Below are positions 1 through 64,000 of a stretch of 64,000 nucleotides of DNA, piece by piece. How positions within the stretch are numbered: the first letter of the stretch is position 1; every line of letters starts with the position of its first letter. A model generated the notes under the pieces. It saw only the letters and a program-made list of their open reading frames with translations. It had not been told where the DNA came from and did not search any database. This stretch comes from Botryllus schlosseri (Eukaryota), in the NCBI GenBank assembly GCA_051294905.1, contig CM119371.1, forward strand, positions 3,598,001 through 3,662,000, given 5' to 3'. The position numbers and the translations under genes were made by a program.

Positions 1-2791
1 CAATCTAATTTGGAAAAATGTATAGCTATAACTACAGTTTTAATCTATTTTGAATAAAGTAACGCGATAATTATAATTCTACCATAAGTTGGAAATAACT
101 GTGTAGCGTCAATTCTAATTCTACTGTATGCTGAAAGAAAATGTAACTATAATTATAATACTAATCAATTTTGCAAAATCAGGAAATCTTCTAGATGACC
201 TAGTCTGACTGGAAATGAATCTGAAATCTTGTCGATTTGCAGAACAACTATTGAGCACATTCAAGACGAAGTTTACGAAAAATTTGTAAGTTGTCACTTG
301 CGATTACCTAGGAAAAGTATTCGACAACCAGTCCCAGTAATAATATTTAAAATGCACATACTCCAGTACTTTTCAAACTTTCATTTACACTATTGCTACA
401 TGCATCCGAGTAAAAAATGAAGAGGATCACTCCAAAATCTGTTCGATAGTCTCTTTAAAAATTATGTGACAACATATTACGATCAATAACTATCTTTATT
501 TCTCCCCCAGCAGCTAAACAATCCCGACGCATTAATTCTCGACCTACGCCGTATTGACATATAAATTCTTCGAGTATCTCATCAAATCTCAGTTTCATAA
601 TACAACAAATATTTCTCCCGATAAAATGAAATCTGTGTGGTATGAATGCAGCAAGTAATCAAGAATTGAAGTGACGCAATTATGCTGAAGATCAACTTCA
701 GTATATATTGACAGAGGTGGTCAGTAACCAACTAACTCCATTTTTTTAAATAATAAAAATACGTTTTGCCCACTTACACTACTTAGTTAAGTAGTTATTA
801 GTTCAGACTACTTCTACTTCTATTTGAAAACTTCAATTTTTTCAGCAAAACTAGGAGTGATATGAAAAGTAAGTTGCGTTTTGATATGAAATGATGCATG
901 ACAGCGCTATTATATTCTTGCAGAATAAACAAAGTCTTTTTTCCACAAAGCTACGTGTGATGCGACGGGTGTCGACGTTATGATGTCACTATCCGACATC
1001 ACATCAGTTAGTATTTTATATCAATTTATATAATACATAGTTTGCGTCACAATATTTCTAAGCTGTTGTTGGAGACCGGATGTGCATGAGAATGGACCGA
1101 CGATGTAATGGAAGGATAAATCTCGACTCTCATTTTAGAACGGCCAGACTTCGTAACATCTACTCACCTCCGATAAAAATCCCAGTCGAGTCGCTGCCAT
1201 GCATCCGGTTCTCGGTACACTGAAATAAGAAATAAGTTCAAAATGCTTCTTAGTAAAAGATGTATTCACCCTATGCGCTGTTCCTGAGCCTATGGCGTAA
1301 TATCTCAAACAGTCATAAGGCTCGAAGAGAGTTGAAATCATCAAAAATATAAATGAATTGTGTCCTACGATACACGGTGGTTTAGTTATGGTAAGTAAGC
1401 GTAATGAACTTGCGCTTATCTACTATTTTAAATCCAAATCCTATTCCTGATGATACATTCATCCAAGTACAAATCCGTATTTTATTTTGTCTCGCGTTCA
1501 TATCCACCTCCAATTCGGTAATGAATGAAACTTGATCAAAAAGTCGCATGAAAATGAAAGTTACGTGAAATTCTAAGTCAAAGTACGGATGAAAATCCAT
1601 CTTCAAATAAATCATAAACCATTATCTAAAGCAGTGGACGAAGGGTGCGACAGGGGGCGATGGCGCGTCAAAACGGCTATATTGGAGTAAAGTTGGAGAA
1701 ATGACATTTTTTTTTAGTCAACCGATGAAAAGTTAGCTGAAACTTCGATATCGAGCCGAAAAGTTGACATTTTGTTTATTCAATCCGCTGGTGATTACAG
1801 TTTGTATGCCCATTTTTCGGTTCACCAAATTTGGGGGGCGATGATCGGTGTGGTGCTTGAAAAGGAGGCGTTGAGTCGAAAAACGTTGGCAGCCCCTGAT
1901 CTGAAGCCAGGCAAAAGAGATGACACGTGACCTCAATACCATAGAGATGCATAGAGTGGATTCGCAAAATAGTGATATTATTTGTTTTAGTTTTCGTTCA
2001 AAAGCGGTGGCTTTCAAAGGGAACATTGTTGCGGCCAAAATGTTTTTCACACTCTCCACTTTCATTTCAGACAACATTATATTTAGAGCGCAGTGTCGTT
2101 TTAATGTGTTATAGTTATGTCAGTGGGCAGTGAAATGAGAAATTAAAGACAATATGATGCCCGGCAGTAGAATGCATATGACATATATCTAATCCGATTA
2201 GATATGGGAATGAGTGAAAGTAACTCTAATCCATTTGTAAAACATTCCCTGCAATATGCAGTTAATTAAATACTTATGTTTTCAATCGATTAAAATCACT
2301 AAATTTATATTCGATTCATATTCGCACCGGCTCCACGTTCTGTGAGATACTTCCCCAGAACGAATATGAACTCGCATATTCGTTTCGTATCAAAGGTAAA
2401 TCGAACAAAGTCATCCCGAATGCTATTTTAAGATTCACAGTACTTGATTAGGTTGAACAAAACGATTTCGGAATTAATGCAATGTTATTGATTATAATTC
2501 AGTTCTACCTAAAAGAATGTACAATGTATATGAATGATGAAATGATTTGTATCAACGCCAATATAAAAAATGGGATACTGTATGACATAAAACCACGAAT
2601 CCTGCCGAGAGATGGTCAGTAACGGAGTAACTCTACTTTATCAGACTACTCAAGTAGTGCTGTCCGCTTACATCGCTTAATCAAGAGGTCACCATTTTAG
2701 ACTACTTCTCTTTCTACTTCTTGTCACAATTGTTAGTCCAAACTATTTACTTTATACAATATTGACTTTGAAAAGTATCGATTTGTTCCTA

Positions 2792-4916
2792 CACTGTAAA
2801 AAATCTGGTAGATTTACTGGGAAATCTCTGTAAATTTTACAACAAATTACCGGTCGCAGCCAATAACTGTGTGTAGCTTGTAATTTTACATTTTGATATG
2901 TGATATTACCTTAGTTTAGCTGTGAAGTCAAGTTGCCAGAATTTCCTCGCAAAATTACTGACAGTTACTCGTAACTGCAGTTTACAAGGCTATTGGGAAG
3001 ATTGATTAGCTTCATAATCGCTGCAGCCAATATATACGTGGAACTGAATGTTACTGATATATCATTCTCGTGGTGATTTGACTTGATTCAACCTCGTTCG
3101 CGAAACTGGGGTCTGTCGTACGGAAATTGTTGGCCCTAGTACCAATTTCAGTATAGTACATAGTAAGTAGGGTACAAGAAACAACTGACAATCGTAGCTA
3201 ATGTAGTTACACCATAGCCATTATAATATATTATAAGGCTATATGGCTATACGGCCGTTCTCGCTGGTTACATTCGTTGTTACCAATGTTACGGATACGG
3301 CTGATAAGTTAGAAAATCAGTTTAGGATGTATAATATCGTTCGGGAAACTAGAAATATCAGCACCGCATGCTCAGTTGACCATTTGCTAATGGCGGACAA
3401 GGCGACCTGTAATAGGTTACAATAGGTTACCGTTACGCGTTACTGGTTTTCTGAGATTTGTAGTAAACAGCCAACGCACAACTGTGACATCACAAGGAGC
3501 GTCTCGTTTAGTAAGTACAGAAAGTAGTGAACAACACTTGGGATAAATATCAATTTATACGAAATTAGACGGAAAAGAAAGGAACTATATGTACTGATAA
3601 ATGTTTCTGTATGAAAGAGAAATAACCTAAGTCAAACATTATAACGTGGCCAGCAAATATTATTGGTGGCATGTCAGCGGATGAATACGACTTATTTCGA
3701 AATCGTTCGAGTGTCGTATCGTTATCTGACCATTATTGAGATTTGAGCAAAGGGTGATGCGAAGCTTGTGCTTGAAGAAAGTGGACACGATCGTGGAAGA
3801 TTCCTAGGAACGCTGAATGGGATACGCATCGTAAAAGGTACAGTACTACATAGTACTTGTTACCGTGAATATCTGCGACTGTGCAATGTGCACACCACTT
3901 TGATTTCATGATTGAAATATTTCATTCTCCGCATTCTCTGTTCTATTTTGGGATACTAGTCGACTTATATAGTGACCTGTGACACCACATACTCCGCCGC
4001 GGAGGAGTTGAAACTGTTGGCTTGTTTATGTCATTTTCGGGCCATAGCATAGAGATGTTTTCATCCACTGCTGGATTTGTTTGGCACACATGCCACCTCA
4101 TATCCAGAGTGGAATTGGTGAGGATGAGGAACCTTTTGCTTCAATACATTGATAACGTAAGTCATGAATCTCTGCTATATCATGTACAAGGCGGAGCCTT
4201 CATCACACAATGTACCAGTACCGGTACTTCAAAACATGTTACCGTATATTTTTGTTTGCCTATTTGTCTTGGTAGTCTTTATAATGTCATGTCTAGGTTA
4301 GGAACTTTGCTTTATATAGCGACTTACTCATGAATTCTTTTTAGTGGAACTGCAAGATACTAGTTACACAGAAGGAATGAGGAAGATAAAAAGAAACAAT
4401 TGGAAGTTTCTCCGGTGGTGGAATTAATTCACCTTTTCTTGCGACCGCTCGTGTTACTGCATGTCTCCTAAAGAAGAATTAGGCCTCCAGCAGCAATTCT
4501 TTTCCATCGATTACCACTTCATCGTGATATCAAGAATGAATATACAGTTTGTTCCAATGTCGTTTTGGGAGTGCGAAGAAAATTTTGCGATATTTTAGCA
4601 TCGGGTTGCTTTGCGATAGGTATGGGTGTGCGTGAATTTACAAGCTGGTATGTATCCTGATTTGCAGGGACAGCATGTAAGTAGGTAGGTAGGTAGGTAG
4701 GTAGGCGGTCTCGGTCTCAAATGTACAGGAGAACATGTAGATTGGATATACCCGGAGGGGACTGTAACATTACAGTCTGTCGTGTAAAGTGAGATTACCG
4801 GACGAGTGTAAGTTGGATTTGCATTGACCAACGGTAATGTTAGATTACCACGAAATGTCTGGCTACCGTGCTTCCAAACATTTCGCGGTAAATCGAGGTT
4901 TTTATTTTTTACAGTG
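2792..4916. mobile_element. Non-autonomous CACTG-ended DNA transposon (EnSpm/CMC-like), copy 1
   Basis: TIRs CACTGTAAAAAA...TTTTTTACAGTG flanked by TA on both sides. A near-collinear second copy lies at 24422-26478. No long ORF. Superfamily is inferred from CAC termini and the 2-bp TSD. Confidence 0.8.
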
Positions 4917-5839
4917 TAGCTCCGTAATCATCATCGTTTTAAGTGAAATTTTTATAGGAGCCGCCTCAAATAGCCCATGTATCACGGTGACTGCATGGAA
5001 ATATCAAAGATTCCACTCACTTGCAGTGTCATTAGTCATTTTGCATTAGCCGCGAAGACATATCTTGCAATTTCGAAAGTAGGTATTTCCTATAAACTGC
5101 TAAAAGTATGCGGCCCTTCGACCAAATCTACTTTTTGGAGCTACTTACTTCACTACATTTCACAATAATACGTTTTCAAGTCAATTTGTGATTTCTTGGA
5201 AATTGCTACTTCTACTTGTATATCAGGAGCAGCTTACGGCGCCATTTATCGTTCTACATGAGTCTTAACTCCGACTACTCTGACTACCTCTAACCATTCA
5301 TGAGCTCGTGTTCGTAACTCTCAGAACCGATAGGAGTCTGCTTGGTAACCAGATGTCGTAAACAAGCTGCATGAGGTATTAAATTTGTTTCATAGTTAGA
5401 AAAGTATATGAAAATGGTTTACAAGTTTCTTTGACTCATCGTCCCCTTATCAAGCTCGACATATCTTTATCACGTAGAGGTATTATCAGCAGCGAAGTAG
5501 TTGTGCTTTTCTGTAGTACTTATTATTATATACTTGTTTCGCTAACTCAAGTAGTTTTGTTCGTATTCTACCTCTACGTCAACAATTTTTTTATGGTGAA
5601 TACTAATTTTTGCATACTTGACATTTTCAAGTGAAGTAGATTTTCACGCACTTCAATGATGCCTTGCTTCGAAATAGATATGCAAGCTCACAATCAGCAA
5701 CTTGTGAGAGATCATGCCTGAATTTTGTACAACGATGAATCGTATCAAGAATGGGATATCGAATGAAACTAAAATTCATGAATACCGTTGGCTATCACGT
5801 AACCCTGGTAACGACACTATGTCATGCATGAAACTAAAG

Positions 5840-6551
5840 CAGTGCTCTTCAACCGGGGTTGTCGTACACACTAGGGTGTACCAGAATTTGCAAAGGGTGT
5901 ACCACTCGGACGGGGTGTACAGGGGTGTACCAGATCCGAATTACAATGAGCCGATGGCTAGCTATCACTATGGCAGGTTTATGGGCCAGTACAGGTTGAC
6001 GCACAGGTTAATGAGCAATATGGTACGATGTTATCTCAGTGTATTACTGTACACCGCATGATTGTGAGGTCATAAGCAAATATTTCTCCTATTCATTTAG
6101 CCGTCGGCAATAGATCAATGTTTCCGTTTGGTGTCGGAAAGTATGCTGTGCTGTGAACAGACATGTGTTCAGCTAGTCATTTGTCTTTTAGTGATGATTG
6201 AGGAAACCGCCGCGATAGCTCAGACTTCCTGGATCGGTACTTCCTACCCAACGTTAATAAATACCGCAATGCACATAAATGAAGTGACGTAGCCAGCCAG
6301 GGTCGAAACAGCTTCCATGTTGAAATCGAAACCCTTTTGTTTTAAAATGCAAATTTTATGTCCGGCTACTGGCTGGAATTGAACCAAATATGGTGTGTAG
6401 GCTTAAGCTAGGTAACCTAACAGTTTTATCAAGTAGCCAGTATGTTTTGAGAAAAAAAGTCATTTTTGAAGACCCCTAATGAACAGGGGTGTACGAGTTT
6501 TGAGCAAACGTTAAAAGGGTGTACCACGTCGAAAAATGTTGAAGAGCACTG
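5840..6551. mobile_element. hAT (Charlie/Buster-like) MITE
   Basis: TIR CAGTGCTCTTCAAC...GTTGAAGAGCACTG with perfect 8-bp TSD AACTAAAG (5832-5839 and 6552-6559). Confidence 0.85.
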
Positions 6552-6626
6552 AACTAAAGCCCCATGATTTCTGGCGTTAGTAACGAATTAGACCTGAATT
6601 GACCATTTCATTCAAAGTGATAGCGC

Positions 6627-6872
6627 TTATTTAATATACCTAATTAAACGTATCTGAGATACGATGCAACCACACAATGACTCACAGTATAAAACTTCCA
6701 ACTCAGTATCGAGATCCTTTTGGAGTTTCTGCAATTCGGCTCCTTTTAACATATCATCTTCATCCCAGTATATCAATGCTACTTTCTTCAAATTGGAGTT
6801 GTTGACGAGAGACGAAATATCATCGAGTGAAGGACGGCATCCTTTTCGGAATATGCATCTGATATATTCGAT
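6627..6872 (-). CDS. Putative distal coding exon of the NLR gene (degenerate LRR-like region)
   Basis: Acceptor ttcttgctgcag| at 6872, phase 0: IEYIRCIFRKGCRPSLDDISSLVNNSNLKKVALIYWDEDDMLKGAELQKLQKDLDTELEVLY. It either runs to the stop at 6627 or splices at GTGAGT after 6686. Confidence 0.45.
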   Translation of the reverse strand: MEYIRCIFRKGCRPSLDDISSLVNNSNLKKVALIYWDEDDMLKGAELQKLQKDLDTELEVLYCESLCGCIVSQIRLIRYIK

Positions 6873-9488
6873 CTGCAGCAAGAAATTATGACTATTAATA
6901 TTGTGTATTACAATGATGCTTACCACTATTGTTGACCATTTCACCAGGGGCCATCATCTATTACAATATACTTTGGATCACCAGTTTGGACGGTTTAGTC
7001 TGACCCGCTAGGCGATTCTGAAAAAATGGCCGTATTATCCGACACATTTCTAATACATGTTGAGATATTTAGTCGGAAACACTTACATTCTCTCAAGTCA
7101 GAAAATGTTGAGCATGTTCATAGGCCACATTATAACCATCCGACCGTGTGGTTGAGGTTACACTGTAGTCACCATCAGCAACAAGTCACTGCCATATGGA
7201 TACTAGTGTAACCATAAATCCTCTTTTCTTTTTTGACTTTTTTTTTTAAAGTGATCTGGCAACTGTAGGTGTGTTACCTTTTTTCAAATATCATCGGCTT
7301 ACTTGTCAAATTGTCTAAAACAGCGGTGCACACCAAATTTGACTCAACTCCAACCAGTGGAAGCCGAGGTCGGTCAAATTGAAATTGAAACAATAGTATT
7401 TACGGTGACCAATTTTGTCACACAGACATGATCAAAAATAGTGTTCCAGGTACGCCCCGTGGCAGGGATGTCTTTTTCACTTGTTTTCATCTTGATACAA
7501 GCCTAGGGTGGCTTTTGGATTAAGACATCGCCAGTAAACGAAACAAATATACGACACAGTCTACCTGGAAATTGGTCCACTTCGTTGAAATAGACATGTC
7601 AAAACGATGGTGAGATAATTTTCAAATAGAGTTGGCCTACTTTACACACCGAAATTAACAACCACGAAAAGAAAATGAACGAAGGAGCAGCTAAAATCCA
7701 AGTAAATATATTTCTCAAGTGATCTATATTGTTGGGCTGTCCAATGTAAATTTCAACACGATACAATTTGATATTATATGATATTTTAATAATTGATCTG
7801 CACCACTCCTACAGTACTATGAACTTATAGGCACCGTGACAGATCTTCTTCCTATCAAAAGTTATCGTCCACTATTCATGCCATCCTCCTCCATATTCAG
7901 TTACTGTAATCTAATTGAGTCCATGTATCGTGGTAAAACACCAATGCCTTTTATAACTCTATGACAAGGGGGTCCTGGTGACATTAAAAGACCAGAAAAT
8001 TACTAATGTGCTTAATAAGCTCACTGGATTACCATTTGGTTACCATGAATCTCGCATATGTGAAGTATCAGAAATGTTTTTCAACTCATAAATACTATTC
8101 AGTGGCACAGCCCGTTCTGAATTACAATCGGTACCATTTTCAACGCCCTGGATCAGTCAATGTCAAACAGTAGAGAAATATCCGAACACTGAGCTGCTGA
8201 GGAATGCAACTGATGTCTCTGTGGATGAGGTTTTGGTAATGGCGACTTTGCAATCGGTAAAAACTTTGAATCGAGGCAGAGAGTATGCCCTGCATAGCTA
8301 GGATAGATTTCATCAAATTTAAATTTGCCTGACAAAAAATACTTCTAGATAGGATTATCACTTGAGAAATACATTTACATGTATTTTACCTTCTTGTCAG
8401 TTCATTTTCTTTTCGTGGTCGTTAATTTTAGTGTGTTAAGTACTATATTTGAAAATTATCGCACCATCGTTTTAACTTGTCTATTTCAATGAAGTGGACC
8501 AATTTTCAGGTAATCCGATGTCGCCATTCAAACCCCACCCTAGGACCTTGTCAAGATCAAAACAAGCGGAAAAGACATTCCTGCCACTTCATGCGTACCT
8601 GAAAAACGATTTTGGTGATGTCGGTATGACGAAACCGGTCACCGCAAATACTATTACTTCGAAAATGACCGAAATTTCAATTTGAGTGACCTCGGCTTCT
8701 ACTGGTTGGAATTGAGTCAAATTTGGCGTGCAACATTTTTTTATGTAACCTGACAATTTGACAACCAAGCCGATAAAATTTAAAAAAAAAAGTTTTTTTC
8801 AACACCCCTAAGGAGCACGCTCAAATGCCCTCTTTTTGAGAATTTGTCCTCTTTTTTGAAAATTATGGTAAAATGTATGTGAAAATTCAACTGGAAATAA
8901 GTACGGAAGTAACGATCCGGCAGGTCTTTCGAGAGTTGAGCCAGAAAGGTGACCTTTTTTCTTTAACCAACTACAAACATGGATTAAATTAACCATTTTT
9001 CCGGATTTTACTCCGGTATTGTAAGTATGAATTTTTTTAAAGGTGTCCATTTCAGATTCCCAAAATGTGGTAACCCTAATTGACACTAAATTCCGAAATT
9101 ACGATTTAAAAAAAAAGCAATCATTGCAATATGCCAAGGTATATCGTCGATAAAGCCTCTGTTTAGCAATTTATTTTTGTGTAAAACGAGGGCATTGATT
9201 TTGAAGCAATCTTTGGAATCATTTTACTACCAGCCCGCGAGTGCTCTGAAGGTTCGAATTTGACCCGCAACACCAGTTGAATTTGACACCCCTGCTTTAG
9301 ATGAGCAATTTACCAGGAATCACGAACTCCGCAACTGCGGTGGATATCTCGGGCATGGAATATAAGTTTATTCATGTGGAGGGGACTCGTAGGCCTACTG
9401 TGCGGCAGAATTCTATGATAAACGTGCAATGGTGGGAGAAGAACGTTCAATATATCCAATGAAGCTAATACTGGATGATAAGTACTAC

Positions 9489-9656
9489 CTTCTTTTGCTG
9501 ACAAGCTTCCAACGTCTTCCAGAATTCATCTGCTTCTCCAACGTAAAACATGGCATGGATATTGCCAAAAACGGAAATTGCTGTCCTGCGCTCCAAAATT
9601 CGGCTGTAATCCTGGTCAGGTATCAGGCCATTCACGGCAATATCCAGGAGATCCAA
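9489..9656 (-). CDS. Putative NLR exon (168 nt, two 28-aa units)
   Basis: Acceptor cacattttag|, donor AAG|GTAGTA, phase 0-0. Translation LDLLDIAVNGLIPDQDYSRILERRTAISVFGNIHAMFYVGEADEFWKTLEACQQKK. Confidence 0.5.
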
Positions 9657-9798
9657 CTAAAATGTGAAAACAGTTATTCCCAGACTTTAATATAGCCGCC
9701 AAAGAAATGATTGGGTTCGAAGTCATATAAAATGATAGGTAAATATAAAGCTAATAAAGGCATTTAAAAATACTTTGGGAATAGAATCAGGATCGTAC

Positions 9799-9882
9799 TT
9801 GATACTTTTTCCAGCAAGTCTCAATCAACGACCAATCGATGTTTTCTTCTTCTTCCGTGCAATTGAGCAGGATCTTGCTTAT
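9799..9882 (-). CDS. Putative NLR exon (84 nt, one 28-aa unit)
   Basis: Acceptor tgtgttcag|, donor CAA|GTACGA, phase 0-0. Translation ISKILLNCTEEEENIDWSLIETCWKKYQ. Confidence 0.5.
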
Positions 9883-10790
9883 CTGAACACAATATTGATT
9901 TCATTAGGTAATATGACGTAATTGTCTTGATGTTTTCTCATTTGAATAATTATTCATATTGGTAGAGTTCAATACTGATTCGTTAGAATTCTTCGGTTCT
10001 CCATAATGCATTTGCTACATCGGTTTCAGTCTCATTCCAGAGTTTGATATCTTTTAAAAATATACTTCTATCCATTGTACAAACGTATCATATAGAAGGT
10101 GGTGGTCAAACCAGTCACCGTCGTTACTCAAGTAGAAGTGAGAGTAGCGATATACAATTAAGTAAAATATAATTATTGTAGGCCTAGTTTCGCGTAAAAA
10201 TGATAACTGCCTAATAGAAGTAGTCTGAAATCTTAGCTACTTGAGTATGTAGGACAAGTAGATAAATCTACCTGAAGTGCTACGACAAGTAGAAGTAATT
10301 CGTTACTGACCACCTCTAGATAAATGCTGTAAGGAACGCTGGATAGCGTATGTAGCGATTTCGCTTATGTTTACGCAAAGGTTGAATTTTACCAGAGCAG
10401 TAAAACATATACAACATACCCTATTTTTAATATTATCTACCTGCTTTCGAAACCTAGATTTTGAGCAGGCATTGTTGCTTTTCAACTGAAACTACGCCAA
10501 TGCTTGAGCGCACATTGCGAGATGATCAGTAGCAATCTGCTTCTACTTCTTAAAAGTATGTGTCTGATGTAACGATTTCACTTATGAAATTGATGCAAAA
10601 TTATATCAGAAACATGTACTGCACTCTAAAATGATGTGGTCTCAAATAGAAGGGCAAAACGAAAACAAATATTTGGCTCCAGCCGTTTTCTTCAGAACGC
10701 CGCCGTAGTGAAGCTGCAATTTAATGAAATTTCAGCACGACCTTCACGCTTCAGCAGTCATTCAGAGATCGAACTTTATATAGTTGTCAG

Positions 10791-13272
10791 CATAAGCGCC
10801 GACTTTTATTTATTTACGAGGTGGCGAAGTCTTGTGACGTCATAATTGTTCCATATCGATGACGTCATCGTCGCACGAAAACGTACTTTACCACATGCCG
10901 CTGGTGTGCGTGCAGCGTTAAACCATTCGCGTGACATTTTAATACTGGCCTTGCACTCATTAATATCAAACCATGCAGTCGAGATATTAAATGGAATCTA
11001 AAACGGTACGATCATTTGAAGTGTTGAAGTGCCGTCCGACGGAATCTACAGTTGCATCGATGTTATTCACGCGCAAGGCGCAATGCCCAGTGCGACAGTG
11101 TGACTATAACGACAGTGTGACTGACGACAGTGTGACTAACGGAATACACTACGCACTGGCCTCGCAAGTAACACACGACAACCCTCGAATACTTCAAGCA
11201 GACAATGATGATGATTACAAACGCGAAATTGCGCAGCCAATCAATAATTGTCTATTATGGTCTCTTGCTTTGCGTTGACCAACTCGCATCGCGGCAATTG
11301 TTTGATGATTAAGACATCCGTGCATTTCCCGATTCAAGTTCGCGTAGCATTTCGGGAGTACATCGGTCAATTCGTAAATTCAATCGGCATGTCGACAGCC
11401 GCCAACGCATACTAATTGAATTACGTGTTGACGGCCGCCCAAATTTCGTTTTACGGCCGCGGGTTGGCCACCCTTGGGCTAGAAATAATTCCACTTTCGG
11501 AGGCATGCCGCGATCTTACCAATAGAAATCCACTGTCTATCTAATGCCTAATAGTTTAATATTCGATAATGTTATTCTCGATAGGAGTACATCCAGCAAT
11601 CATCAAGTTTATCGGAATGTAAAAGGTTCCCTGTTCAAACGAATCAAATAAATCAGAATTTGTGCCACCCGTGATGCATCACGTTAATAATGAAAGGAAG
11701 ACTGAAAAATGACTTTGTGCGACAATTTCGGAGTACAAATGTATCAAGTAGATAACAAGAAATATGGATGAAGGCAAATAAGAAAGCGTGTAATCTAATC
11801 AGTATCGCCACGAATCGGTTGTGAGTGTGACACTGTATTGAGTGGCTTTCGTCGCGACAATTGTTTTCTCATTATATCGGTGTTTAAGCTGTATTGCTGC
11901 ATCTCCCGTTTAATGTCACGGGCAAAATCAATCTGCGACGAAATTAATTCCAATTTGCAGGCACACACCAACACACCCTCCAATTCCGCGCTACAATTAC
12001 CTATCACGAAGCTAGCTAGCTCATGAATGGTTTTGTAAACGAATATGGGTGCACATAATTTAGATTTTAGAAAAGCAGAACGTATATTTGGGCGCTTGGT
12101 CGGATGAGAAGATCTAGGATGGTGCTACTCAGCACACGCTAGGCGCGTAGTCAGTCGAAAAATTAGGGGGATTTGGATTTTTTTCAAATTTGCCGATATA
12201 GCATCAAATCAATTAGGGGTCAAGTACATGCGTAAATGGCGATCATATAATCTCTTCGTGTCGACGATTTTAGGCGTATGATAAGCTTGCCAGAGTCCGG
12301 AATTGCTGTCAATTAGCGAGTCACTGATCTCTGGTGAACAATTAAATACGCGCGAGTATTACGCAGTCACGGCGACAGTTTTCGCAAATAAAAATGTCCG
12401 AACTTGATTGCCCCGATTTCAAACCTTTGTCGTATTTCAGAACTCAAGACATGATACACATCTGCTTGTCGTTACGTTCTAGTATAGTATTAGGGGGAGT
12501 AAATTTCGCACGTTAAAGTCTGTTTGCAGCGATTTGATGTTATTCAGTTTCGCGGTGTCGCTTTTCAATCAATATGACATAAAACAACAACTAATTAGCG
12601 TAAATTCGACTGCATTGTCTCGAAACCAGCGACAGACAGGAACCAAAGCAAGCTAGGCCCGAGATGTGATAGTTAGGCCATACGCCAGCGATGATATCTT
12701 TCACTCCAGGCCTATTACAGATGCTATTGTGTATACGTCAGCGATTATATCGTGCACATTTAAGCGATGATATAGTGTGAACTGGGCCCATTGCAGATGC
12801 GATTGTTGAAACCTGCGGAACCAGGCTTGATCGACAAGAGATAAATCAGGCTAGCGACGATTGCCGCACACGGGAATGAATGACCTAATTCCGCGACCAT
12901 TTCAGCGCGAGATAATCACAGATTCTTCGCGCTAATTGACAACACGTTTCTCGCGAACCCGCCACGCGGAACACTGTTTACACAATTATTGAATTGCAAC
13001 TGTTGCAATTGCAAGAGTTAGAATGATCATTTCAAAATGACGGGGTTTCGCGTTTCAAGTAGGTAAGTTCGACCCCGTGGCTACGCGCCTGGCACAAGCG
13101 CGTATCGAAATCGAAGACGTCTCTAACGAGGTCGCATCGATTCGCCTGATTACTAATTTCTGGTCACAAATCACTTGGGCGTTTGAGCATTTTTTACGAG
13201 GTGGCCGCCACCTCGTAAATATGGTCACGAGGTGGCTGCGCCACCTCGTAACCTCGTAATTCGGCGCCTATG
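10791..13272. mobile_element. Non-autonomous hAT-type transposon
   Basis: TIR CATAAGCGCCGA...TCGGCGCCTATG with subterminal ACGAGGTGGC repeats. Perfect 8-bp TSD GTTGTCAG (10783-10790 and 13273-13280). Confidence 0.8.
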
Positions 13273-13659
13273 GTTGTCAGCCAATTTTATGAAGGAAATA
13301 TGTCGTACACGTCAAGGTGGTTTAGATTCCGCGTTCAACGGAAGATGCTCAGTGAGGAGATTTATGTCAAAATCGGGCCTAGTGTATTCTATTTCTTCAG
13401 GACAGAAATAGATGATGCTCAACAATTTTCTTATGAATAAACAATATTTTATGCATAAGAATAAGACATGATTCTAGACTACTTTTACGCAAAATTGCTT
13501 ACTTTTCACGGAATGGATTTTGAGAGATAGAAAGTGGTTTTGTGTTACGTTTGTATCACTGTGATGTGTGAAACCGTCTCAAGAAATCGCAATAGACGTC
13601 ATGGTAACTTGAATCTAATTTCCAAGATTATACAAATTTGCAATAATAATCATTTTTAG

Positions 13660-15460
13660 CAGGGCATGGTATGGTATGGTATGGAAGTATGGTATGGAAG
13701 TATGGTATGGTATGGATCGATATTTCGGTATGGACTATGGAAGAATGCAAGTATGGTATGGAATGGAAGATTTTAATCTATGGTATGGAACGACATTTCC
13801 ATACTTCCATACTTTGGTGTTTTATACATTTTATCGTGATCTGTGCAAGCTTCATGAAGAGTACGTTGATCGCTGCTCACGGAATACGATCGCTTTTGTT
13901 ATTTGTGAACGTGAACTATTGAACGCTCTGTAGTTACAAATACGCACTTGTGCAACGGTTTTAGGAGCACTTGGAATGACATGATTTTCTGATATATTAA
14001 TGACAACAGTAATGTTAATCTGATATTCTATTGAGTCTAGACACGACGTCTCCGAGCATAGTCTATCATGTGACGCAATAATTGGTAATGTAGGCAACTC
14101 CAACTATACCTCATTACTTGAGTGACGACAGCTCACAAGCAATCATGATGCAACGTACTAATTGCTCAATGCGATTGATTATTACATTTCTTCTTCAACA
14201 TTGTACGCTCCGCACATATATACTATTTGCATTATTGGTCATATTTCAAACGCTCTCGCATTAGGATTATAAAATAGGGAGTGGGGTAGACATAGTTTGA
14301 AATTCTAGCCACGCTAACCCCAACCAAATGCTGTACTAATAATCACGCAGATCGCTGCAGTATTGATCGCATGTAGCTGGGATATTATATGGGTGCACCT
14401 ATATTATAAATTATTTTGCGAGTATTTGCTTCAAACTTGCATGATCATCACGCCAATGTACCGGGAATGCGATGATATTCTTATGGAGCAGTGGCGGGCC
14501 ACTTCGCCAGTCGGTGTGCCGGATATAGGAAAATTAACTACTTGGCAAGCCGGATTGCTGAATTGATACATTATTCGCGCATATGTACAAGGAATAAATG
14601 GTATTTAATGAATGTATTTTATCGACAGCAATGTCACTTCAAAGCCATTTCTCGCCGATAATGACAATACAATGTGGATTTAAGAACAGCATTGTCATAC
14701 AGGCGCCGCCATGTCTGCTTCTCTCTGATCAACTAACTCACGATGCCATCCTTAATTAAGATTTCAAAGCGTTTCATAAGTCCGGTACCCAAAATTTATC
14801 AAGATATCAATTCATTATAGGCTTGAGTACATCATAAATGCCAATAATGCAAGTCTTCTCGCTTTGACGAACTTACGCGTAAGATCCAATCTCGCACGCT
14901 GCGCAGTGCGCACACCTATATAATTACATACGCAGTCACTAAAATTTGACGTTCAAGCAAGTGGTGGGGTATCTCGGCTGACTGGGGCAGCGGGCCACAT
15001 TATCATGTAAGACGGGAAACTGTCCGCGGCCAGACAAAATCTCGTCGCGGGCCGTATACGGCCCGTGGGCAGTATGTTACCCGTCCCTTTTATGGACGGT
15101 CCTAGATAACAATCTGCTGACTCTCATTTTTCTCGCGGAAGCTGTAGAGTAGACTTACACGGCACCTCACCACCGTGAACTAAACCTCACCAAAAGAGAC
15201 TCTGTAAAACTATTACCAGGAATTAGATTCGCATCATGGCTAGTTTAGGAAATAATGACAGTCCGAAATATCAATAATATAGGTGCTAGAAAAGGAGATT
15301 ACTTGTGATATTTCAGTATTTGAAAGTATGGGATATGTATCAAGTATGGTATGGAACTATTTTGGTATGGTATGGAAAATTGCAAGTATGGTATGGAGAG
15401 AGTAAGGCAAGTATGGAGTATGGAAAATTCTCGTTCCATACTATACCATACCATGCCCTG
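13660..15460. mobile_element. Non-autonomous hAT-type transposon with (TATGG)n subterminal repeats, copy 1
   Basis: TIR CAGGGCATGGTATGGTAT...ATACCATACCATGCCCTG with perfect 8-bp TSD ATTTTTAG (13652-13659 and 15461-15468). Confidence 0.85.
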
Positions 15461-15969
15461 ATTTTTAGTTACTCGCAGAGACTCATCTCGTAATTTACAA
15501 AGTAACCGCTAGCGATAAATCACAAAACACTTACGAGCGATCGACCAAAACTACTTTTCTAAAATCAAGTACTTTTCAAACTTGTCACTTTCTACCTCAA
15601 CTTGAAGTAGTTTTAACACATCGTGGACACATCTATTTCTCCATATAATTGCATATAAAATTAAAACGTATCTTCTACTCATCACGATTATCAAGGCTGA
15701 CTACTTTCGCCACATCTACGTACAATCGAGACCCGACTCGCAATACTAGAGATGCAAGTAGAGTATAAATTGAGAATAGAAGTTTTTGTCGAACACTGAT
15801 GAGCGGATTTGAAATTTCAAAATACAAATCCTCTTCAAATCCACAATTAAATTTGTCTTAACTCCAAGTCCAAATACGATAACGGCTGAAATTTGTCCAA
15901 AAGTATCATGGAAATAAAACAATATCAGGAAATATTTTACAATAATATAATAGGAAATGCATGTAATAC

Positions 15970-16125
15970 CATCTCTAATTTACAATCAGATATCTTCCGC
16001 AAATCATCCTGCTTGGCCAACAGCTGTTTTTGTTCATCGAATTTGAAGAATTCTGCATCAAAAAGTATTCCAAAAAATGCAACTTCTGCTAAGCGAATAA
16101 CCCGATCGAAAGATAGATTGGATTC
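15970..16125 (-). CDS. Putative NLR exon
   Basis: Strong acceptor ttttattttcacag|, donor ATG|GTATTA, 156 nt, phase 0-0. Translation ESNLSFDRVIRLAEVAFFGILFDAEFFKFDEQKQLLAKQDDLRKISDCKLEM. Confidence 0.45.
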
Positions 16126-16632
16126 CTGTGAAAATAAAATGTTGTCAGTTACGTCACGATCCACACCAACAAGAAACTCTCAGAGGCACGATCATGCATG
16201 ATAGATTAATGTTACTACTGAAGGCTAGTGCGGGTGAAGCGATGGCTATGATGCTTGTCCGTTGGAAAATGCGATGTGAAAGAAACACAATCCTTATATT
16301 TTTGAAAGATGAAACCTAACATTTCAAATGGACTTGATAATCAAAGTACAGTGTCAGCAATTTTTTTTTATAGATTCATGATGTAAAAAATCTTCACCTA
16401 TAAAATCAGCACAAGTTTTTAGCTTACTATTCTCAACAAAAGCATCTCGTCTTCATGACTCTCATCAATACGTCATAATCTACATCCTGGCTACACTAAC
16501 CCGCAAGGTCATCGTTGTACGTGCCTAGTGTAGCTGACAGCTTCGTACAATAAAGTCAGTGAAATGAGAGAAACTTCATTCCAATCATTAGAATGGACTC
16601 GTTATCAAAGTTGATTCATCTTGATATCAAAC

Positions 16633-16731
16633 CTTGATGATGAAACGACCGTCAGCCGATCTACTTATCTTGATGACATCTTCTTCGTTCTTCAATTCAA
16701 CATCCCATTCACCTACAGTCAGCCAGACAAC
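16633..16731 (-). CDS. Putative NLR exon
   Basis: Acceptor atattcag|, donor AAG|GTTTGA, 99 nt, phase 0-0. Translation VVWLTVGEWDVELKNEEDVIKISRSADGRFIIK. Confidence 0.45.
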
Positions 16732-17968
16732 CTGAATATTATCCAGATGTGAAACTTGAGATTGTGCATTGTATCGATCATCCACCATCTATCGTGACGT
16801 CATATCTCACATACAGTGACGACCGCATCATCACAGATCATCATGTGCTATACTGCTTTGATACGGTTCACTGATTTTAGTGACGTTTTTGCCGGTGGTA
16901 GCATTTCGCTACTTTAGTGGCTCGATATCTCTAAAAATACTGGTTTATATGAGGTGAGAAGTATCATGGCGGAATCCATAGAAAAAGTATAAGTATGGAG
17001 ACAAAAATATTCTGGGCAAAATTGTGGATCTTTAATCAAATCGTAAGCACCCGGAACCGTAACCTGCATTGACACGAATTCATGGGCTAATTTCGTCTTT
17101 CTAATCATAGCGCGAAAATGGACAAGCGCGAAAATGGACAGTTTCCTGTTGTGAGCATGTAAATCAGAATTACGCCATGGACATCATAGCGAGTCCTATA
17201 TTGCAAGGGAAATAAAACACTGCAGTCAAAAACGCTGTTATAATTAGGGCTGGGCACAATGATTCGAGTGCTCAAATCTGAATCGAATAACAATTTTAAT
17301 GATCCAGGCCGAGTAGTAAAAATCGATATTCTCAAGTACCGAAATTGTGCGTTCGTTGACACGGAAAGTTACTTTATTGACAAAAATTGTAGTTTTGACA
17401 GCTTTATATGTGATTTAGAATCGAATTCAGATACTCGATTTTTCCAGCCATAGGTAATCAGTGAATAATTTCGCTATGCAATGTCGAAATCATTGTGTTG
17501 GCGTGAAAACCAGATGCGCATCTTGTTGATTAGCAGTGGTAATATTCTGTTGAGCACTAATTCATGTCGACGTGCACACTTTTGAATTTTGACGGTGCTG
17601 ACAATGTTACTTTTTATTTACGCAGTGCATTTTGTAGGGGCACGCGGCGTTTGCTTACGCAAATGTGACATAATTTTTCAAAATATTGATGAACAATTCG
17701 ATCATCGCCTGACTGACTGGTATCGATCACACCAATATCAAATCTCATTACATTGCATTCATTTCATCCATTGTAAATGTAGTAGAAAGTTGATTTTTGT
17801 TGATGGGGTCGTGACATTAGCTCAGCGCTCTTATTGATGCCACTACTTTACATAATCCGCCATTTCACCAAATTCGATTACATAGCTCGATATTAATGAC
17901 ACAATGCGGATATTAAAACATCATATCAGTGGGTAAATACTCTACGGCTTCCGGATGGAAGCAGAGTA

Positions 17969-18826
17969 GTACTGTTAAAAAAAATTCTTCAGAATTAACT
18001 GGCTGTATGATAAAATTGTTAGGTTGGATGAAAAAACGCTGTAAACCAAATTTGACTTCAAGTCCAACCAGTTGAAGCAAGATTCTTGCTGTAAAAAGTT
18101 TCGAAATTATAATTAAAAAAAATTCAAAGTTTTTCTTTCAACCGCATAAAATTGTTAGTTAATCAGTAGTGATGATGCATACCAAATTTGGCTCAATTCC
18201 AACCGCTAGGAGCAAACTTATTGCCACAGTAAAATTTCCAATTCCGTGATTTTATAGGAAATATTCATAGCTTTCAATACAACATCCATTGTAGTACAAT
18301 ATTTAAACTCAAATACTTTTTGGCACAGCAGTAAAGGGATTTAAATGGATTTAGAAGCAAAACCAAATCTGTTTAACTCCCTTCAGTGTGCCGTTGACTC
18401 TTGAAAGAGGCAACAAAAAAGTCTTCGAGTTTAATAAATATTCTACTACAATGGATTTTGCATTGAAAGCTATATTCAAGTTCTGTACCACGAATAAGCT
18501 ATTTGAGTAAATGGTTAAAAAGAGTTAGCTACCGAAAAATTATTTTATTCAAGTCCAAATTTTTTCTACCACAATAACTTCGCTTCTAGTGGTTGGAATT
18601 GAGCCACATTTGGTGTGCATCGTCTCTACTGACAGTCCAACAATCTTACGTTGAGAGAAAAATTTTAAAATTTCAATTTTTAATGATAAATCCAAAATTT
18701 CCTACTGCAAGAAAATCGCTTCTACTGGTTGCAATTGACCCAAAGTTGGCGTACAGCGTTGTTTTCGCTAACCTTACAATTTTACAACATAACCAAAGAT
18801 ATCTGAAGGTTTTTTGAACAGTCCTA
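17969..18826. repeat. MITE-like element with long imperfect inverted repeats (dispersed family)
   Basis: ACTGTTAAAAAAAATTCTTCAGA... versus ...TCTGAAGGTTTTTTGAACAGT. The internal motif CTACTGGTTGGAATTGAGCCAAATTTGG also occurs near 6367, 7335, 8700 and 62750. Boundaries approximate. Confidence 0.55.
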
Positions 18827-18969
18827 ATGCAGATAATGTATGTATAATGCTCTCAATCACGGCTATGGTGTCACCAATAACGTGCGGTTGTCACGTCACA
18901 AGTCTCCGCATACCCACATAAATTATAGTGGCGTGTTAGTACACAACTAAATCATAGAATTGATCTCAC

Positions 18970-19074
18970 TTCCCAATCCAATTTTCCAGATAGCGATTCA
19001 ATCCGATGATGTCCGAGAAGTGAACGTAGTGCTGTTGCTGAAAACTTATTGAAACCCAAATCCACTTCCTTCAC
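18970..19074 (-). CDS. NLR exon, LRR-like
   Basis: Acceptor catcattccag|, donor GAA|GTGAG, 105 nt, phase 0-0. VKEVDLGFNKFSATALRSLL... fits LxxLxLxxNxL. Confidence 0.65.
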
Positions 19075-19865
19075 CTGGAATGATGAATGAAATATGAATA
19101 CAATGTCGGTCAATATCATGTCAAACCAACAGAGCTTTGCACAGATTTAATCAGGGCATATTTAGGAAGCTGAGTATGTTCAACATCATTGAGATCCCCA
19201 TATTAAAGGCAAACGACCCTAGGTTTAGCGCAACGGTCTTTCACTAATCCATTCAAACGGCTCCAATCAATTCTAGGAATACACCGTACTCTATAATTGA
19301 GATTACGATTTGATTTCAGTGAATGATGGCTAATTTTATTCACTTTCGATTTAATTTTAGCGAGCGAGGCGGCCACAATAGGATCAACTGTAATTTGTAA
19401 TTGAGCTGCATGTAATTATTAATCTTTTTTCATGGTATTTGAATTGTCAGTGAAGCATTTCTATTCTGTGTAATTGTAATTTGATAAAAATTTTATTAAT
19501 TACAATTTCAATTGCATAGTTATTGAAACCTGACAATCATAACATAAAATAATTAGCCCATTAATATGGGTGTTCTATGCTTACCTCGTTAACTAATTCA
19601 GCCATACTCAACTGTTTCCCAAAGGCCAACTGCAGCTCCAACAGAAAACTTGGTGAATTACAATATAGGCTATCGAACAAAATCTCAACATTTCATAAAT
19701 TGACGAAAAGAAAATAAACTCTTCTGTAACCTGTGTGGAACTATTTCCTACACCACGGTCAGTGTTTTTTTTTAAATCTCTTTCTATTACTGAGACTCAC
19801 TCGGGCCAGATAGGTTACCCTCCGAGTTACATATAAATTCACTGGTGTTTTGTGCCTAAACTCAC

Positions 19866-20173
19866 ATGTATTCTTTTTTCCAGACACTCCGTAATGATCG
19901 ACAAAAGCTCATCGTTGATGTTGCAGTTGTGCAACTGCAAGCTATTCAGACTTTCACTCCTTGAAGCAAGCGATCCAAAGATATGAGCCTCATCGCGACT
20001 CAATGAGATGCGAGATGCATTGATATCGGAAATTTGTTTCATAAGATCGCCGTCTCCTGATTCGTAGATTGCTGTATACAGTTCCATGCGAACGAGCTTG
20101 TTGTCCACATTCTCCTTGAGATGCGAACGAATCGATCCAGCGAGAAATCGCTTTTTCAGCGGCCGATTTGAGA
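19866..20173 (-). CDS. NLR exon (helical domain 2 and first LRR)
   Basis: Acceptor tgtctaacag| in phase 1 matches the NACHT-exon donor; donor CAT|GTGAG. Contains ELYTAIYESGD (NLR HD2-like) and the LRR-like LNSLQLHNCNINDELLSII. Confidence 0.75.
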
Positions 20174-22237
20174 CTGTTAGACAAATAATGAACATCATTA
20201 TACGATATTACAATCGAGTAAAGAGGAACAACAGTATTCACAGAGGCACATGAAGACATATTCGCCCACAAATGTTGACTCATACGCCTGTTTTCACAAC
20301 GACACGGTGAATCCAAGACGTTATGTTATTGTAGTAAACTATAGAACCTAAAGTCGCATCGATTAAATTTCCAATTACCCGTTCCAGATTTTTCTGCTGC
20401 TTACGCGACTAATTTACGCAGACTGACGGAATATGAAACAGTTATGACTGGATTGGTCTATTACAGCATTGTCTTGGGATAATAGTGCGACAAAGCACGG
20501 ATTAAATAAGCTCATTGGATCAGTGCCCACCATACGGTAATGCGTTAAAGATTGCGTTTTCTACGTTTAAATTCATCGGAATTCTTTTGCACCTTTGCAA
20601 AATATATAATTATTACACGTATCCCTAATGAAGAGAACGGCGACTCGAAGCTAGTCGGTAAAGTTGCATTACATCACAATGTATTATGTATGCGTGTTGA
20701 TAGAATATATATTTCTATTATGCAACAGACTTCAACTTTCAGCCCGTTCAGCAAGATACTCCATTCTCTTGATGAAGCCTTGTTTATTCGTTGCACTTAT
20801 TAAAATACGTATTGCATTTCAATATCACATATTCAAGCATATTAGCAGTCATCCCGATTCTGTAACTAACTTGGTTCAATTCAATTTATAGCAAAACCAC
20901 AGAAGATGTGCTCACCTAATTTTCAGAGACAGACGTGTTTATAAAGCACACTCACCGTCGCTGTAAGGCCATGAACGATATGAGCATCTTTTTGAATTTG
21001 CACATAGATACCAGCGAAAATATGACTAGCGATGCGCACAATCATTCGAGTATTCTAATCCGAATTCAGTAGGACTATTATTTTTAAGGATTCTAATCAA
21101 ATCACACATGATCTTTTTGAGTTTCGAAATTATGCGCCTCTTTACACTGGCAGTTGTATTTTCATCGATGTAATTCTTATTTTGATGCTTTTTTATCGAA
21201 GCATGGAACCCCTAATTGCTGATCTCACTAGATTCAAAACAGTGGTACGAAGTAGTACGAAGCTGGTACGCATGCTATCAGGAATGACATTTCTGCGAGG
21301 TCTTGATAAAACTACACCATCGTCACAAAGTCCAATGTGGCTGGTATGATCGAAAATATTAAATAATGTTCATGTGGTATAGAAGCAGTACTATTTTTGT
21401 GGCTTTGTGTAACATACAGCCAGTGGTGTCATTGGTAATACTAGCATACTCAACTGGACTTATTACACAACTCCTGTCGTAACGCTGGAATCCACAATGT
21501 GATTAACTGCTGAACTGAGCTGGGTTATACTATAGATTGCGGCCAGAGCGCTAAAAGTCATTTCGTCATTGTTTGAATTTCAACAATCGAACCGCCACAA
21601 CACAATGACGACAACAATGGCAAATTGCACCATGTGATTGTTTTCAACAATGAGGAATCGCTCTTACCTAGTAATCGAAAATTGAACTTAAAGCCTAACA
21701 CTTTGTTCAGAATCGAATCACTCCGGTACTTGATATATGCCCAAACCAAACTCGATCATAGAGACGGATAGTTCCCAGCCCTGTGTCTGTGTTAAATGGA
21801 TGTTTTCTTACGTATCCATATTCTACCATGCAATTGGCAAATGAATGTCGTCAATCTAAGATGTGATCTAACCGTTGGGCTTATAATTGTCACCATGCAG
21901 AAATGCCAGGCATCTCCGTCAATTAGTTGAAAGAGTTGTTGTATAGGCCTACTCTCAAAATAAGAAAATATGACAGAGTCATGAAAAGTGTCAGTGTAAA
22001 TAACACTGTAATATAATTTTTCTACTGGGTTTGCACTTTACGTTGACCAGTTAAATATGATCCTCCTACAGTGAATCAAGCAAATGCTCTGCAGGGTTAT
22101 TAAATAACGGTTCATTCAAATTCATTTCGAAACGATCCGTTTTACGACGTTCAAATTATTGAGTGTAACGGGAATATGATACCTTTTCAAGAAAGGTACC
22201 CTACATCACGAAACCCTATATTCTTTGAGGAACTCAC

Positions 22238-23680
22238 CTTCATGAAGGTTATCCGGTGTTTCGTCGAAAATGATGCCACACACGAATCTGCGGACGACCG
22301 ACCATCGCTCTTTGTGCAGGTCGCCATTGTTGAATAGCATGAAAGCTGGAAGCGACATATCAGCCACGTAGCCCGCTGCAAGGAATTCTTGCAGACTTTG
22401 ATGACAGAAGAAGAAAATGAAATCACCCTCCAATAGATTGCAACTAAGGAGGTTGTTTCCAGGAACCTTCATCATTAAATCTTCAACTTCTTCTTTTAAA
22501 ATTCCAAACATTCTCAAATTATTTTCCTGGAATGCTACTCTTCCTTCTTTCATGCCACGATAAGCCATCGCTTTCAATTTATTGATTACTTCGGCGATGG
22601 TATCGGCCCTTCTAATGTTTTCCATTCTGCTTAGAGTGGACATAATTTTTTTGTATAGTTCTGTGACCGTCTTAGGAGGAAGTTCTTTCAGATTTTTGGC
22701 CATGATCACTGCTGTTAAGACCAGAAAAACGGGAATGGAAACTAAATTGATCAGCCTTGGTGACATCTTCTCTATCTTCTCCCATGCTTCATCTCCATGC
22801 TGACGTAGCAGAAACACAAAAAGCTTCTTTGCGTCGTCTAGAGTCAGACCAGAAAGTGTGATGATGTCGGCAGGTCGCGCTTGCACTGGCAAATCCGAGA
22901 CTTGGAATTCTCGGGAAGAGATGACGATCTTTGTATCACCGAGCAGATTACGTGAGAGGATATTGTGCATGATCGTTGCTGCTTTGGCTACACTATAAGG
23001 ATTTATGTTCTCATCGCCATCTCTGTTGATTTTCCACGTAGCCTGATCCAAGCCATCAAAATATAAAACTGCTTCTGATTGATGTTCGAGCAACCACTGA
23101 TATGCATTATCCTCGTCGATCTTATTCTGAAAGAGGCCTCCAAAGAGAAATTCAGATGGTTTGATGAATCCTTTATCTCGCATGCCTTTTATTTCTATAT
23201 AATGTATCAATTTATACTTGAGCTGAGAGGGGCTTTCGGTGGCTTCTGTATTCGTGAGTGAATGGCCTAAAGTTTTTCTAGCGATTCTGCGCATGAGAGT
23301 GGTTTTTCCAGATCCTGCAGACGCTACAATAGCGGTGATAGAACTTTCCCCAATGATAACTTGTTGGAAAACTTCATCTAGCTCGATGAATTTGTCGTCG
23401 TCAACTTTTTGTCGGAGGAATCCGAACTCCTTTCTTAATTGATTTTTCATAACCTCTTTCTTTTGCCAGAAGAAGAATTTTCTTTTTACTGCTACTTCCA
23501 TCTCGTGCACCTCTTCATAATTGCCTTTGAAATATTCCGACTTGGTGACTCTTCTCATCTGGGGATGAACTTGGAAATCAGGTTTGCTGAGGTCGTTGGC
23601 GCCGATGTCTTCGAGGATTCTGTCCGCAGTCTTTTGAAACGCATTGTCGTTTATGCATCTTATCAGGGCGGAAGTTTTTT
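22238..23680 (-). CDS. NLR family protein, large NACHT-domain exon
   Basis: Within the 500-aa ORF: Walker A ASAGSGKTT, Walker B VLYFDGLDQ, sensor-1 IVISSR, IPVFL, winged-helix FFFCHQSLQEFLAA, and WSVVRRFVCG. Acceptor tatctttcag| at 23680 and donor AAG|GTGAGT at 22238, both phase 1. Confidence 0.92.
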
Positions 23681-24421
23681 CTGAAAGATAACAATATTTT
23701 TTGTTCAATATTTTTTATGTATAGAAATGATCGGACAAAAGCTATTATCTCCATTTGGTAATATATAACCTAGAACCCAGGTTTTCAAGAAAGATATGGA
23801 GATTTATATTGTGAATATTGCAGAATCCAGTTCGGTAAGCCCGGTACCCCAAACTACCAAGATATCAATTCATTATGGTCGAGTACAACATCGTAAAAGC
23901 CGATAATGCAAGTCTATTCGTTTGTACGAGCTTACGTGAAAGCTCCTCTCTCGCACCCACTCTAGGTAATGTCCTTTCTCGGTAATGGTTTTCTCGGTAT
24001 TTGTATAGGACCCCGTGGCCCTGGTCTGCCGAGATTCCCCACTGCTTGCTTACTACGTCAAATTTTAGTGACTGTTTGTTATTATCTGAGTGTGCGCAGC
24101 GAGCTTGCGCGTAAGTAGAAGCGAGAAAAATTGCATTACCGGCATTTACGGTTCTATACTATTATCGAGAACGTTCAATGCCAGGAATCTAGCTTACTGA
24201 GAGGACGTTGTCGAGAAATTTATTTCTGAGAATCGATACCAAATGTGGCAAAGCCGCCATGCACATGTACATTCACACGACCTGTATATTAGGATCTTCA
24301 AAGATGACTTTTTTTTCTTAAATCGTACTGTTAGGTTACCTCCCGTAATTTTCCATGTATAATGCGCAAAATTTTACCGATTTTCTGCCCTAAAATAGGG
24401 GGTGCGTATTATACATGGGTA

Positions 24422-26478
24422 CACTGTAAAAAATCTGGTAGATTTACTGGGAAATCTCTGTAAATTTTACCACGAATTACCGGTCGCAGCCAATTACTGC
24501 GCGTAGCTTGTCATTTTACATTTTGATATGTAATATTACCTTATTATAGCTGTAAAGTAAGTTACCAGAATTTCTTCGCAAAATTACGGACAGTTACTCG
24601 TTACTGCAGTTTACCGGGCTATTGGCAAAATTGATTAGCATCAAAATCGCTGCAGCCTGTGTATACGTAGAACTGAATGTTACTGATATATCATTCTAGA
24701 GGTGATTTGACCTGATTGAACCTCGTTTGCGAGACTGGGGTCTGTCACACCGAAATTGTTGGCCCTAGTATCAATTTAAGCTTAGTAGGGTACAAGAAAT
24801 AACTGACAATCGTAGCTAATGTGGTATACCGTAGCCATATTATATTATAAGGCAATGGCTGTACGGCCACTACGGCCAGTCTCGCTGGTTACATTCGTTG
24901 TCACGGATAAGGCTGATAAGTTAGAAAATTAGTTCAGGATGTATAATATTGCTCGGGGAAACTAGAAATATCAGCACCGCATCCTCAGCTGACTAATGGC
25001 GGACAAGGCGACCTGTAATAGGTTACATTAGGTGACTGCTTTTTCTGAGATTCGTAGTAAACAACCAACGCACAACTGTGACATCACAAGCAGCGTCTGG
25101 TTAGGTAAGTACAGTAAGTAGTGAACAACACATAGAATATATATCAATTTATACGAAATTAGATGAAAAAAGGGACTATGTGCAATGCTAAATGTTTCTG
25201 TATGGAAAAAACGACCCAGATCAAACATTATAACGTGGCCAGTAAATATTATTGGTGTCATGTGTCAGCGGATGAATACCATTTATTTCGAAATCGTTCG
25301 AGTGTCGTCTGGCCAGTGGCCAGTGGCCATTAGTGAGATTTGAGCACAGGGTGGAGCGAAGCTTGTTGTGCTTGAAGAAAGTGGACGCGATCGTTGAAGA
25401 TTCCTAGGAATGCTGAATGGAATACGCATCTTAAAAGGTAATACAGTACTACATAGTATTTGTTACCGTGAATATCTGACTCTGCACACCAGCCCTCGAT
25501 GACTTAGATTTCATGATTGATATATTTCATTCGCCGCATTCTCTGTTCTATTTTGGGATATTTGTCGACTTATATAGTGACCACATACTCCGCTGCGGAG
25601 GAGTTGAAACTGTTGGCTTGGTAATGTCATTTTCGGGCCATAGCATAGATATGTTTTCATCCACTGCTGGATATGTTTGCCACACAAGCCACCTTAAATT
25701 AGGAACCTTTTGCTTCAATACAGAGATAAAGTCATGAATCTCTGCTATGTCATGTAAAAGGAGGAGCCGTCATCACACAATGTGCCAGTACCGGTACTTC
25801 AAAACATGTTATATTTTTGTTAGCCCATTTGTCTTAGTCTTTATAATGTCATGTCCACTGTCCAGGTTAGGAACTTTGCTTTACATAGCGACTTACGCAT
25901 GAATTCTTTTTAGTGGAACTGCAAGATACTACTTACACAGAAGGAATGAGAACGAGAAAAGGAAACAATTGGAAGTTTGGCCGGTGGTGGAATTAATTCA
26001 CGTTTTCTTGAGACCACTCGTGTTACTGCATGTCTTCTAAAGAAGAATTAGACCTCCAGCAGCAATATTTTTCCGTCGATAACCACTTCATCGTGATATC
26101 ATGAATGAATATACAGTTTGTTCCAATGTCGTTTTGGGGATGTGAAGAAAATGTCGCGATATTTGCATCGGGTTGCTTTGCGATAGGTATGGATGTATGT
26201 GAATTTACAAGCTGGTATGTAATCCTGATTTACAGGGACAGCATGTAGGTAGGTAGGCGGTAAAATGACAGTCTCGATCGCAAATGTACAGGAGAACATG
26301 TAGATTAGATATACCGGAGGTGACTGTAACATTACAGTCTGGCGTGTAAAGTGAGATTACCGGACGAGTGTAAGTTAAATTTACATTGACTAACGGTAAT
26401 GTTAGATTACCTCGAAATGTCTGGCTACCGTGCTTCCAAACATTTCGCGGTAAATCGAGGTTTTTATTTTTTACAGTG
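24422..26478. mobile_element. Non-autonomous CACTG-ended DNA transposon, copy 2
   Basis: Same TIRs and TA TSD as 2792-4916. It is inserted inside a Tc2-like repeat: the flanks ...CATGGGTA|CAGCAAGCCTTG match the reverse complement of the uninterrupted sequence near 28810-28830. Confidence 0.8.
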
Positions 26479-27521
26479 TACAGCAAGCCTTGAAAAAGAT
26501 CTCAAAATCGTTTTCCAATACTGTCTTTGATGAAGAGGAGAAAAGTTTGTTAGCACAGTATGTCAATTTCATATAAGTATTATGGTTTGTCACTCCCACT
26601 TGAATAAGAGATAGAGCTGTGACATTTGGATGTGATGGGGTAGTTGAGGCAAACAAAGAATGACTTGATAGTATACATATTTTTAGTTATCTTGTTTTGC
26701 TATGCGTTATGACTTACGATCAATACGGGAATTGAAATAAATGAATTGTCCACTTCCAGCCCAGCTTTATATTAGTATATACAAACTGTTGGTAACTGTG
26801 AAAAGAGTTGAGGTTTGCAGGAGATGAATGGCATTTATTGATTCAATACAGACAGCGACCCATACCTCATAAAATAGGCTATTTTTTATTTACGAAAATG
26901 ATGTATTGTTACAAAATTTGATGTCACTTCCAAATACGTGGTTATTTCAGCTTAATTTTACCAGTAAGAGTTAGCCATATAACAGCTTCTTTGAGGTACA
27001 GAACTTCAATATACAAATGAATAGTATATTCATATTGAAATGAACCCGAATATTTTCGCCTGACACTTGCCAGGGGTAATCGTCAGCAACTAGTACAGAA
27101 TTCGAAAGAACAGCGTATATCAACAATCGTAACACAAAATATAACTAACCATATACCTAATGATCGTCTATACATAAATTTAGGAATATTAGACCAAGTT
27201 TGGCCAAGTTATAGCTTTGCAAGATTTGGTGGCTCATACCTCCCACTCTCCCCTACTCACTTACTGTGCATGTCAGCACAAAAATGGAAATCAACTCTAA
27301 AATTAATCACAACAAATGTATACAGCTCTGCCAACTCAAATGCGCTATCGAAAACGACATTTCATCTTGACGTTTTTATATTGGATATTTATACATGAAT
27401 ATTTTGGAGTTTCTGCATTGTTCAGCTAGCAAAGTCTTGTTAAAAACCACTTGGTTGTGATTGTTGGCTTTTTTTTCAAAAGATATGCGATTTTGCTACA
27501 TGCTACTGCTACATACTATAG

Positions 27522-29807
27522 CAGTGTTTCTTAACTTTGCCTTCAGCGCACCCAAGGGGCGTTTTGGATTTTGAAGTGAGCGGAGCGGGGAGGGGGCACT
27601 GGGCTTAGAGGGGCAGGATGACGGCGCTAATGAAAAAATTTATCGCTGTAGAGAGTGCGGTATGGACATAGTAGAACAACTTGTCCTTGTTCATATATCT
27701 CCGAGCTCTTATTGCAAATTACCATATGACAAAATTTGTCATATCTTAAAAATTTTTCCGGCCTTGTTTGCAACATGTTTCCACGTATGCAGTGACTTAT
27801 AATAATTCATGTTGAAATACAACGATCACGCTACTCGTGGTTTATTTCAACAAAGTGTTTCGAGCTAGGTATTTTATCCCGCCGCGAATAGCGTGTTGAA
27901 ATCAAAGAAAGAGGCACTGTACCACTTTTAAAAGTGAGAGTGAAAGCCAGAGCCATTTGCGTATCAAAGATGATTAAATGATTTAATAAATATATTTTTA
28001 TTTGATAGCTAAAAATTAAATCTTCAGAATATTTCTCCATCATATATACCGTAATTTTCCGAATACCGTGCGCACCCATATATAGTGCGCCCCACCCCAT
28101 GTATAATACGCACCCTTAAAATGAAGTGTATATTCTAGGAAAAAGCCTGTACCCATGTATAGTACGCACCATGCATTCGCAGTACATGAATAGTTGCGGT
28201 TTAGTATTCCATGTTGTTCTGTTTTGCGATGTCACTGTCGAACAATCATGACGTAATCATCGCTAATCATTAAACAATTAACGGCATTGTCTCTAAACGA
28301 GAGTAGATAGTAGCCAAAGCCTGTGAGGTCAGCAACGCGATAGCTCAGGCTAGCGACACACGACATCTTGCGCACGAGGCCTATTACAATTACAATTGCT
28401 CAGGCCAACAGTTATTTGGGGCACACCAGTCCTGTTGGAGAAGCGACTGATTAGTGATTACGCAAGAGATTGTATCTCGCGCACATGGCCTCTTGTGTAT
28501 GCGATTGTCAAGGCTTGTCGTTGACGCGACGAATCAACAAGGATTGCCACGCGCGCTTGTAGCAATCAGCGACCTGATTTAGCTTGCGTCTGAATGGCAT
28601 ACTAACTCAGCAAGAGATCGCATGCTTTGCAGACCACTCTCGTTAATTAGAAACACGCTTTTTGTTAATTGGCATCACACTTCTCTATTTGGCAGAGCCT
28701 TACACTCTATAATACGAATTAAGGGGCCCAATGGCAAGAGGTGATGCACAATTTGAACAAACATGAAGAAAGGTGTGATTTCAAGTTTTTGATCTAGGGA
28801 TTTTATTTTCAAGGATTGCTGAACCCATGTATAATAGGCACCCCTCTATTTTAGGGCAAAAAATCGGTAAAATTGTGCTCATTATACATGGAAAATTACG
28901 ATAATCAAGGATGGTACTGTTTAGTGTTGTGACCTGCAACCTTGGATGAAGTTTTCATAATATAGGTAGCTTTGATTAGCATACGTTTATGTTGAAGTTA
29001 ATGGACCGGATAGTATGAGCATAGTGTCCTATATGGTGTGGACACAGCCGAAGTAAACCTGATTGATTTTGGTTGACAAAAGGAACCTTTGCGGCCATTT
29101 TTTACCGGGTTGACGTGCGCCAAATTCTATAAAACGGGGATCAATGGAAAGCTATTGCGATACTGATTACGAAAATATAAGTATGATTCTGTTCATGGTC
29201 CAAGAACCCCCATAATTAGTCTAGAAATTGGCATTGTTCTCGAGTTTTGTCATTGTGTCGCAACAAAACTGTCTGTCTCTTTCTTCTCAGCTTTACTCTC
29301 GTTTTGCCAGACAGGATTGTTGCTTCACAATGAAAAAACTTGATCACAATGCGAAAACTCGATCACAATGCAAATTACTAGCCTGATTTTGCGGGGTTCC
29401 AGAACCATGAGCAGAATAAAATTTATATTTTTCGCAATCAATACAGCAGTAGTTTTTTATTGATGTCCGATTTAACGAATTATGCGCGCGGCCAGCCGGT
29501 TCAAAATGGTCGTAAAGTTGCCTTTGGTCAAATACAAAGTATGACGTAACCCAAATGCAGTGCAGCAGACAACCTAGATTCGATCTCGAATATAGCACAT
29601 ACAATTGTCAGAGCGTTAATTAGTCAAGTGGTCTTCGGGCACGATTCAAACTATTTCCAATAGTGAAGTTGCATAACAAAAAAATACCAACCATCCTTCG
29701 AACTCTTACCACTTGTTTTTACTACTGCCAAAAAAATATGGGGGTAACAGACCCAGGCAATTTTCGAAAGGGGGCGTTGCGTGGGAAAAAAAGGTTAGGA
29801 ACAACTG
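27522..29807. mobile_element. hAT (Charlie-like) non-autonomous element
   Basis: CAGTGTTTCTTAAC...GTTAGGAACAACTG with 8-bp TSD TACTATAG/TATTATAG (one mismatch). Confidence 0.65.
28049..28901. mobile_element. Tc1/mariner (Tc2-like, CCGTA-ended) MITE nested in the hAT element
   Basis: TA-CCGTAATTTTCC...GGAAAATTACGA-TA with repeated subterminal CCCATGTATAATACGCACC. Related ends occur near 24342 and 30165-30214. Confidence 0.65.
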
Positions 29808-32493
29808 TATTATAGCCTGTACCATACTACCATGTGTCACTTTTGTTTAAAAGTATATGTACCATTCACATAAAATCTGTCTAAAACGAGTTGCGGGCTA
29901 CTTATGAATCGCCTCATAGAACACTTGAACGAACACCTGATAAAGACAACAAATTTGCTATCACAACCAGGTGCAAAAATACGTCCTAATCCCTGAACTA
30001 TTTTCATCTTCAAATTAGGATAGATAATTTTAATACATTTGGTGGACCGGCACTGGTCGGCGGTTGAGAACCACTGCTGTATGGTACATGTACAGTACAT
30101 CGGGCAGGTTGCGTGCTGTGCATGGGTACTGGATTTTTCTCAGTAACTACATGCCATTTTCAGGGTACGTATTATACATGGGGGCGTAATATAGCCTACA
30201 TAGAAAATTACAGTACTGTAAACTGAGGTTACTTACGACTTCAGGGTAACTTTGGACACCAAGCAGTAAAAGATTTAATTAGCAATTAATGGGTTGCCGC
30301 TGAATGTCCAATTCTTTTTCATGAGGCAACAGTACCAAAAGTAGTCTCAATAAAAGGTGGATTCATTTCACTACAAGATAAACTTGACCCAACATTGATA
30401 AATTATTGGCGGGTGTCAATTTCATCAAAATTGATGGCCATCAAACTTCTCACCAAAAAACATTAATAGCATGTGATTGATAGACACAAAACTTGGCAGC
30501 AGATACCTCTAAGTAGTCCTAATCCACGGCAAAAATCTCAGTGGGCTCACCCTTAGATCAATACAAGAAAATGTGATGTCCAAAGTTACCCAGTCAAATT
30601 TCATCAGAATGGGGTATCTTTGGACAGTGGAAAATGTGATATTTAGAGCTCTGGAAAGTGGATGATTCATCTGTGTCAAAGTGTATCGTCAACTATATTC
30701 CTTATGACCGGCCTGATGGCTTTATAAAATGGAATGAGAAGGTTAATAAATTAGGAGTTTGCCAAAATATGAAAAAATGGGTAGGCAATGAGCTGAGATA
30801 GTGAGATATTGTAATCGGGTGTAAGCTACTTGAAAAACATATCACATTTGGTACTCCTAAATATGCGCATGCAGAGTAAGGGATATCATAAATTACGACA
30901 AATATATACATCAGAGGACATAGGAAAGGGAAAGTGTATCTTTTAGAGAACATTAATATATTTGAAATCGGCAATAAATCACGGTAAAATGCATAATGTA
31001 TGCTGTCGATTGATGACACTGCCAGTGGGATACCCCTTATCCCCATACGTCATTTATAAATCCTAATTGGTAAAGGCATGAGGGAAAAAATGAGATAATG
31101 GATGAATAAGGGGGTATTAGCCTGGTAATTAGCCTGGTAGCCTGGCCTATGCAATATTTTGTTTCAGTTTTAGTCACTGCTCTTATCAACTCTTACCAAA
31201 TAAACCACATTTACGAGGTTTCATAAACAGTAGAGTGTAAAGGCATACTAAAGGCATACATTTTTCACAGTTACCCCACATGCATGGGGTAACTTTGGAC
31301 ACGGATAATTTACAAAAATGAAGTACTTATTTATAACAATGAAGATTTTGGATTAGGTCATTCTAATCTTTGTTCCATGACCCCCGAAAAACACAAAACT
31401 TGCATCCCCTTCACCCTAGCATTTCCAAGATACAAAGCGGAATTGTTGAAAATTGTCCAAAGTTACCCCGGTCTATGGTGCCACCCAATAACCTATTACA
31501 TTTTATAAACGGAATAAAACTTAGAACAGTGTTTAAAATTAGGATATTTTGAGGGACGTGCAAAACCAAAGAAAAACCAGTACATGTGCACGTACTTGTA
31601 CATGTACACGGATACCATCTTCGTGAATATCACTGAAAAGTAGAGGCATAACGTTACTGATTACCTCTGGTCTAGTCTTTAAAAGAGCCGATAAAGATAT
31701 TTTTACCTTTTTAATAGAGAGTTGAATCGGAAAAGTTTGGGAAACACTGACACTAATTTTATATTGAATCCTTGCAATGGTGCCAGTCAGTCATAAAACA
31801 TATTTGCCAGATCACCTTGTCTAAACATAGTATAGAAGAATCTCTTGAACATAGCAATGAAATGAGCTCAGGAGTCGAACCTGCTTAGAACACAACAAGC
31901 CTCAAAACAAGTCAACGATATAAAAATGAAATATTTTTAGTGTAATTCTGTCTACACAAATTGCAAACGCTAGTTTCAAGAGGAAAAAATCGCCTACATC
32001 TGACTGCGATACACATTACTGTGACAACTTCAAAAGTAGGCCTAATTTATATTAACATCTCATTTGCTTAACATTCAGCGTTACAATATATATAGCTTTC
32101 ATATGGCAAAAATGAAAGGGATACTCCCGTGATTTCAATGAGCAATGACCTCAAACTTGAGTTGAGCTGGTTCCGTTCACAAATAACACAAATAACTTGA
32201 AAGATATGGCCATGATAATATTTGTTGATTCACTGGCCTCAATTGAGTTCCGCCACTCAATTGGGCAATTGTGGGTTTAAGATGCGGCAGTTACGTATTG
32301 TGTTCCACTACTAGAAGTGCTATATAGTGTCGCGAGCTTTTTTCTCTCTCCTGAGAGAGAGTGCCGCAAGGTCCAAAGGTTGAGAACTACTGATATAAAA
32401 GTCCCGTTGTTAAAATATTCGAACCGGTCATGTCCCTCTCCTAAATTAGGCTACTAGTCAGTAAATTCTTAGAAATTGCTGCTATTACTATAT

Positions 32494-33012
32494 TAGGCTT
32501 ACCATATTTCGGAAATGAAAAAAGAGGACACTTTTTCAGAAATTTCAGACATGCAAAACTGGAGATGAATTCTCAAAAACTGGTAAATTTTACCCGCTGC
32601 ATGATCGGTTGACTAAAAAAAAAAAAGGTCTTCACTTCCGCTCAGATCTCAAAATAACGTTTTTTACTCTACATTGCCAGTTGGATGACTAAAAAAAAAT
32701 AAAAAAAAAGGTCATCACTTCCGCTCAGAGCTCAAAAACACGTTTTTCACTCCACATTGCTAGGTGGATGACTAAAAAAAAAAGGTCTTCATTTCGCTCA
32801 GAGCTGAAATCACCGCTTTTTCCTCCGAAATACCCGCCGGAGCTTCACTTCTGCGCCAATTTGCGGCATATCACTCGCAATTTCCTCTATATCTGACCTA
32901 AATTTTCAAAAAAGAGGACAAAATCTCAAAAAAGAGGACAAAAGGGCGTCCTCCGAGGACACTTTCAAAAAAGAGGACAAATCCTCTTAAAAGAGGACGT
33001 ATGGTAAGCCTA
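32494..33012. mobile_element. hAT (Tip100-like) MITE
   Basis: TIR TAGGCTTACCATA...TATGGTAAGCCTA with perfect TSD TACTATAT. Internal AAAAGAGGAC and GACTAAAAAAAAAGGTC repeats. Confidence 0.85.
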
Positions 33013-33927
33013 TACTATATTCTCGATTTAAGGCAGGGGCACCAAACTCAAACTCGGCCACATTGGTATGACGAGCCAGATATCGGCCTCACTCAATGCG
33101 ATATTCTCTCCCAGTTCCCAATCTAATCTATCCCAATCCAAATCTACGCGTCTAAACTTTGTTAGACATATTTCTCTATCGCCCTCATCGGACTCATATC
33201 ACTATTCCGCTCAAACTTTTGTTATATTCTGGCTGTTACTGAAAGGCAGTGGCTACTCGTCCGGACCCGGACGAATAATTTTCTCAGGCTATTCGTCCGG
33301 CACCGTGTGACGTAGGCCCGTTACTATGGAGACTGTATGCGTTTTTGAGAGGCTTCGGTTTTGTACATTATTTATTCGCCCTTCTGGTTACTGATTTCAA
33401 TGGTTACTGTTACTGATTTGTATGCTCATAATTATAGCTCCGAGGGAAAGTTTACGCCATACTAATAATTGCAAATAGCTGTGGTGAAAGTACCAGAACT
33501 TGACGCCCACCTTTACCTTTACAAGAGATGTTTACCTACGCTTAATGTAGTAAGAACAAGTAGGATAGTGATTTGTAAGCTCATAATTGGAGCTCCGAGG
33601 GAATGTTTGCGCCATACGAAGAGCTCCAAAGTGCTATCGTTAAATAACCGGATGCAGTCAGAACACGAACGATTCGCTGAAATTCTTGCTGTCTCCACCT
33701 ATTTCTGAACTCATGCAAGCGCCATTGACCTAACCAATTGTACGTGAACTTGCACAGCTAAGACGGAATTGTCACCTCTGCTGTACTACGAGTACTCATA
33801 CTTGATGTTGCTGCGCAGTAATGATTGGAATACCAACTGAGAGAGACTGTGCGTCTTTATTTTCATACAACAGAAATACAGAACAAATGGACAGCAGCAA
33901 TGATCATACAGAAAACATGTGCATGCA

Positions 33928-34352
33928 CAGTATTTGATGTCGGATAGAAGAGATCGATACAGCCATGGAAGTCAAGTGGTCTGATAAAACCCGCATGAAA
34001 CAAGTATGCCTACATTGTCTCTGCATCATCTGACTGTAACAAATCGTAGTTGAAAAGATGAAGAAAAATTAAATGATAGCAAATGAATGAATGAAGCTAT
34101 GTCTGGGCGAAGTAGGGCAATAGTGTTAATAGGAGAAAAATACCAGTATTTGGTGTCGGATAGGAGAGATCGATACAGCCTTGGAAGTCAAGTGGTCTGA
34201 TAAAAACCCCATGAAACGAGTATATGCCTACATTGTCTCTGCATCATCCGTCTGTAACGAATTGTAGCTGAAAAGATGAAGAAAAATTAAATGATAGCAA
34301 ATGAATGAATGAATGAAGCAATGTCTGGGCAAAGTAGGGCAACAGTGTTAAT
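33928..34352. repeat. ~216-bp direct tandem duplication inside the MULE
   Basis: CAGTATTTG(A/G)TGTCGGATAG(A/G)AGAGATCGATACAGCC at 33928 and 34144, collinear thereafter. Confidence 0.85.
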
Positions 34353-34898
34353 ACGACTATCAGAGGTAATCAGGTAGGTCAAGAGTGTTAATAGGACTAT
34401 CAGAGGTAATTAGGTATGGCAAGAGTGTTATTACGGTGACAAGAGGTAATGAGGTAATTTTTTTTATAATCTGCCATACAGCAGTTCACAGATGGTAATC
34501 CATTCAAAATGATCGGTCAGTCGATAGATCTCTTGGTTAGGTAACTATTAAATGGGCCCAAGTAGATATTTCCCTTCGATGAGGGTCCTGTATTAAGGGA
34601 GTGAACAACTTAAGCAGGTATGAAAAAGTCATCGAACACATACGACAAACTGTTCGAAAAATATTTGTGTACAACTTCAATGTTTATATGATCATTGGGT
34701 GTTAATCTGGTATGCATGCTGGCATTTCCGCACATTCCTTATTGCAGGTGACAGTAAATGCTGTGCATACAATTTGCTGCTTTCAAGATATTCAAGCATT
34801 GATAGCGTGTTTTCACTGGGAACATCAATCATGAAAACTAAGTAGCCTACTTTCAATGTCAAAGTTGCCGCTACATATTTTTCTAACAGAGGCATCTG

Positions 34899-35470
34899 TT
34901 ATTTTTTGCAGCGGCCACAGAACCATTTGTTTTGTTTAGGGTAAGTGTTTAGTCCAGCACATAGAAGATGATCCCGGTTGAGACAGGAGTCGCAACGAAT
35001 TGAATTGCTCTTTGTAAGTTGAAGGTCGCATACTCCACAGTACCAGTCTTTCTGACTATATTTACTTTGGAATGCCTTCATCACAGCAGCCCATCCATCA
35101 TATGCGAAGTAATTCTTGATGTGGAGTATATTCACAGTCTCATCAAGGCAGCTGTTGGGGATGAGACGAGTGTCAGACGTGACAGACTTACTGCCCAATT
35201 TCTTTCCATACACTGCTTCATTAGTGTCAGATGGTGATACAAACCATGACAGCATCACTGTGAATAAGGCAGAAGTGAAATTTGCTGAAGTTCTGCATGA
35301 AATAAACTTACATCGGTCTCTGTCTTTAGGATGTATTTTTTTAAATGGAACTGGAGTGTCACATTTCTTCTTCTTCGGAAGGCCAACCACAGTTTGTTCC
35401 AAGCCTTTTGGGCGTCCTCTTTTTTCAGTTTTGATGGCAGATGAATGTTGGAAAGATCTGAAACAGCAAG
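34899..35470 (-). pseudogene. 3' remnant of MULE-associated protein with C-terminal PHD finger
   Basis: KRGRPKG basic motif followed by WYCGVC...IRCDSC...HLLCAGL...WFCGRC (C4HC3 PHD pattern). Confidence 0.75.
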
Positions 35471-35837
35471 ATCAGTTTTACTATAGTGTAGCAAGATAAA
35501 GTTTGGATTTATTTGACACCAACCCGTGAACTTGTCTGGTGTCATGGTGATTTTGCTACAGTCTAAGGACACTGCTGGGGTGCTATTTTCTGCATCACAG
35601 ACTTCGGACACTGCTATAGCGCAATCTGAAGGTAAACAAACATGCAAACATCATGAAATTGCAACATACATCTAAATCCAGTGAGTATAGTGACCTGGTC
35701 TGTGATTTAAGATAATTTCGAGCTAAAAAGGGGGCACTTCTTCGTTATTCTCCACACATCAGGAAGTGGTCTCCATGAAACCAATGCTTCCTATGAACAT
35801 GTGAGAATTTATAAACGTTAAAATAAATTGATTTTCG

Positions 35838-37315
35838 CGTTGGGGTGGGGGATATTAGGGTCGGGTGGGTTAGGATTGGGGTGGCGGGATTGTGGTTGCA
35901 TGTGTGGGGTTAGGATTGGGGTGTCGGGGTTGCATGTGTGGGGTTAGGATTGGGGTGTCGGCACGCGTGGGGTTAGGGGTGTCGTAAGATGAAGTGGTGG
36001 GGTTGCAGTTGCATGTGTCGGGTTGCGTATGCGTAAGATGAGGTGGTGGGGTTGCAGTTGCATGTGTCGGGTTGCGTATGCGTAAGATGAGGTAGTGGGG
36101 TTGCAGTTGCATGTGTCGGGTTGCGTATGCGTAAGATGAGGTGGTAGGGTTTCAGTTGCATGTGTGGGGTTAGGATTGGGGGGTCAGCACGCGTGGGTTA
36201 GGATTAGGGTGTCGTAAGATGAGGTTGCATGTGTGGGGTTGCGTATGCGTAAATGGGGTTACAGTTGCATGTGTGGGGGTTGCGTATGCGGGGTTAGGAT
36301 AGGGGTGGCTGGGTTGCGGTTGCATGTGTGGGGTTAGAAGGGTGTCGTAAGATGAGGTTGCATGTGTGGGGTTGCGTATGCGTAAAATGGGGTTACAGTT
36401 GCATGTGTGGGGGTTGCGTATGCGGGGTTAGGATAGGGGTGGCAGGGTTGCGCGTGTGGGGTTGCGTATGCGTAAAATGAGGTGGTGGGGTTACAGTTGC
36501 ATGTGTGGGGTTTGCATGTGTTGGGTTGCGTATGCGGGGTTAGGATAGGGGTGGCAGGGTTGCGGTTGCATGTGTGGGGTTAGAAGGGTGTCGTAAGATG
36601 AGGTTGCATGTGTGGGGTTAGGATTAGGGTGTCGTAAGATGAGGTGGTGGGGTTGCAGTTGCATGTGTGGGGTGAGGTGGTGGGGGTGTGGTTGCAGTTG
36701 CGTGTGCGGGGTTGCGTATGCGTAAAATGAGGTGGTGGGGTTACAGTTGCATGTGTGGGGTTTGCATGTGTTGGGTTGCGTATGCGGGGTTAGGATAGGG
36801 GTGGCAGGGTTGCGGTTGCATGTGTGGGGTTAGAAGGGTGTCGTAGATGGGGTTAGGATTAGGGTGGGGGCGTGGTTGCAGTTGCGTGTGCGGGGTTAGG
36901 ATAGGGGTTGCGGTTGCATGTGTGGGGTTAGGGATTGGGGTGTCAGCACGTGTGGGTTAGGATTAGGGTGTCGTAAGATGAGGTGGTGGGGTGTGCGGGG
37001 TTGCGTATGCGTAAAATGAGGTGGTGGGGTTACAGTTGCATGTGTGGGGTTTGCATGTGTTGGGTTGCGTATGCGGGGTTAGGATAGGGGTGGCAGGGTT
37101 GCGGTTGCATGTGTGGGGTTAGAAGGGTGTCGTAAGATGAGGTTGCATGTGTGGGGTTAGGATTAGGGTGGGGGTGTGGTTGCAGTTGCGTGGTTAGGAT
37201 AGGGGTTGCGGTTGCATGTGTGGGGTTAGGGATTGGGGTGTCAGCACGTGTGGGTTAGGATTAGGGTGTCGTAAGATGAGGTGGTGGGGTGTCATAGGAA
37301 TGGGTTGGGGTTTAG
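35838..37315. repeat. GT-rich modular minisatellite with telomere-like GGGTTAGG units
   Basis: Shuffled modules GGGGTTGCAGTTGCATGTGT, GGGTTGCGTATGCGTAAGATGAGGTGGT and GGGTTAGGATTAGGGTGTC. Confidence 0.95.
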
Positions 37316-37444
37316 GCTGAGGCTAATTTAACCCTAATTTCACGATACCAAGACTACAAAATGCTCATGGGGAACATTGCTTCTTCATGTTCATGTGGTT
37401 GTGGACCCGGTGGAAATTCCGTATCATACGTAACGCTTACTTAC

Positions 37445-37725
37445 CGTTGGTTAGGTCGTAGACCCTTAGATAAGCTCTGAAATCTGCGGCCGCCGTGGAT
37501 GCAGTGAAAAGATATCTGGCCATACTTGAGCGCATCATTGAAATTTCGCCGAGTGGTTCGCTTTCTTACTGCATCGAGCGTACGTGAATTTCTCTTGTAG
37601 AGCTGGACGTAATTTTCTTTCTGGTATTTCTCCAAAGCACTTTTTAAGTCTTCATAAGAGGCGAACCTACTCTCGGAATCCATGCCGCAGTTACGGCCCA
37701 CAGTTCCGGAAATCCCGGCACCCAT
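37445..37725 (-). pseudogene. 5' exon of MULE-type transposase (ZSWIM3/FAR1-like N-terminal DNA-binding region)
   Basis: FASYEDLKSALEKYQKENYVQLYKRNSRTL...LKYGQISFHCIHGGR..GLRPNQ, ending at donor CG|GTAAGT just inside the TIR. Confidence 0.75.
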
Positions 37726-38652
37726 TCTGCAGTTGCGGCATGCTTACGCCGGACGAATAGCCTGAGGAACTTTATTCGTCCGGGTCCGGACGAGTAGACA
37801 CTTCCTTACTGAAAAGGCTTCTGACCCCAGCGGCAGTTCAATCTCCTACACTGCAAAACCATTACGTCTGTATATTTTTCGAAGGAAAATGCTGTACCCA
37901 GGTTGTTGCTGCCGGTACGGTACTCTCTTGTTATTGCATTATGACGTTTCTCACTTAACAGAAGGTTTAACCTTAGGTCACGGGAAAGTGACACGGCCAC
38001 CGTTCATCGCGTATGAATCATAAGCTGTATTAGTTTGTAATTTGAGCGGACATGAATTTCTATGTCCTAATTCAATCCAAATCCGACAAAATTTCACAAA
38101 TCCTGTTTTTTCAAATCCTAATCCTAAGCCATGCTCCTGGCGTCCTTCTGGCGTTCCTTCTTCGCCAACGCCTCTACACCCTTGGAATATTTCAATAATG
38201 TTGTGTGCTGTTTTCTAGGTTATTTATAACCGAATATGTGCTCGTTAACGTTTGTTTTGTATCGTTACTACCGTATCTTGCCTGTCTACTAGTTGTTTTG
38301 TATGTTATTATTACGTCATAGACACAAAATAGTTATTACATTTCGAATCTGATCCACCCTATCACTGACGTTCGCTACTGAGGGTCAGTCGAAAAGCTTT
38401 TAGCGAATAAATTACCAATATGATGGTATTGTTTCGCGAATGCGTAATTTAATGCGGCTACTCGTCACATACATCGGATACGACTGCCAATTAAACCACG
38501 TAATAGTTCGTCTGTCATAGATCAGAAAAGAATAAAATAAAGTGAAATTGATCGTCTTTGGGCGATTGAGCATCCGAGACTGTAAAAACCTTTTCAGCGT
38601 GCAAATAAGCAGGCTATGCGATGCCTGCCATGTTATCTCATTGTGTTTTCGG

Positions 38653-38917
38653 CAGAGGTTGTCAGTAACGAAGTACTTCTACTATTTGAAGTACTTGAAG
38701 TAGATTCTGCCTACTCACACTACTTTTTAAGTAGTTATGATTTTAGACTACTTCTACTTCTACTTGACAGTTTTCAGTTTTGTTTGCAAAAATATGCGTG
38801 GAATACCTATTTACTACTTACTTGTGAACCACCAATCCTACTTCTACTTGACTAGAAATGCCGGCGTTACTTCTAATTCTACTTGCGTAGCGACGGTGAC
38901 TACTTTCACCAACTCTG
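38653..38917. mobile_element. hAT-type MITE with CTACTT repeats (dispersed family)
   Basis: CAGAGGTTGTCA...CACCAACTCTG with TSD GTTTTCGG/GTTTTCTG. Related ends occur near 711, 2607-5292, 10075-10318 and 31650. Confidence 0.7.
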
Positions 38918-39331
38918 GTTTTCTGCTGAGTGAAGCATTAAACGAAAATCGTTCGGGATACGCGTGTCATCAGTTGAGCTCATTTTTTGATAAAATGCAT
39001 TAGTTAAAAGGTTGATTGAATACTAAGGTGTGGAGGTTTTGTAAGAGAAGGCATATGTAAAATCCATATGCTTCGCATAAAAACCCAATGATCATTGTGA
39101 ATTTGAAATTGTACTTTGTAATGATGCGGAAAGTGCCACCAGATAAAGATTGAAGGTTGTAACTAAGTCGCATGGTTTCGAGTCACAAGTCAACCTCTTT
39201 CTTATAGTTTTGCCTCGAGTCGAGTCGTCATTTTCAATTCACCACCAAGTCAAGTCCGAGTCCAAGTCATTGTGTTGGCTTCTAATTTTCTACTGAAAGA
39301 CTAGTTGCACCCACTTTTTATAACTCTGGTG

Positions 39332-41087
39332 CAGATATGCGGTAATCGTGATTAGTAATCGTAATCGATTACGACGATTACAGCATTTGAAAATAATCGT
39401 AATCGCAATCGATTACATTCGAAAAAAATCCGAAGTAATTGTAATCGACTACTTCACATATCTAATCGATCTCTTTGTGAAAGAACGATTACTTTTCATT
39501 TGTTCAATGCCCATGACATAAACTGAACATTCGTGAACATTGAAGAGTGCGATTTGAAACAGGTTTTGGATAGCAGAATGTCGGAGGGTCAAACGCCCCT
39601 GCTCATTATTGCGTTACTAGTATTGGCTCTTCATTGCGTAACGAATTATCCGCACATATTCGTTATACATGTGATTGTAAGAAAACCCGTTATGATTATG
39701 TCAGATTATCACTACGCTGCAGACGCCACTACCTTGCAGCAGGATAATAATCACCACTCTGCCTAGTTTCGAATAGTAACGTATGTAGGCCCACTAAGTA
39801 TTGATGTTTTGTTATACTTAGGTGAGCGCAGTTTAACAGTTGATTGGCTAGCGGTAGGCCTATCTACGTTGACACCGGGTAAAGATTTGATATTTTTTAC
39901 TCGTCAAATCGTCATGACAATTTCTACATCGAAGCATTAAAAACCAACGGCTGCTGATAAAAAATCATAACTGAGCCGTTATTATCCATTACTCGTATAC
40001 CGACAGCTCGGAATATCTGTATTAAGTGGATTGTAGGCAGAAATCTATGTTTACCTCATCATATTCTTATCCAGCCCTTGAAATGGGCAACAATTTCTAT
40101 TTCGCAATTTTATACTCAACATCTGGATCTGCTACTGTAGCCACCCGCTTATAAGCGGTTATAAGCGGTACGAATTCTTGCTGCAATCCACGCTTAGCCT
40201 ACACGCCATGTAGGCTAAGCGTGGATTGCAGCAAGAATTCGTACCGAAACAGCATTTCGCCACCCCCTATTCAAAAATGGTGATCTTTGGCCCCCATATA
40301 GGGCGATCAGTAAAACTTCTGGCGGGCGAAGTTCCCCAGACCCTCATTTAACTGCCGGGCTTTTTTCACAAGAACTGGAAAACACGATTTGATGCGATAT
40401 GGATTCGCTGTGTATTTGCTCTCAAGTCGCGCCAATACGAATATTCAGGCACGTAATTTAAAACCATAACCACGTTGTATGTTTTTGATTCATGATATTC
40501 TTTTTGCCATGTAGTAAAAAGATATTGGAGTTGCCTTAACGTAGCAGACGATAAAAAACCTAAACGAAAAACTTTCGTGAGTCGCACCCAGAAATTGTCA
40601 TTTCTACACGGGGTTCATCATTTTCCTCAGTGGGTACCTCGGGTGGCATTTCTATTGTGGTGCTGAGATTGAAAAGACTATTCGTCACGACCATCAAGCG
40701 CGGCTTTGGGCAATGGAAAAATACAAAATGTTTCGGCCAAGGTAGCATGTCTTGTTGAGTCGCGGCGCGGTATTGGACGCCACCGAAATGCCTATTTCTG
40801 TAAATCATGCAATGGTATGTCATATACAGTAAATGACACTATGACATCTTATTTAAAAAGAAAGACCTTCTCTCATGAGCCCTTTTCATCGCATTGTTGT
40901 CTTCCAAAGATAACTTCTAAGAAGCAAAATAAATGTAATCGCGAGTAATCGTGATAACTTTTCCATAGTAATCGTGATCGTAATCGACTACTTGCGGGTT
41001 TTGCTGTAATCGTAATCGTAATTGCATGATATGAAAGTAATCGTAATCGCAATCGATTACATTCATGAAGTAATCACCCCATGTCTG
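39332..41087. mobile_element. hAT-type element with (GTAATC)n subterminal repeats (element B)
   Basis: CAGATATG...CATGTCTG with perfect TSD CTCTGGTG (39324-39331 and 41088-41095). Confidence 0.8.
40166..40246. repeat. Perfect hairpin, 38-bp arms and 5-nt loop
   Basis: CGGTACGAATTCTTGCTGCAATCCACGCTTAGCCTACA-cgcca-TGTAGGCTAAGCGTGGATTGCAGCAAGAATTCGTACCG. Confidence 0.95.
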
Positions 41088-42027
41088 CTCTGGTGATATC
41101 GAATGGTTTTCAGTTATCATATATACTAATTTTCCTCACTTTTAGCAGTTTTTGGCAGACATGTACATTGTACAAACTGAATATTGAGTTAGTTGATGGT
41201 AATTTAACCAACGTTTTTAGAGTAGTTGTAGTTCTGAAGTAGCTGATTTCGTAAATTGAGTAGTAGGATAGTAGTTCTGGTTGCGGATTTTAAAAATTGC
41301 TCTAGCTCTAGTTCGAGTTGCAGATTTCGAATTCTAGTTTCAGACAAACACGTGCGGTCGTTTTAGGTGAATTACGTTGTCGGTGTTATGTTGGATGATG
41401 TTTCTGCACTCTGCAGTGTGCAGCCATTGCTTGCTCAGAGCCATCACTGCTAACAGTTGCGTAGCCAGCGATTGGCTTTTTTGGTGTCGGAATCACTCCC
41501 GTTTCAAACTCGAAACACCGTTATTTTGAAATGTCCATGAAATGTTTGGTATTCCCAATAAAATAACAGTTGATGTGAATATCAGGAGAATTAAATCAAG
41601 ATCTGTACGGTTCTTAACCTTTGAAGACTTGAGAGCCCTACGTCACAGATAGGCAACTATTTTTCTGTGTATGACATGCAGGAAATACGTTGACGAGCTA
41701 AGACAAAAGATTGCACTACATTCTGCGTGCATTAATCTCTAATAATTACCTGGAAAGAGCTCGAATGTGAATCCAGATTATTTCGTAAATCAACATGAAG
41801 TAGGGTGTTTGGGACACATTTTATTTTTCTTCAAAGTTTTCCCTACAATTCCCGCGTATATAGTCCATCTTTGACCCGCGAAACGTAAAACGCCCAGGTC
41901 CGCGCAATGCTTATCGACAGGCGTTCAGGGGACCCTTAATTTTCAGTGAGTTACAAAACAAAACTCTACCACATGTGTCCGTACCATACGTGTGGGAATC
42001 TGTAGGACTACCAGTAAAGATAGTTAG

Positions 42028-45018
42028 TAGGGATGGTGTGAACCTCTGAAAGGTTCAGGTTCGCGTGAACGTGAACCTTTTTGAAAGGTTCTGTGTGAAC
42101 GCGAACGTGAACCTCATGACGTCACGTGACGTCATATTGCTAATTCCGACCCTACATTTCAGTGAAGTGAGCCTATATTAATGTACATTGTACACTATAT
42201 ACCTATAGCGACGACTCGGGCCACATAATGCCACAATGCTAAAGTATATATTGACGTTTTAAACGTCACCGGTTTTATCAACTGGGGCAATCAATTGATA
42301 TAATCACCCCAGAAAGTCAATATCTTCCATCGCTTTGCCAACAATTTCGACAAGAACTTGCAAGGTAATAGATGCTTATATACGCCTTAACGGTCAAGGC
42401 CAGGCAGGAAAATGTATTCGTCGTCCGAGTATTGCTACGTTGATATTGAGCAGAGGTTAACAAGTTATACAGCAGTAGCCAACATCCCAATCGCACGGAT
42501 TTGGCTTTTATGATACAATAAGCATATGAAATTAAGATTGACCCCGTACGCCAGCTACATTTTTTACCTCAGACAACGACATCAATTTCGTTAATTGGTT
42601 GAATAAGCATCATTCGCTGACTATCTACATGTAGTGTAATTCGCTTTTGATATTGTGAGCAGGGCATGGTATGGTATGGAATGGAATGAGAATCTTCCAT
42701 ACTCCATACCCGCCCAATCGTTCCATACCATACTTGACAATTTTCCATACCATAGCAACATTCTTCCATACCATATTTGATACTTTTTCCATACTTTCGC
42801 AACTTGGCCAACCTCTCAAGGGATATTCTATTTTTGACGTGTGGAAATGTTCCAGTGTATTATATTCTAATTATTTTGGATGAGATTATCCATTTATACA
42901 GCCCCGATGCTCCAATGATATCCCCAGTTTCTTTATAGCATATGTCGACAACGCTGTAAAAATGTATATAGGCCTATACACACGGGATTATTTGGAAATC
43001 ACAACAGAGTCTCATGACATGTAAATCTAGTGTGGTAACGTGCTAGCAGTAACCTCATCTACAGAATTGCATAACACAAAGGTATTGTCAAATTATAAGA
43101 TAGGTTCCCAACCTTTATACACTTTAGAATTGAATTTATTTTGTAAAGACTTGCTATTGGCGAAAGTTCAGACCCCCAAAATGGAACAGCACGCAATGAA
43201 ATTAATGAGCAGTGAACTGGTAACCGTACACGCAATGTTGCGCCTCCGTAAAATGGATATGTGAGGTAAGCTGACAGAAAAATAGGAAGGGTTTGAATTT
43301 TTTTCAAATGTGCCAAGGTAGCATCACTTTACATATGTAAATGCCGAATATATTGCATGGGTCTGTTAACTTCTTGGTGTTGACGAACTTTTATGCGTAT
43401 GGTAGATATAAGCCACCATAACCTACACTGTCGCACGCTACTATTACTCGAGTAGTAAGAAATATGTCATTTCCTCAGTAACGAGTCCGGCTATGCTATC
43501 AATTAGCGATTCCACGATCTCCATACACGATCTCTACATATAAACTTTTATTTTAACGAATCAGGTGATTTCAATCACACCATTTCGTATACGAATGAAT
43601 AACAAACTATATGAGGGAGATCGCGTGCCGCTGTCCACTCGATTCTCGCTCATTGGAGGCAGTGATAATACGAATTGCTGAATTGCAAATGAGCGAAGAA
43701 TTATTATAGATATATACGATCGGCATTTCATACAAACGTTTAATAAACGAAGTTAATAATGTAAACTGTAAAGAATATGTTTTCCAAAGTGAGTCTTTTC
43801 CCAACCAGAGGGCCTTAAATTCCCCACAATTGGGGTATATTCTCCACCGGTTGGAGAATATTTCTTTAAATATAATTTTTCATCACTACAATCATTATGC
43901 GACAGCTAATTAAATGTATATTTTCTCCGCCAATCTGTGGGTCGATCACACTCGTTAGCTTTATTAGCCATATCAAGGTGTCCTCTGACCATTATATCAG
44001 AAATAACCAGATTTCATGAAGTTACAATGCGTGTTGTAGGCCGGCATATGGTAACGTCGCTCCAAGACGAGCTACATATTTTTGAATCACAATGATGGTT
44101 ATGTCAAATAGATATTGCGTGATGATCATCCGCGCCAAGCGCAGAAAATTATTTCCAAGTTCAACAAATTGATGAAAATATTCATGTAACTTCTACATTC
44201 TCAGAGTCTACGATTTTAAAACTATACATTGGTCATTTACGTAGTGGGAGTTACGATAAGTGAAATGCACTTGTAACGTGCTCGCCGTCGAATATCATTC
44301 ATTTTTATGATATTTAAATCGGAATAATTATCATTAATATTATTTTCATTCATATGTGCATCGCGAAACTTAGCTGTCTTCAAATAAATGTCGACCGGGA
44401 AGGGTGAGTCGTGAATCACAATTTGAGATATGAACAATGAACATAGACAATGAGCGATTTTCTGCGGTATGCAATCAATTTGACAAATCGAAAGTAGGAT
44501 TATTGTCATGGTACTGGCAAAAATGTAAAAGTATGGAAAAAGTATGGAAGTATGGAAAACACCTTCCATACCATACTTGAGAAATCTCCATACCATACCA
44601 TACTTGCACTCTTCCATATTCCATACCAAAATTTCGTTCCATTCCATACCCTACTTCCATACCATACCATACCATACCATGCCCTGATTGTGAGATTGCG
44701 GGTCAAGCTCACAGCAGAGAGTCACTAAATATTCACAAACGAAAAGCTGGATATTTCGAGCAAACGTTTGTAACAAACCAAGTAAAATTTTTGAGATGGT
44801 CAAGGTGCATGCCATTTTAGTGTTGATTTTTATGCTGCCAACGCCATGTATTGGATGGCCCGTAGTTGAAATACAATAAATTTCAACCAAAGATGATGTG
44901 ATATGAAAAAGGTTCACAGTGCAGAACCTACCGAGGTTCGTTTGTGAACGTGAACCTCTAAATATCAGAGGTTCACACACAGAACGCGAACGTGAACCTC
45001 ACGTTCACACCATCCCTA
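42028..45018. mobile_element. hAT-type element with GTGAAC repeats (element D)
   Basis: TIR TAGGGATGGTGTGAAC...GTTCACACCATCCCTA with perfect TSD ATAGTTAG. Confidence 0.88.
42660..44686. mobile_element. hAT-type element with (TATGG)n repeats, copy 2 (element E)
   Basis: TIR CAGGGCATGGTATGG...CCATACCATGCCCTG with perfect TSD ATTGTGAG. Opposite orientation to 13660-15460. Confidence 0.88.
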
Positions 45019-45648
45019 ATAGTTAGGCTCACTTGTACGAACTACCCATTTATTTAGTTGATAGTCAACTAACTAATAGTTTTTTTAGTAGTTTTAGTTC
45101 TAGTTGACGATTTTAAAAGTTGAGTAGTTTTAGTTCTCGTTGTAGCTGCGGATTGTAAAAACTGACTAGTTGCAGTTCTAGTTGTTTTGGTAAATCTAGT
45201 TATTTTCACATCGTTGCGAGTTTTAAAAAATGAGTAGTTCTATTTCTAGTTGGGCTTTTTTACAACCCAAGAGTTCGTGCAAGTTTGGTTTCTGGTTGCA
45301 TTTTCAAGTACCAGTACCAATAGACGAAATTACAATGGAATGTCGGTCTTGGTCGTCTGAGTCTCGACTCATATGACTTGGTTCTAGTCATGCGCAATAA
45401 CTCGAGTCCAAGTCGACTCAGTACACAGATTGACTCGAGTGTAGTCGAGTCATTTCCATATTTTAGGAAAATGAATCGGGTCAGGTCTAGTCATCAGAAA
45501 TTCGTGACTCGAGTCATTATAACATTGCCCCACATATACACGACCTATGTCAACGATGTGGTGCAGCTGCATCATGGGACATTTGGCGACAATGACCATT
45601 GATTTTATGAAACAGGATGTACTACATAGTACCGGATAAAACACTTAC

Positions 45649-45798
45649 GTTGGTCTTGTGGAATAGCGTCAATTCCTGAATTTATAATGTAGTTGATGGT
45701 GGTCTTGTTTCCGTGAATTTGATCTCCTGCCACAACGTTGACCGAGCTGTTTATGATCCGTTGATTGATGTTTTCGCCTTCTGCCAAACTTGCAGATC
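45649..45798 (-). CDS. Putative NLR exon 2 encoding a RHIM/amyloid-like motif
   Basis: Acceptor gtgtctcag|, donor C|GTAAGT, 150 nt, phase 1-1, compatible with both exon 1 and the NACHT exon. Translation SASLAEGENINQRIINSSVNVVAGDQIHGNKTTINYIINSGIDAIPQDQ. Confidence 0.65.
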
Positions 45799-47053
45799 CT
45801 GAGACACGCGAGAATATTACGTCTGATATTCCGGTTCATATACTCATTTGAAAGCATTTTTAAATCAAGTATCGATCATGGAAACTTCCCATAATTTCTC
45901 CTTAATATTAGGTTATGCAGCGCTCGAATATTAATATTATATTTCAATAATTTAATTATATGCTTTGTGGTACGGAAATTGAATATAGCTTTCAATGTAT
46001 TCATAGTAGTAGAATATTTATTGAACTTGAAGAATTCTAGGGTGCCTCTTTTCGAGAGTTAACGGCACACCAAAAAGATTTTAACAGATTCAAAAGTAAA
46101 CCAAAAAGGCTAAGTATGACAGACCATGAGATTCGCATTGTAACTATGATAACTATATTAAACTTCGAAGTGCAGTAAGGTATGGTTGCTAAAAAATTCG
46201 ACCCTGGGGAATTTTGTATTAAAATGTGTAACCAACCATTAATATGAGATAATTACATAATTATACTACTATGAAGTGATTCGCAGTTCAGGGTATGCGT
46301 AGCTCGCGAGAAATACCGCGGATATTTACGAGGCCGAATTAACATGGTAAATTCGGCCCTCGGAGAATTTTATATTAAATGTATTCCCAACTATTAACAT
46401 GAATTACACAATTATCTTATTACCAAGTGATTTGGAGGTCGCGGTATGCGTAGATCACGCAGTCACGGGCGATAACGCGAATATTTACGGGCCCGAATAC
46501 ATTTTAATAGAAAATTCATTTTTATGCAAAATTCACCGAGGGCCAAATTTACCGAGGGCCGAATTTCCGAGGGCCACTAGTAACCCACGCCCCGAGGTCA
46601 TATAGCTACAGCATAATTTATAAATATACAGTTGCAAACACGAAACAAAATAAACTAAGGAGAATTTAGTGAGTTGTAGACAGAATATTTTTGTCAGCAT
46701 AAATAGGTTTGTCAATTGAATAAGGGTATAGTTCAACACTGTGAATGAAACAAAGATCTGCCTAGCGTAATGACAGTGAATACATTGTCATCAATTATAG
46801 TGTTGTGTGCAGGCTAGATTTTCACTTGAATGTTTAGCAATCGACGAAGCATATGCTTGGAATAATCCTCATAAGAATATGTTTGGGCAGCTAATTTGCA
46901 TTGGCGTGCGAGCTCTACGTGGTCTATTTGCGAATGTTTTATAGCGAATCGATTCTGGATTATGCTGCTTTATACGCTCGAACAATCCGTGCTAACTTTA
47001 ATATGATTTCATAGGATATAGATATGAACTCAAATATTGTAGCAATTACTTAC

Positions 47054-47126
47054 TGCTTCCTTCAGGTAATAATGGTGGAGTCACATCATCGACACCAGAA
47101 ATTCGCTCTTCTCCCCCTTCCGCCAT
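47054..47126 (-). CDS. Putative NLR first coding exon
   Basis: Kozak-like ATC ATG G, then MAEGGEERISGVDDVTPPLLPEGS and donor A|GTAAGT (phase 1). Lies directly downstream of a motif-rich promoter. Confidence 0.6.
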
Positions 47127-47226
47127 GATCACGATCACGTAATGATAAATAAATGCTATAACACACAATACTAAGAATGCAAAGACAGGGAATATCAGTA
47201 GTGAGGGTATCTGGGATATAGACCCG

Positions 47227-47431
47227 CCAATCCCAGAAGGCCACGTCTCCTTAATTGCCACGCCTACATTGCCACATCATGCGCCCACTGCCGCACCTAT
47301 AGCACACCCATTGCCACATCATCAGCATCCATTGCCACATAGCCCGCCAATCAGAGAACGCCACGTCATCCTAATTGCCACGCCTATATGACGCCCATTG
47401 TCACGCCTACAGGATACCCATTGCCACGTCA
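47227..47431 (-). promoter_or_regulatory. ER-stress-type promoter: two ERSE motifs and two UPRE/XBP1 sites
   Basis: CCAAT-cccagaagg-CCACG (47227-47245) and CCAAT-cagagaacg-CCACG (47347-47365), both with N9 spacing. CCACGTCA (reverse complement TGACGTGG) at 47361-47368 and 47424-47431. Further GCCAC repeats lie between them. Confidence 0.7.
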
Positions 47432-48316
47432 CCTGCCACTGCCACATCGTGTGTATTTATGAGCAAATTTCATTGTTTTGTGAATTTCAATACCGGTTTT
47501 CCATGTATATTTAACAATATGTATTGAATAACTTGAAATGTATCATCACTAATTAATTAATATAAAATGTGATTTTAAGCGCTGCGACTTGAAAATATTA
47601 ATATAATAACTTACTTTTTTGGATATAAATAACATTCAGATTACACATAAATTTCGAAAGCTATGATGTTAATAGAATACTATATTTGCCAGATATTCAA
47701 AGATAACACTCATCAACGTTGAACTAGGCGTGGGGTTCTATGATGATGTATTAAAATTCTACACATCATCACTAATTAATTAATTCATATAAAATGCGAT
47801 TTTGAGCGCAGACAGATCGTGGTTTCGATTGCCGAGGTCTCCGCATTTCATGACCTAATATGAACGCACACTACAACTGAATTCATTCCAATACCTGCAA
47901 ATTTACTTTGCATGTCGAGTATAAGGATAATTTAATCAGCGCTAAAACGCCAACGGACTAGCCGTAGGCGCACAATTCTCGGCGTTACAATTAAACAAAC
48001 TTTTCGCGGCAGGTACGCGATTCCTAATGGTTTCTACAGTTTCCACATTTCACGACTTATTTTCTTTGGACGCATACAAGCGATTCCCAAGGCCGGGGCT
48101 ATGGAAACAAATCAAGCATGAGTACGTAAATCTTGAGCCACTCTGAAGCAAGGGCCACTCTAGCCGGGAAATTAGAGTCGCTGCTTCGCATCATTTTTAC
48201 AGGCAGTCTCAGACACTTTGCTGCATCTGAGCTTCATACTAATACATGCATCATTTTTGCATGACGAGAATACGGTCAATAAACGCCGGAGGCGAGTCAT
48301 TTAAACCTTGTTGCTA

Positions 48317-48394
48317 GATACTACCGCTTTCGGCTACAACAAAGTTGACCTGCAACAAAAAATAGAAGCCCTAATGATCATGCAGAGGAAAGTT
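48317..48394. pseudogene. Rearranged Bcl-2-family gene fragment
   Basis: GATACTACCGCTTTCGGCTACAACAAAGTT resembles exon 2 in forward orientation. It abuts CCTGCAACAAAAAATAGAAGCCCTAATGATCATGCAGAGGAAAGTT, which resembles the reverse complement of the intron 3' end. Confidence 0.7.
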
Positions 48395-51240
48395 CAATTA
48401 TACATCGAATTATTTGAATAGACTATCTACATTGTGTAGGTATGAAGTGAAATAGAACGGAGTTTACGCAAAAGTTGCTATTGATCATAGACCAAGCTTG
48501 CTTTCAGAGCTGGAAACTAAATGCATATGAAAATTTAGCTAGGTTTTCCCCACACGCATCAAATGGAGGCCTACTCAAGTGTTTATGAGGTGGCGGATAG
48601 TTCGGAGGTTGTTGGCATGGAAGGACGTCACATAGAATTGTGGAGTTTTCTGTAAACTATAATCCAGTGATCTATTTTCAATCTCTATATTTTTCATTAA
48701 TCTAAACTAAGTACTGTTAGTAGGCAAACCCTAAGAAAGTATCCTCTGATAAAAGCAGGAGTAATTTGTTATCCGTGAAATAAATAGATGGTGCGCAATA
48801 TGAGCGGTGCTGCGATGACTGACAAATACTTTGAATTAATGTATAGAAGTAGCGATTTCGAACTACGTAAAAAGTTAGTCCAGCTCACGCATTTTCCATT
48901 TTGAATTTATGTTCTCAAGTAGGTTTTTGTCTACACGCACCAACAACTCAAGTATTTATGACACAGGAATGATTCATTAAGTATAGCGCAAGCAGGCCAA
49001 ACCTATATTTGAGTGCTCCAAAATGTACAAGTACTTCGCTATGTACTCCCTCCACGTAAAAAGTGACAGATTTAGGGAAAAGTTGCTATAGAACTGCGTT
49101 AGTTTTAAAGTTGTTCCATCATGCAATGTGTGATGAAATTTGGTATGCTGCATAATCACAATGCCCTGGAGCTCATTTAGATACGTTTTTTAATGTAGTT
49201 ACACATTCTAGTTGTTTTGATGTAAGGAAAAAATCATTCGATAACTCGATAGTTAACACGCGTTGATGTAACTTTCCTCATTTGTATGCATAGCATACGC
49301 GAAATTATTATTATGTCATGAATAAGTAGTTTACAAATTCATACGATTTTTCTTGTTGCGCTCCGGGATAAAATGTAATTTTTCGCTCTTTTTTATTTTT
49401 TCAATAAAATTAGTATTCATTTTACAAAAAACGCCGTGTAAAGATAAAGTACTTGTACATTTCGTAGTGCTCAAGTATAAGTTTTCAAACCATTACCTTG
49501 ACAAAATTTTCAGAATAGCAACTTTTGCGTAAAGTCTGTCTTGCATTTAGTTGCCGGCTCTGAAAGCAAGCAAAGTTTGTGGTATTTGCGCAACATCGAA
49601 ATTTGTACACTTCACGCGGGGCCTACGATACTTACGGCCTAATATGGCACATTACACTTGCTGGATATAAGAGGCCGACACTCCCAACCAGACATCACGA
49701 CTGACTCAATGATTGCTTACGATCTCACTTCTCGATACCAGACGCCTCGCCATACAAGTCTAATAAAGTATTATAACAGACAAAATTAGTTCTTTCAGAT
49801 GAAACAACCCAATTAAGAGCCAAGTGACAGCGTCGCAATGTATTTAATCACCAACACACAAGAAGACAATGTAACGAGAATCCCCAACTTGGGCATGTAA
49901 AAGTATTTTACAGTATGGTAAAACGAATTCAAGCACGGGAAAATGAAATTCATTCATTTGGAACTACTCTGAAACACACACGTGGAGCTTGGCCATAGAA
50001 GTTCTGCAAGTGAAATGAATTACTGCAGTAAGCAAACTACGTCTTGCTCAACTGCCGCTTTTTTTAGAGTCCTTCACAGCATCTTTTCTCATATAAACGG
50101 ACAACCGGTTTCAGAGTATACCCGCGTCGATCGCATCGCATCTATATCAACGGTTAACCACATGAAATAACAATATGCTCTTGTATATCGAAATATACAT
50201 GTTTTATAGAATATATTAGATCCAATACCTATACTAAAGCCGCAAAACGCATTGGAGCATAAATGGATAATGCACGCAGATCGAATTACACCGAGATTTC
50301 CCGAATAAAAGTAGCCTAGAAACATAACTACTTACTAAAAAATCGTTGCGTAGAAGTGGGGTTAGTCTACGAACATAACCACTTACTTACTTTGAAATCT
50401 CAACGTGTACTTGTATTCGTACTTTACCTTTACACGGCGTTTTTGTATAATGGATACTAATTTTATTAAAAATAAACAAAAAGCGCGAAAAATTACATTT
50501 TATCCTGGAACGCAGCATGAAAAAATCGTATAAATTTTGTAAAGTAGATAGAAGACTACACTATTCCGATGCACTAAAGACTCTTACACTCTGGATTTTG
50601 TTCGGAATTTACGCAAAACCGCTGTTGCTCTGCGATAATTTTGATCACTATGTTTTGATAATGACTTGCTTCCGAGAAAGAAATAACATTCATTAAACGT
50701 TAGATGATACTTTTCCTTGATATTCTATCATGTATATTTATGACTAATGCGACATCACTATGTGTACGACAGGTCTGATTTGAACACACTAATTTTGCGT
50801 ATCACACCACAAACTGCGCAAGCCTTCAAAGTTGATAAGTAAACAAGTATTTGCACTCCATCAGAATACTAAAGTAGCTTTTCGCGTATATGTACCTAAT
50901 ACTAAAGTGTTTATGATTTCAGATTGCTTCAACTTCATGACATTTTCTGTAAACAGAAATATAGACCTAGAATACTAACTTTTATTCGTAAATAGATACT
51001 TCTACCTTAATTTAATGGATTTATCTGAGATCATTGATTTACTTAATCCCTCCAAAATGTGCATTATACAAGTACGTCACCATCGAAACCCTCTGGCTAT
51101 AACTATCTGGCAGTATAATTGCAGCAAAAACTCGAGTACTAATTTTAAAGTAACTTAGGTAACTAAATACTCGGGTACTAATTTTAAAGTAACTTAGGTA
51201 TCTAAATGAGCTCTGAGTCGCTGTTATCTCGCATCTGACC

Positions 51241-51297
51241 ATGGAGTTAACACCGGTATTACCTTCGCTCACTGATGAAAAAGATGAAAGTTGTTAA
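51241..51297 (+). pseudogene. Truncated 5' fragment of a Bcl-2-family paralog (mirror copy at 57110-57166, minus)
   Basis: MELTPVLPSLTDEKDE then stop, versus MELSRVSAPSITEEKDE of the intact gene. The upstream AGCTCTGA(G/C)TCGCT is also shared. Confidence 0.7.
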
Positions 51298-51867
51298 AGA
51301 AAGCAGATTAGTATGAAAACTCGTTAAATAGAAGTAAAAGTAGCCTAGAAACATAACTACTTACTGAAAAATCGTTACGTAGAAATGGGGTTAGTCTACG
51401 AACATAACCACTTACTTACTTTGAAATCTCAACTTGTACTTGTAGTCGTACTTTACCTTTACACGACGTTTTTGTATAATGGATACTAATTTTATTAAAA
51501 ATAAACAAAAAGCGCGAGAAATTACATTTTATCCCGGAACGCATCAAGAAAAATCATATAAATTTTGTAAAGTAGATAGAAAACTACACTATTCCGATGC
51601 CCGGAAGACTCTTACACTCTGGATTTTGTGCAGTATATACTAATTTTACATTGCGGAGTATTCCATTAACGTTAATCCAGTGATCCTCCATCTATTTTCA
51701 ATCACGATCCTCTTATTTGTCTAGGCTTCGAACCCCACATCCAGTACGTTTTCTGGGGATTAATATTTTCAGAGTCAAGTATAGCGTATCGAGACTTCAT
51801 GAAACTTACTTGGAAATAGTTACTTCTACCCTAATTTAAAAGGTTTCTCAGATATCGTTACAATGGA

Positions 51868-51950
51868 AATGGGTTGAGCGAGCGGTTAAGGCGTTGGACT
51901 TAAGTTTCAATGAACAGGTGTTCACGTGGGTTCGAACCCAACACCCAGTA
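51868..51950 (+). tRNA. tRNA-Leu(TAA)-like, probably degenerate or a pseudogene
   Basis: 83 nt. GAGCGGTTAAGGCG-TTGGA-CT-TAA-GT-TTCAA, paired variable arm, GGTTCGAACCC B-box. Single mismatches in the acceptor and T stems. Confidence 0.75.
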
Positions 51951-52401
51951 CGTTTTAAGGGGATTAATACTTTTAGATTCAAATATAGCGTATCGAGTAC
52001 TTTTTCTCAACTGTAATAACAACTTTTAGACTCCGGATTTTGTGTAGTATATACTAATTTACAATACCGCATTTGTAATTCGTGCAAGTACAGGAATATC
52101 ATAGTTCTTGTAACAAAGTTGTCTGCGCACAATATATGTTAATCATAAGTCCTACACATTCATGATTTCGTCCTAGTTTGAGTTTTAGAAAATATTATAC
52201 CGACATCGCGACATCTTTCAAAAACAAAACCATGATCAATGCTTGAGAGATCATTTTTGCTATTTATCATTGACATAAGTCATTCTGGAGTGCGAAAACG
52301 CATTGTACGATATAGATGAAACTTGAGCAAATCCAAGGATCCTCATTTTCAAAGTAGCTTAGATCTCGAAATAAGCTCTGACTCGCTATTCTCCTCAAAC
52401 C

Positions 52402-53186
52402 ATGGAATTATCACGAGTATCAGCACCTTCGATCACTGAAGAGAAGGATGAAATTATATCCGAAGCATATTCCTTGACCAGGAATTTTATCATGTACGAA
52501 CTCGATGGCTCATGCGTTAAGGTAAATACGAAAGCAGAGAGAACCTTACGTCGAGTTGGGTATGAAATGTTCGAGCGACATCGAACAGTCCTGAACGCAG
52601 TCTCCAAACGTCTCCGCTATAGTGATGTTGAAGTCAATGAAAAATATAAAGAATATTTACCCGATGAGCGAATGTTCCTGATGATAGCTGAGGAAATTTT
52701 CAAAGATACCAAAGAAAATTGGGGGAGGATTGTCTCCATTTTTGTGCTCGGTAGCATTCTTGCTCGCAAGAACGAGAATGAACATCACGGGGAGCATATA
52801 GAAGCTATCATACAGACAGTTGGGAATTACATTGCTAGCAAAAGACGAAAGTGGATAGTGCGAAATGGAGGATGGGTGGGTGATTTACATGCCTTGCTTA
52901 GGATTTACAAATTATCTTTAGCATGAGATATATAGTGTATCTGCTCTCCAGAGCCCATATCACCTCTCGATGATGAAATTCAGCTTTAGCTTCTAATTCG
53001 GTTCCCAATTTATATTCTACGACACGATAACTTTCCTCCGTATGATCATTAAGGCTTCTATTTTTATTGCAGGACGGCTTTGTAGAATTCTTTGATAATA
53101 CCGCTTTCGACTACAATAAAGTTTGGAAGGGACTCGTGTTTGTCGGAATCGGACTGACATCTATTGCAATAACATTATCAAGATAA
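52402..53186 (+). CDS. Bcl-2-family protein (multi-BH, C-terminal TM anchor), 195 aa; exons 52402-52875 and 53073-53186
   Basis: BH3-like LRRVGYEM, BH1 EEIFKDTKENWGRIVSIFVLG, and BH2 WIVRNGGW|DGFVEFF split by a GT-AG intron at the family's typical position. Tail VWKGLVFVGIGLTSIAITLSR*. Confidence 0.92.
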
Positions 53187-55220
53187 TGGATGTTCGCATG
53201 CTTTATCTCATGTAATATTTTACCAATATAATTCTCCATCGTTTAATCGTGGTAGTTTTTCTGTAGGATGTATACAGTTTTTCTGAGAATACTCGAAACA
53301 TTTGCCCCATAAGAAAACCTTCTTTATACTTTTAATTTTTCAAATTTCTACAGCTACGTAAGGGAATTGTTAGGGTTACCCAGAATACGCTGCAGGTCAA
53401 ATTTGATTCGAATACGAGCAGTATTGTGACAGAGATTTGCGATAATGTAAAATAACCTACCTTATACGACATCAAATTTCGTCTTCTCTCCAAGTGGAAA
53501 TATCATGTTCAATAATATTGTTTATACCGAACAAATATAAAATTGCCTATGCTGTTGCTTTGCAAGAATACTTCGCTCAGTAACCAATTTCTGGTGGATT
53601 CCAAATCGATATAGATAGAAATACGGCATACTTTACGCTCCAATTCGCTTCCCACACATTCCATATAATTACTAACAGAACAGTACCAGCCTTGAAATTT
53701 TGCGTAGTACTAGATGGCATGTATACAATTTCATGACATCCGACAGTACGACGGAGACTATCAAAATATCGGAAGGAGCTAGAGTACTAACGTTTTACTT
53801 ACTCGAAAATGACTACTTCTACCTTATTTTAAAGGATTCTTCGCTCGGAGCGAAATTTTATGTGGTTTTGGATACTATCCAAGATGTAGGCTCACTTTGA
53901 TGGGTACTTCGTAAAACTCAAATATTGCGCAGTGAGAGTTCTCAAATTCTCGAAGTATTTTTGTTATTTTTATTGCGAAAAGTCATTCTGCAGCGCGAAA
54001 ATGCGTCGTAGGATATAGATGACACTAGCACCACTCATCAAGACCACTGAAAACAGTACATTTCAACATTTAGTAGCAGTAAATTACTAGTAAAGTAAAA
54101 GAAGGTATGATTTCTGAGTGAGTTAAAAAGTATGATGGGTATTCGTTGCGTTGTATAAGCATAAAAACATTCCCGCGCGCTCGTAAACCTAACACTTCCT
54201 ACCCTACCACCTACTACTAAGACGCGCGCGCGGGAATGTTTTTTATGCTTATACAACGCAACGAATACCCATCATACTTTTTAACTCACTCAGAAATCAT
54301 ACCTTCTTTTACTTTACTAGTAATTTACTGCTACTAAATGTTGAAATGTACTGTTTTCAGTGGTCTTGATGAGTGGTGCTAGTGTCATCTATATCCTACG
54401 ACGCATTTTCGCGCTGCAGAATGACTTTTCGCAATAAAAATAACAAAAATACTTCGAGAATTTGAGAACTCTCACTGCGCAATATTTGAGTTTTACGAAG
54501 TACCCATCAAAGTGAGCCTACATCTTGGATAGTATCCAAAACCACATAAAATTTCGCTCCGAGCGAAGAATCCTTTAAAATAAGGTAGAAGTAGTCATTT
54601 TCGAGTAAGTAAAACGTTAGTACTCTAGCTCCTTCCGATATTTTGATAGTCTCCGTCGTACTGTCGGATGTCATGAAATTGTATACATGCCATCTAGTAC
54701 TACGCAAAATTTCAAGGCTGGTACTGTTCTGTTAGTAATTATATGGAATGTGTGGGAAGCGAATTGGAGCGTAAAGTATGCCGTATTTCTATCTATATCG
54801 ATTTGGAATCCACCAGAAATTGGTTACTGAGCGAAGTATTCTTGCAAAGCAACAGCATAGGCAATTTTATATTTGTTCGGTATAAACAATATTATTGAAC
54901 ATGATATTTCCACTTGGAGAGAAGACGAAATTTGATGTCGTATAAGGTAGGTTATTTTACATTATCGCAAATCTCTGTCACAATACTGCTCGTATTCGAA
55001 TCAAATTTGACCTGCAGCGTATTCTGGGTAACCCTAACAATTCCCTTACGTAGCTGTAGAAATTTGAAAAATTAAAAGTATAAAGAAGGTTTTCTTATGG
55101 GGCAAATGTTTCGAGTATTCTCAGAAAAACTGTATACATCCTACAGAAAAACTACCACGATTAAACGATGGAGAATTATATTGGTAAAATATTACATGAG
55201 ATAAAGCATGCGAACATCCA

Positions 55221-56005
55221 TTATCTTGATAATGTTATTGCAATAGATGTCAGTCCGATTCCGACAAACACGAGTCCCTTCCAAACTTTATTGTAGTCGA
55301 AAGCGGTATTATCAAAGAATTCTACAAAGCCGTCCTGCAATAAAAATAGAAGCCTTAATGATCATACGGAGGAAAGTTATCGTGTCGTAGAATATAAATT
55401 GGGAACCGAATTAGAAGCTAAAGCTGAATTTCATCATCGAGAGGTGATATGGGCTCTGGAGAGCAGATACACTATATATCTCATGCTAAAGATAATTTGT
55501 AAATCCTAAGCAAGGCATGTAAATCACCCACCCATCCTCCATTTCGCACTATCCACTTTCGTCTTTTGCTAGCAATGTAATTCCCAACTGTCTGTATGAT
55601 AGCTTCTATATGCTCCCCGTGATGTTCATTCTCGTTCTTGCGAGCAAGAATGCTACCGAGCACAAAAATGGAGACAATCCTCCCCCAATTTTCTTTGGTA
55701 TCTTTGAAAATTTCCTCAGCTATCATCAGGAACATTCGCTCATCGGGTAAATATTCTTTATATTTTTCATTGACTTCAACATCACTATAGCGGAGACGTT
55801 TGGAGACTGCGTTCAGGACTGTTCGATGTCGCTCGAACATTTCATACCCAACTCGACGTAAGGTTCTCTCTGCTTTCGTATTTACCTTAACGCATGAGCC
55901 ATCGAGTTCGTACATGATAAAATTCCTGGTCAAGGAATATGCTTCGGATATAATTTCATCCTTCTCTTCAGTGATCGAAGGTGCTGATACTCGTGATAAT
56001 TCCAT
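55221..56005 (-). CDS. Bcl-2-family protein, mirror copy; exons 55532-56005 and 55221-55334
   Basis: Reverse complement of 52402-53186 with an identical exon-1 ORF translation. Confidence 0.85.
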
Positions 56006-56456
56006 GGTTTGAGGAGAATAGCGAGTCAGAGCTTATTTCGAGATCTAAGCTACTTTGAAAATGAGGATCCTTGGATTTGCTCAAGTTTCATCTATATCGT
56101 ACAATGCGTTTTCGCACTCCAGAATGACTTATGTCAATGATAAATAGCAAAAATGATCTCTCAAGCATTGATCATGGTTTTGTTTTTGAAAGATGTCGCG
56201 ATGTCGGTATAATATTTTCTAAAACTCAAACTAGGACGAAATCATGAATGTGTAGGACTTATGATTAACATATATTGTGCGCAGACAACTTTGTTACAAG
56301 AACTATGATATTCCTGTACTTGCACGAATTACAAATGCGGTATTGTAAATTAGTATATACTACACAAAATCCGGAGTCTAAAAGTTGTTATTACAGTTGA
56401 GAAAAAGTACTCGATACGCTATATTTGAATCTAAAAGTATTAATCCCCTTAAAACG

Positions 56457-56539
56457 TACTGGGTGTTGGGTTCGAACCCACGTGAACACCTGTTCATTGA
56501 AACTTAAGTCCAACGCCTTAACCGCTCGCTCAACCCATT
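56457..56539 (-). tRNA. tRNA-Leu(TAA)-like, mirror copy
   Basis: Reverse complement of 51868-51950. Confidence 0.7.
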
Positions 56540-57219
56540 TCCATTGTAACGATATCTGAGAAACCTTTTAAATTAGGGTAGAAGTAACTATTTCCAAGTA
56601 AGTTTCATGAAGTCTCGATACGCTATACTTGACTCTGAAAATATTAATCCCCAGAAAACGTACTGGATGTGGGGTTCGAAGCCTAGACAAATAAGAGGAT
56701 CGTGATTGAAAATAGATGGAGGATCACTGGATTAACGTTAATGGAATACTCCGCAATGTAAAATTAGTATATACTGCACAAAATCCAGAGTGTAAGAGTC
56801 TTCCGGGCATCGGAATAGTGTAGTTTTCTATCTACTTTACAAAATTTATATGATTTTTCTTGATGCGTTCCGGGATAAAATGTAATTTCTCGCGCTTTTT
56901 GTTTATTTTTAATAAAATTAGTATCCATTATACAAAAACGTCGTGTAAAGGTAAAGTACGACTACAAGTACAAGTTGAGATTTCAAAGTAAGTAAGTGGT
57001 TATGTTCGTAGACTAACCCCATTTCTACGTAACGATTTTTCAGTAAGTAGTTATGTTTCTAGGCTACTTTTACTTCTATTTAACGAGTTTTCATACTAAT
57101 CTGCTTTCTTTAACAACTTTCATCTTTTTCATCAGTGAGCGAAGGTAATACCGGTGTTAACTCCATGGTCAGATGCGAGATAACAGCGACTCAGAGCTCA
57201 TTTAGATACCTAAGTTACT

Positions 57220-58477
57220 TTAAAATTAGTACCCGAGTATTTAGTTACCTAAGTTACTTTAAAATTAGTACTCGAGTTTTTGCTGCAATTATACTGCCAG
57301 ATAGTTATAGCCAGAGGGTTTCGATGGTGACGTACTTGTATAATGCACATTTTGGAGGGATTAAGTAAATCAATGATCTCAGATAAATCCATTAAATTAA
57401 GGTAGACGTATCTATTTACGAATAAAAGTTAGTATTCTAGGTCTATATTTCTGTTAATACTGAAAATGTCATGAAGTTGAAGCAATCTGAAATCATAAAC
57501 ACTTTAGTATTAGGTACATATACGCGAAAAGCTACTTTAGTATTCTGATGGAGTGCAAATACTTGTTTACTTATCAACTTTGAAGGCTTGCGCAGTTTGT
57601 GGTGTGATACGCAAAATTAGTGTGTTCAAATCAGACCTGTCGTACACATAGTGATGTCGCATTAGTCATAAATATACATGATAGAATATCAAGGAAAAGT
57701 ATCATCTAACGTTTAATGAATGTTATTTCTTTCTCGGAAGCAAGTCATTATCAAAACATAATGATCAAAATTATCGCAGAGCAATAGCGGTTTTGCGTGA
57801 ATTCCGAACAAAATCCAGAGTGTAAGAGTCTTTAGTGCATCGGAATAGTGTACTCTTCTATCTACTTTACAAAATTTATACGATTTTTCTTGCTGCGTTC
57901 CAGGATAAAATGTAATTTTTCGCGCTTTTTGTTTATTTTTAATAAAATTAGTATCCATTATACAAAAACGCCGTGTAAAGGTAAAGTACGAATACAAGTA
58001 CAAGTTGAGATTTCCTAAGTTACTCTAAAATTAGTACCCGAGTATTTAGATACCTAAGTTACTTTAAAATTAGTACTCGAGTATTTGCTGCAATTATACT
58101 GCCAGATAGTTATAGCCAGAGGGTTTCGATGGTGACGTACTTGTATAATGCACATTTTGGAGGGATTAAGTAAAGCAATGATCTCAGATAAATCCATTAA
58201 ATTAAGGTAGAAGTAGTTATTTACGAATAAAAGTTAGTATTCTAGGTCTATATTTCTGTTAATACTGAAAATGTCATGAAGTTGAAGCAATCTGAAATCA
58301 TAAACACTTTAGTATTAGGTACATATACGCGAAAATCTACTTTAGTATTCTGATGGAGTGCAAATACTTGTTTACTTATCAACTTTGAAGGCTTGCGCAG
58401 TTTGTGGTGTGATACGCAAAATTAGTGTGTTCAAATCAGACCTGTCGTACACATAGTGATGTCGCATTAGTCCTAAA
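57220..58477. repeat. ~0.8-kb-period direct tandem duplication at the right palindrome edge
   Basis: AAAATTAGTACCCGAGTATTTAG...GATGTCGCATTAGTC occurs at about 57222-57668 and again at about 58027-58472. Confidence 0.85.
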
Positions 58478-59992
58478 TACCCAGCAAACACAAAACCGTA
58501 AAAGGATCATCCGGGATCATCTCGATTAGGTTCTGATTTTCTAAGTGTCGAGGGAATGTCTAAAATACGTAGTAGGATGGTCTTGTGGTTATATTCAATC
58601 ACAATAAATTCATACTCGGTGTTGTTCCATCTCATGCATTGGGCTTCGTTATATCTGGTAGTTAACCTAATAATGCAAATTTTCTATCTCTCGCTGGTAT
58701 GACTAAAATACGTAGAAAGGATGACTTTGTCGGTACATTCAATCAGGATGAATTCCCATCCGGTTTTGTTCGATCTCATGCAGTAGCTTCGTTCTATCCA
58801 TTAGAAAACAATGTTCTCCCTTCCTTTTATTGCGTGAGGATGTCGCCGATGTTGTATATTCGTGTTGTTGCTCTAAGGTCGAACAGTTTTTTTTTTCTGA
58901 TATATATGATCTTCATTATGTATATATTCGCTCTTTCGGTAATCTCGCATGTTCAACGAGTATGGCTAATAGTTTTATTCAGAGAATAACTAAATAAGTG
59001 AGATGTTGTACGTTTAGGAATATGATTATCGATGCGTGACTTCTAGAATATTTCGGCGATTCAAATTTTACGTCATCGCGCGGGACAAAGATTTGACGCG
59101 CAAAAGGTCGCAGCCAGGCATAGTTCGCTCTTTCTGTATGGTAAATGCCGTAAATATATAGGAATTGTGACTGACTGAGGTAGCGGGTTAAAGGTATATA
59201 CGTAATAGCATATAGCTTATGGGGTATTTCGAATTGCCTGTAGTATATGACGCCTTGAGCTGTTTGACGTTCTGCAAAACAGGTGTAGACAACTATAGAA
59301 AAATTTCAGCTTTTCCAGGCTAGAATTAGAGCTAAACCGTTTTTTCCGAATTAGATTACAATTATATTACTGGCATTTCGCTCTAATTTAGTGAAATTAG
59401 ACCACTATAATTATCTAGTTGTCCAAGTCGCTTCAAACATCTGAATTACCGGTACCTATACCTACGGTACGTCATAATATTTATGCTTGAATTTTCTAGG
59501 TATATAAGTCATATAGATACATACCTGTAGAACACTTATTCGTGATTTTATAAAAGTTGGTGCAAGAATGGACATTTTCAACTTGATGTTGATTAATGGA
59601 GCAAAATTTGATATTTGAGTGCAATTATACCTCGAATCCAGTGACAAGATTATTAATCGTTGAAACCAAACGCAGCTTCTTTATGTTGGCCCAGAGAATT
59701 TAGCTAGCCAGACCATATTGATAGAATATGGTCACAGTAAGATAATATTTTGGGCTAATTTACATGAACTTTCCAACATTTGATTTGATATGTCCGCTAA
59801 AACAGTTGTTATTCTGCTTTCGAATAAGACCTAAATTGCTGATTTCTATGGTAACTGTTTGTCAAAGGTTGTAAAGGTAATTTCTTTTCCATGTTAGATG
59901 TTTGTTTGTTTGTGGTGTTCATGGTGGTGGTTCGACTACACTGGTCATTTTACACCAGGCCGGTTCTTATTATTATCATTCCGTATCTGCCC

Positions 59993-60852
59993 GATTACCA
60001 GTGAACTCGGCACTTAGTGAATTCGGCTGCACAAACTTGGCACTTGGTGAATTCGGCCGTGGTAGATCTGGTAGCGGTACTGGTCGCCATGATTGGTTAC
60101 TGGAATGTTTGCCGGTGAACTTGGCACTTTGAGTGGTTGTCAATGTCGTACGGGGGTCAGGGCATGCGTAGATCACACAGTCACGGCATGATTAGATCAC
60201 AGATTGCGTAATCGCGGGAAATAACGCGACGCTCTTCACTTGGTGAACTCGGCCCTTGGAGGAATTGGCACTAGAACACCTTCGCATTAGAAATGCATTT
60301 AATATGAATGAACAGTATCAAAAAGGAAATTTAAACGTGTCGTGACTCGCGGTAGATCTCGTAATCTTGGGATCCTTCAACCCTGTTATCGAGACACCCT
60401 AACCCGAGAGTGGAATCGTCTCTCCAAAGGCAAAAAATAATTTATTTTGATGTGATCATGCGAAACATTTGTTGATGAGGAACACTGGCTTGTCGTGATC
60501 GATAAACGAAGAAGCGCCGCTTGATCTTCCACATTTTCGATCTCACATACAACGCCAAGATCCATCTTCTCAAAACTTACACGACACAGGCCCGTCACTC
60601 ACGCCATCGATTCCAAGCAGACCGCGCGTGGTCGGTATATGAGCGCTTCGTTATTTCCCGCGGCTACGCAATCCGTGATCTAATCACGCCGTCACTGCGT
60701 GATCTACGGATGCCCTGACCTCCTTACAAGATTGACGAATCACTTGATAATACTATTATTAGTTTAATAATTCATATTAATAGCTGTTAATACTCTTCAT
60801 TACAAAATTTCCCGAGGGCCGAATTCACCAAGTGCCGAGTTCATCGGCAACC
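59993..60852. mobile_element. Non-autonomous TIR element with 8-bp TSD (Merlin- or MULE-like termini)
   Basis: GATTACCAGTGAACTCGGCACTT... / ...AAGTGCCGAGTTCATCGGCAACC with perfect TSD ATCTGCCC. A related decayed copy lies near 46180-46585. Confidence 0.75.
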
Positions 60853-61139
60853 ATCTGCCCACTTATAGCACGGCCCACTCCTAGGCTTTTTAAGACATGG
60901 CTATGCGGATCAGATGGCGAGGAGGAGCCTAGATAAACGGCCAACACTTCGGTAGGAATTATGGAGGCGACGTGTCAGGCTCGAACCCGCAATTCATTGG
61001 TGTTTAGCTATAATGGACCGTAAAATGGCACCGTAGCATTTGAAATTTCGTGTGGCAATTGACTTTTGTGTGGAAAATTGTGTTCGTTTCAGAACTTATC
61101 CGAAACTTTTATTCCGTCATAGATTGTATATGATAAAAC

Positions 61140-61640
61140 GATATCGTAATTGATCCTAGAAGAATTCCGAAGCCACTCACCACAAAGGAGGATTTAAAGA
61201 AGTTTGATGACATATTGAATGAAAGCAAAAGCCTTTGCAAGAGATGTGGTATGTTGAATCTGTTTTGTTATTTTCAAATGCTTGCCAATAGCAGACGGTA
61301 TATATAAACGTAAGATGTGGAAGCTATCAAGGTGTTATGTTTATTATTTTTAGAAATTCAGTCAGTCAAAGTGGACGATCGTATTGCTTGGATTATATTT
61401 AGGCTTATTTTAGCATCTTTGAGATGCAACTCTGAACGTGGACGGTCATGAACAGTCAACTAATTCTGTTCCTATATTGACATATCAGACATTTGCACTC
61501 GTACCGTTGGCGGCGACAATATTGGTCAGTCAGCAAAAAGCATCATGAAGAAGGTTGCCAGTCTGGTGAAATTATAGCAGAGTCGGAAAGAATGGGAAAT
61601 ACGCTTTCATCAACCTCCATTTGAACAAGATCACATATAG
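61140..61640 (+). pseudogene. DUF4806-like transposon accessory gene remnant
   Basis: Spliced-looking fragments PKPLTTKEDLKKFDDIL, TVGGDNIGQSAKSIMKKVA and GKNGKYAFINLHLNKI. A possible parent terminus TA-CCCAGCAAACAC lies at 58480. Family recognised by eye only. Confidence 0.45.
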
Positions 61641-61723
61641 TAAGAGACATTCATGATATGCTGCAAATGTCACTGTGTTCTTTGTCTAGTCACCCCACTC
61701 ATGTAACTATTGAGGCCTCATGC

Positions 61724-62210
61724 CAGGGTTGTAACCAAGTCACAAGGCTCCGAGTCGCAAGTCAATCTCACTTTTATAGTTTTGACTCGAGTCATTTTCA
61801 ATTCACCACCGAGTCAAGTCCGACTCCAAGTCAGCGAGCAGAGGGCCGAGTCCGAGTTATGGTATTATGACTCGAGCCAGAGTCATTGTGTTAGCTGCTC
61901 AGTTTCCAATTTAAATCTTGTTAAACCAACTTTTTATATATTTTTTGTGATATCGAGTGGGTCGCATTTATAATATACGAATTTTCCTTACTTTTAGCAG
62001 TTTCTGGCCGCATTTTCAAATACCAGTATCAATAGACGAAATCCCAATAGCGATTTGCTGTACTATTCTTTGAAATAACAATAAAATGTCGGTCTTGGCC
62101 GTCTGAGTCTCAAGTCATGCGCAATGAGACGAGTCATTTCAGTACTTTGAGAAGATGACCTGAGTCAAGTCGAGTCAACAGAAAAACCTGACTCGAGTCT
62201 TACAACCCTG
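61724..62210. mobile_element. hAT MITE (GAGTC repeats), intact copy of element A
   Basis: TIR CAGGGTTGTAA...TTACAACCCTG with TSD CCTCATGC/CTTCATGC. Confidence 0.85.
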
Positions 62211-64000
62211 CTTCATGCAATGAGCATTTAATTTGAAGATAAGTAGTAATTAAATAACTGGTTGGTGGTACAAAATCGTAATACCGCTTTCAAAAGTACC
62301 TTCATGATAAACGTTATTGAAACCCGAAGAACTTTTCGCGTGCCTGTTAAAGAGCTACCGGCACCATAAAGGAAGCAAAACAGAGTTGAATTCAAAACCA
62401 GATGGAGAATTATGAAGCATTAATGTCGAATTTAGAAATAACATCAATGGAGCCAGAACACAGCAACAATGCAGTGCATAACAACGGTTGCGTAAAACAG
62501 TATGAAAGCGTGACACAATTCTTTAATTATTTATTATAGTGGTGCCCAACGTAAATACTATTTTATTAAAATCCGAATTTTTCGATAGCAATAACTCCGC
62601 TTCCACTTGTTTGAATCGAACCAAATTTGATGAACATCGTTTCTATACATAACCTAACACTTTCATGGGGTGAACAGAAAAATTTCAAATTTTTTCTATT
62701 TATTTTTATATAATAAATAGAAACTTTCTTTTCCTGTAGCAATGCGGCTACTGGTTGGAATTGAACCAAATTTGGTGTGTAGGCTTGAATTAGGTAACCT
62801 AACAATTTTATCAAGCAGCAAGAACGATTTGAGAAAAAAAAGTCATTTTTTAAGAGCCCTAATGTCCATGTCAGAGAAACGTTTTAGGGTAGGCCTACTC
62901 ACATGTCTCGCAGCGTTCTCTACATAATTGTCAATTGCGATACAAACTGTTCGCTTGTATTGGTTAAGCCATCCAACTTCGAATTGTAAAATGTTGGGAG
63001 TCTTGATATCAAATTTCTGAAAGGTGCACTTTGAGAAGATTTCGTAATCTGTCAAATTATACAAAAAAATTTAGCAAATTCTTTGACATATTTCATCCAT
63101 TCGGGACTCGATCAACGTAAAAGAATTAGTAATTATTTTATACAATATATTGTATTTGTAGTTGAAGTATAGTAATAATTCTTATGGTTACCGCACTTGT
63201 AACGATTCACGGCCATAACTGGAATAATTAGAATGGTGTAACTTTCAAATTGTCATGCATTTTGCAACAACATTGTTCTCAATTTTCAAGGTGCTGATCA
63301 TTGGAGGAAGAATCACCCTTAAGCCATGAATTCACTATCCGTAAACGCGGCCGACTGTTTCTCTCCACAAGAGGAAGGAAGAGAAAAAGGGAGCAGAAAT
63401 AGCAAGAGTGTGACAAGTCGCGTCCATTCGCTTTAATGCCTATTTCCATCCGCGAAGCGCGAAGTAGTAGGTGGGAAAACTTATGGGCGTTTGGTTAGCG
63501 CTTTATAAGGTTGACTCCAGCGCTGTATTTGCTGAATGTTGCGATGAAATAGGGGTGGTGTCATTTGGTATCAATATTGACTATTAAAAGACCATTTGTT
63601 AGTGGTCATGGATTTGTTCGGCCAGTATGCAGTAATTTCTGATGGTCACTTCCCGGGCTTCTGTTCTCTAACCCCTCATGATTGTTATTCTGCTTCTAGT
63701 AAGACTGTCGATTCTAATGTTTTATCGTACCATTTGTCGGAGGTTTCGCTCGCTTTTTTACAACGTTTTGCTCTCTGCTAAGTCAATTACTGGCTGAGTA
63801 TCACTACAGCCTAAGAAACTGCACTAATTCTCATTTTAATGTCTTGCTGGTTATCTTGCTGTCAATTCTAATAATTTGTTAATGTCTATACCAGTGCCGC
63901 CACTCAAATGTTTTGTTCTCTGTACACAATATTGTCAGGTCTTCAGCTTTCCAGGCAGAGTATCATTCCACTTTCTAGACTTGAGTATATATCTCTCCAA

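Follow-up and report, generated by a model that had tools for sequence, protein, structure and literature searches.

No living group is closer to the vertebrates than the tunicates, and the locus considered here raises the question of what occupies the signalling end of one of their NLRs. Expanded NLR sets of tunicates, including ascidians, are depicted in the available text of one account (PMC11508797) as having no N-terminal signalling domain. A preliminary description of 64,000 nucleotides of Botryllus schlosseri DNA (the whole stretch analysed, hereafter the window) had proposed that one NLR gene carries, instead of a death-fold domain, a small exon encoding a RHIM-like or amyloid-like motif. 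The question thus breaks down into whether this exon is real, whether it belongs to the NLR, which motif family its peptide may join and how such a peptide could act. The gene model has the following parts.

47126-47054, minus strand: exon 1, 73 nt, encoding MAEGGEERISGVDDVTPPLLPEGS, with donor GTAAGT in phase 1.
45798-45649, minus strand: exon 2, encoding the 49-aa motif peptide (P0002), with homologous exons elsewhere and recovered by a profile at E 3e-21.
45707-45784, minus strand: conserved core of the exon 2 peptide, A5-N30, AEG-N-NQ--I-S-VNVVAGDQI-GN, from an alignment (A1) of five exon peptides.
23681-45648, minus strand: predicted intron 2, 22 kb, containing a ZSWIM3_N ORF, a PHD-finger ORF and a minisatellite.
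23680-22239, minus strand: NACHT exon (P0003), 480 aa, with Walker A motif GSGKTT, phase-1 entry and donor GTGAGT, recognized by Pfam.
20192-19875 (approximate borders), minus strand: next exon, with the NLR helical (HD2) region and first LRR, located by tblastn of Styela NLRs; ORF 19842-20207.

Exon 2 is open over its 150 nt and symmetric (phase 1-1), with flanks ...tgtctcAG and GTAAGT, as the preliminary description had it. Its phase-1 translation is SASLAEGENINQRIINSSVNVVAGDQIHGNKTTINYIINSGIDAIPQDQ, which contains exactly the peptide reported there and has a single proline, at residue 46. Exon 1 opens with an ATG in the context A-3/G+4 (ATCATGG) and comprises 24 codons plus one base before its GTAAGT donor. 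The NACHT exon begins at 23680 after ...ctttcAG, and its phase-1 entry restores the frame. All three exons lie on the same strand and are mutually in frame, so the earlier placement of exon 2 between a 24-aa first exon and the NACHT exon holds for frame and phase. The stretch directly upstream of exon 1 (47230-47450, minus strand) looks like a promoter: it has some eight words resembling GTGGCAATGG, along with two GATTGGCGGG words that we take to be reverse CCAAT boxes. Within intron 2, the minus strand carries ORFs for a PHD finger (34902-35471, E 6.4e-5) and a ZSWIM3_N domain (37444-37743, E 4e-11) that look like a transposon-derived gene. Contigs of two sets described below (X1 and X2) cover 37400-37772 with one differing letter at a depth of ∼200. 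The intron also contains, at 35867-37292, a G-rich minisatellite of ∼1.4 kb that is built on a TTGCATGTGTGGGGTT-type core and repeats at periods between 34 and 250 nt.

The NACHT exon matches Pfam NACHT with an E value of 3.8e-14, contains GSGKTT and gives weak matches to NOD2_WH and NLRC4_HD2. A NACHT NTPase with a Walker A motif is thus followed by helical and LRR regions, the exon for HD2 and the first LRR having been found by tblastn, and this is the makeup of an NLR. Among the 19 long relatives of the NACHT exon (E ≤ 1e-5), 17 are NLRs of Styela clava, at 28-35% identity. In the length class of 264-840 aa, 13 Logan exon-ORFs match it at 33-52% identity, together with four further Styela proteins. 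These relatives mark the window as tunicate, and its lineage as one in which the NLR family is diverged and has many copies. The NACHT exon has no in-frame ATG ahead of the PDFQVHPQ block that is common to the Styela and Logan relatives, and hence an upstream coding exon is needed.

The preliminary description had found no CARD, DD, DED or PYD exon, and our searches, which included the 22-kb intron, agree with it. In the interval 23.6-47.3 kb, the minus strand has 115 ORFs of at least 45 aa, one of which is the NACHT ORF itself; the other 114 gave no match to Death, CARD, DED or PYD at E ≤ 0.05. As a scan by ORF, this could miss a domain split over small exons, and 121 intron ORFs of 30-44 aa lie below its length limit. 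Upstream of exon 1, at 47.1-52.4 kb, none of 36 ORFs of at least 35 aa matched any Pfam family at E ≤ 0.01. The window also contains an inverted repeat (50952-54167 and 54240-57455) with arms of 3216 nt that are 100% identical and lie 72 nt apart. The two arms carry the same Bcl-2-family ORF of 183 codons (52375-52926, plus strand; 55481-56032, minus strand; Pfam Bcl-2 E 1.7e-21). Either the repeat is an artefact of fold-back during assembly, or an apoptosis regulator 5 kb from exon 1 has undergone palindromic duplication very recently.

To place exon 2 among known proteins, we compared its 49-aa peptide with 1.84 billion protein representatives using phmmer (cut-off E ≤ 1e-3). Seven matches were obtained, four of which are short Logan genomic ORFs of 83-100 aa: P0040 (E 1.1e-8, 66% identity), P0041 (1.9e-7, 60%), P0042 (2.5e-6, 73%) and P0045 (2.1e-4, 69%). 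All four are cluster singletons on contigs of 1.1-1.6 kb, too short to include neighbouring genes. The other three, P0043 (2342 aa, 20 stretches, which we take to be cadherin-like), P0044 (a repeat protein of 1829 aa) and P0046 (ankyrin repeats), were set aside as repeat or low-complexity matches. In three of the four Logan ORFs, (V/L)-G precedes the first exon residue, as expected if a codon ending in A precedes one made of the G of the acceptor AG plus GA; the P0040 ORF starts inside the exon, and only its donor side can be read. Beyond the last exon codon, the residues fit read-through of GTGAGT in all four (G-E-C, G-Y-I, S-E-S). Frame, exon length (147 or 150 nt) and donor therefore appear to be conserved in all four homologues and the acceptor in three, as far as amino-acid read-through, rather than the DNA of these copies, can indicate.

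Alignment of the five exon peptides shows 16 invariant columns, including V19-I27 (VNVVAGDQI) in 5/5 copies. Invariance is confined to the first strand and turn, and the second half differs among copies. With the window excluded, a profile of the other four copies recovered the exon 2 ORF from its first residue to its last (E 3e-21). Exon 2 was the only site for this profile among 2226 six-frame ORFs of the window; the runner-up (40347-40421, E 0.041) has no splice signals and was rejected. Lack of conservation among paralogues, which the preliminary description had named, together with a failure to form amyloid, as grounds for giving up its proposal, is not what we see, as the four outside copies share 60-73% identity with exon 2. 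A word-indexed search of proteins of 87-2000 aa in a collection of 5.8 billion clusters gave 13 candidates, none with E ≤ 10. In the ESM Atlas, the best score was 0.83, to unnamed clusters and with recognition below threshold, and there was no usable named match. A metagenome scan for the motif gave 143 pattern matches and one locus, where VNVVAGDQ occurs (2097-2204) in an unrelated 212-aa ORF of a dense, prokaryote- or phage-like contig; we regard this as a chance match. Judged by its sequence, exon 2 is a real, conserved and lineage-restricted coding exon, and it is under selection.

We then turned to RNA evidence for the region 37400-47400, which came from two contig sets (X1 and X2, for which the RNA label is only a guess) and two raw runs labelled as RNA of the same species (X21 and X22), sampled at 6-13%. 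In the bins that hold exons 1 and 2, depth ranged from 0 to 0.4 for X21 and from 0 to 3.2 for X22. Most signal fell on repeats, and 97% of placed raw reads fitted only partially. One X2 contig (record 15) covers 45649-45773 and ends exactly at the predicted exon 2 donor, with ∼98 letters unplaced. A second X2 contig (record 16, 200 nt) covers 47053-47170 with 10 differing letters and ends one base past the exon 1 donor; the extra base is the same as that with which exon 2 begins. Splicing at each of the two donors would be consistent with these records. In X2, however, pieces of the intron occur at comparable depth, and hence this set may be DNA. An X1 contig (record 8) extends from 45797 to 45494, through the exon 2 donor and 155 nt into the intron, and so at least that molecule was unspliced or genomic. 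Divergence from the window is 8-10% for all three records. The joints listed from this comparison include none between exons 1 and 2. Between exon 2 and the NACHT exon, an ORF scan and the four-copy profile revealed no other conserved coding exon. Based on the shared strand, the matching phase and this absence of another candidate, exon 2 is probably joined to the NACHT exon.

Two readings would sever exon 2 from the receptor. One is that exon 2 is a non-coding, chance open frame flanked by chance splice signals. The very low depth in the RNA runs compared would fit this idea, as would the absence of the peptide from all proteins of 87-2000 aa in the 5.8-billion-cluster collection. Nevertheless, four independent copies, at 60-73% identity, keep the frame and core, and read-through is consistent with both borders in three of them and with the donor in the fourth. 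We consider a chance frame extremely improbable; these comparisons all but refute it. The other reading is that exons 1 and 2 are not constitutive in the NLR mRNA, either because they belong to another transcript or because exon 2 is an optional cassette. That would leave a NACHT-LRR receptor with a bare N-terminus, as the literature depicts ascidian NLRs. In line with this, the implied intron is 22 kb long and has a transposon-like gene inside it, the 45649|23680 joint is unobserved in an RNA comparison that spanned 37400-47400, and ascidian NLRs are described without an N-terminal domain, at least in the portion of PMC11508797 available. Moreover, exon 1 ends in phase 1 and could be spliced directly onto the NACHT exon in frame, and because exon 2 is in phase 1-1, skipping it preserves the frame. 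Against this, the NACHT exon needs coding sequence upstream that provides an ATG and ends in phase 1, no other conserved coding exon was found between it and exon 2, and motif exons and NACHT exons are each present, in the same source of data, as a diverged family of many copies. We therefore view a non-constitutive exon 2 as unlikely, and go on with exon 2 as part of the NLR.

The preliminary description had called the peptide rich in N, I, V, G and Q, with no proline in its core, and this composition is borne out. The N/Q/G/S fraction of the first 40 residues is 0.30-0.42 in the exon 2 peptides, compared to 0.20 ± 0.06 in a background of 1224 windows drawn from related NACHT exons. Between 1 and 31 of the 1224 background windows were equally N/Q/G/S-rich, strand-rich and proline-free. 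In 5/5 copies, the first proline comes at residue 39 or later, or there is none, leaving ∼38 proline-free residues, and the core is low in charge. An AF2 monomer prediction on the alignment gave a mean pLDDT of 54.7 and one long, low-confidence helix; this low confidence fits a non-globular segment, although it is uninformative as to cross-beta fibrils. Reading the alignment itself, rather than using a dedicated predictor, we infer that I14-A23 may form a strand in which small or hydrophobic positions alternate with Asn. This would be followed by an invariant G-D turn, by Q-I-x-G-N, and by a variable hydrophobic stretch with a conserved Tyr.

Does such a peptide belong to the RHIM family? The preliminary description saw in IINSSVN-VVAG-DQ a variant RHIM-like core and advised running the RHIM HMM. 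Neither P0002 nor any of the five aligned exon peptides matched a Pfam family in hmmscan at E ≤ 10, although HMMER filters drop most matches above ∼0.1, such that this null means none better than roughly that value. In particular, no match to HET-s_218-289, Ses_B or NACHT_sigma was reported for the exon peptides. A phmmer search of PDB sequences with the exon 2 peptide returned no matches. The A1 profile, run against 177,635 distinct PDB sequences, returned one, photosystem II D1 (E 8.3), which we attribute to chance; no RIPK1, RIPK3 or HET-s chain was among the matches. RHIM, PP and BASS3 share the core G-phi-Q-phi-G, according to the accessible text of Dyrka et al. (10.1101/2020.01.06.895854). 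All five copies instead read G-D-Q-I-(H/Y/L)-(G/A), with G-D-Q-I-H-G in the window copy: Asp stands at the first phi, and the second Gly, replaced by Ala in 1/5, is displaced by one extra residue. The sequence tests run do not support identification of the motif as a RHIM, and this part of the earlier claim is left unsupported.

A looser core, V-x-x-G, is quoted as that of the 'cryptic RHIM' in the available part of a 2026 review (PMC13506858). VVAG matches it in 5/5 copies, but a pattern that fixes two residues is often expected by chance. The cryptic RHIM carriers that this source names are insect PGRP-LC/LE, Imd and STING and shrimp SRB2. Like VVAG here, these innate-immune proteins have a relaxed core; unlike the gene of exon 2, none of those named is an NLR, and V-x-x-G is too loose to establish kinship.

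For comparison within tunicates, we looked at the NLR paralogues of Styela clava (P0004-P0020, P0036-P0038), the closest NACHT relatives at about 30-36% identity, whose domain-poor N-termini contain units rich in I, V, N, Q and G, such as ...ATTIIRDSVIIIGERS. Two kinds of unit are present: a very N-terminal one, MADQGQQQEGANIVNIQ..., and a two-part one of ∼42 residues, ...ESNINIIGGEGMITKGEGATTIIRDSVIIIGERS, with up to three copies in P0014. P0006 and P0038 contain IVQVGD, and P0004 has a Death domain at the same N-terminal position (E 4.5e-5). Pfam RHIM was found in none of 12 Styela proteins scanned at E ≤ 1. An HMM of the Styela unit ranked the exon 2 ORF 15th of 2226 (E 9.2), and the ORF was absent from the 14 matches (E ≤ 20) of an HMM of the Styela N-terminus. 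In the opposite direction, the best match of the A1 profile to 21 Styela N-termini had an E value of 0.026 for a database of that size, which is not significant, and hhalign of A1 with the Styela alignment (A2) gave a probability of 1.3%. The likeness between the Styela units and exon 2 is thus one of style, with no significant sequence match. The presence of such units, or of a Death domain, in the Styela N-termini fits the idea that the NLR N-terminal position may hold interchangeable interaction modules.

The closest known arrangement is in amphioxus. RHIM-NACHT proteins, in which a RHIM takes the place of death-fold domains, exist in Branchiostoma, as reported in the available text of Kajava et al. 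(2014, PMC4262963), and hence the architecture itself is not new for animals. The candidate animal amyloid-signalling NLR of the preliminary description would therefore not be a first. The Branchiostoma floridae proteins (e.g. BF82280) have a short non-globular motif N-terminal to NACHT, as modelled here, and both hosts are invertebrate chordates. The amphioxus motifs, however, match the RHIM profile (PMC4262963, in the text available), whereas the exon 2 motif matches no RHIM model and lacks G-phi-Q-phi-G. NLR-side amyloid motifs are also known in fungi and bacteria (10.1101/2020.01.06.895854, available text). These motifs (HRAM/HET-s, PP, sigma, BASS1-10) resemble exon 2 in being ∼20-40 residues long, N/Q/G-rich with hydrophobic positions, and proline-free. 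They are diverse and lineage-specific, and they lie at the N-terminus of a NACHT or NB-ARC receptor, the same position as in our gene model. They differ in two ways. The exon 2 motif has an exon to itself and belongs to an animal gene, and what defines the fungal and bacterial motifs is that a neighbouring gene encodes an effector with a matching motif. The four-copy profile detected no second copy on a nearby effector among the 2226 six-frame ORFs of the 64-kb window, and so the pairing with an adjacent effector known from fungi and bacteria is absent here. In the portions of the literature retrieved, we found no report of an amyloid-like or RHIM-like motif in tunicate NLRs.

Given these comparisons, exon 2 would most likely encode the module that a tunicate NACHT-LRR receptor carries at its N-terminus, in the effector position. 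This reading is favoured by the conserved exon with its frame-compatible phase 1-1, the lack of a death-fold match, and the NQGS-rich, proline-free core. It also draws on the precedents of RHIM-NACHT proteins (PMC4262963) and of the fungal and bacterial motifs (10.1101/2020.01.06.895854), each as far as the available text goes, and on the Styela NLRs, in which the same position holds a Death domain or I/V/N/G-rich repeat units. The module would be a strand-prone, proline-free peptide of ∼35 residues rather than a folded domain. Oligomerisation of NACHT would bring several copies of the peptide together, and the clustered peptides would pair through beta-sheet (cross-beta, RHIM-like) contacts, either with one another or with the same motif on a downstream protein. 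That the peptide is an oligomerisation-driven interaction motif seems to us close to an even chance. The full mechanism, in which oligomerisation drives beta-sheet assembly, is more tentative. That the assembly would be amyloid is a plausible guess that we rate as unlikely. Against the model as a whole stand the missing sequence link to a known amyloid motif (Pfam, 0/5; PDB, a chance match), the departure from G-phi-Q-phi-G, the single copy of the motif in the window, the variable second half of the peptide, the lack of significant likeness to the Styela units, and the low RNA depth with no 45649|23680 joint among the transcripts. Of the overall interpretation in the preliminary description, then, the real conserved exon, its composition, its effector position in the model and the absence of a death-fold match all stand, and the RHIM identity is not supported by sequence.

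Descent from the RHIM/PP/BASS3 family and one-to-one binding have to be weighed against this module. In favour of a true but divergent member of that family, the exon 2 peptide has I-x-N-S ahead of the core and Tyr behind it, as RHIMs do. VVAG also fits V-x-x-G in all five copies (core as given in the available part of PMC13506858). However, that pattern is too loose to count, the Pfam RHIM model (PF12721) is without a match at E ≤ 10 in 5/5 peptides, RIPK1 and RIPK3 chains are absent from the PDB profile matches, and G-phi-Q-phi-G is not present. Moreover, RHIMs seem to be missing from tunicates, in the text available of Kajava et al. (2014, PMC4262963). We consider such descent very unlikely. 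Alternatively, exon 2 may encode a short linear or disordered tail of the NLR that binds one-to-one, with no cross-beta polymer. Its target would be a folded partner or, for autoinhibition, the receptor's own NACHT or LRR region, and it would bind by strand addition or through a V-x-V-V patch like that of SUMO-interaction motifs. The invariant block of just ∼12-26 residues amid variable sequence is in keeping with a linear motif, as are the lack of an amyloid-family match and of a confident AF2 fold. VNVV would likewise fit the hydrophobic core pattern of SUMO-interaction motifs. Then again, the conserved AEG..N.NQ..I.S.VNVVAGDQI.GN exceeds the typical length of a linear motif, and the N/G/V composition and ∼38 proline-free residues are traits described for signalling amyloid motifs. 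One-to-one binding strikes us as only a little less likely than the full mechanism, and we retain the oligomerisation-driven module as the working model. A bolder version of that model is that ascidians evolved their own family of exon-encoded cross-beta motifs, which replaced the death-folds of NLRs, and that AEG-N-NQ--I-S-VNVVAGDQI-GN templates an effector with the same motif. This version is speculative, and we think it improbable.

Tunicate NLRs have been described without an N-terminal signalling domain (PMC11508797, in the text available), and a conserved, exon-encoded, non-globular motif in the effector position is a concrete candidate for how these receptors may signal. Set against the literature searched, as far as its text was available, the exon 2 system would be a new variety of a described receptor-motif architecture. 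Should exon 2 turn out to be optional, or its peptide to be no more than a linear motif, it would be an ordinary lineage-specific N-terminal tail. If the peptide forms amyloid, a chordate lineage outside the RHIM family would be added to the NLR-linked amyloid systems, which would help to judge whether motifs of this sort are ancient or have arisen repeatedly.

Follow-up and report, generated by a model that had tools for sequence, protein, structure and literature searches.

A short Asn/Val/Ile-rich motif exon in the N-terminal slot of an expanded NACHT/NLR family of Botryllus schlosseri, present also upstream of a subset of IRE1-like kinase exons

The gene considered here is a predicted NACHT-type NLR on the minus strand of the window, by which we mean the whole 64,000-nt stretch of DNA that was analyzed. 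Its N-terminal slot appears, as read from the sequence, to be filled by a short N/I/V/G/Q-rich motif exon with no detectable death fold. The exon is real and lineage-specific, not a product of chance. It forms a genuine N-terminal module in a tunicate NACHT/NLR family that has expanded greatly and, judging from exon order and phase in the genome, it is shared with a subset of IRE1-like kinases, an association that is new here. These observations suggested to us, tentatively, that activated NLR oligomers are linked with kinases through a homotypic β-motif, which would act by induced proximity. The way in which invertebrate NLRs without CARD or PYD relay their signal is largely obscure, and the motif offers a concrete candidate: a 26-residue segment named by no library, found at 57 or more NLR loci and at a defined set of motif-kinase genes, which together make up a predicted receptor-effector pair.

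The coordinates, phases, and peptide originally given for the 150-nt exon all proved correct when the sequence was read (Table 1). The exon is preceded by gtgtctcag and followed, after position 45649, by gtaagt, and its in-frame translation (45650-45796, minus strand) is the 49-aa peptide SASLAEGENINQRIINSSVNVVAGDQIHGNKTTINYIINSGIDAIPQDQ. Both exon joints fall in phase 1 and create the codons AGA (R) and CAA (Q), so that the frame is open through into the NACHT ORF. None of the three exons of the window copy is disrupted, their phases agree, and the NACHT ORF of 502 aa (22206-23714) is open; it matches Pfam NACHT (PF05729, 4.3e-14, 53.1 bits with the cut-off at 26.7) and gives weaker NOD2_WH and NLRC4_HD2 signals. 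The original prediction had the motif exon spliced in frame between a 24-aa first exon and the NACHT exon. The frame and the phases agree with this arrangement, whereas RNA-seq joints do not back it, with none in four runs, so the splice model for this copy comes from the sequence and the architecture of its paralogs only. With that splicing, and with the linkage in 57 of 93 loci described below, the protein would carry its ∼26-aa core at about residues 29-52 and its P-loop ∼170 residues in. No Pfam LRR match was obtained among ORFs of the window that are 75 aa or longer; the Styela clava homologue P0004 has PF13516 LRRs. Within the motif exon, the tail shows a weak repeat of the core in the window's own subfamily (INQRIINSSVNVVAGDQ against INY-IINSGIDAIPQDQ; self-alignment against shuffles, P ∼0.001-0.006, uncorrected, L001-L004), and the same procedure finds no such signal in distant paralogs.

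Table 1. Features of the predicted NLR gene in the window (^ marks an exon border)
Feature	Position	Strand	Description	Basis
Exon 1, coding part	47054..47126	-	MAEGGEERISGVDDVTPPLLPEGS + 1 nt; ATG at 47126, 24 codons + 1 nt to 47054, then donor gtaagt	read from sequence
Motif exon (exon 2)	45649..45798	-	150 nt, phase 1-1, ag^GA...C^gtaagt	
Conserved core LAEGENINQRIINSSVNVVAGDQI	45716..45787	-	24 residues; family consensus LAEGENVNQxFxNSxVNVVAGDQI	alignments A1, A2
Variable tail of motif exon HGNKTTINYIINSGIDAIPQDQ	45650..45715	-	weak repeat of core in the window's subfamily	
Inferred intron	23681..45648	-	21,968 nt; another gene, expressed from the same strand, lies within it	
NACHT exon	22209..23680	-	acceptor tatctttcag, phase 1, P-loop GSGKTT; 3' border provisional	
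Candidate next coding exon, same gene	19878..20180	-	E 4e-7 to 3e-5	tblastn, Styela clava homologues P0004-P0007

Two neighboring features of the window deserve description in their own right. The gene nested in the NLR intron (33000-37800, minus strand) encodes a ZSWIM3_N domain (37444-37743, 4e-11) and a PHD finger (34902-35471). It is expressed, as seen from RNA-seq GT..AG joints at 34267>35066, 35257>35312, and 35457>35524, a further RNA-seq joint at 35127>37445, and a read depth of up to ∼60x at 33.2-34.5 kb. Between its exons lie arrays of G-rich minisatellites (35867-37270), whose periods are 15-250 nt and whose units include TTGCATGTGTGGGGT; they give the 36-38 kb bin a GC content of 0.525 and a GC skew of 0.48. 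The second feature is a near-perfect palindrome (50521-57888) situated 3-10 kb upstream of NLR exon 1. Its arms (50952-54167 and 54240-57455) show 100% complementarity about a 72-nt spacer, its outer 431 nt are 99% complementary, and the arms contain identical 183-aa Bcl-2-family ORFs (52375-52926, plus strand, and 55481-56032, minus strand; Pfam Bcl-2 1.7e-21). The palindrome could have arisen very recently by inverted duplication, or it could be an artefact of the assembly.

The N-terminal slot was searched for the domains that usually occupy it. No Pfam match to CARD, Death, DED, PYD, or TIR was found in the 103 ORFs of the window that are 75 aa or longer or in 107 minus-strand intron ORFs of 40-74 aa, and these scans of the window and of the 22-kb intron are in accord with the earlier report that no death-fold exon was found. 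In the paralog L029 (C2:31566524>31567464, 833 bp), the motif exon is separated by ∼0.8 kb from a NACHT ORF that opens with ISALIKSINDNA, like exon 3 of the window gene, which leaves no space for a death-fold exon.

The motif exon belongs to a large family. A six-frame search of the 495-Mb assembly with the 49-aa peptide returned at least 150 matches, none with an internal stop and 68 at E < 1e-3, and a foreign exon ORF used as the query recovered 95 matches in this genome at E ≤ 1e-5. The borders ag^G(A/G) ... ^gt(a/g)agt, phase 1-1, are kept in most of the 30 copies that were fetched. In 15 other loci, blastn detected an exon-1 homologue that precedes the motif exon, by 0.2-1.2 kb where the distance was measured, and some genes have two motif exons in tandem. 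The A1 alignment (29 sequences) yields the consensus SAxLAEGENVNQRIINSSVNVVAGDQIHGNK..., in which L4 is invariant and S1, A5, N9, V19, and D25 are each present at 90% or more. Shorter family members stop soon after VNVVAGDQ, and the conserved unit is thus ∼26 residues. Over the 24-codon core, the pooled pN is 0.152 and the pooled pS is 0.450 (pN/pS 0.34; 406 non-independent pairs). The motif is conserved among its paralogs and is under purifying selection across copies whose synonymous sites have diverged.

When 1.84 billion representative proteins were searched with a profile, 14 matches came back, of which 12 are short ORFs spanning the motif exon together with its intron flanks; the remaining two are repetitive β-rich proteins in which a low-complexity stretch was aligned. 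No full-length annotated protein bearing the motif was found among these representatives, a word-indexed search gave no motif-bearing protein of greater length, and the best ESM Atlas score for the motif peptide (0.83, to clusters without names) was below the useful range. One of the short ORFs, P0059, comes from a 1.2-kb contig, and its identity to any sequence of this genome does not exceed 60%, which indicates that the motif occurs outside this assembly. In our search of the literature, no paper describing the motif was found, and the string NVVAGDQ occurred in 0 papers.

Paralogs of the window NACHT exon number at least 85 at E < 1e-120, and 11 of these 85 have one or two internal stops; because 85 of 209 candidate matches were scored, the counts are lower bounds. 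A same-strand NACHT lies within 60 kb downstream of 57 of the 93 motif matches at E ≤ 0.011, where ∼0.5 would be expected by chance, at a median distance of 10.8 kb (range 469 bp, at C9:4683221>4683797, to 51 kb). Taken from the other side, a motif exon is found upstream of 54 of the 85 NACHT matches. The pairing count was made without four short second pieces of the NACHT table. When 20 apparently unpaired motif loci were inspected, a NACHT ORF was found within 10 kb in four of them, and the NACHT set is therefore itself incomplete.

The window NACHT exon finds its closest relatives in ascidian proteins, with 33-35% identity to those of Styela clava and 26-28% to those of Clavelina lepadiformis. 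Ahead of NACHT, the S. clava protein P0003 has a tandem array of at least 11 near-identical units of 33 aa (ETNITDSHIQEVRAEQIHEVHAEKVVQNVTNI), of which P0007 has degenerate copies, and the Clavelina homologues have a TIR domain (PF13676) instead; the N-terminal modules of ascidian NLRs thus vary by species. The Styela repeats resemble the motif in that they precede the closest NACHT homologues, are N/I/V/Q/E-rich, and have a 'QIH' stretch in common with it. Homology between the two was considered and rejected, as the A1 profile reaches the repeats at E 0.31 or worse and hhalign assigns a probability of 1.4%; we regard the likeness as resemblance only.

The original prediction proposed a search for other proteins sharing the motif, and this search was positive: the exon also heads a subset of kinase genes. 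At locus L047 (C3:20.09 Mb), a 282-aa kinase ORF (Pfam Pkinase, 3e-39) lies 1.6 kb downstream of a motif exon, and its best PDB relatives are IRE1 kinase domains (7.5e-28, with the next family at 6e-20). The genome holds at least 71 paralogs of this IRE1-like kinase at E ≤ 1e-20, and for 6 of the 71 a motif match is located 1.0-5.0 kb upstream on the same strand (∼0.05 expected by chance). Three of these six (L047, L051, and L052) were read in sequence and the other three are known from coordinates alone; the motif status of the other 65 kinases rests on two protein-query scans. The motif peptides at L047, L051, and L052 are ALAVGENVVQRIANSEINVVAGNQI, SLAVGENVSQSYTNSQINVVSGNQN, and STLAEGEQITHRFTNSTVNVVGGDQF, respectively, and the A1 profile scores the kinase-type peptides at 1e-13 to 4e-10. 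In all three loci read, the motif exon has a phase-1 donor and the kinase ORF a phase-1 acceptor, with acceptors that include cacttTAAG^GT CGT and aatttCAG^GT TGG. As the motif exon is found in frame upstream of both NACHT and kinase exons, two signaling families have it in common.

The motif-kinase genes map to C3 at 0.06, 20.09, 20.18, 21.67, and 21.71 Mb and to C5 at 3.18 Mb; predicted motif-to-kinase joints include C3:20090095>20088492 and C5:3175345>3176385. Scored NACHT matches on C3 are at 11.8, 13.1, and 25.6 Mb and are, among the matches listed, not neighbors of the motif-kinase genes. The IRE1-like kinases as a whole are a clustered, single-exon expansion, chiefly at C3:16.1-17.6 and 20.1-21.7 Mb and also at C4:14.6-14.8 and C10:25.0 Mb, and most of the 71 or more were without a motif exon in the scans run. 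KEN (Ribonuc_2-5A) has 20 matches in the genome, several of them within open frames of 590-1200 aa. Downstream of the motif-kinases, KEN was found after one gene only, at a distance of 8-9 kb (C3:46480-47822) and possibly in a separate gene; the 7 kb that follow the L047 kinase gave no match. The Styela kinase homologues have a kinase-coiled coil-DTC arrangement and a different, β-rich N-terminal segment. DTC was rejected as the C-terminus of the motif-kinases, since the five DTC matches in the genome are on C4, C12, and C13, away from these genes.

Other partner domains were sought with Pfam downstream of the unpaired motif exons, with coverage of 64 among 115 ORFs that are 90 aa or longer and of 141 among 205 that are 62 aa or longer, with the small ORFs of L038, L040, L049, and L050 omitted. 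These scans returned only retroelement ORFs, NHL repeats, and a RING finger. The RING ORF (zf-C3HC4_3, 1.6e-10) lies ∼5.5 kb downstream of the motif exon of L043 (C3:16430474-16440473), and the NHL-repeat ORFs lie ∼8 kb downstream of that of L048 (C8:3917428-3927427), past an inserted retroelement; neither locus has a NACHT or kinase within 10 kb. The two may represent further partner classes or merely neighboring genes.

How might such an exon work? The conserved segment of ∼26 residues, LAEGENVNQxFxNSxVNVVAGDQI, is Asn/Val/Ile-rich, seems strand-prone, and is unlikely to fold alone. Given that the same symmetric phase-1 exon also heads the IRE1-like kinase subset, its most likely role is that of a homotypic coupling motif. 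Vertebrate NLRs use CARD or PYD, and RIP kinases use the RHIM, for homotypic coupling. Ligand-driven oligomerization of NACHT would bring the N-terminal motifs into clusters, and the clustered motifs could pair or stack as a β-sheet assembly, possibly cross-β and self-templating. This assembly would then recruit kinases with the same motif, which would be activated by induced proximity. We place this coupling of activated NLR oligomers to kinases first among the readings considered, at somewhat less than even confidence. Several observations count against it: four RNA-seq runs gave no joint at the exon borders of this gene, the protein searches brought up no full-length annotated protein with the motif, only 6 of 71 kinases have the motif, the NLR and kinase genes are, among the matches listed, not neighbors, the motif has no similarity to known amyloid motifs, and its core has the acidic residues and occasional prolines described below.

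The composition of the motif bears on the mode of assembly. The peptide of the window had been described as N/I/V/G/Q-rich with a proline-free core. The composition of 37 cores is N 3.73x, V 2.15x, I 1.78x, Q 1.65x, and G 1.15x, with P 0.13x, L 0.44x, and K 0.69x, relative to assumed background frequencies. The bacterial (BASS) and fungal motifs are characterized, in the available part of Dyrka et al. (10.1101/2020.01.06.895854), as ∼25 aa long, enriched in Q/N/G/V/I, and depleted in K/P/L, a bias that the cores here match. An AF2 monomer model built from 29 sequences has a pLDDT of 61.7 with no secondary structure assigned, from which we conclude that the peptide is not a globular domain. A predicted complex of two NLR-type and two kinase-type motifs, in which the alignments were unused, scored 0.01 against a mark of 0.34 and is not evidence either way. 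The acidic core residues E6, E8, and D25 are conserved and prolines occur occasionally at core positions 18 and 23; neither is typical of a dry steric zipper. An amyloid mechanism is plausible but unproven. In its fullest form, which we consider rather unlikely, a tunicate-evolved amyloid-type motif would template a cross-β assembly on NLR oligomers and so recruit and activate IRE1/RNase-L-like kinases, in a prion-like relay that would be unrelated to the RHIM and amplified to dozens of receptors, a set of features to which we extend the same reserve. If this relay exists, it might serve antiviral defense or allorecognition; some ascidians show allorecognition.

The alternative that survives best is that the peptide is of an ordinary kind, a short linear or regulatory one that is neither homotypic nor amyloid and whose exon reached NLRs and some kinases through exon shuffling. 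Such a peptide could dock a third protein common to both, for example a chaperone, E3 ligase, or adaptor, or it could serve as a localization signal or an autoinhibitory strand. The motif is indeed short, near the N-terminus, and without a confident fold, its symmetric phase 1-1 exon is readily shuffled, its acidic residues are conserved, it resembles no known amyloid motif, and a minority of the kinases carry it. However, an N/V/I/Q-rich and P/L/K-poor segment of ∼26 residues suits β-stacking better than it suits a linear motif of 3-10 residues, the slot that it occupies is that of homotypic domains in other NLRs, and tandem copies occur in some genes. We regard the ordinary-peptide reading as a real possibility, although we lean away from it.

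A further alternative concerns the window copy itself, in which the exon could be non-functional, either because the gene is a silent or decaying paralog or because the exon is a duplication relic unspliced to a NACHT 22 kb away. Four RNA-seq runs labeled as the same species, of each of which 6-13% was read, were aligned to positions 27201-47200. The exon-1 bin has a depth of 0-0.03, with no joint or loose end at 47054, 45798, or 45649 in any of the four, and more than 90% of the aligned reads match these positions only in part, a sign of their origin in repeats. The lack of exon-1 reads and border joints, the unusual length of an intron that houses another expressed gene, the conservation of flanking intron sequence among close paralogs (pointing to recent duplication), and the internal stops in 11 of 85 paralogous NACHT ORFs all favor loss of function. 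Against this stand the intact, in-phase exons and open 502-aa NACHT frame of the window copy, the recurrence of the architecture in 57 or more loci with introns of 0.5 to 51 kb, and the purifying selection on the motif at a pS of 0.45; in addition, NLRs often have low or induced expression, and the fraction of each run that was read is small. On balance, we consider it improbable that the exon is without function in this gene.

The original prediction called the core a variant RHIM-like one, and this part of it found no support. The RHIM family (Pfam PF12721) has no match on the 49-aa peptide at E ≤ 10, and a genome scan with it gave nothing over the 20-bit cut-off and three weak matches, none at motif exons. 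According to the accessible portions of Dyrka et al. (bioRxiv 10.1101/2020.01.06.895854) and of an eLife RIPK3 paper, a G-φ-Q-φ-G signature is common to RHIM, PP, and BASS3. Neither this signature nor (I/V)Q(I/V/L)G occurs in any of 37 family members, the nearest pattern being G-x-Q-φ-x-G in 13 of the 37. Searched against 177,635 PDB sequences at E ≤ 10, the family profile reached no RIPK, ZBP1, or HET-s chain, and its best match was an adhesin β-strand (E 0.44). The available text on amphioxus (Branchiostoma) describes RHIM-NACHT proteins in which the RHIM is where CARD-like domains usually sit (Kajava et al. 2014, PMC4262963), and tunicates are reported, in a source likewise available in part, to be without RHIMs. 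The amphioxus proteins set a precedent for animal NLRs in which an amyloid motif takes the place of a death fold, though the motif here differs. It is most improbable that we are dealing with a true but divergent RHIM that shares its origin with those of RIPK1/RIPK3 and of the amphioxus RHIM-NACHT proteins: the segment I(I/Y)N(S/C)(S/T)x(N/V/I)(V/Q)(V/I)(A/G) of the motif seems, by eye, to line up with the RIPK RHIM flank, its domain slot is that of the Branchiostoma proteins in the text available, and it is found on kinases, but the blank Pfam result, the missing signature, and the PDB search all speak against such homology. As judged by its sequence, the motif is not a RHIM family member, though it would work like a RHIM or amyloid signaling motif.

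The homotypic coupling reading can be set beside three known systems. The death folds of animal NLRs (CARD, PYD, DD, and DED) hold the same architectural position as the motif exon and would do the same presumed job, the homotypic recruitment of an enzyme after NACHT oligomerization; the difference is that the module here comprises ∼26-50 aa without a confident fold, not a six-helix bundle. The RHIM of RIPK1, RIPK3, ZBP1, and TRIF is likewise short, non-globular, and common to sensors and kinases, and tandem copies occur. The RHIM of the RIP kinases lies C-terminal to the kinase domain, whereas the motif here is N-terminal to it, the kinases are IRE1-like and not RIP-like, and there is no sequence relationship.

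The closest parallel is with the fungal (HRAM of HET-s/NWD2, sigma, PP) and bacterial (BASS1-10) amyloid motifs, which likewise consist of ∼25 residues N-terminal of NACHT or NB-ARC, recur on a second, downstream protein, and are N/Q/G/V/I-rich and P/L/K-poor. HET-s has two pseudo-repeats, and the weak tail-core repeat of the window subfamily recalls them. The systems differ in that the partner here is a kinase and not a pore-forming HeLo or Bell domain, that the motif is N-terminal on both proteins whereas fungal effectors carry it C-terminally, and that receptor and partner genes, among the loci listed, do not lie side by side; the host here is an animal, and its system is known from sequence. 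In the portions of the literature available, NLR-associated amyloid motifs outside the RHIM are described only in fungi, bacteria, and archaea. If the proposed mechanism is true, prion-like or β-motif signaling would have arisen repeatedly over the evolution of animal immunity and would not trace back to a single inheritance of the RHIM.

Follow-up and report, generated by a model that had tools for sequence, protein, structure and literature searches.

Geometry of the palindrome

The question raised by this locus is what kind of event placed a 7.6-kb palindrome, with a Bcl-2 family gene in each arm, into the 64,000-nucleotide stretch of the Botryllus schlosseri genome analysed here (the window). 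We consider it probable that the palindrome represents the central mirrored part of one integrated, truncated copy of a multi-copy element, ~14 kb in its complete form, namely a fully palindromic, non-autonomous Polinton derivative; this copy would later have decayed and been homogenised.

Self-BLAST of the window gave a single inverted match of this kind (50394-58014; 99.3% identity over 7625 columns, loop included). In the arm-versus-arm alignment the mirrored part of the left arm (50394-54180, 3787 bp, forward strand) is followed by a 45-bp loop (54181-54225), flanked by GC-rich arm ends, and by the right arm (54226-58014, 3789 bp, reverse strand). The existence of the palindrome, proposed in the first-pass annotation, is thus borne out. 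So is the description of the inner arms as identical save for one homopolymer indel near the centre: no difference was found in the 3161 bp of 51001-54161, and an A-run indel at 54162/54244 is the sole arm difference inward of 51000. The other differences (11 aligned columns, representing 8 events) all lie within 50405-51000, that is, in a diverged outer zone of 607 bp (50394-51000), where scattered differences, the first near 51000/57407, and a variant at 50948-50951 had been correctly noted. Four of these events look derived in the left arm, two in the right arm, and two could not be oriented. Contigs mapped to the outer zone have loose ends at 50625 and 50950 and an insertion at 50951 (among the best 24 of 1014 loose ends).

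Positions 50394 and 58014 had been taken as the limits of the duplicated unit, yet an extra copy of arm sequence starts at 58015 and high-copy sequence runs to the left at least as far as 48401. Hence the flanks, previously regarded as unique, are not so, since the right one begins with this arm copy (58015-58479) and high-copy DNA lies to the left of 50394.

Bcl-2 gene and tRNA-like gene

The two copies of an Mcl-1-like Bcl-2 gene converge on the loop. The left copy (52402-53186, forward strand) is predicted to be spliced from exon 1 (52402-52875) and exon 2 (53073-53186) across a GT-AG intron (52876-53072), yielding a product of 195 aa; according to the ORF and arm comparison, the mirror copy (55221-56005, reverse strand) is identical to it. 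The presence of a Bcl-2 gene in each arm had been recognised before (PF00452, E = 1.5e-21 in Pfam), although the 174-aa ORF misses the second exon. The 195-aa product carries the BH1 motif NWGR, the BH2 motif GGW and a C-terminal hydrophobic tail, features which, together with the fold, it shares with Mcl-1, A1/Bfl-1 and Bcl2L10/Nrz. Its predicted structure (pLDDT 82) resembles 6fbx in fold (TM 0.73), and the best PDB sequence matches are Mcl-1 and Bcl2L10 (E = 1e-10). The domain, the modelled fold, both motifs and the C-terminal anchor are all in line with a pro-survival, Mcl-1-like protein.

The product shares 48-50% identity with Styela clava bcl-2-like protein 2 (XP_039252627), and exon 2 is 55% identical to the S. 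clava C-terminus (E = 2e-12). The intron at GGW and the tail match this protein as well, whereas ~45 N-terminal residues are missing from the window Bcl-2, which moreover sits on a long branch. In the tree it forms a clade with P0001 and P0152 (100/99), with a stem of 0.81, nested among Styela-like proteins (97/93). Judged by these sequence comparisons, the window Bcl-2 is of ascidian ancestry and represents a long branch inside the ascidian clade. Residue 54 is Tyr in this copy and Asp in P0001, P0152 and the Styela protein. The Bcl2 of a lancelet adintovirus (A0A5H3CWZ2) gave an E-value of 0.24 and 13% identity only. The beginning of exon 1, together with the module upstream of it, survives as a remnant at 51241-51289 (forward strand; mirror 57119-57166), where 51165-51289 matches 52329-52453 at 74% and 11 of 17 residues are identical in tblastn. 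In a word-index homologue search with exon 1, none of the 31 candidates passed, whereas relatives were recovered with full HMMER; six pattern matches to Bcl-2 in viral contigs were all left unconfirmed.

In the single RNA run that was compared with the locus, 175 reads were mapped, 173 of them fitting only in part, and none of the 12 reads at 52561 carries the letter of this copy. RNA depth is below 1x per orientation from the Bcl-2 stop region to the loop, and the Bcl-2 splice joint does not appear among the RNA joints listed. No canonical poly(A) hexamer was seen between the Bcl-2 stop and the loop (2.1 expected), the first AATAAA being at 54433; variant hexamers do occur there. Read-through of the convergent copies into long hairpin dsRNA, as suggested in the first-pass annotation, is a lead at most.

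The tRNA-like gene reported in each arm was also found by ARAGORN, which calls tRNA-Leu(TAA) at 51868-51951 (forward strand, followed by TTTT) and at 56456-56539 (reverse strand). It is, however, degenerate: its score of 23.2 bits against RF00005 is below the Rfam gathering score of 29, with mispairs in the acceptor, D and T stems (z -0.28), and it does not qualify as an intact cloverleaf. A partial 3' duplicate lies at 51724-51797. Rfam matches to SNORD93 and AaHKsRNA41 were rejected as being far below gathering.

Copy number and the centre of the repeat family

Three public DNA-type runs from two samples (X1, X2 and X4) were also compared with the locus. The span compared with DNA contigs was 6 kb, from 48401 through the first 175 bp of the right arm; 34,811 contigs of X1 and 3,305 of X2 map to it, covering 30 of 30 bins in both, with 178 and 180 variable places, respectively. 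Single X2 contigs reach a word depth of 4005, 2994 and 1030, against 58-91 for others. The variant evidence from contigs comprises 40 of the 230 variants, 15 of the 64 joints and 24 of the 1014 loose ends, and includes no separate entry for the left-arm/loop junction. The contig counts, variable places and spread of depth reveal many diverged copies in genomic DNA, the left arm, the Bcl-2 gene and the loop all being high-copy at the level of the family rather than of this particular insertion. Summed contig depth does not equal copy number; assuming that the lowest-depth contigs are single-copy, the repeat family is estimated at tens of copies or more.

The junction of the loop with the right arm was found in all three DNA-type runs. 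A 2-bp length variant at 54223 occurs in 14 X1 contigs (depth 5228 of 13892), 4 X2 contigs (9983 of 15010) and 1 X4 contig. On its loop/right-arm side, the hairpin centre is hence common to other family copies, and the 45-bp loop between GC-rich arm ends is a feature of the family; the contigs show this for the centre of the palindrome. The loop contains ACTACT. That this motif is a Maverick terminus, cut here by integrase, was considered and rejected, given how widespread the junction is among family members and that the loop of one X2/X1 contig is a variant devoid of the motif. The loop pattern had no match in metagenome contigs.

Putative left end and flanks of the element

A putative left terminus (47197-47460, forward strand) consists of an AGTAGT end motif followed by a tract of 53% GC with short GCCAC/TGCCA sub-repeats. 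GCCAC occurs 10 times and TGCCA 8 times in its 264 bp, i.e. 38 and 30 per kb as compared to 1.4 and 1.6 per kb window-wide. Lying 7006 bp from the palindrome centre (54203), the motif and sub-repeats would fit the 5'-(AGT)2 end of Mavericks; the AGTAGT hexamer alone is common (31 on the forward strand of the window) and a matching right end is absent from the window, where neither the terminus (25-mer, up to 5 mismatches) nor an end-plus-target string was found. A candidate 6-bp target site, AATATC (47191-47196), likewise has no partner in the window. The left-end pattern had no match in viral contigs, and its lone match in a metagenome contig (L001) was dismissed: it is a 22-mer shared by chance with an unrelated ORF, beyond which the sequences are not similar.

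Between the putative terminus and the palindrome, the outer left arm (47461-50393) has no mirror copy in the window. It is a mosaic of rearranged element modules, high-copy from 48401 on, with self-matches to 53029-53123, 51650-51723, 53786-53838 and 50412-50546 and inverted scraps of Bcl-2 exon 2 at 48317-48394. On the other side, the extra arm copy (58015-58479, 465 bp, reverse strand) corresponds to 50735-51198, is 98% identical to either arm and is joined to the right arm at 58014/58015 via 1-bp microhomology. Unrelated repeat-rich DNA (58480-64000) takes the place of the outer right arm, without any collinear match to 44000-50400, and ~3.5 kb of the right arm is absent, as is its terminus, which would be expected near 61210. 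This DNA begins after TA with a CCCAGC-type motif, which may be a transposon end; no partner end was seen in the window. A host exon with a start codon (47054-47126, reverse strand) is found 71 bp away from the putative left terminus; it is in frame with an exon at 45649-45798. A NACHT ORF is present at 22206-23708 (Pfam).

Among 50 frames from 47000-54200 and 58015-64000, neither an ORF nor a Pfam match at cut-off was detected for PolB, integrase, capsid, ATPase or protease, Bcl-2 being the only match, and the element does not qualify as an autonomous Polinton/Maverick. Four weak Pfam matches in these frames were all below cut-off.

Probable arm-to-arm homogenisation

At the rate of the outer zone, 42 events would be expected in the inner 3161 bp, where none is observed (P = 4.5e-7 for uniform placement, with a boundary picked after viewing the data). 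All 17 in-arm sites checked carry the same letter in both arms and, among the variants listed, 12 of them differ from at least 96% of the depth in both X1 and X2; two of these 12 mirrored rare letters fall in the diverged outer zone. The homogenised inner zone (51001-54161) combines identical arms with family-rare letters in both. At five sites the extra copy 58015-58479 retains the letter of the family or paralogue while both arms share another. The gradient of differences, together with the mirroring of family-rare letters, suggests that one arm was copied onto the other after insertion. Homogenisation, as put forward in the first-pass annotation, is the best reading of the gradient (0 versus 8 events), albeit short of proof. 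The mirrored rare letters could come from a minor subfamily, and the extra copy may stem from another family member.

Alternative explanations

It is very unlikely that the palindrome is an artefact of long-read sequencing (a fold-back or a missed adapter) in which two haplotypes, or two copies of the repeat, were joined at the loop. Such an artefact would account for the inner identity, which is the expectation for one folded molecule, and for an outer divergence of 1.3-1.8% with structural differences, which could be allelic; in addition, no mapped record spans the whole stretch. The junction, however, is present in 19 contigs of the three runs at high depth and with a natural length variant, and the two flanks show no collinear match to each other. 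Even less credit is due to the idea that single-copy Bcl-2 and tRNA genes of the host were duplicated in place by fold-back, an event which the annotation had regarded as possibly recent. The gene is intact, intron-bearing and of apparent ascidian ancestry, and fold-back priming would use just such a short loop enclosed by a GC-rich inverted repeat; nevertheless, a local duplication is left unsupported, and largely refuted, because the arm, gene and loop belong to a high-copy family whose junction is widespread in other DNA, also in that of a second sample. The window Bcl-2 also branches far from the Styela-like proteins.

Two further explanations retain the multi-copy element. According to one, which we regard as unlikely, it is a cut-and-paste element of the Foldback/Mutator type with giant inverted repeats, whose end lies elsewhere than at 47197. 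The window contains neither a Polinton gene nor a right end or target duplication, and duplicated modules form a mosaic in the arm. The capture of intron-bearing host genes is typical of Pack-MULE-like elements. Full-length capture is described as rare (PMC6431247). Against this explanation, an (AGT)2 motif and a GC-rich sub-repeat tract occur at the expected half-length. The other, somewhat less improbable though still not favoured, concerns only the gradient: either the copy came from a rare subfamily with identical arms and its outer zone diverged by rearrangement or by exchange with other copies, or consensus building merged the inner arms. The right-arm letters at 50624 and 50948-50951 do exist elsewhere in the family, the outer zone adjoins a rearranged junction and contains two mirrored rare letters, and hairpins, at least those of simple satellites, are described as disturbing long-read sequencing (10.64898/2026.07.13.738322). 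Yet derived outer-zone changes are found in both arms (4 left, 2 right), as independent decay predicts, and the extra copy has the rare letter at 51049 but lacks five changes common to both arms.

Proposed origin and history

Under the Polinton reading, the ancestor was most likely a Polinton/Maverick that underwent snap-back during protein-primed synthesis from one end. With the strand folded back at the GC-rich inverted repeat around the 45-nt loop and serving as its own template, the resulting element would have had the same end on both sides and lacked genes for replication; it was presumably moved by the polymerase and integrase of a helper. Its one intact cargo gene, the intron-bearing Mcl-1-like Bcl-2, may have been acquired at the DNA level from the gene of an ascidian host and was probably retained for protecting the cell in which the element replicates. 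After insertion, the right arm would have acquired the short extra copy and been shortened by 3.5 kb on its outer side, terminus included, and both arms would have gathered mutations (~1.3% between arms). A later template switch or conversion outward from the loop could then have copied ~3.2 kb of one arm over the other, wiping out inner differences and placing private letters of the donor arm in both gene copies, among them a non-synonymous one in Bcl-2 codon 54.

A bolder version, possible but rather doubtful, would make the family a helper-dependent hairpin satellite of Polintons, in which all viral genes were replaced by a captured, intron-bearing pro-survival gene, present twice and evolving fast in viral style, with apoptosis resisted by the cells that carry or replicate the element. 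Its arms would be kept identical by loop-primed template switching that continues after integration and can fix a mutation in both copies simultaneously.

Comparison with known systems

Mavericks are described as carrying a 5'-(AGT)2 end motif and, when intact, intronless ORFs (PMC8097293), and adintoviruses as carrying Bcl2 homologues (PMC8502044). The element resembles these groups, as far as the two accounts describe them, in its candidate (AGT)2 end, its size range and, for adintoviruses, the Bcl2-type accessory gene. It differs in the absence of polymerase, integrase, capsid, ATPase and protease genes, and in its layout: where those groups have a gene block between short terminal repeats, the element consists of a single inverted repeat with a loop of 45 bp. 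Its Bcl-2 has an intron and groups with ascidian cellular proteins, and the right end and target duplication are absent from the window.

In snap-back defective viral genomes and in palindromic or hairpin derivatives of protein-primed linear yeast plasmids, an end is copied back, resulting in two identical ends, a hairpin strand and helper dependence. The same traits, and a comparable replication route, are presumed here; in contrast to those systems, the element is integrated and multi-copy in an animal genome and bears a captured host gene. A literature search returned no paper on the palindromic yeast-plasmid derivatives. Foldback (FB)/Mutator-like elements and Pack-MULEs are alike in their very long inverted repeats with internal modules and capture of intron-bearing host DNA, whereas the window element has a whole intact gene, a near-zero spacer and a candidate end motif pointing to Mavericks. 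No comparable Bcl-2-bearing palindromic element was found in literature searched by title and abstract opening, a coverage outside which most subscription journals fall.

Arm-to-arm gene conversion is described for sex-chromosome palindromes of more than 10 kb (PMC3723533, 10.1101/800185), and template-switch correction for yeast inverted repeats with arms of tens of bases (PMC8604942). In both, as described there, copying replaces one arm with the sequence of the other, whereby a new mutation can reach both copies; the present case differs in its 3.8-kb arm, 45-bp loop, mobile element and a single centre-anchored tract of ~3.2 kb.

If the Polinton reading is true, a virus-like transposon lineage shrank to a self-complementary satellite whose sole cargo, a host anti-apoptotic gene, was amplified many-fold, and this would be one way in which a death regulator is taken up as genomic DNA and disseminated. 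In its palindromic form the element would preserve, like a fossil, the Polinton mode of replication, a step which to our knowledge has never been directly observed. Caution is due when Bcl-2 genes are counted, or palindromes interpreted, in ascidian assemblies, as both may reflect mobile-element cargo and not host duplications or artefacts. Since the family supplies an outgroup at every site, many insertions could be used to date mirrored mutations and to map conversion tracts. The damaged copy is in this respect a natural experiment on palindrome upkeep, to which it contributes 8 differences in its outer 607 bp against none in the next 3161 bp, and family-rare letters in both arms.

Structure of the palindrome

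Self-BLAST of the window returned a single long inverted match at 50394-58014, and alignment of the arms against each other placed them at 50394-54180 and 54226-58014, with a loop of 45 bp in between. The outer 607 bp (50394-51000 in the left arm) contain every arm substitution, with 11 differing columns that we grouped into 8 events. Inward of these, the arms match throughout over 3161 bp (51001-54161), and one A-run indel adjoins the loop. This inner zone shows 0 events, against 42 expected if they were as frequent there as in the outer zone; under uniform placement the probability that all 8 events fall outside it is P = 4.5e-7, for a boundary picked after the data had been seen. The first-pass annotation was accurate in its description of the palindrome, of the differences confined to its outer part and of the indel by the loop. 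The repeat unit does not end at the coordinates given there: 58014/58015 is a 1-bp microhomology junction leading into a further copy of arm sequence 50735-51198, which occupies 58015-58479 with 98% identity and is followed by unrelated DNA. The right arm is broken.

Copy number and the shared hairpin centre

Four public sequencing runs were compared with the stretch 48401-54400, which runs through the left arm and the loop and 175 bp into the right arm. Runs X1 and X2 come from one sample and are guessed to be DNA, X4 bears another label and is of a kind not on record, while X23 is raw RNA. The family is present in high copy number, with 34,811 matching contigs in X1 and 3,305 in X2 (both cover 30/30 bins, and X4 covers 29), and the Bcl-2 exons are covered as deeply as the remainder of the stretch. 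Among the eight X2 contigs listed, word depths range from 58, 87 and 91 up to 1030, 2994 and 4005; provided that the lowest-depth contigs are single-copy, this would correspond to tens of copies or more, summed depth not being equal to copy number.

A 2-bp length variant at 54223, the junction of the loop and the right arm, is carried by 14 X1 contigs (depth 5228/13892), 4 X2 contigs (depth 9983/15010) and 1 X4 contig. This makes the hairpin centre a feature of the family, seen in contigs that leave the mirrored arm length of other copies unread. Hence, both the fold-back or missed-adapter assembly artefact and the one-off duplication of a host gene, each proposed from the sequence alone, fall. 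The original observation is confirmed, and its interpretation is partly supported. Among the rows displayed (40/230 variants, 12/28 indels, 15/64 joints and 24/1014 loose ends), the junction of the left arm and the loop has no row of its own. No record of the four runs spans the whole stretch or was shown to derive from the window insertion. Internally rearranged family copies also exist, as seen from a contig joint of 54177 to 49078, where a variant loop is joined to 49078.

Ends and classification of the element

The region 48317-50393 is regarded as part of the element because scrambled arm modules, including inverted scraps of Bcl-2 exon 2, lie there. Further to the left, at 47197, an AGTAGT precedes a 264-bp tract (53% GC) that contains 10 GCCAC and 8 TGCCA motifs, a rate about 20 times that of the window; the hexamer itself occurs 31 times on the + strand of the window. 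These sub-repeats may resemble host-factor sites in adenovirus termini. The distance from the 47197 motif to the palindrome centre is 7006 bp, implying a 14-kb element. No matching right end was found in the window, and about 3.5 kb of the right arm together with its end, expected near 61210, is either missing or displaced beyond 64000.

According to PMC8097293, (AGT)2 is the commonest end of vertebrate Mavericks, with target duplications of 6 bp. The candidate left end would fit Polintons/Mavericks. Their core genes are absent from the element, no protein family besides Bcl-2 having reached its cut-off in 50 frames. A link to Polintons is considered likely. The element is nevertheless not classed as a Polinton member, because the core genes are absent and the end evidence consists of the candidate left motif; it works like a non-autonomous derivative. 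The window copy is best read as a truncated palindromic element that carries Bcl-2 and probably derives from Polintons. The class of cargo is not new, since Bcl2 homologues occur in adintoviruses, as stated in PMC8502044. A palindromic, gene-stripped carrier was not found in print in a search of titles and abstract starts, with subscription journals mostly outside its range.

The start codon of an exon at 47054-47126, which splices in frame to an exon at 45649-45798 of an NLR-like gene, has the putative left end 71 bp upstream of it, and the insertion may affect that gene. At least four arm modules (50985-51015, 51810-51840, 53802-53832 and 48835-48865) share a motif around TACTTCTA, possibly an element promoter. 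In addition, a 12-mer at 63463-63474, beside CG-rich letters, equals the reverse strand of loop positions 54207-54218 (2 matches in the window versus 0.09 expected).

The Bcl-2 gene and the tRNA

Each arm carries an intact copy of the Bcl-2 gene (exons 52402-52875 and 53073-53186 in the left arm, mirror copy 55221-56005), the two being identical. The 174-aa ORF consists of exon 1 and read-through into the intron, whereas the predicted splice, from a GT donor that follows codon 158 (GGW) to the AG at 53072, gives a 195-aa product. The closest named relative of this product is bcl-2-like protein 2 of Styela clava (50%), to the C-terminus of which exon 2 shows 55% identity. The Pfam Bcl-2 domain (E 1.5e-21), best PDB sequence matches to Mcl-1 and Bcl2L10, and an exon 1 structure model (pLDDT 82) with a TM of about 0.73 to pro-survival structures together identify it as an Mcl-1-like protein. 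From these affinities, the source animal would probably be a stolidobranch ascidian.

In a tree of 34 proteins, comprising the exon 1 product and 33 homologue hits, most of them unnamed, the window protein forms a clade with P0001 (96%) and P0152 (81%), with support of 100/99 and a stem 0.81 long. This clade is nested among Styela-like proteins whose tips measure 0.11-0.42; two of the homologues, P0001 and P0004, are fragments. At 52421, in exon 1, the family commonly has an in-frame 3-bp deletion (11205/28861 in X2, also in X4 and two RNA reads). This deletion agrees with P0001 and is the sole coding-sequence indel among the 12 displayed of 28. Meanwhile, the tRNA-like gene noted in the first-pass annotation, predicted as tRNA-Leu(TAA), is degenerate: it scores 23.2 bits against an Rfam gathering score of 29 and has mispairs in three stems.

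Expression

The family seems to be weakly transcribed: about 6% of run X23 yielded 175 placed reads, 173 of which fit only in part, and the greatest depth, 4.4 and 5.3 in the two orientations, falls in 52401-52600. At 52561, all 12 of 12 reads (10 starts) have the family's common letter and 0 that of the window copy; the animal from which the RNA came may be without the window insertion. No spliced joint was found among the X23 joints displayed. From the Bcl-2 stop (53187 onward) up to the loop there is no AATAAA/ATTAAA (2.1 expected, not significant). As the first such hexamer comes 208 bp inside the opposite arm, at 54433, the predicted 3' UTR could fold on itself.

Probable homogenisation of the arms

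Seventeen of the 24 displayed in-arm variant rows were checked, most of them picked because the other letter was frequent, and all 17 sites have the same letter in both arms. At 12 of the 17, the window letter is rare in the family, with 96% or more of the depth in X1 and likewise in X2 showing a different one; 10 of these mirrored rare letters sit in the inner zone and two in the outer one. The rare letter at codon 14 is synonymous, while that at codon 54 is non-synonymous: the window copy has Tyr there, and P0001, P0152 and the Styela protein have Asp. Four of the outer-zone events look derived in the left arm, two in the right and two are unorientable, as expected if the arms decayed independently. 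At five positions where the two arms agree on a different letter, the extra copy (58015-58479) has that of the family (50741 and 51037) or that of the internal paralogue (50996, 51129 and 51162); at 51049 it shares the rare letter with the arms. We regard this as new evidence for arm-to-arm copying in place in the window copy. Instead of copying after insertion, a rare subfamily with a later outer-zone exchange, or arms merged in consensus building, might be invoked, which we consider rather improbable.

Under copying in place, the simplest order would start with insertion, followed by an asymmetric rearrangement and by decay, before about 3.2 kb of one arm was copied onto the other. Such copying would run from the loop outward, by template switching or conversion, and earlier rounds may explain why two mirrored rare letters lie in the outer zone. 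A study on gene conversion reportedly provides a precedent for the conversion route between arms. A template-switch mechanism of this sort is described, for short arms, in PMC8604942.

The element itself may have originated by snap-back of protein-primed synthesis at a GC-rich stem and may have been spread by the polymerase and integrase of a helper Polinton. Because the Bcl-2 intron is kept, the host gene would have been captured as DNA; it may have been retained as anti-apoptotic cargo, with the arms homogenised after insertion. That the Bcl-2 is a viral-style gene under selection, borne by a hairpin satellite with arms that are corrected even after integration, is a tentative and somewhat doubtful reading.

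Other features of the window

The window also harbours a NACHT-domain ORF at 22206-23708 (PF05729, E 4e-14), and PHD-finger and ZSWIM3_N frames at 34899-37725 around a GC-rich tandem array (35862-37313), which we take to be probably a decayed DNA transposon. A 2.1-kb direct repeat (2790-4918 and 24420-26480) has 85% identity, and the window further contains an 81-bp palindrome at 40166-40246 and, at 60034-60841 and 46194-46565, one family of decayed MITE-like inverted repeats.
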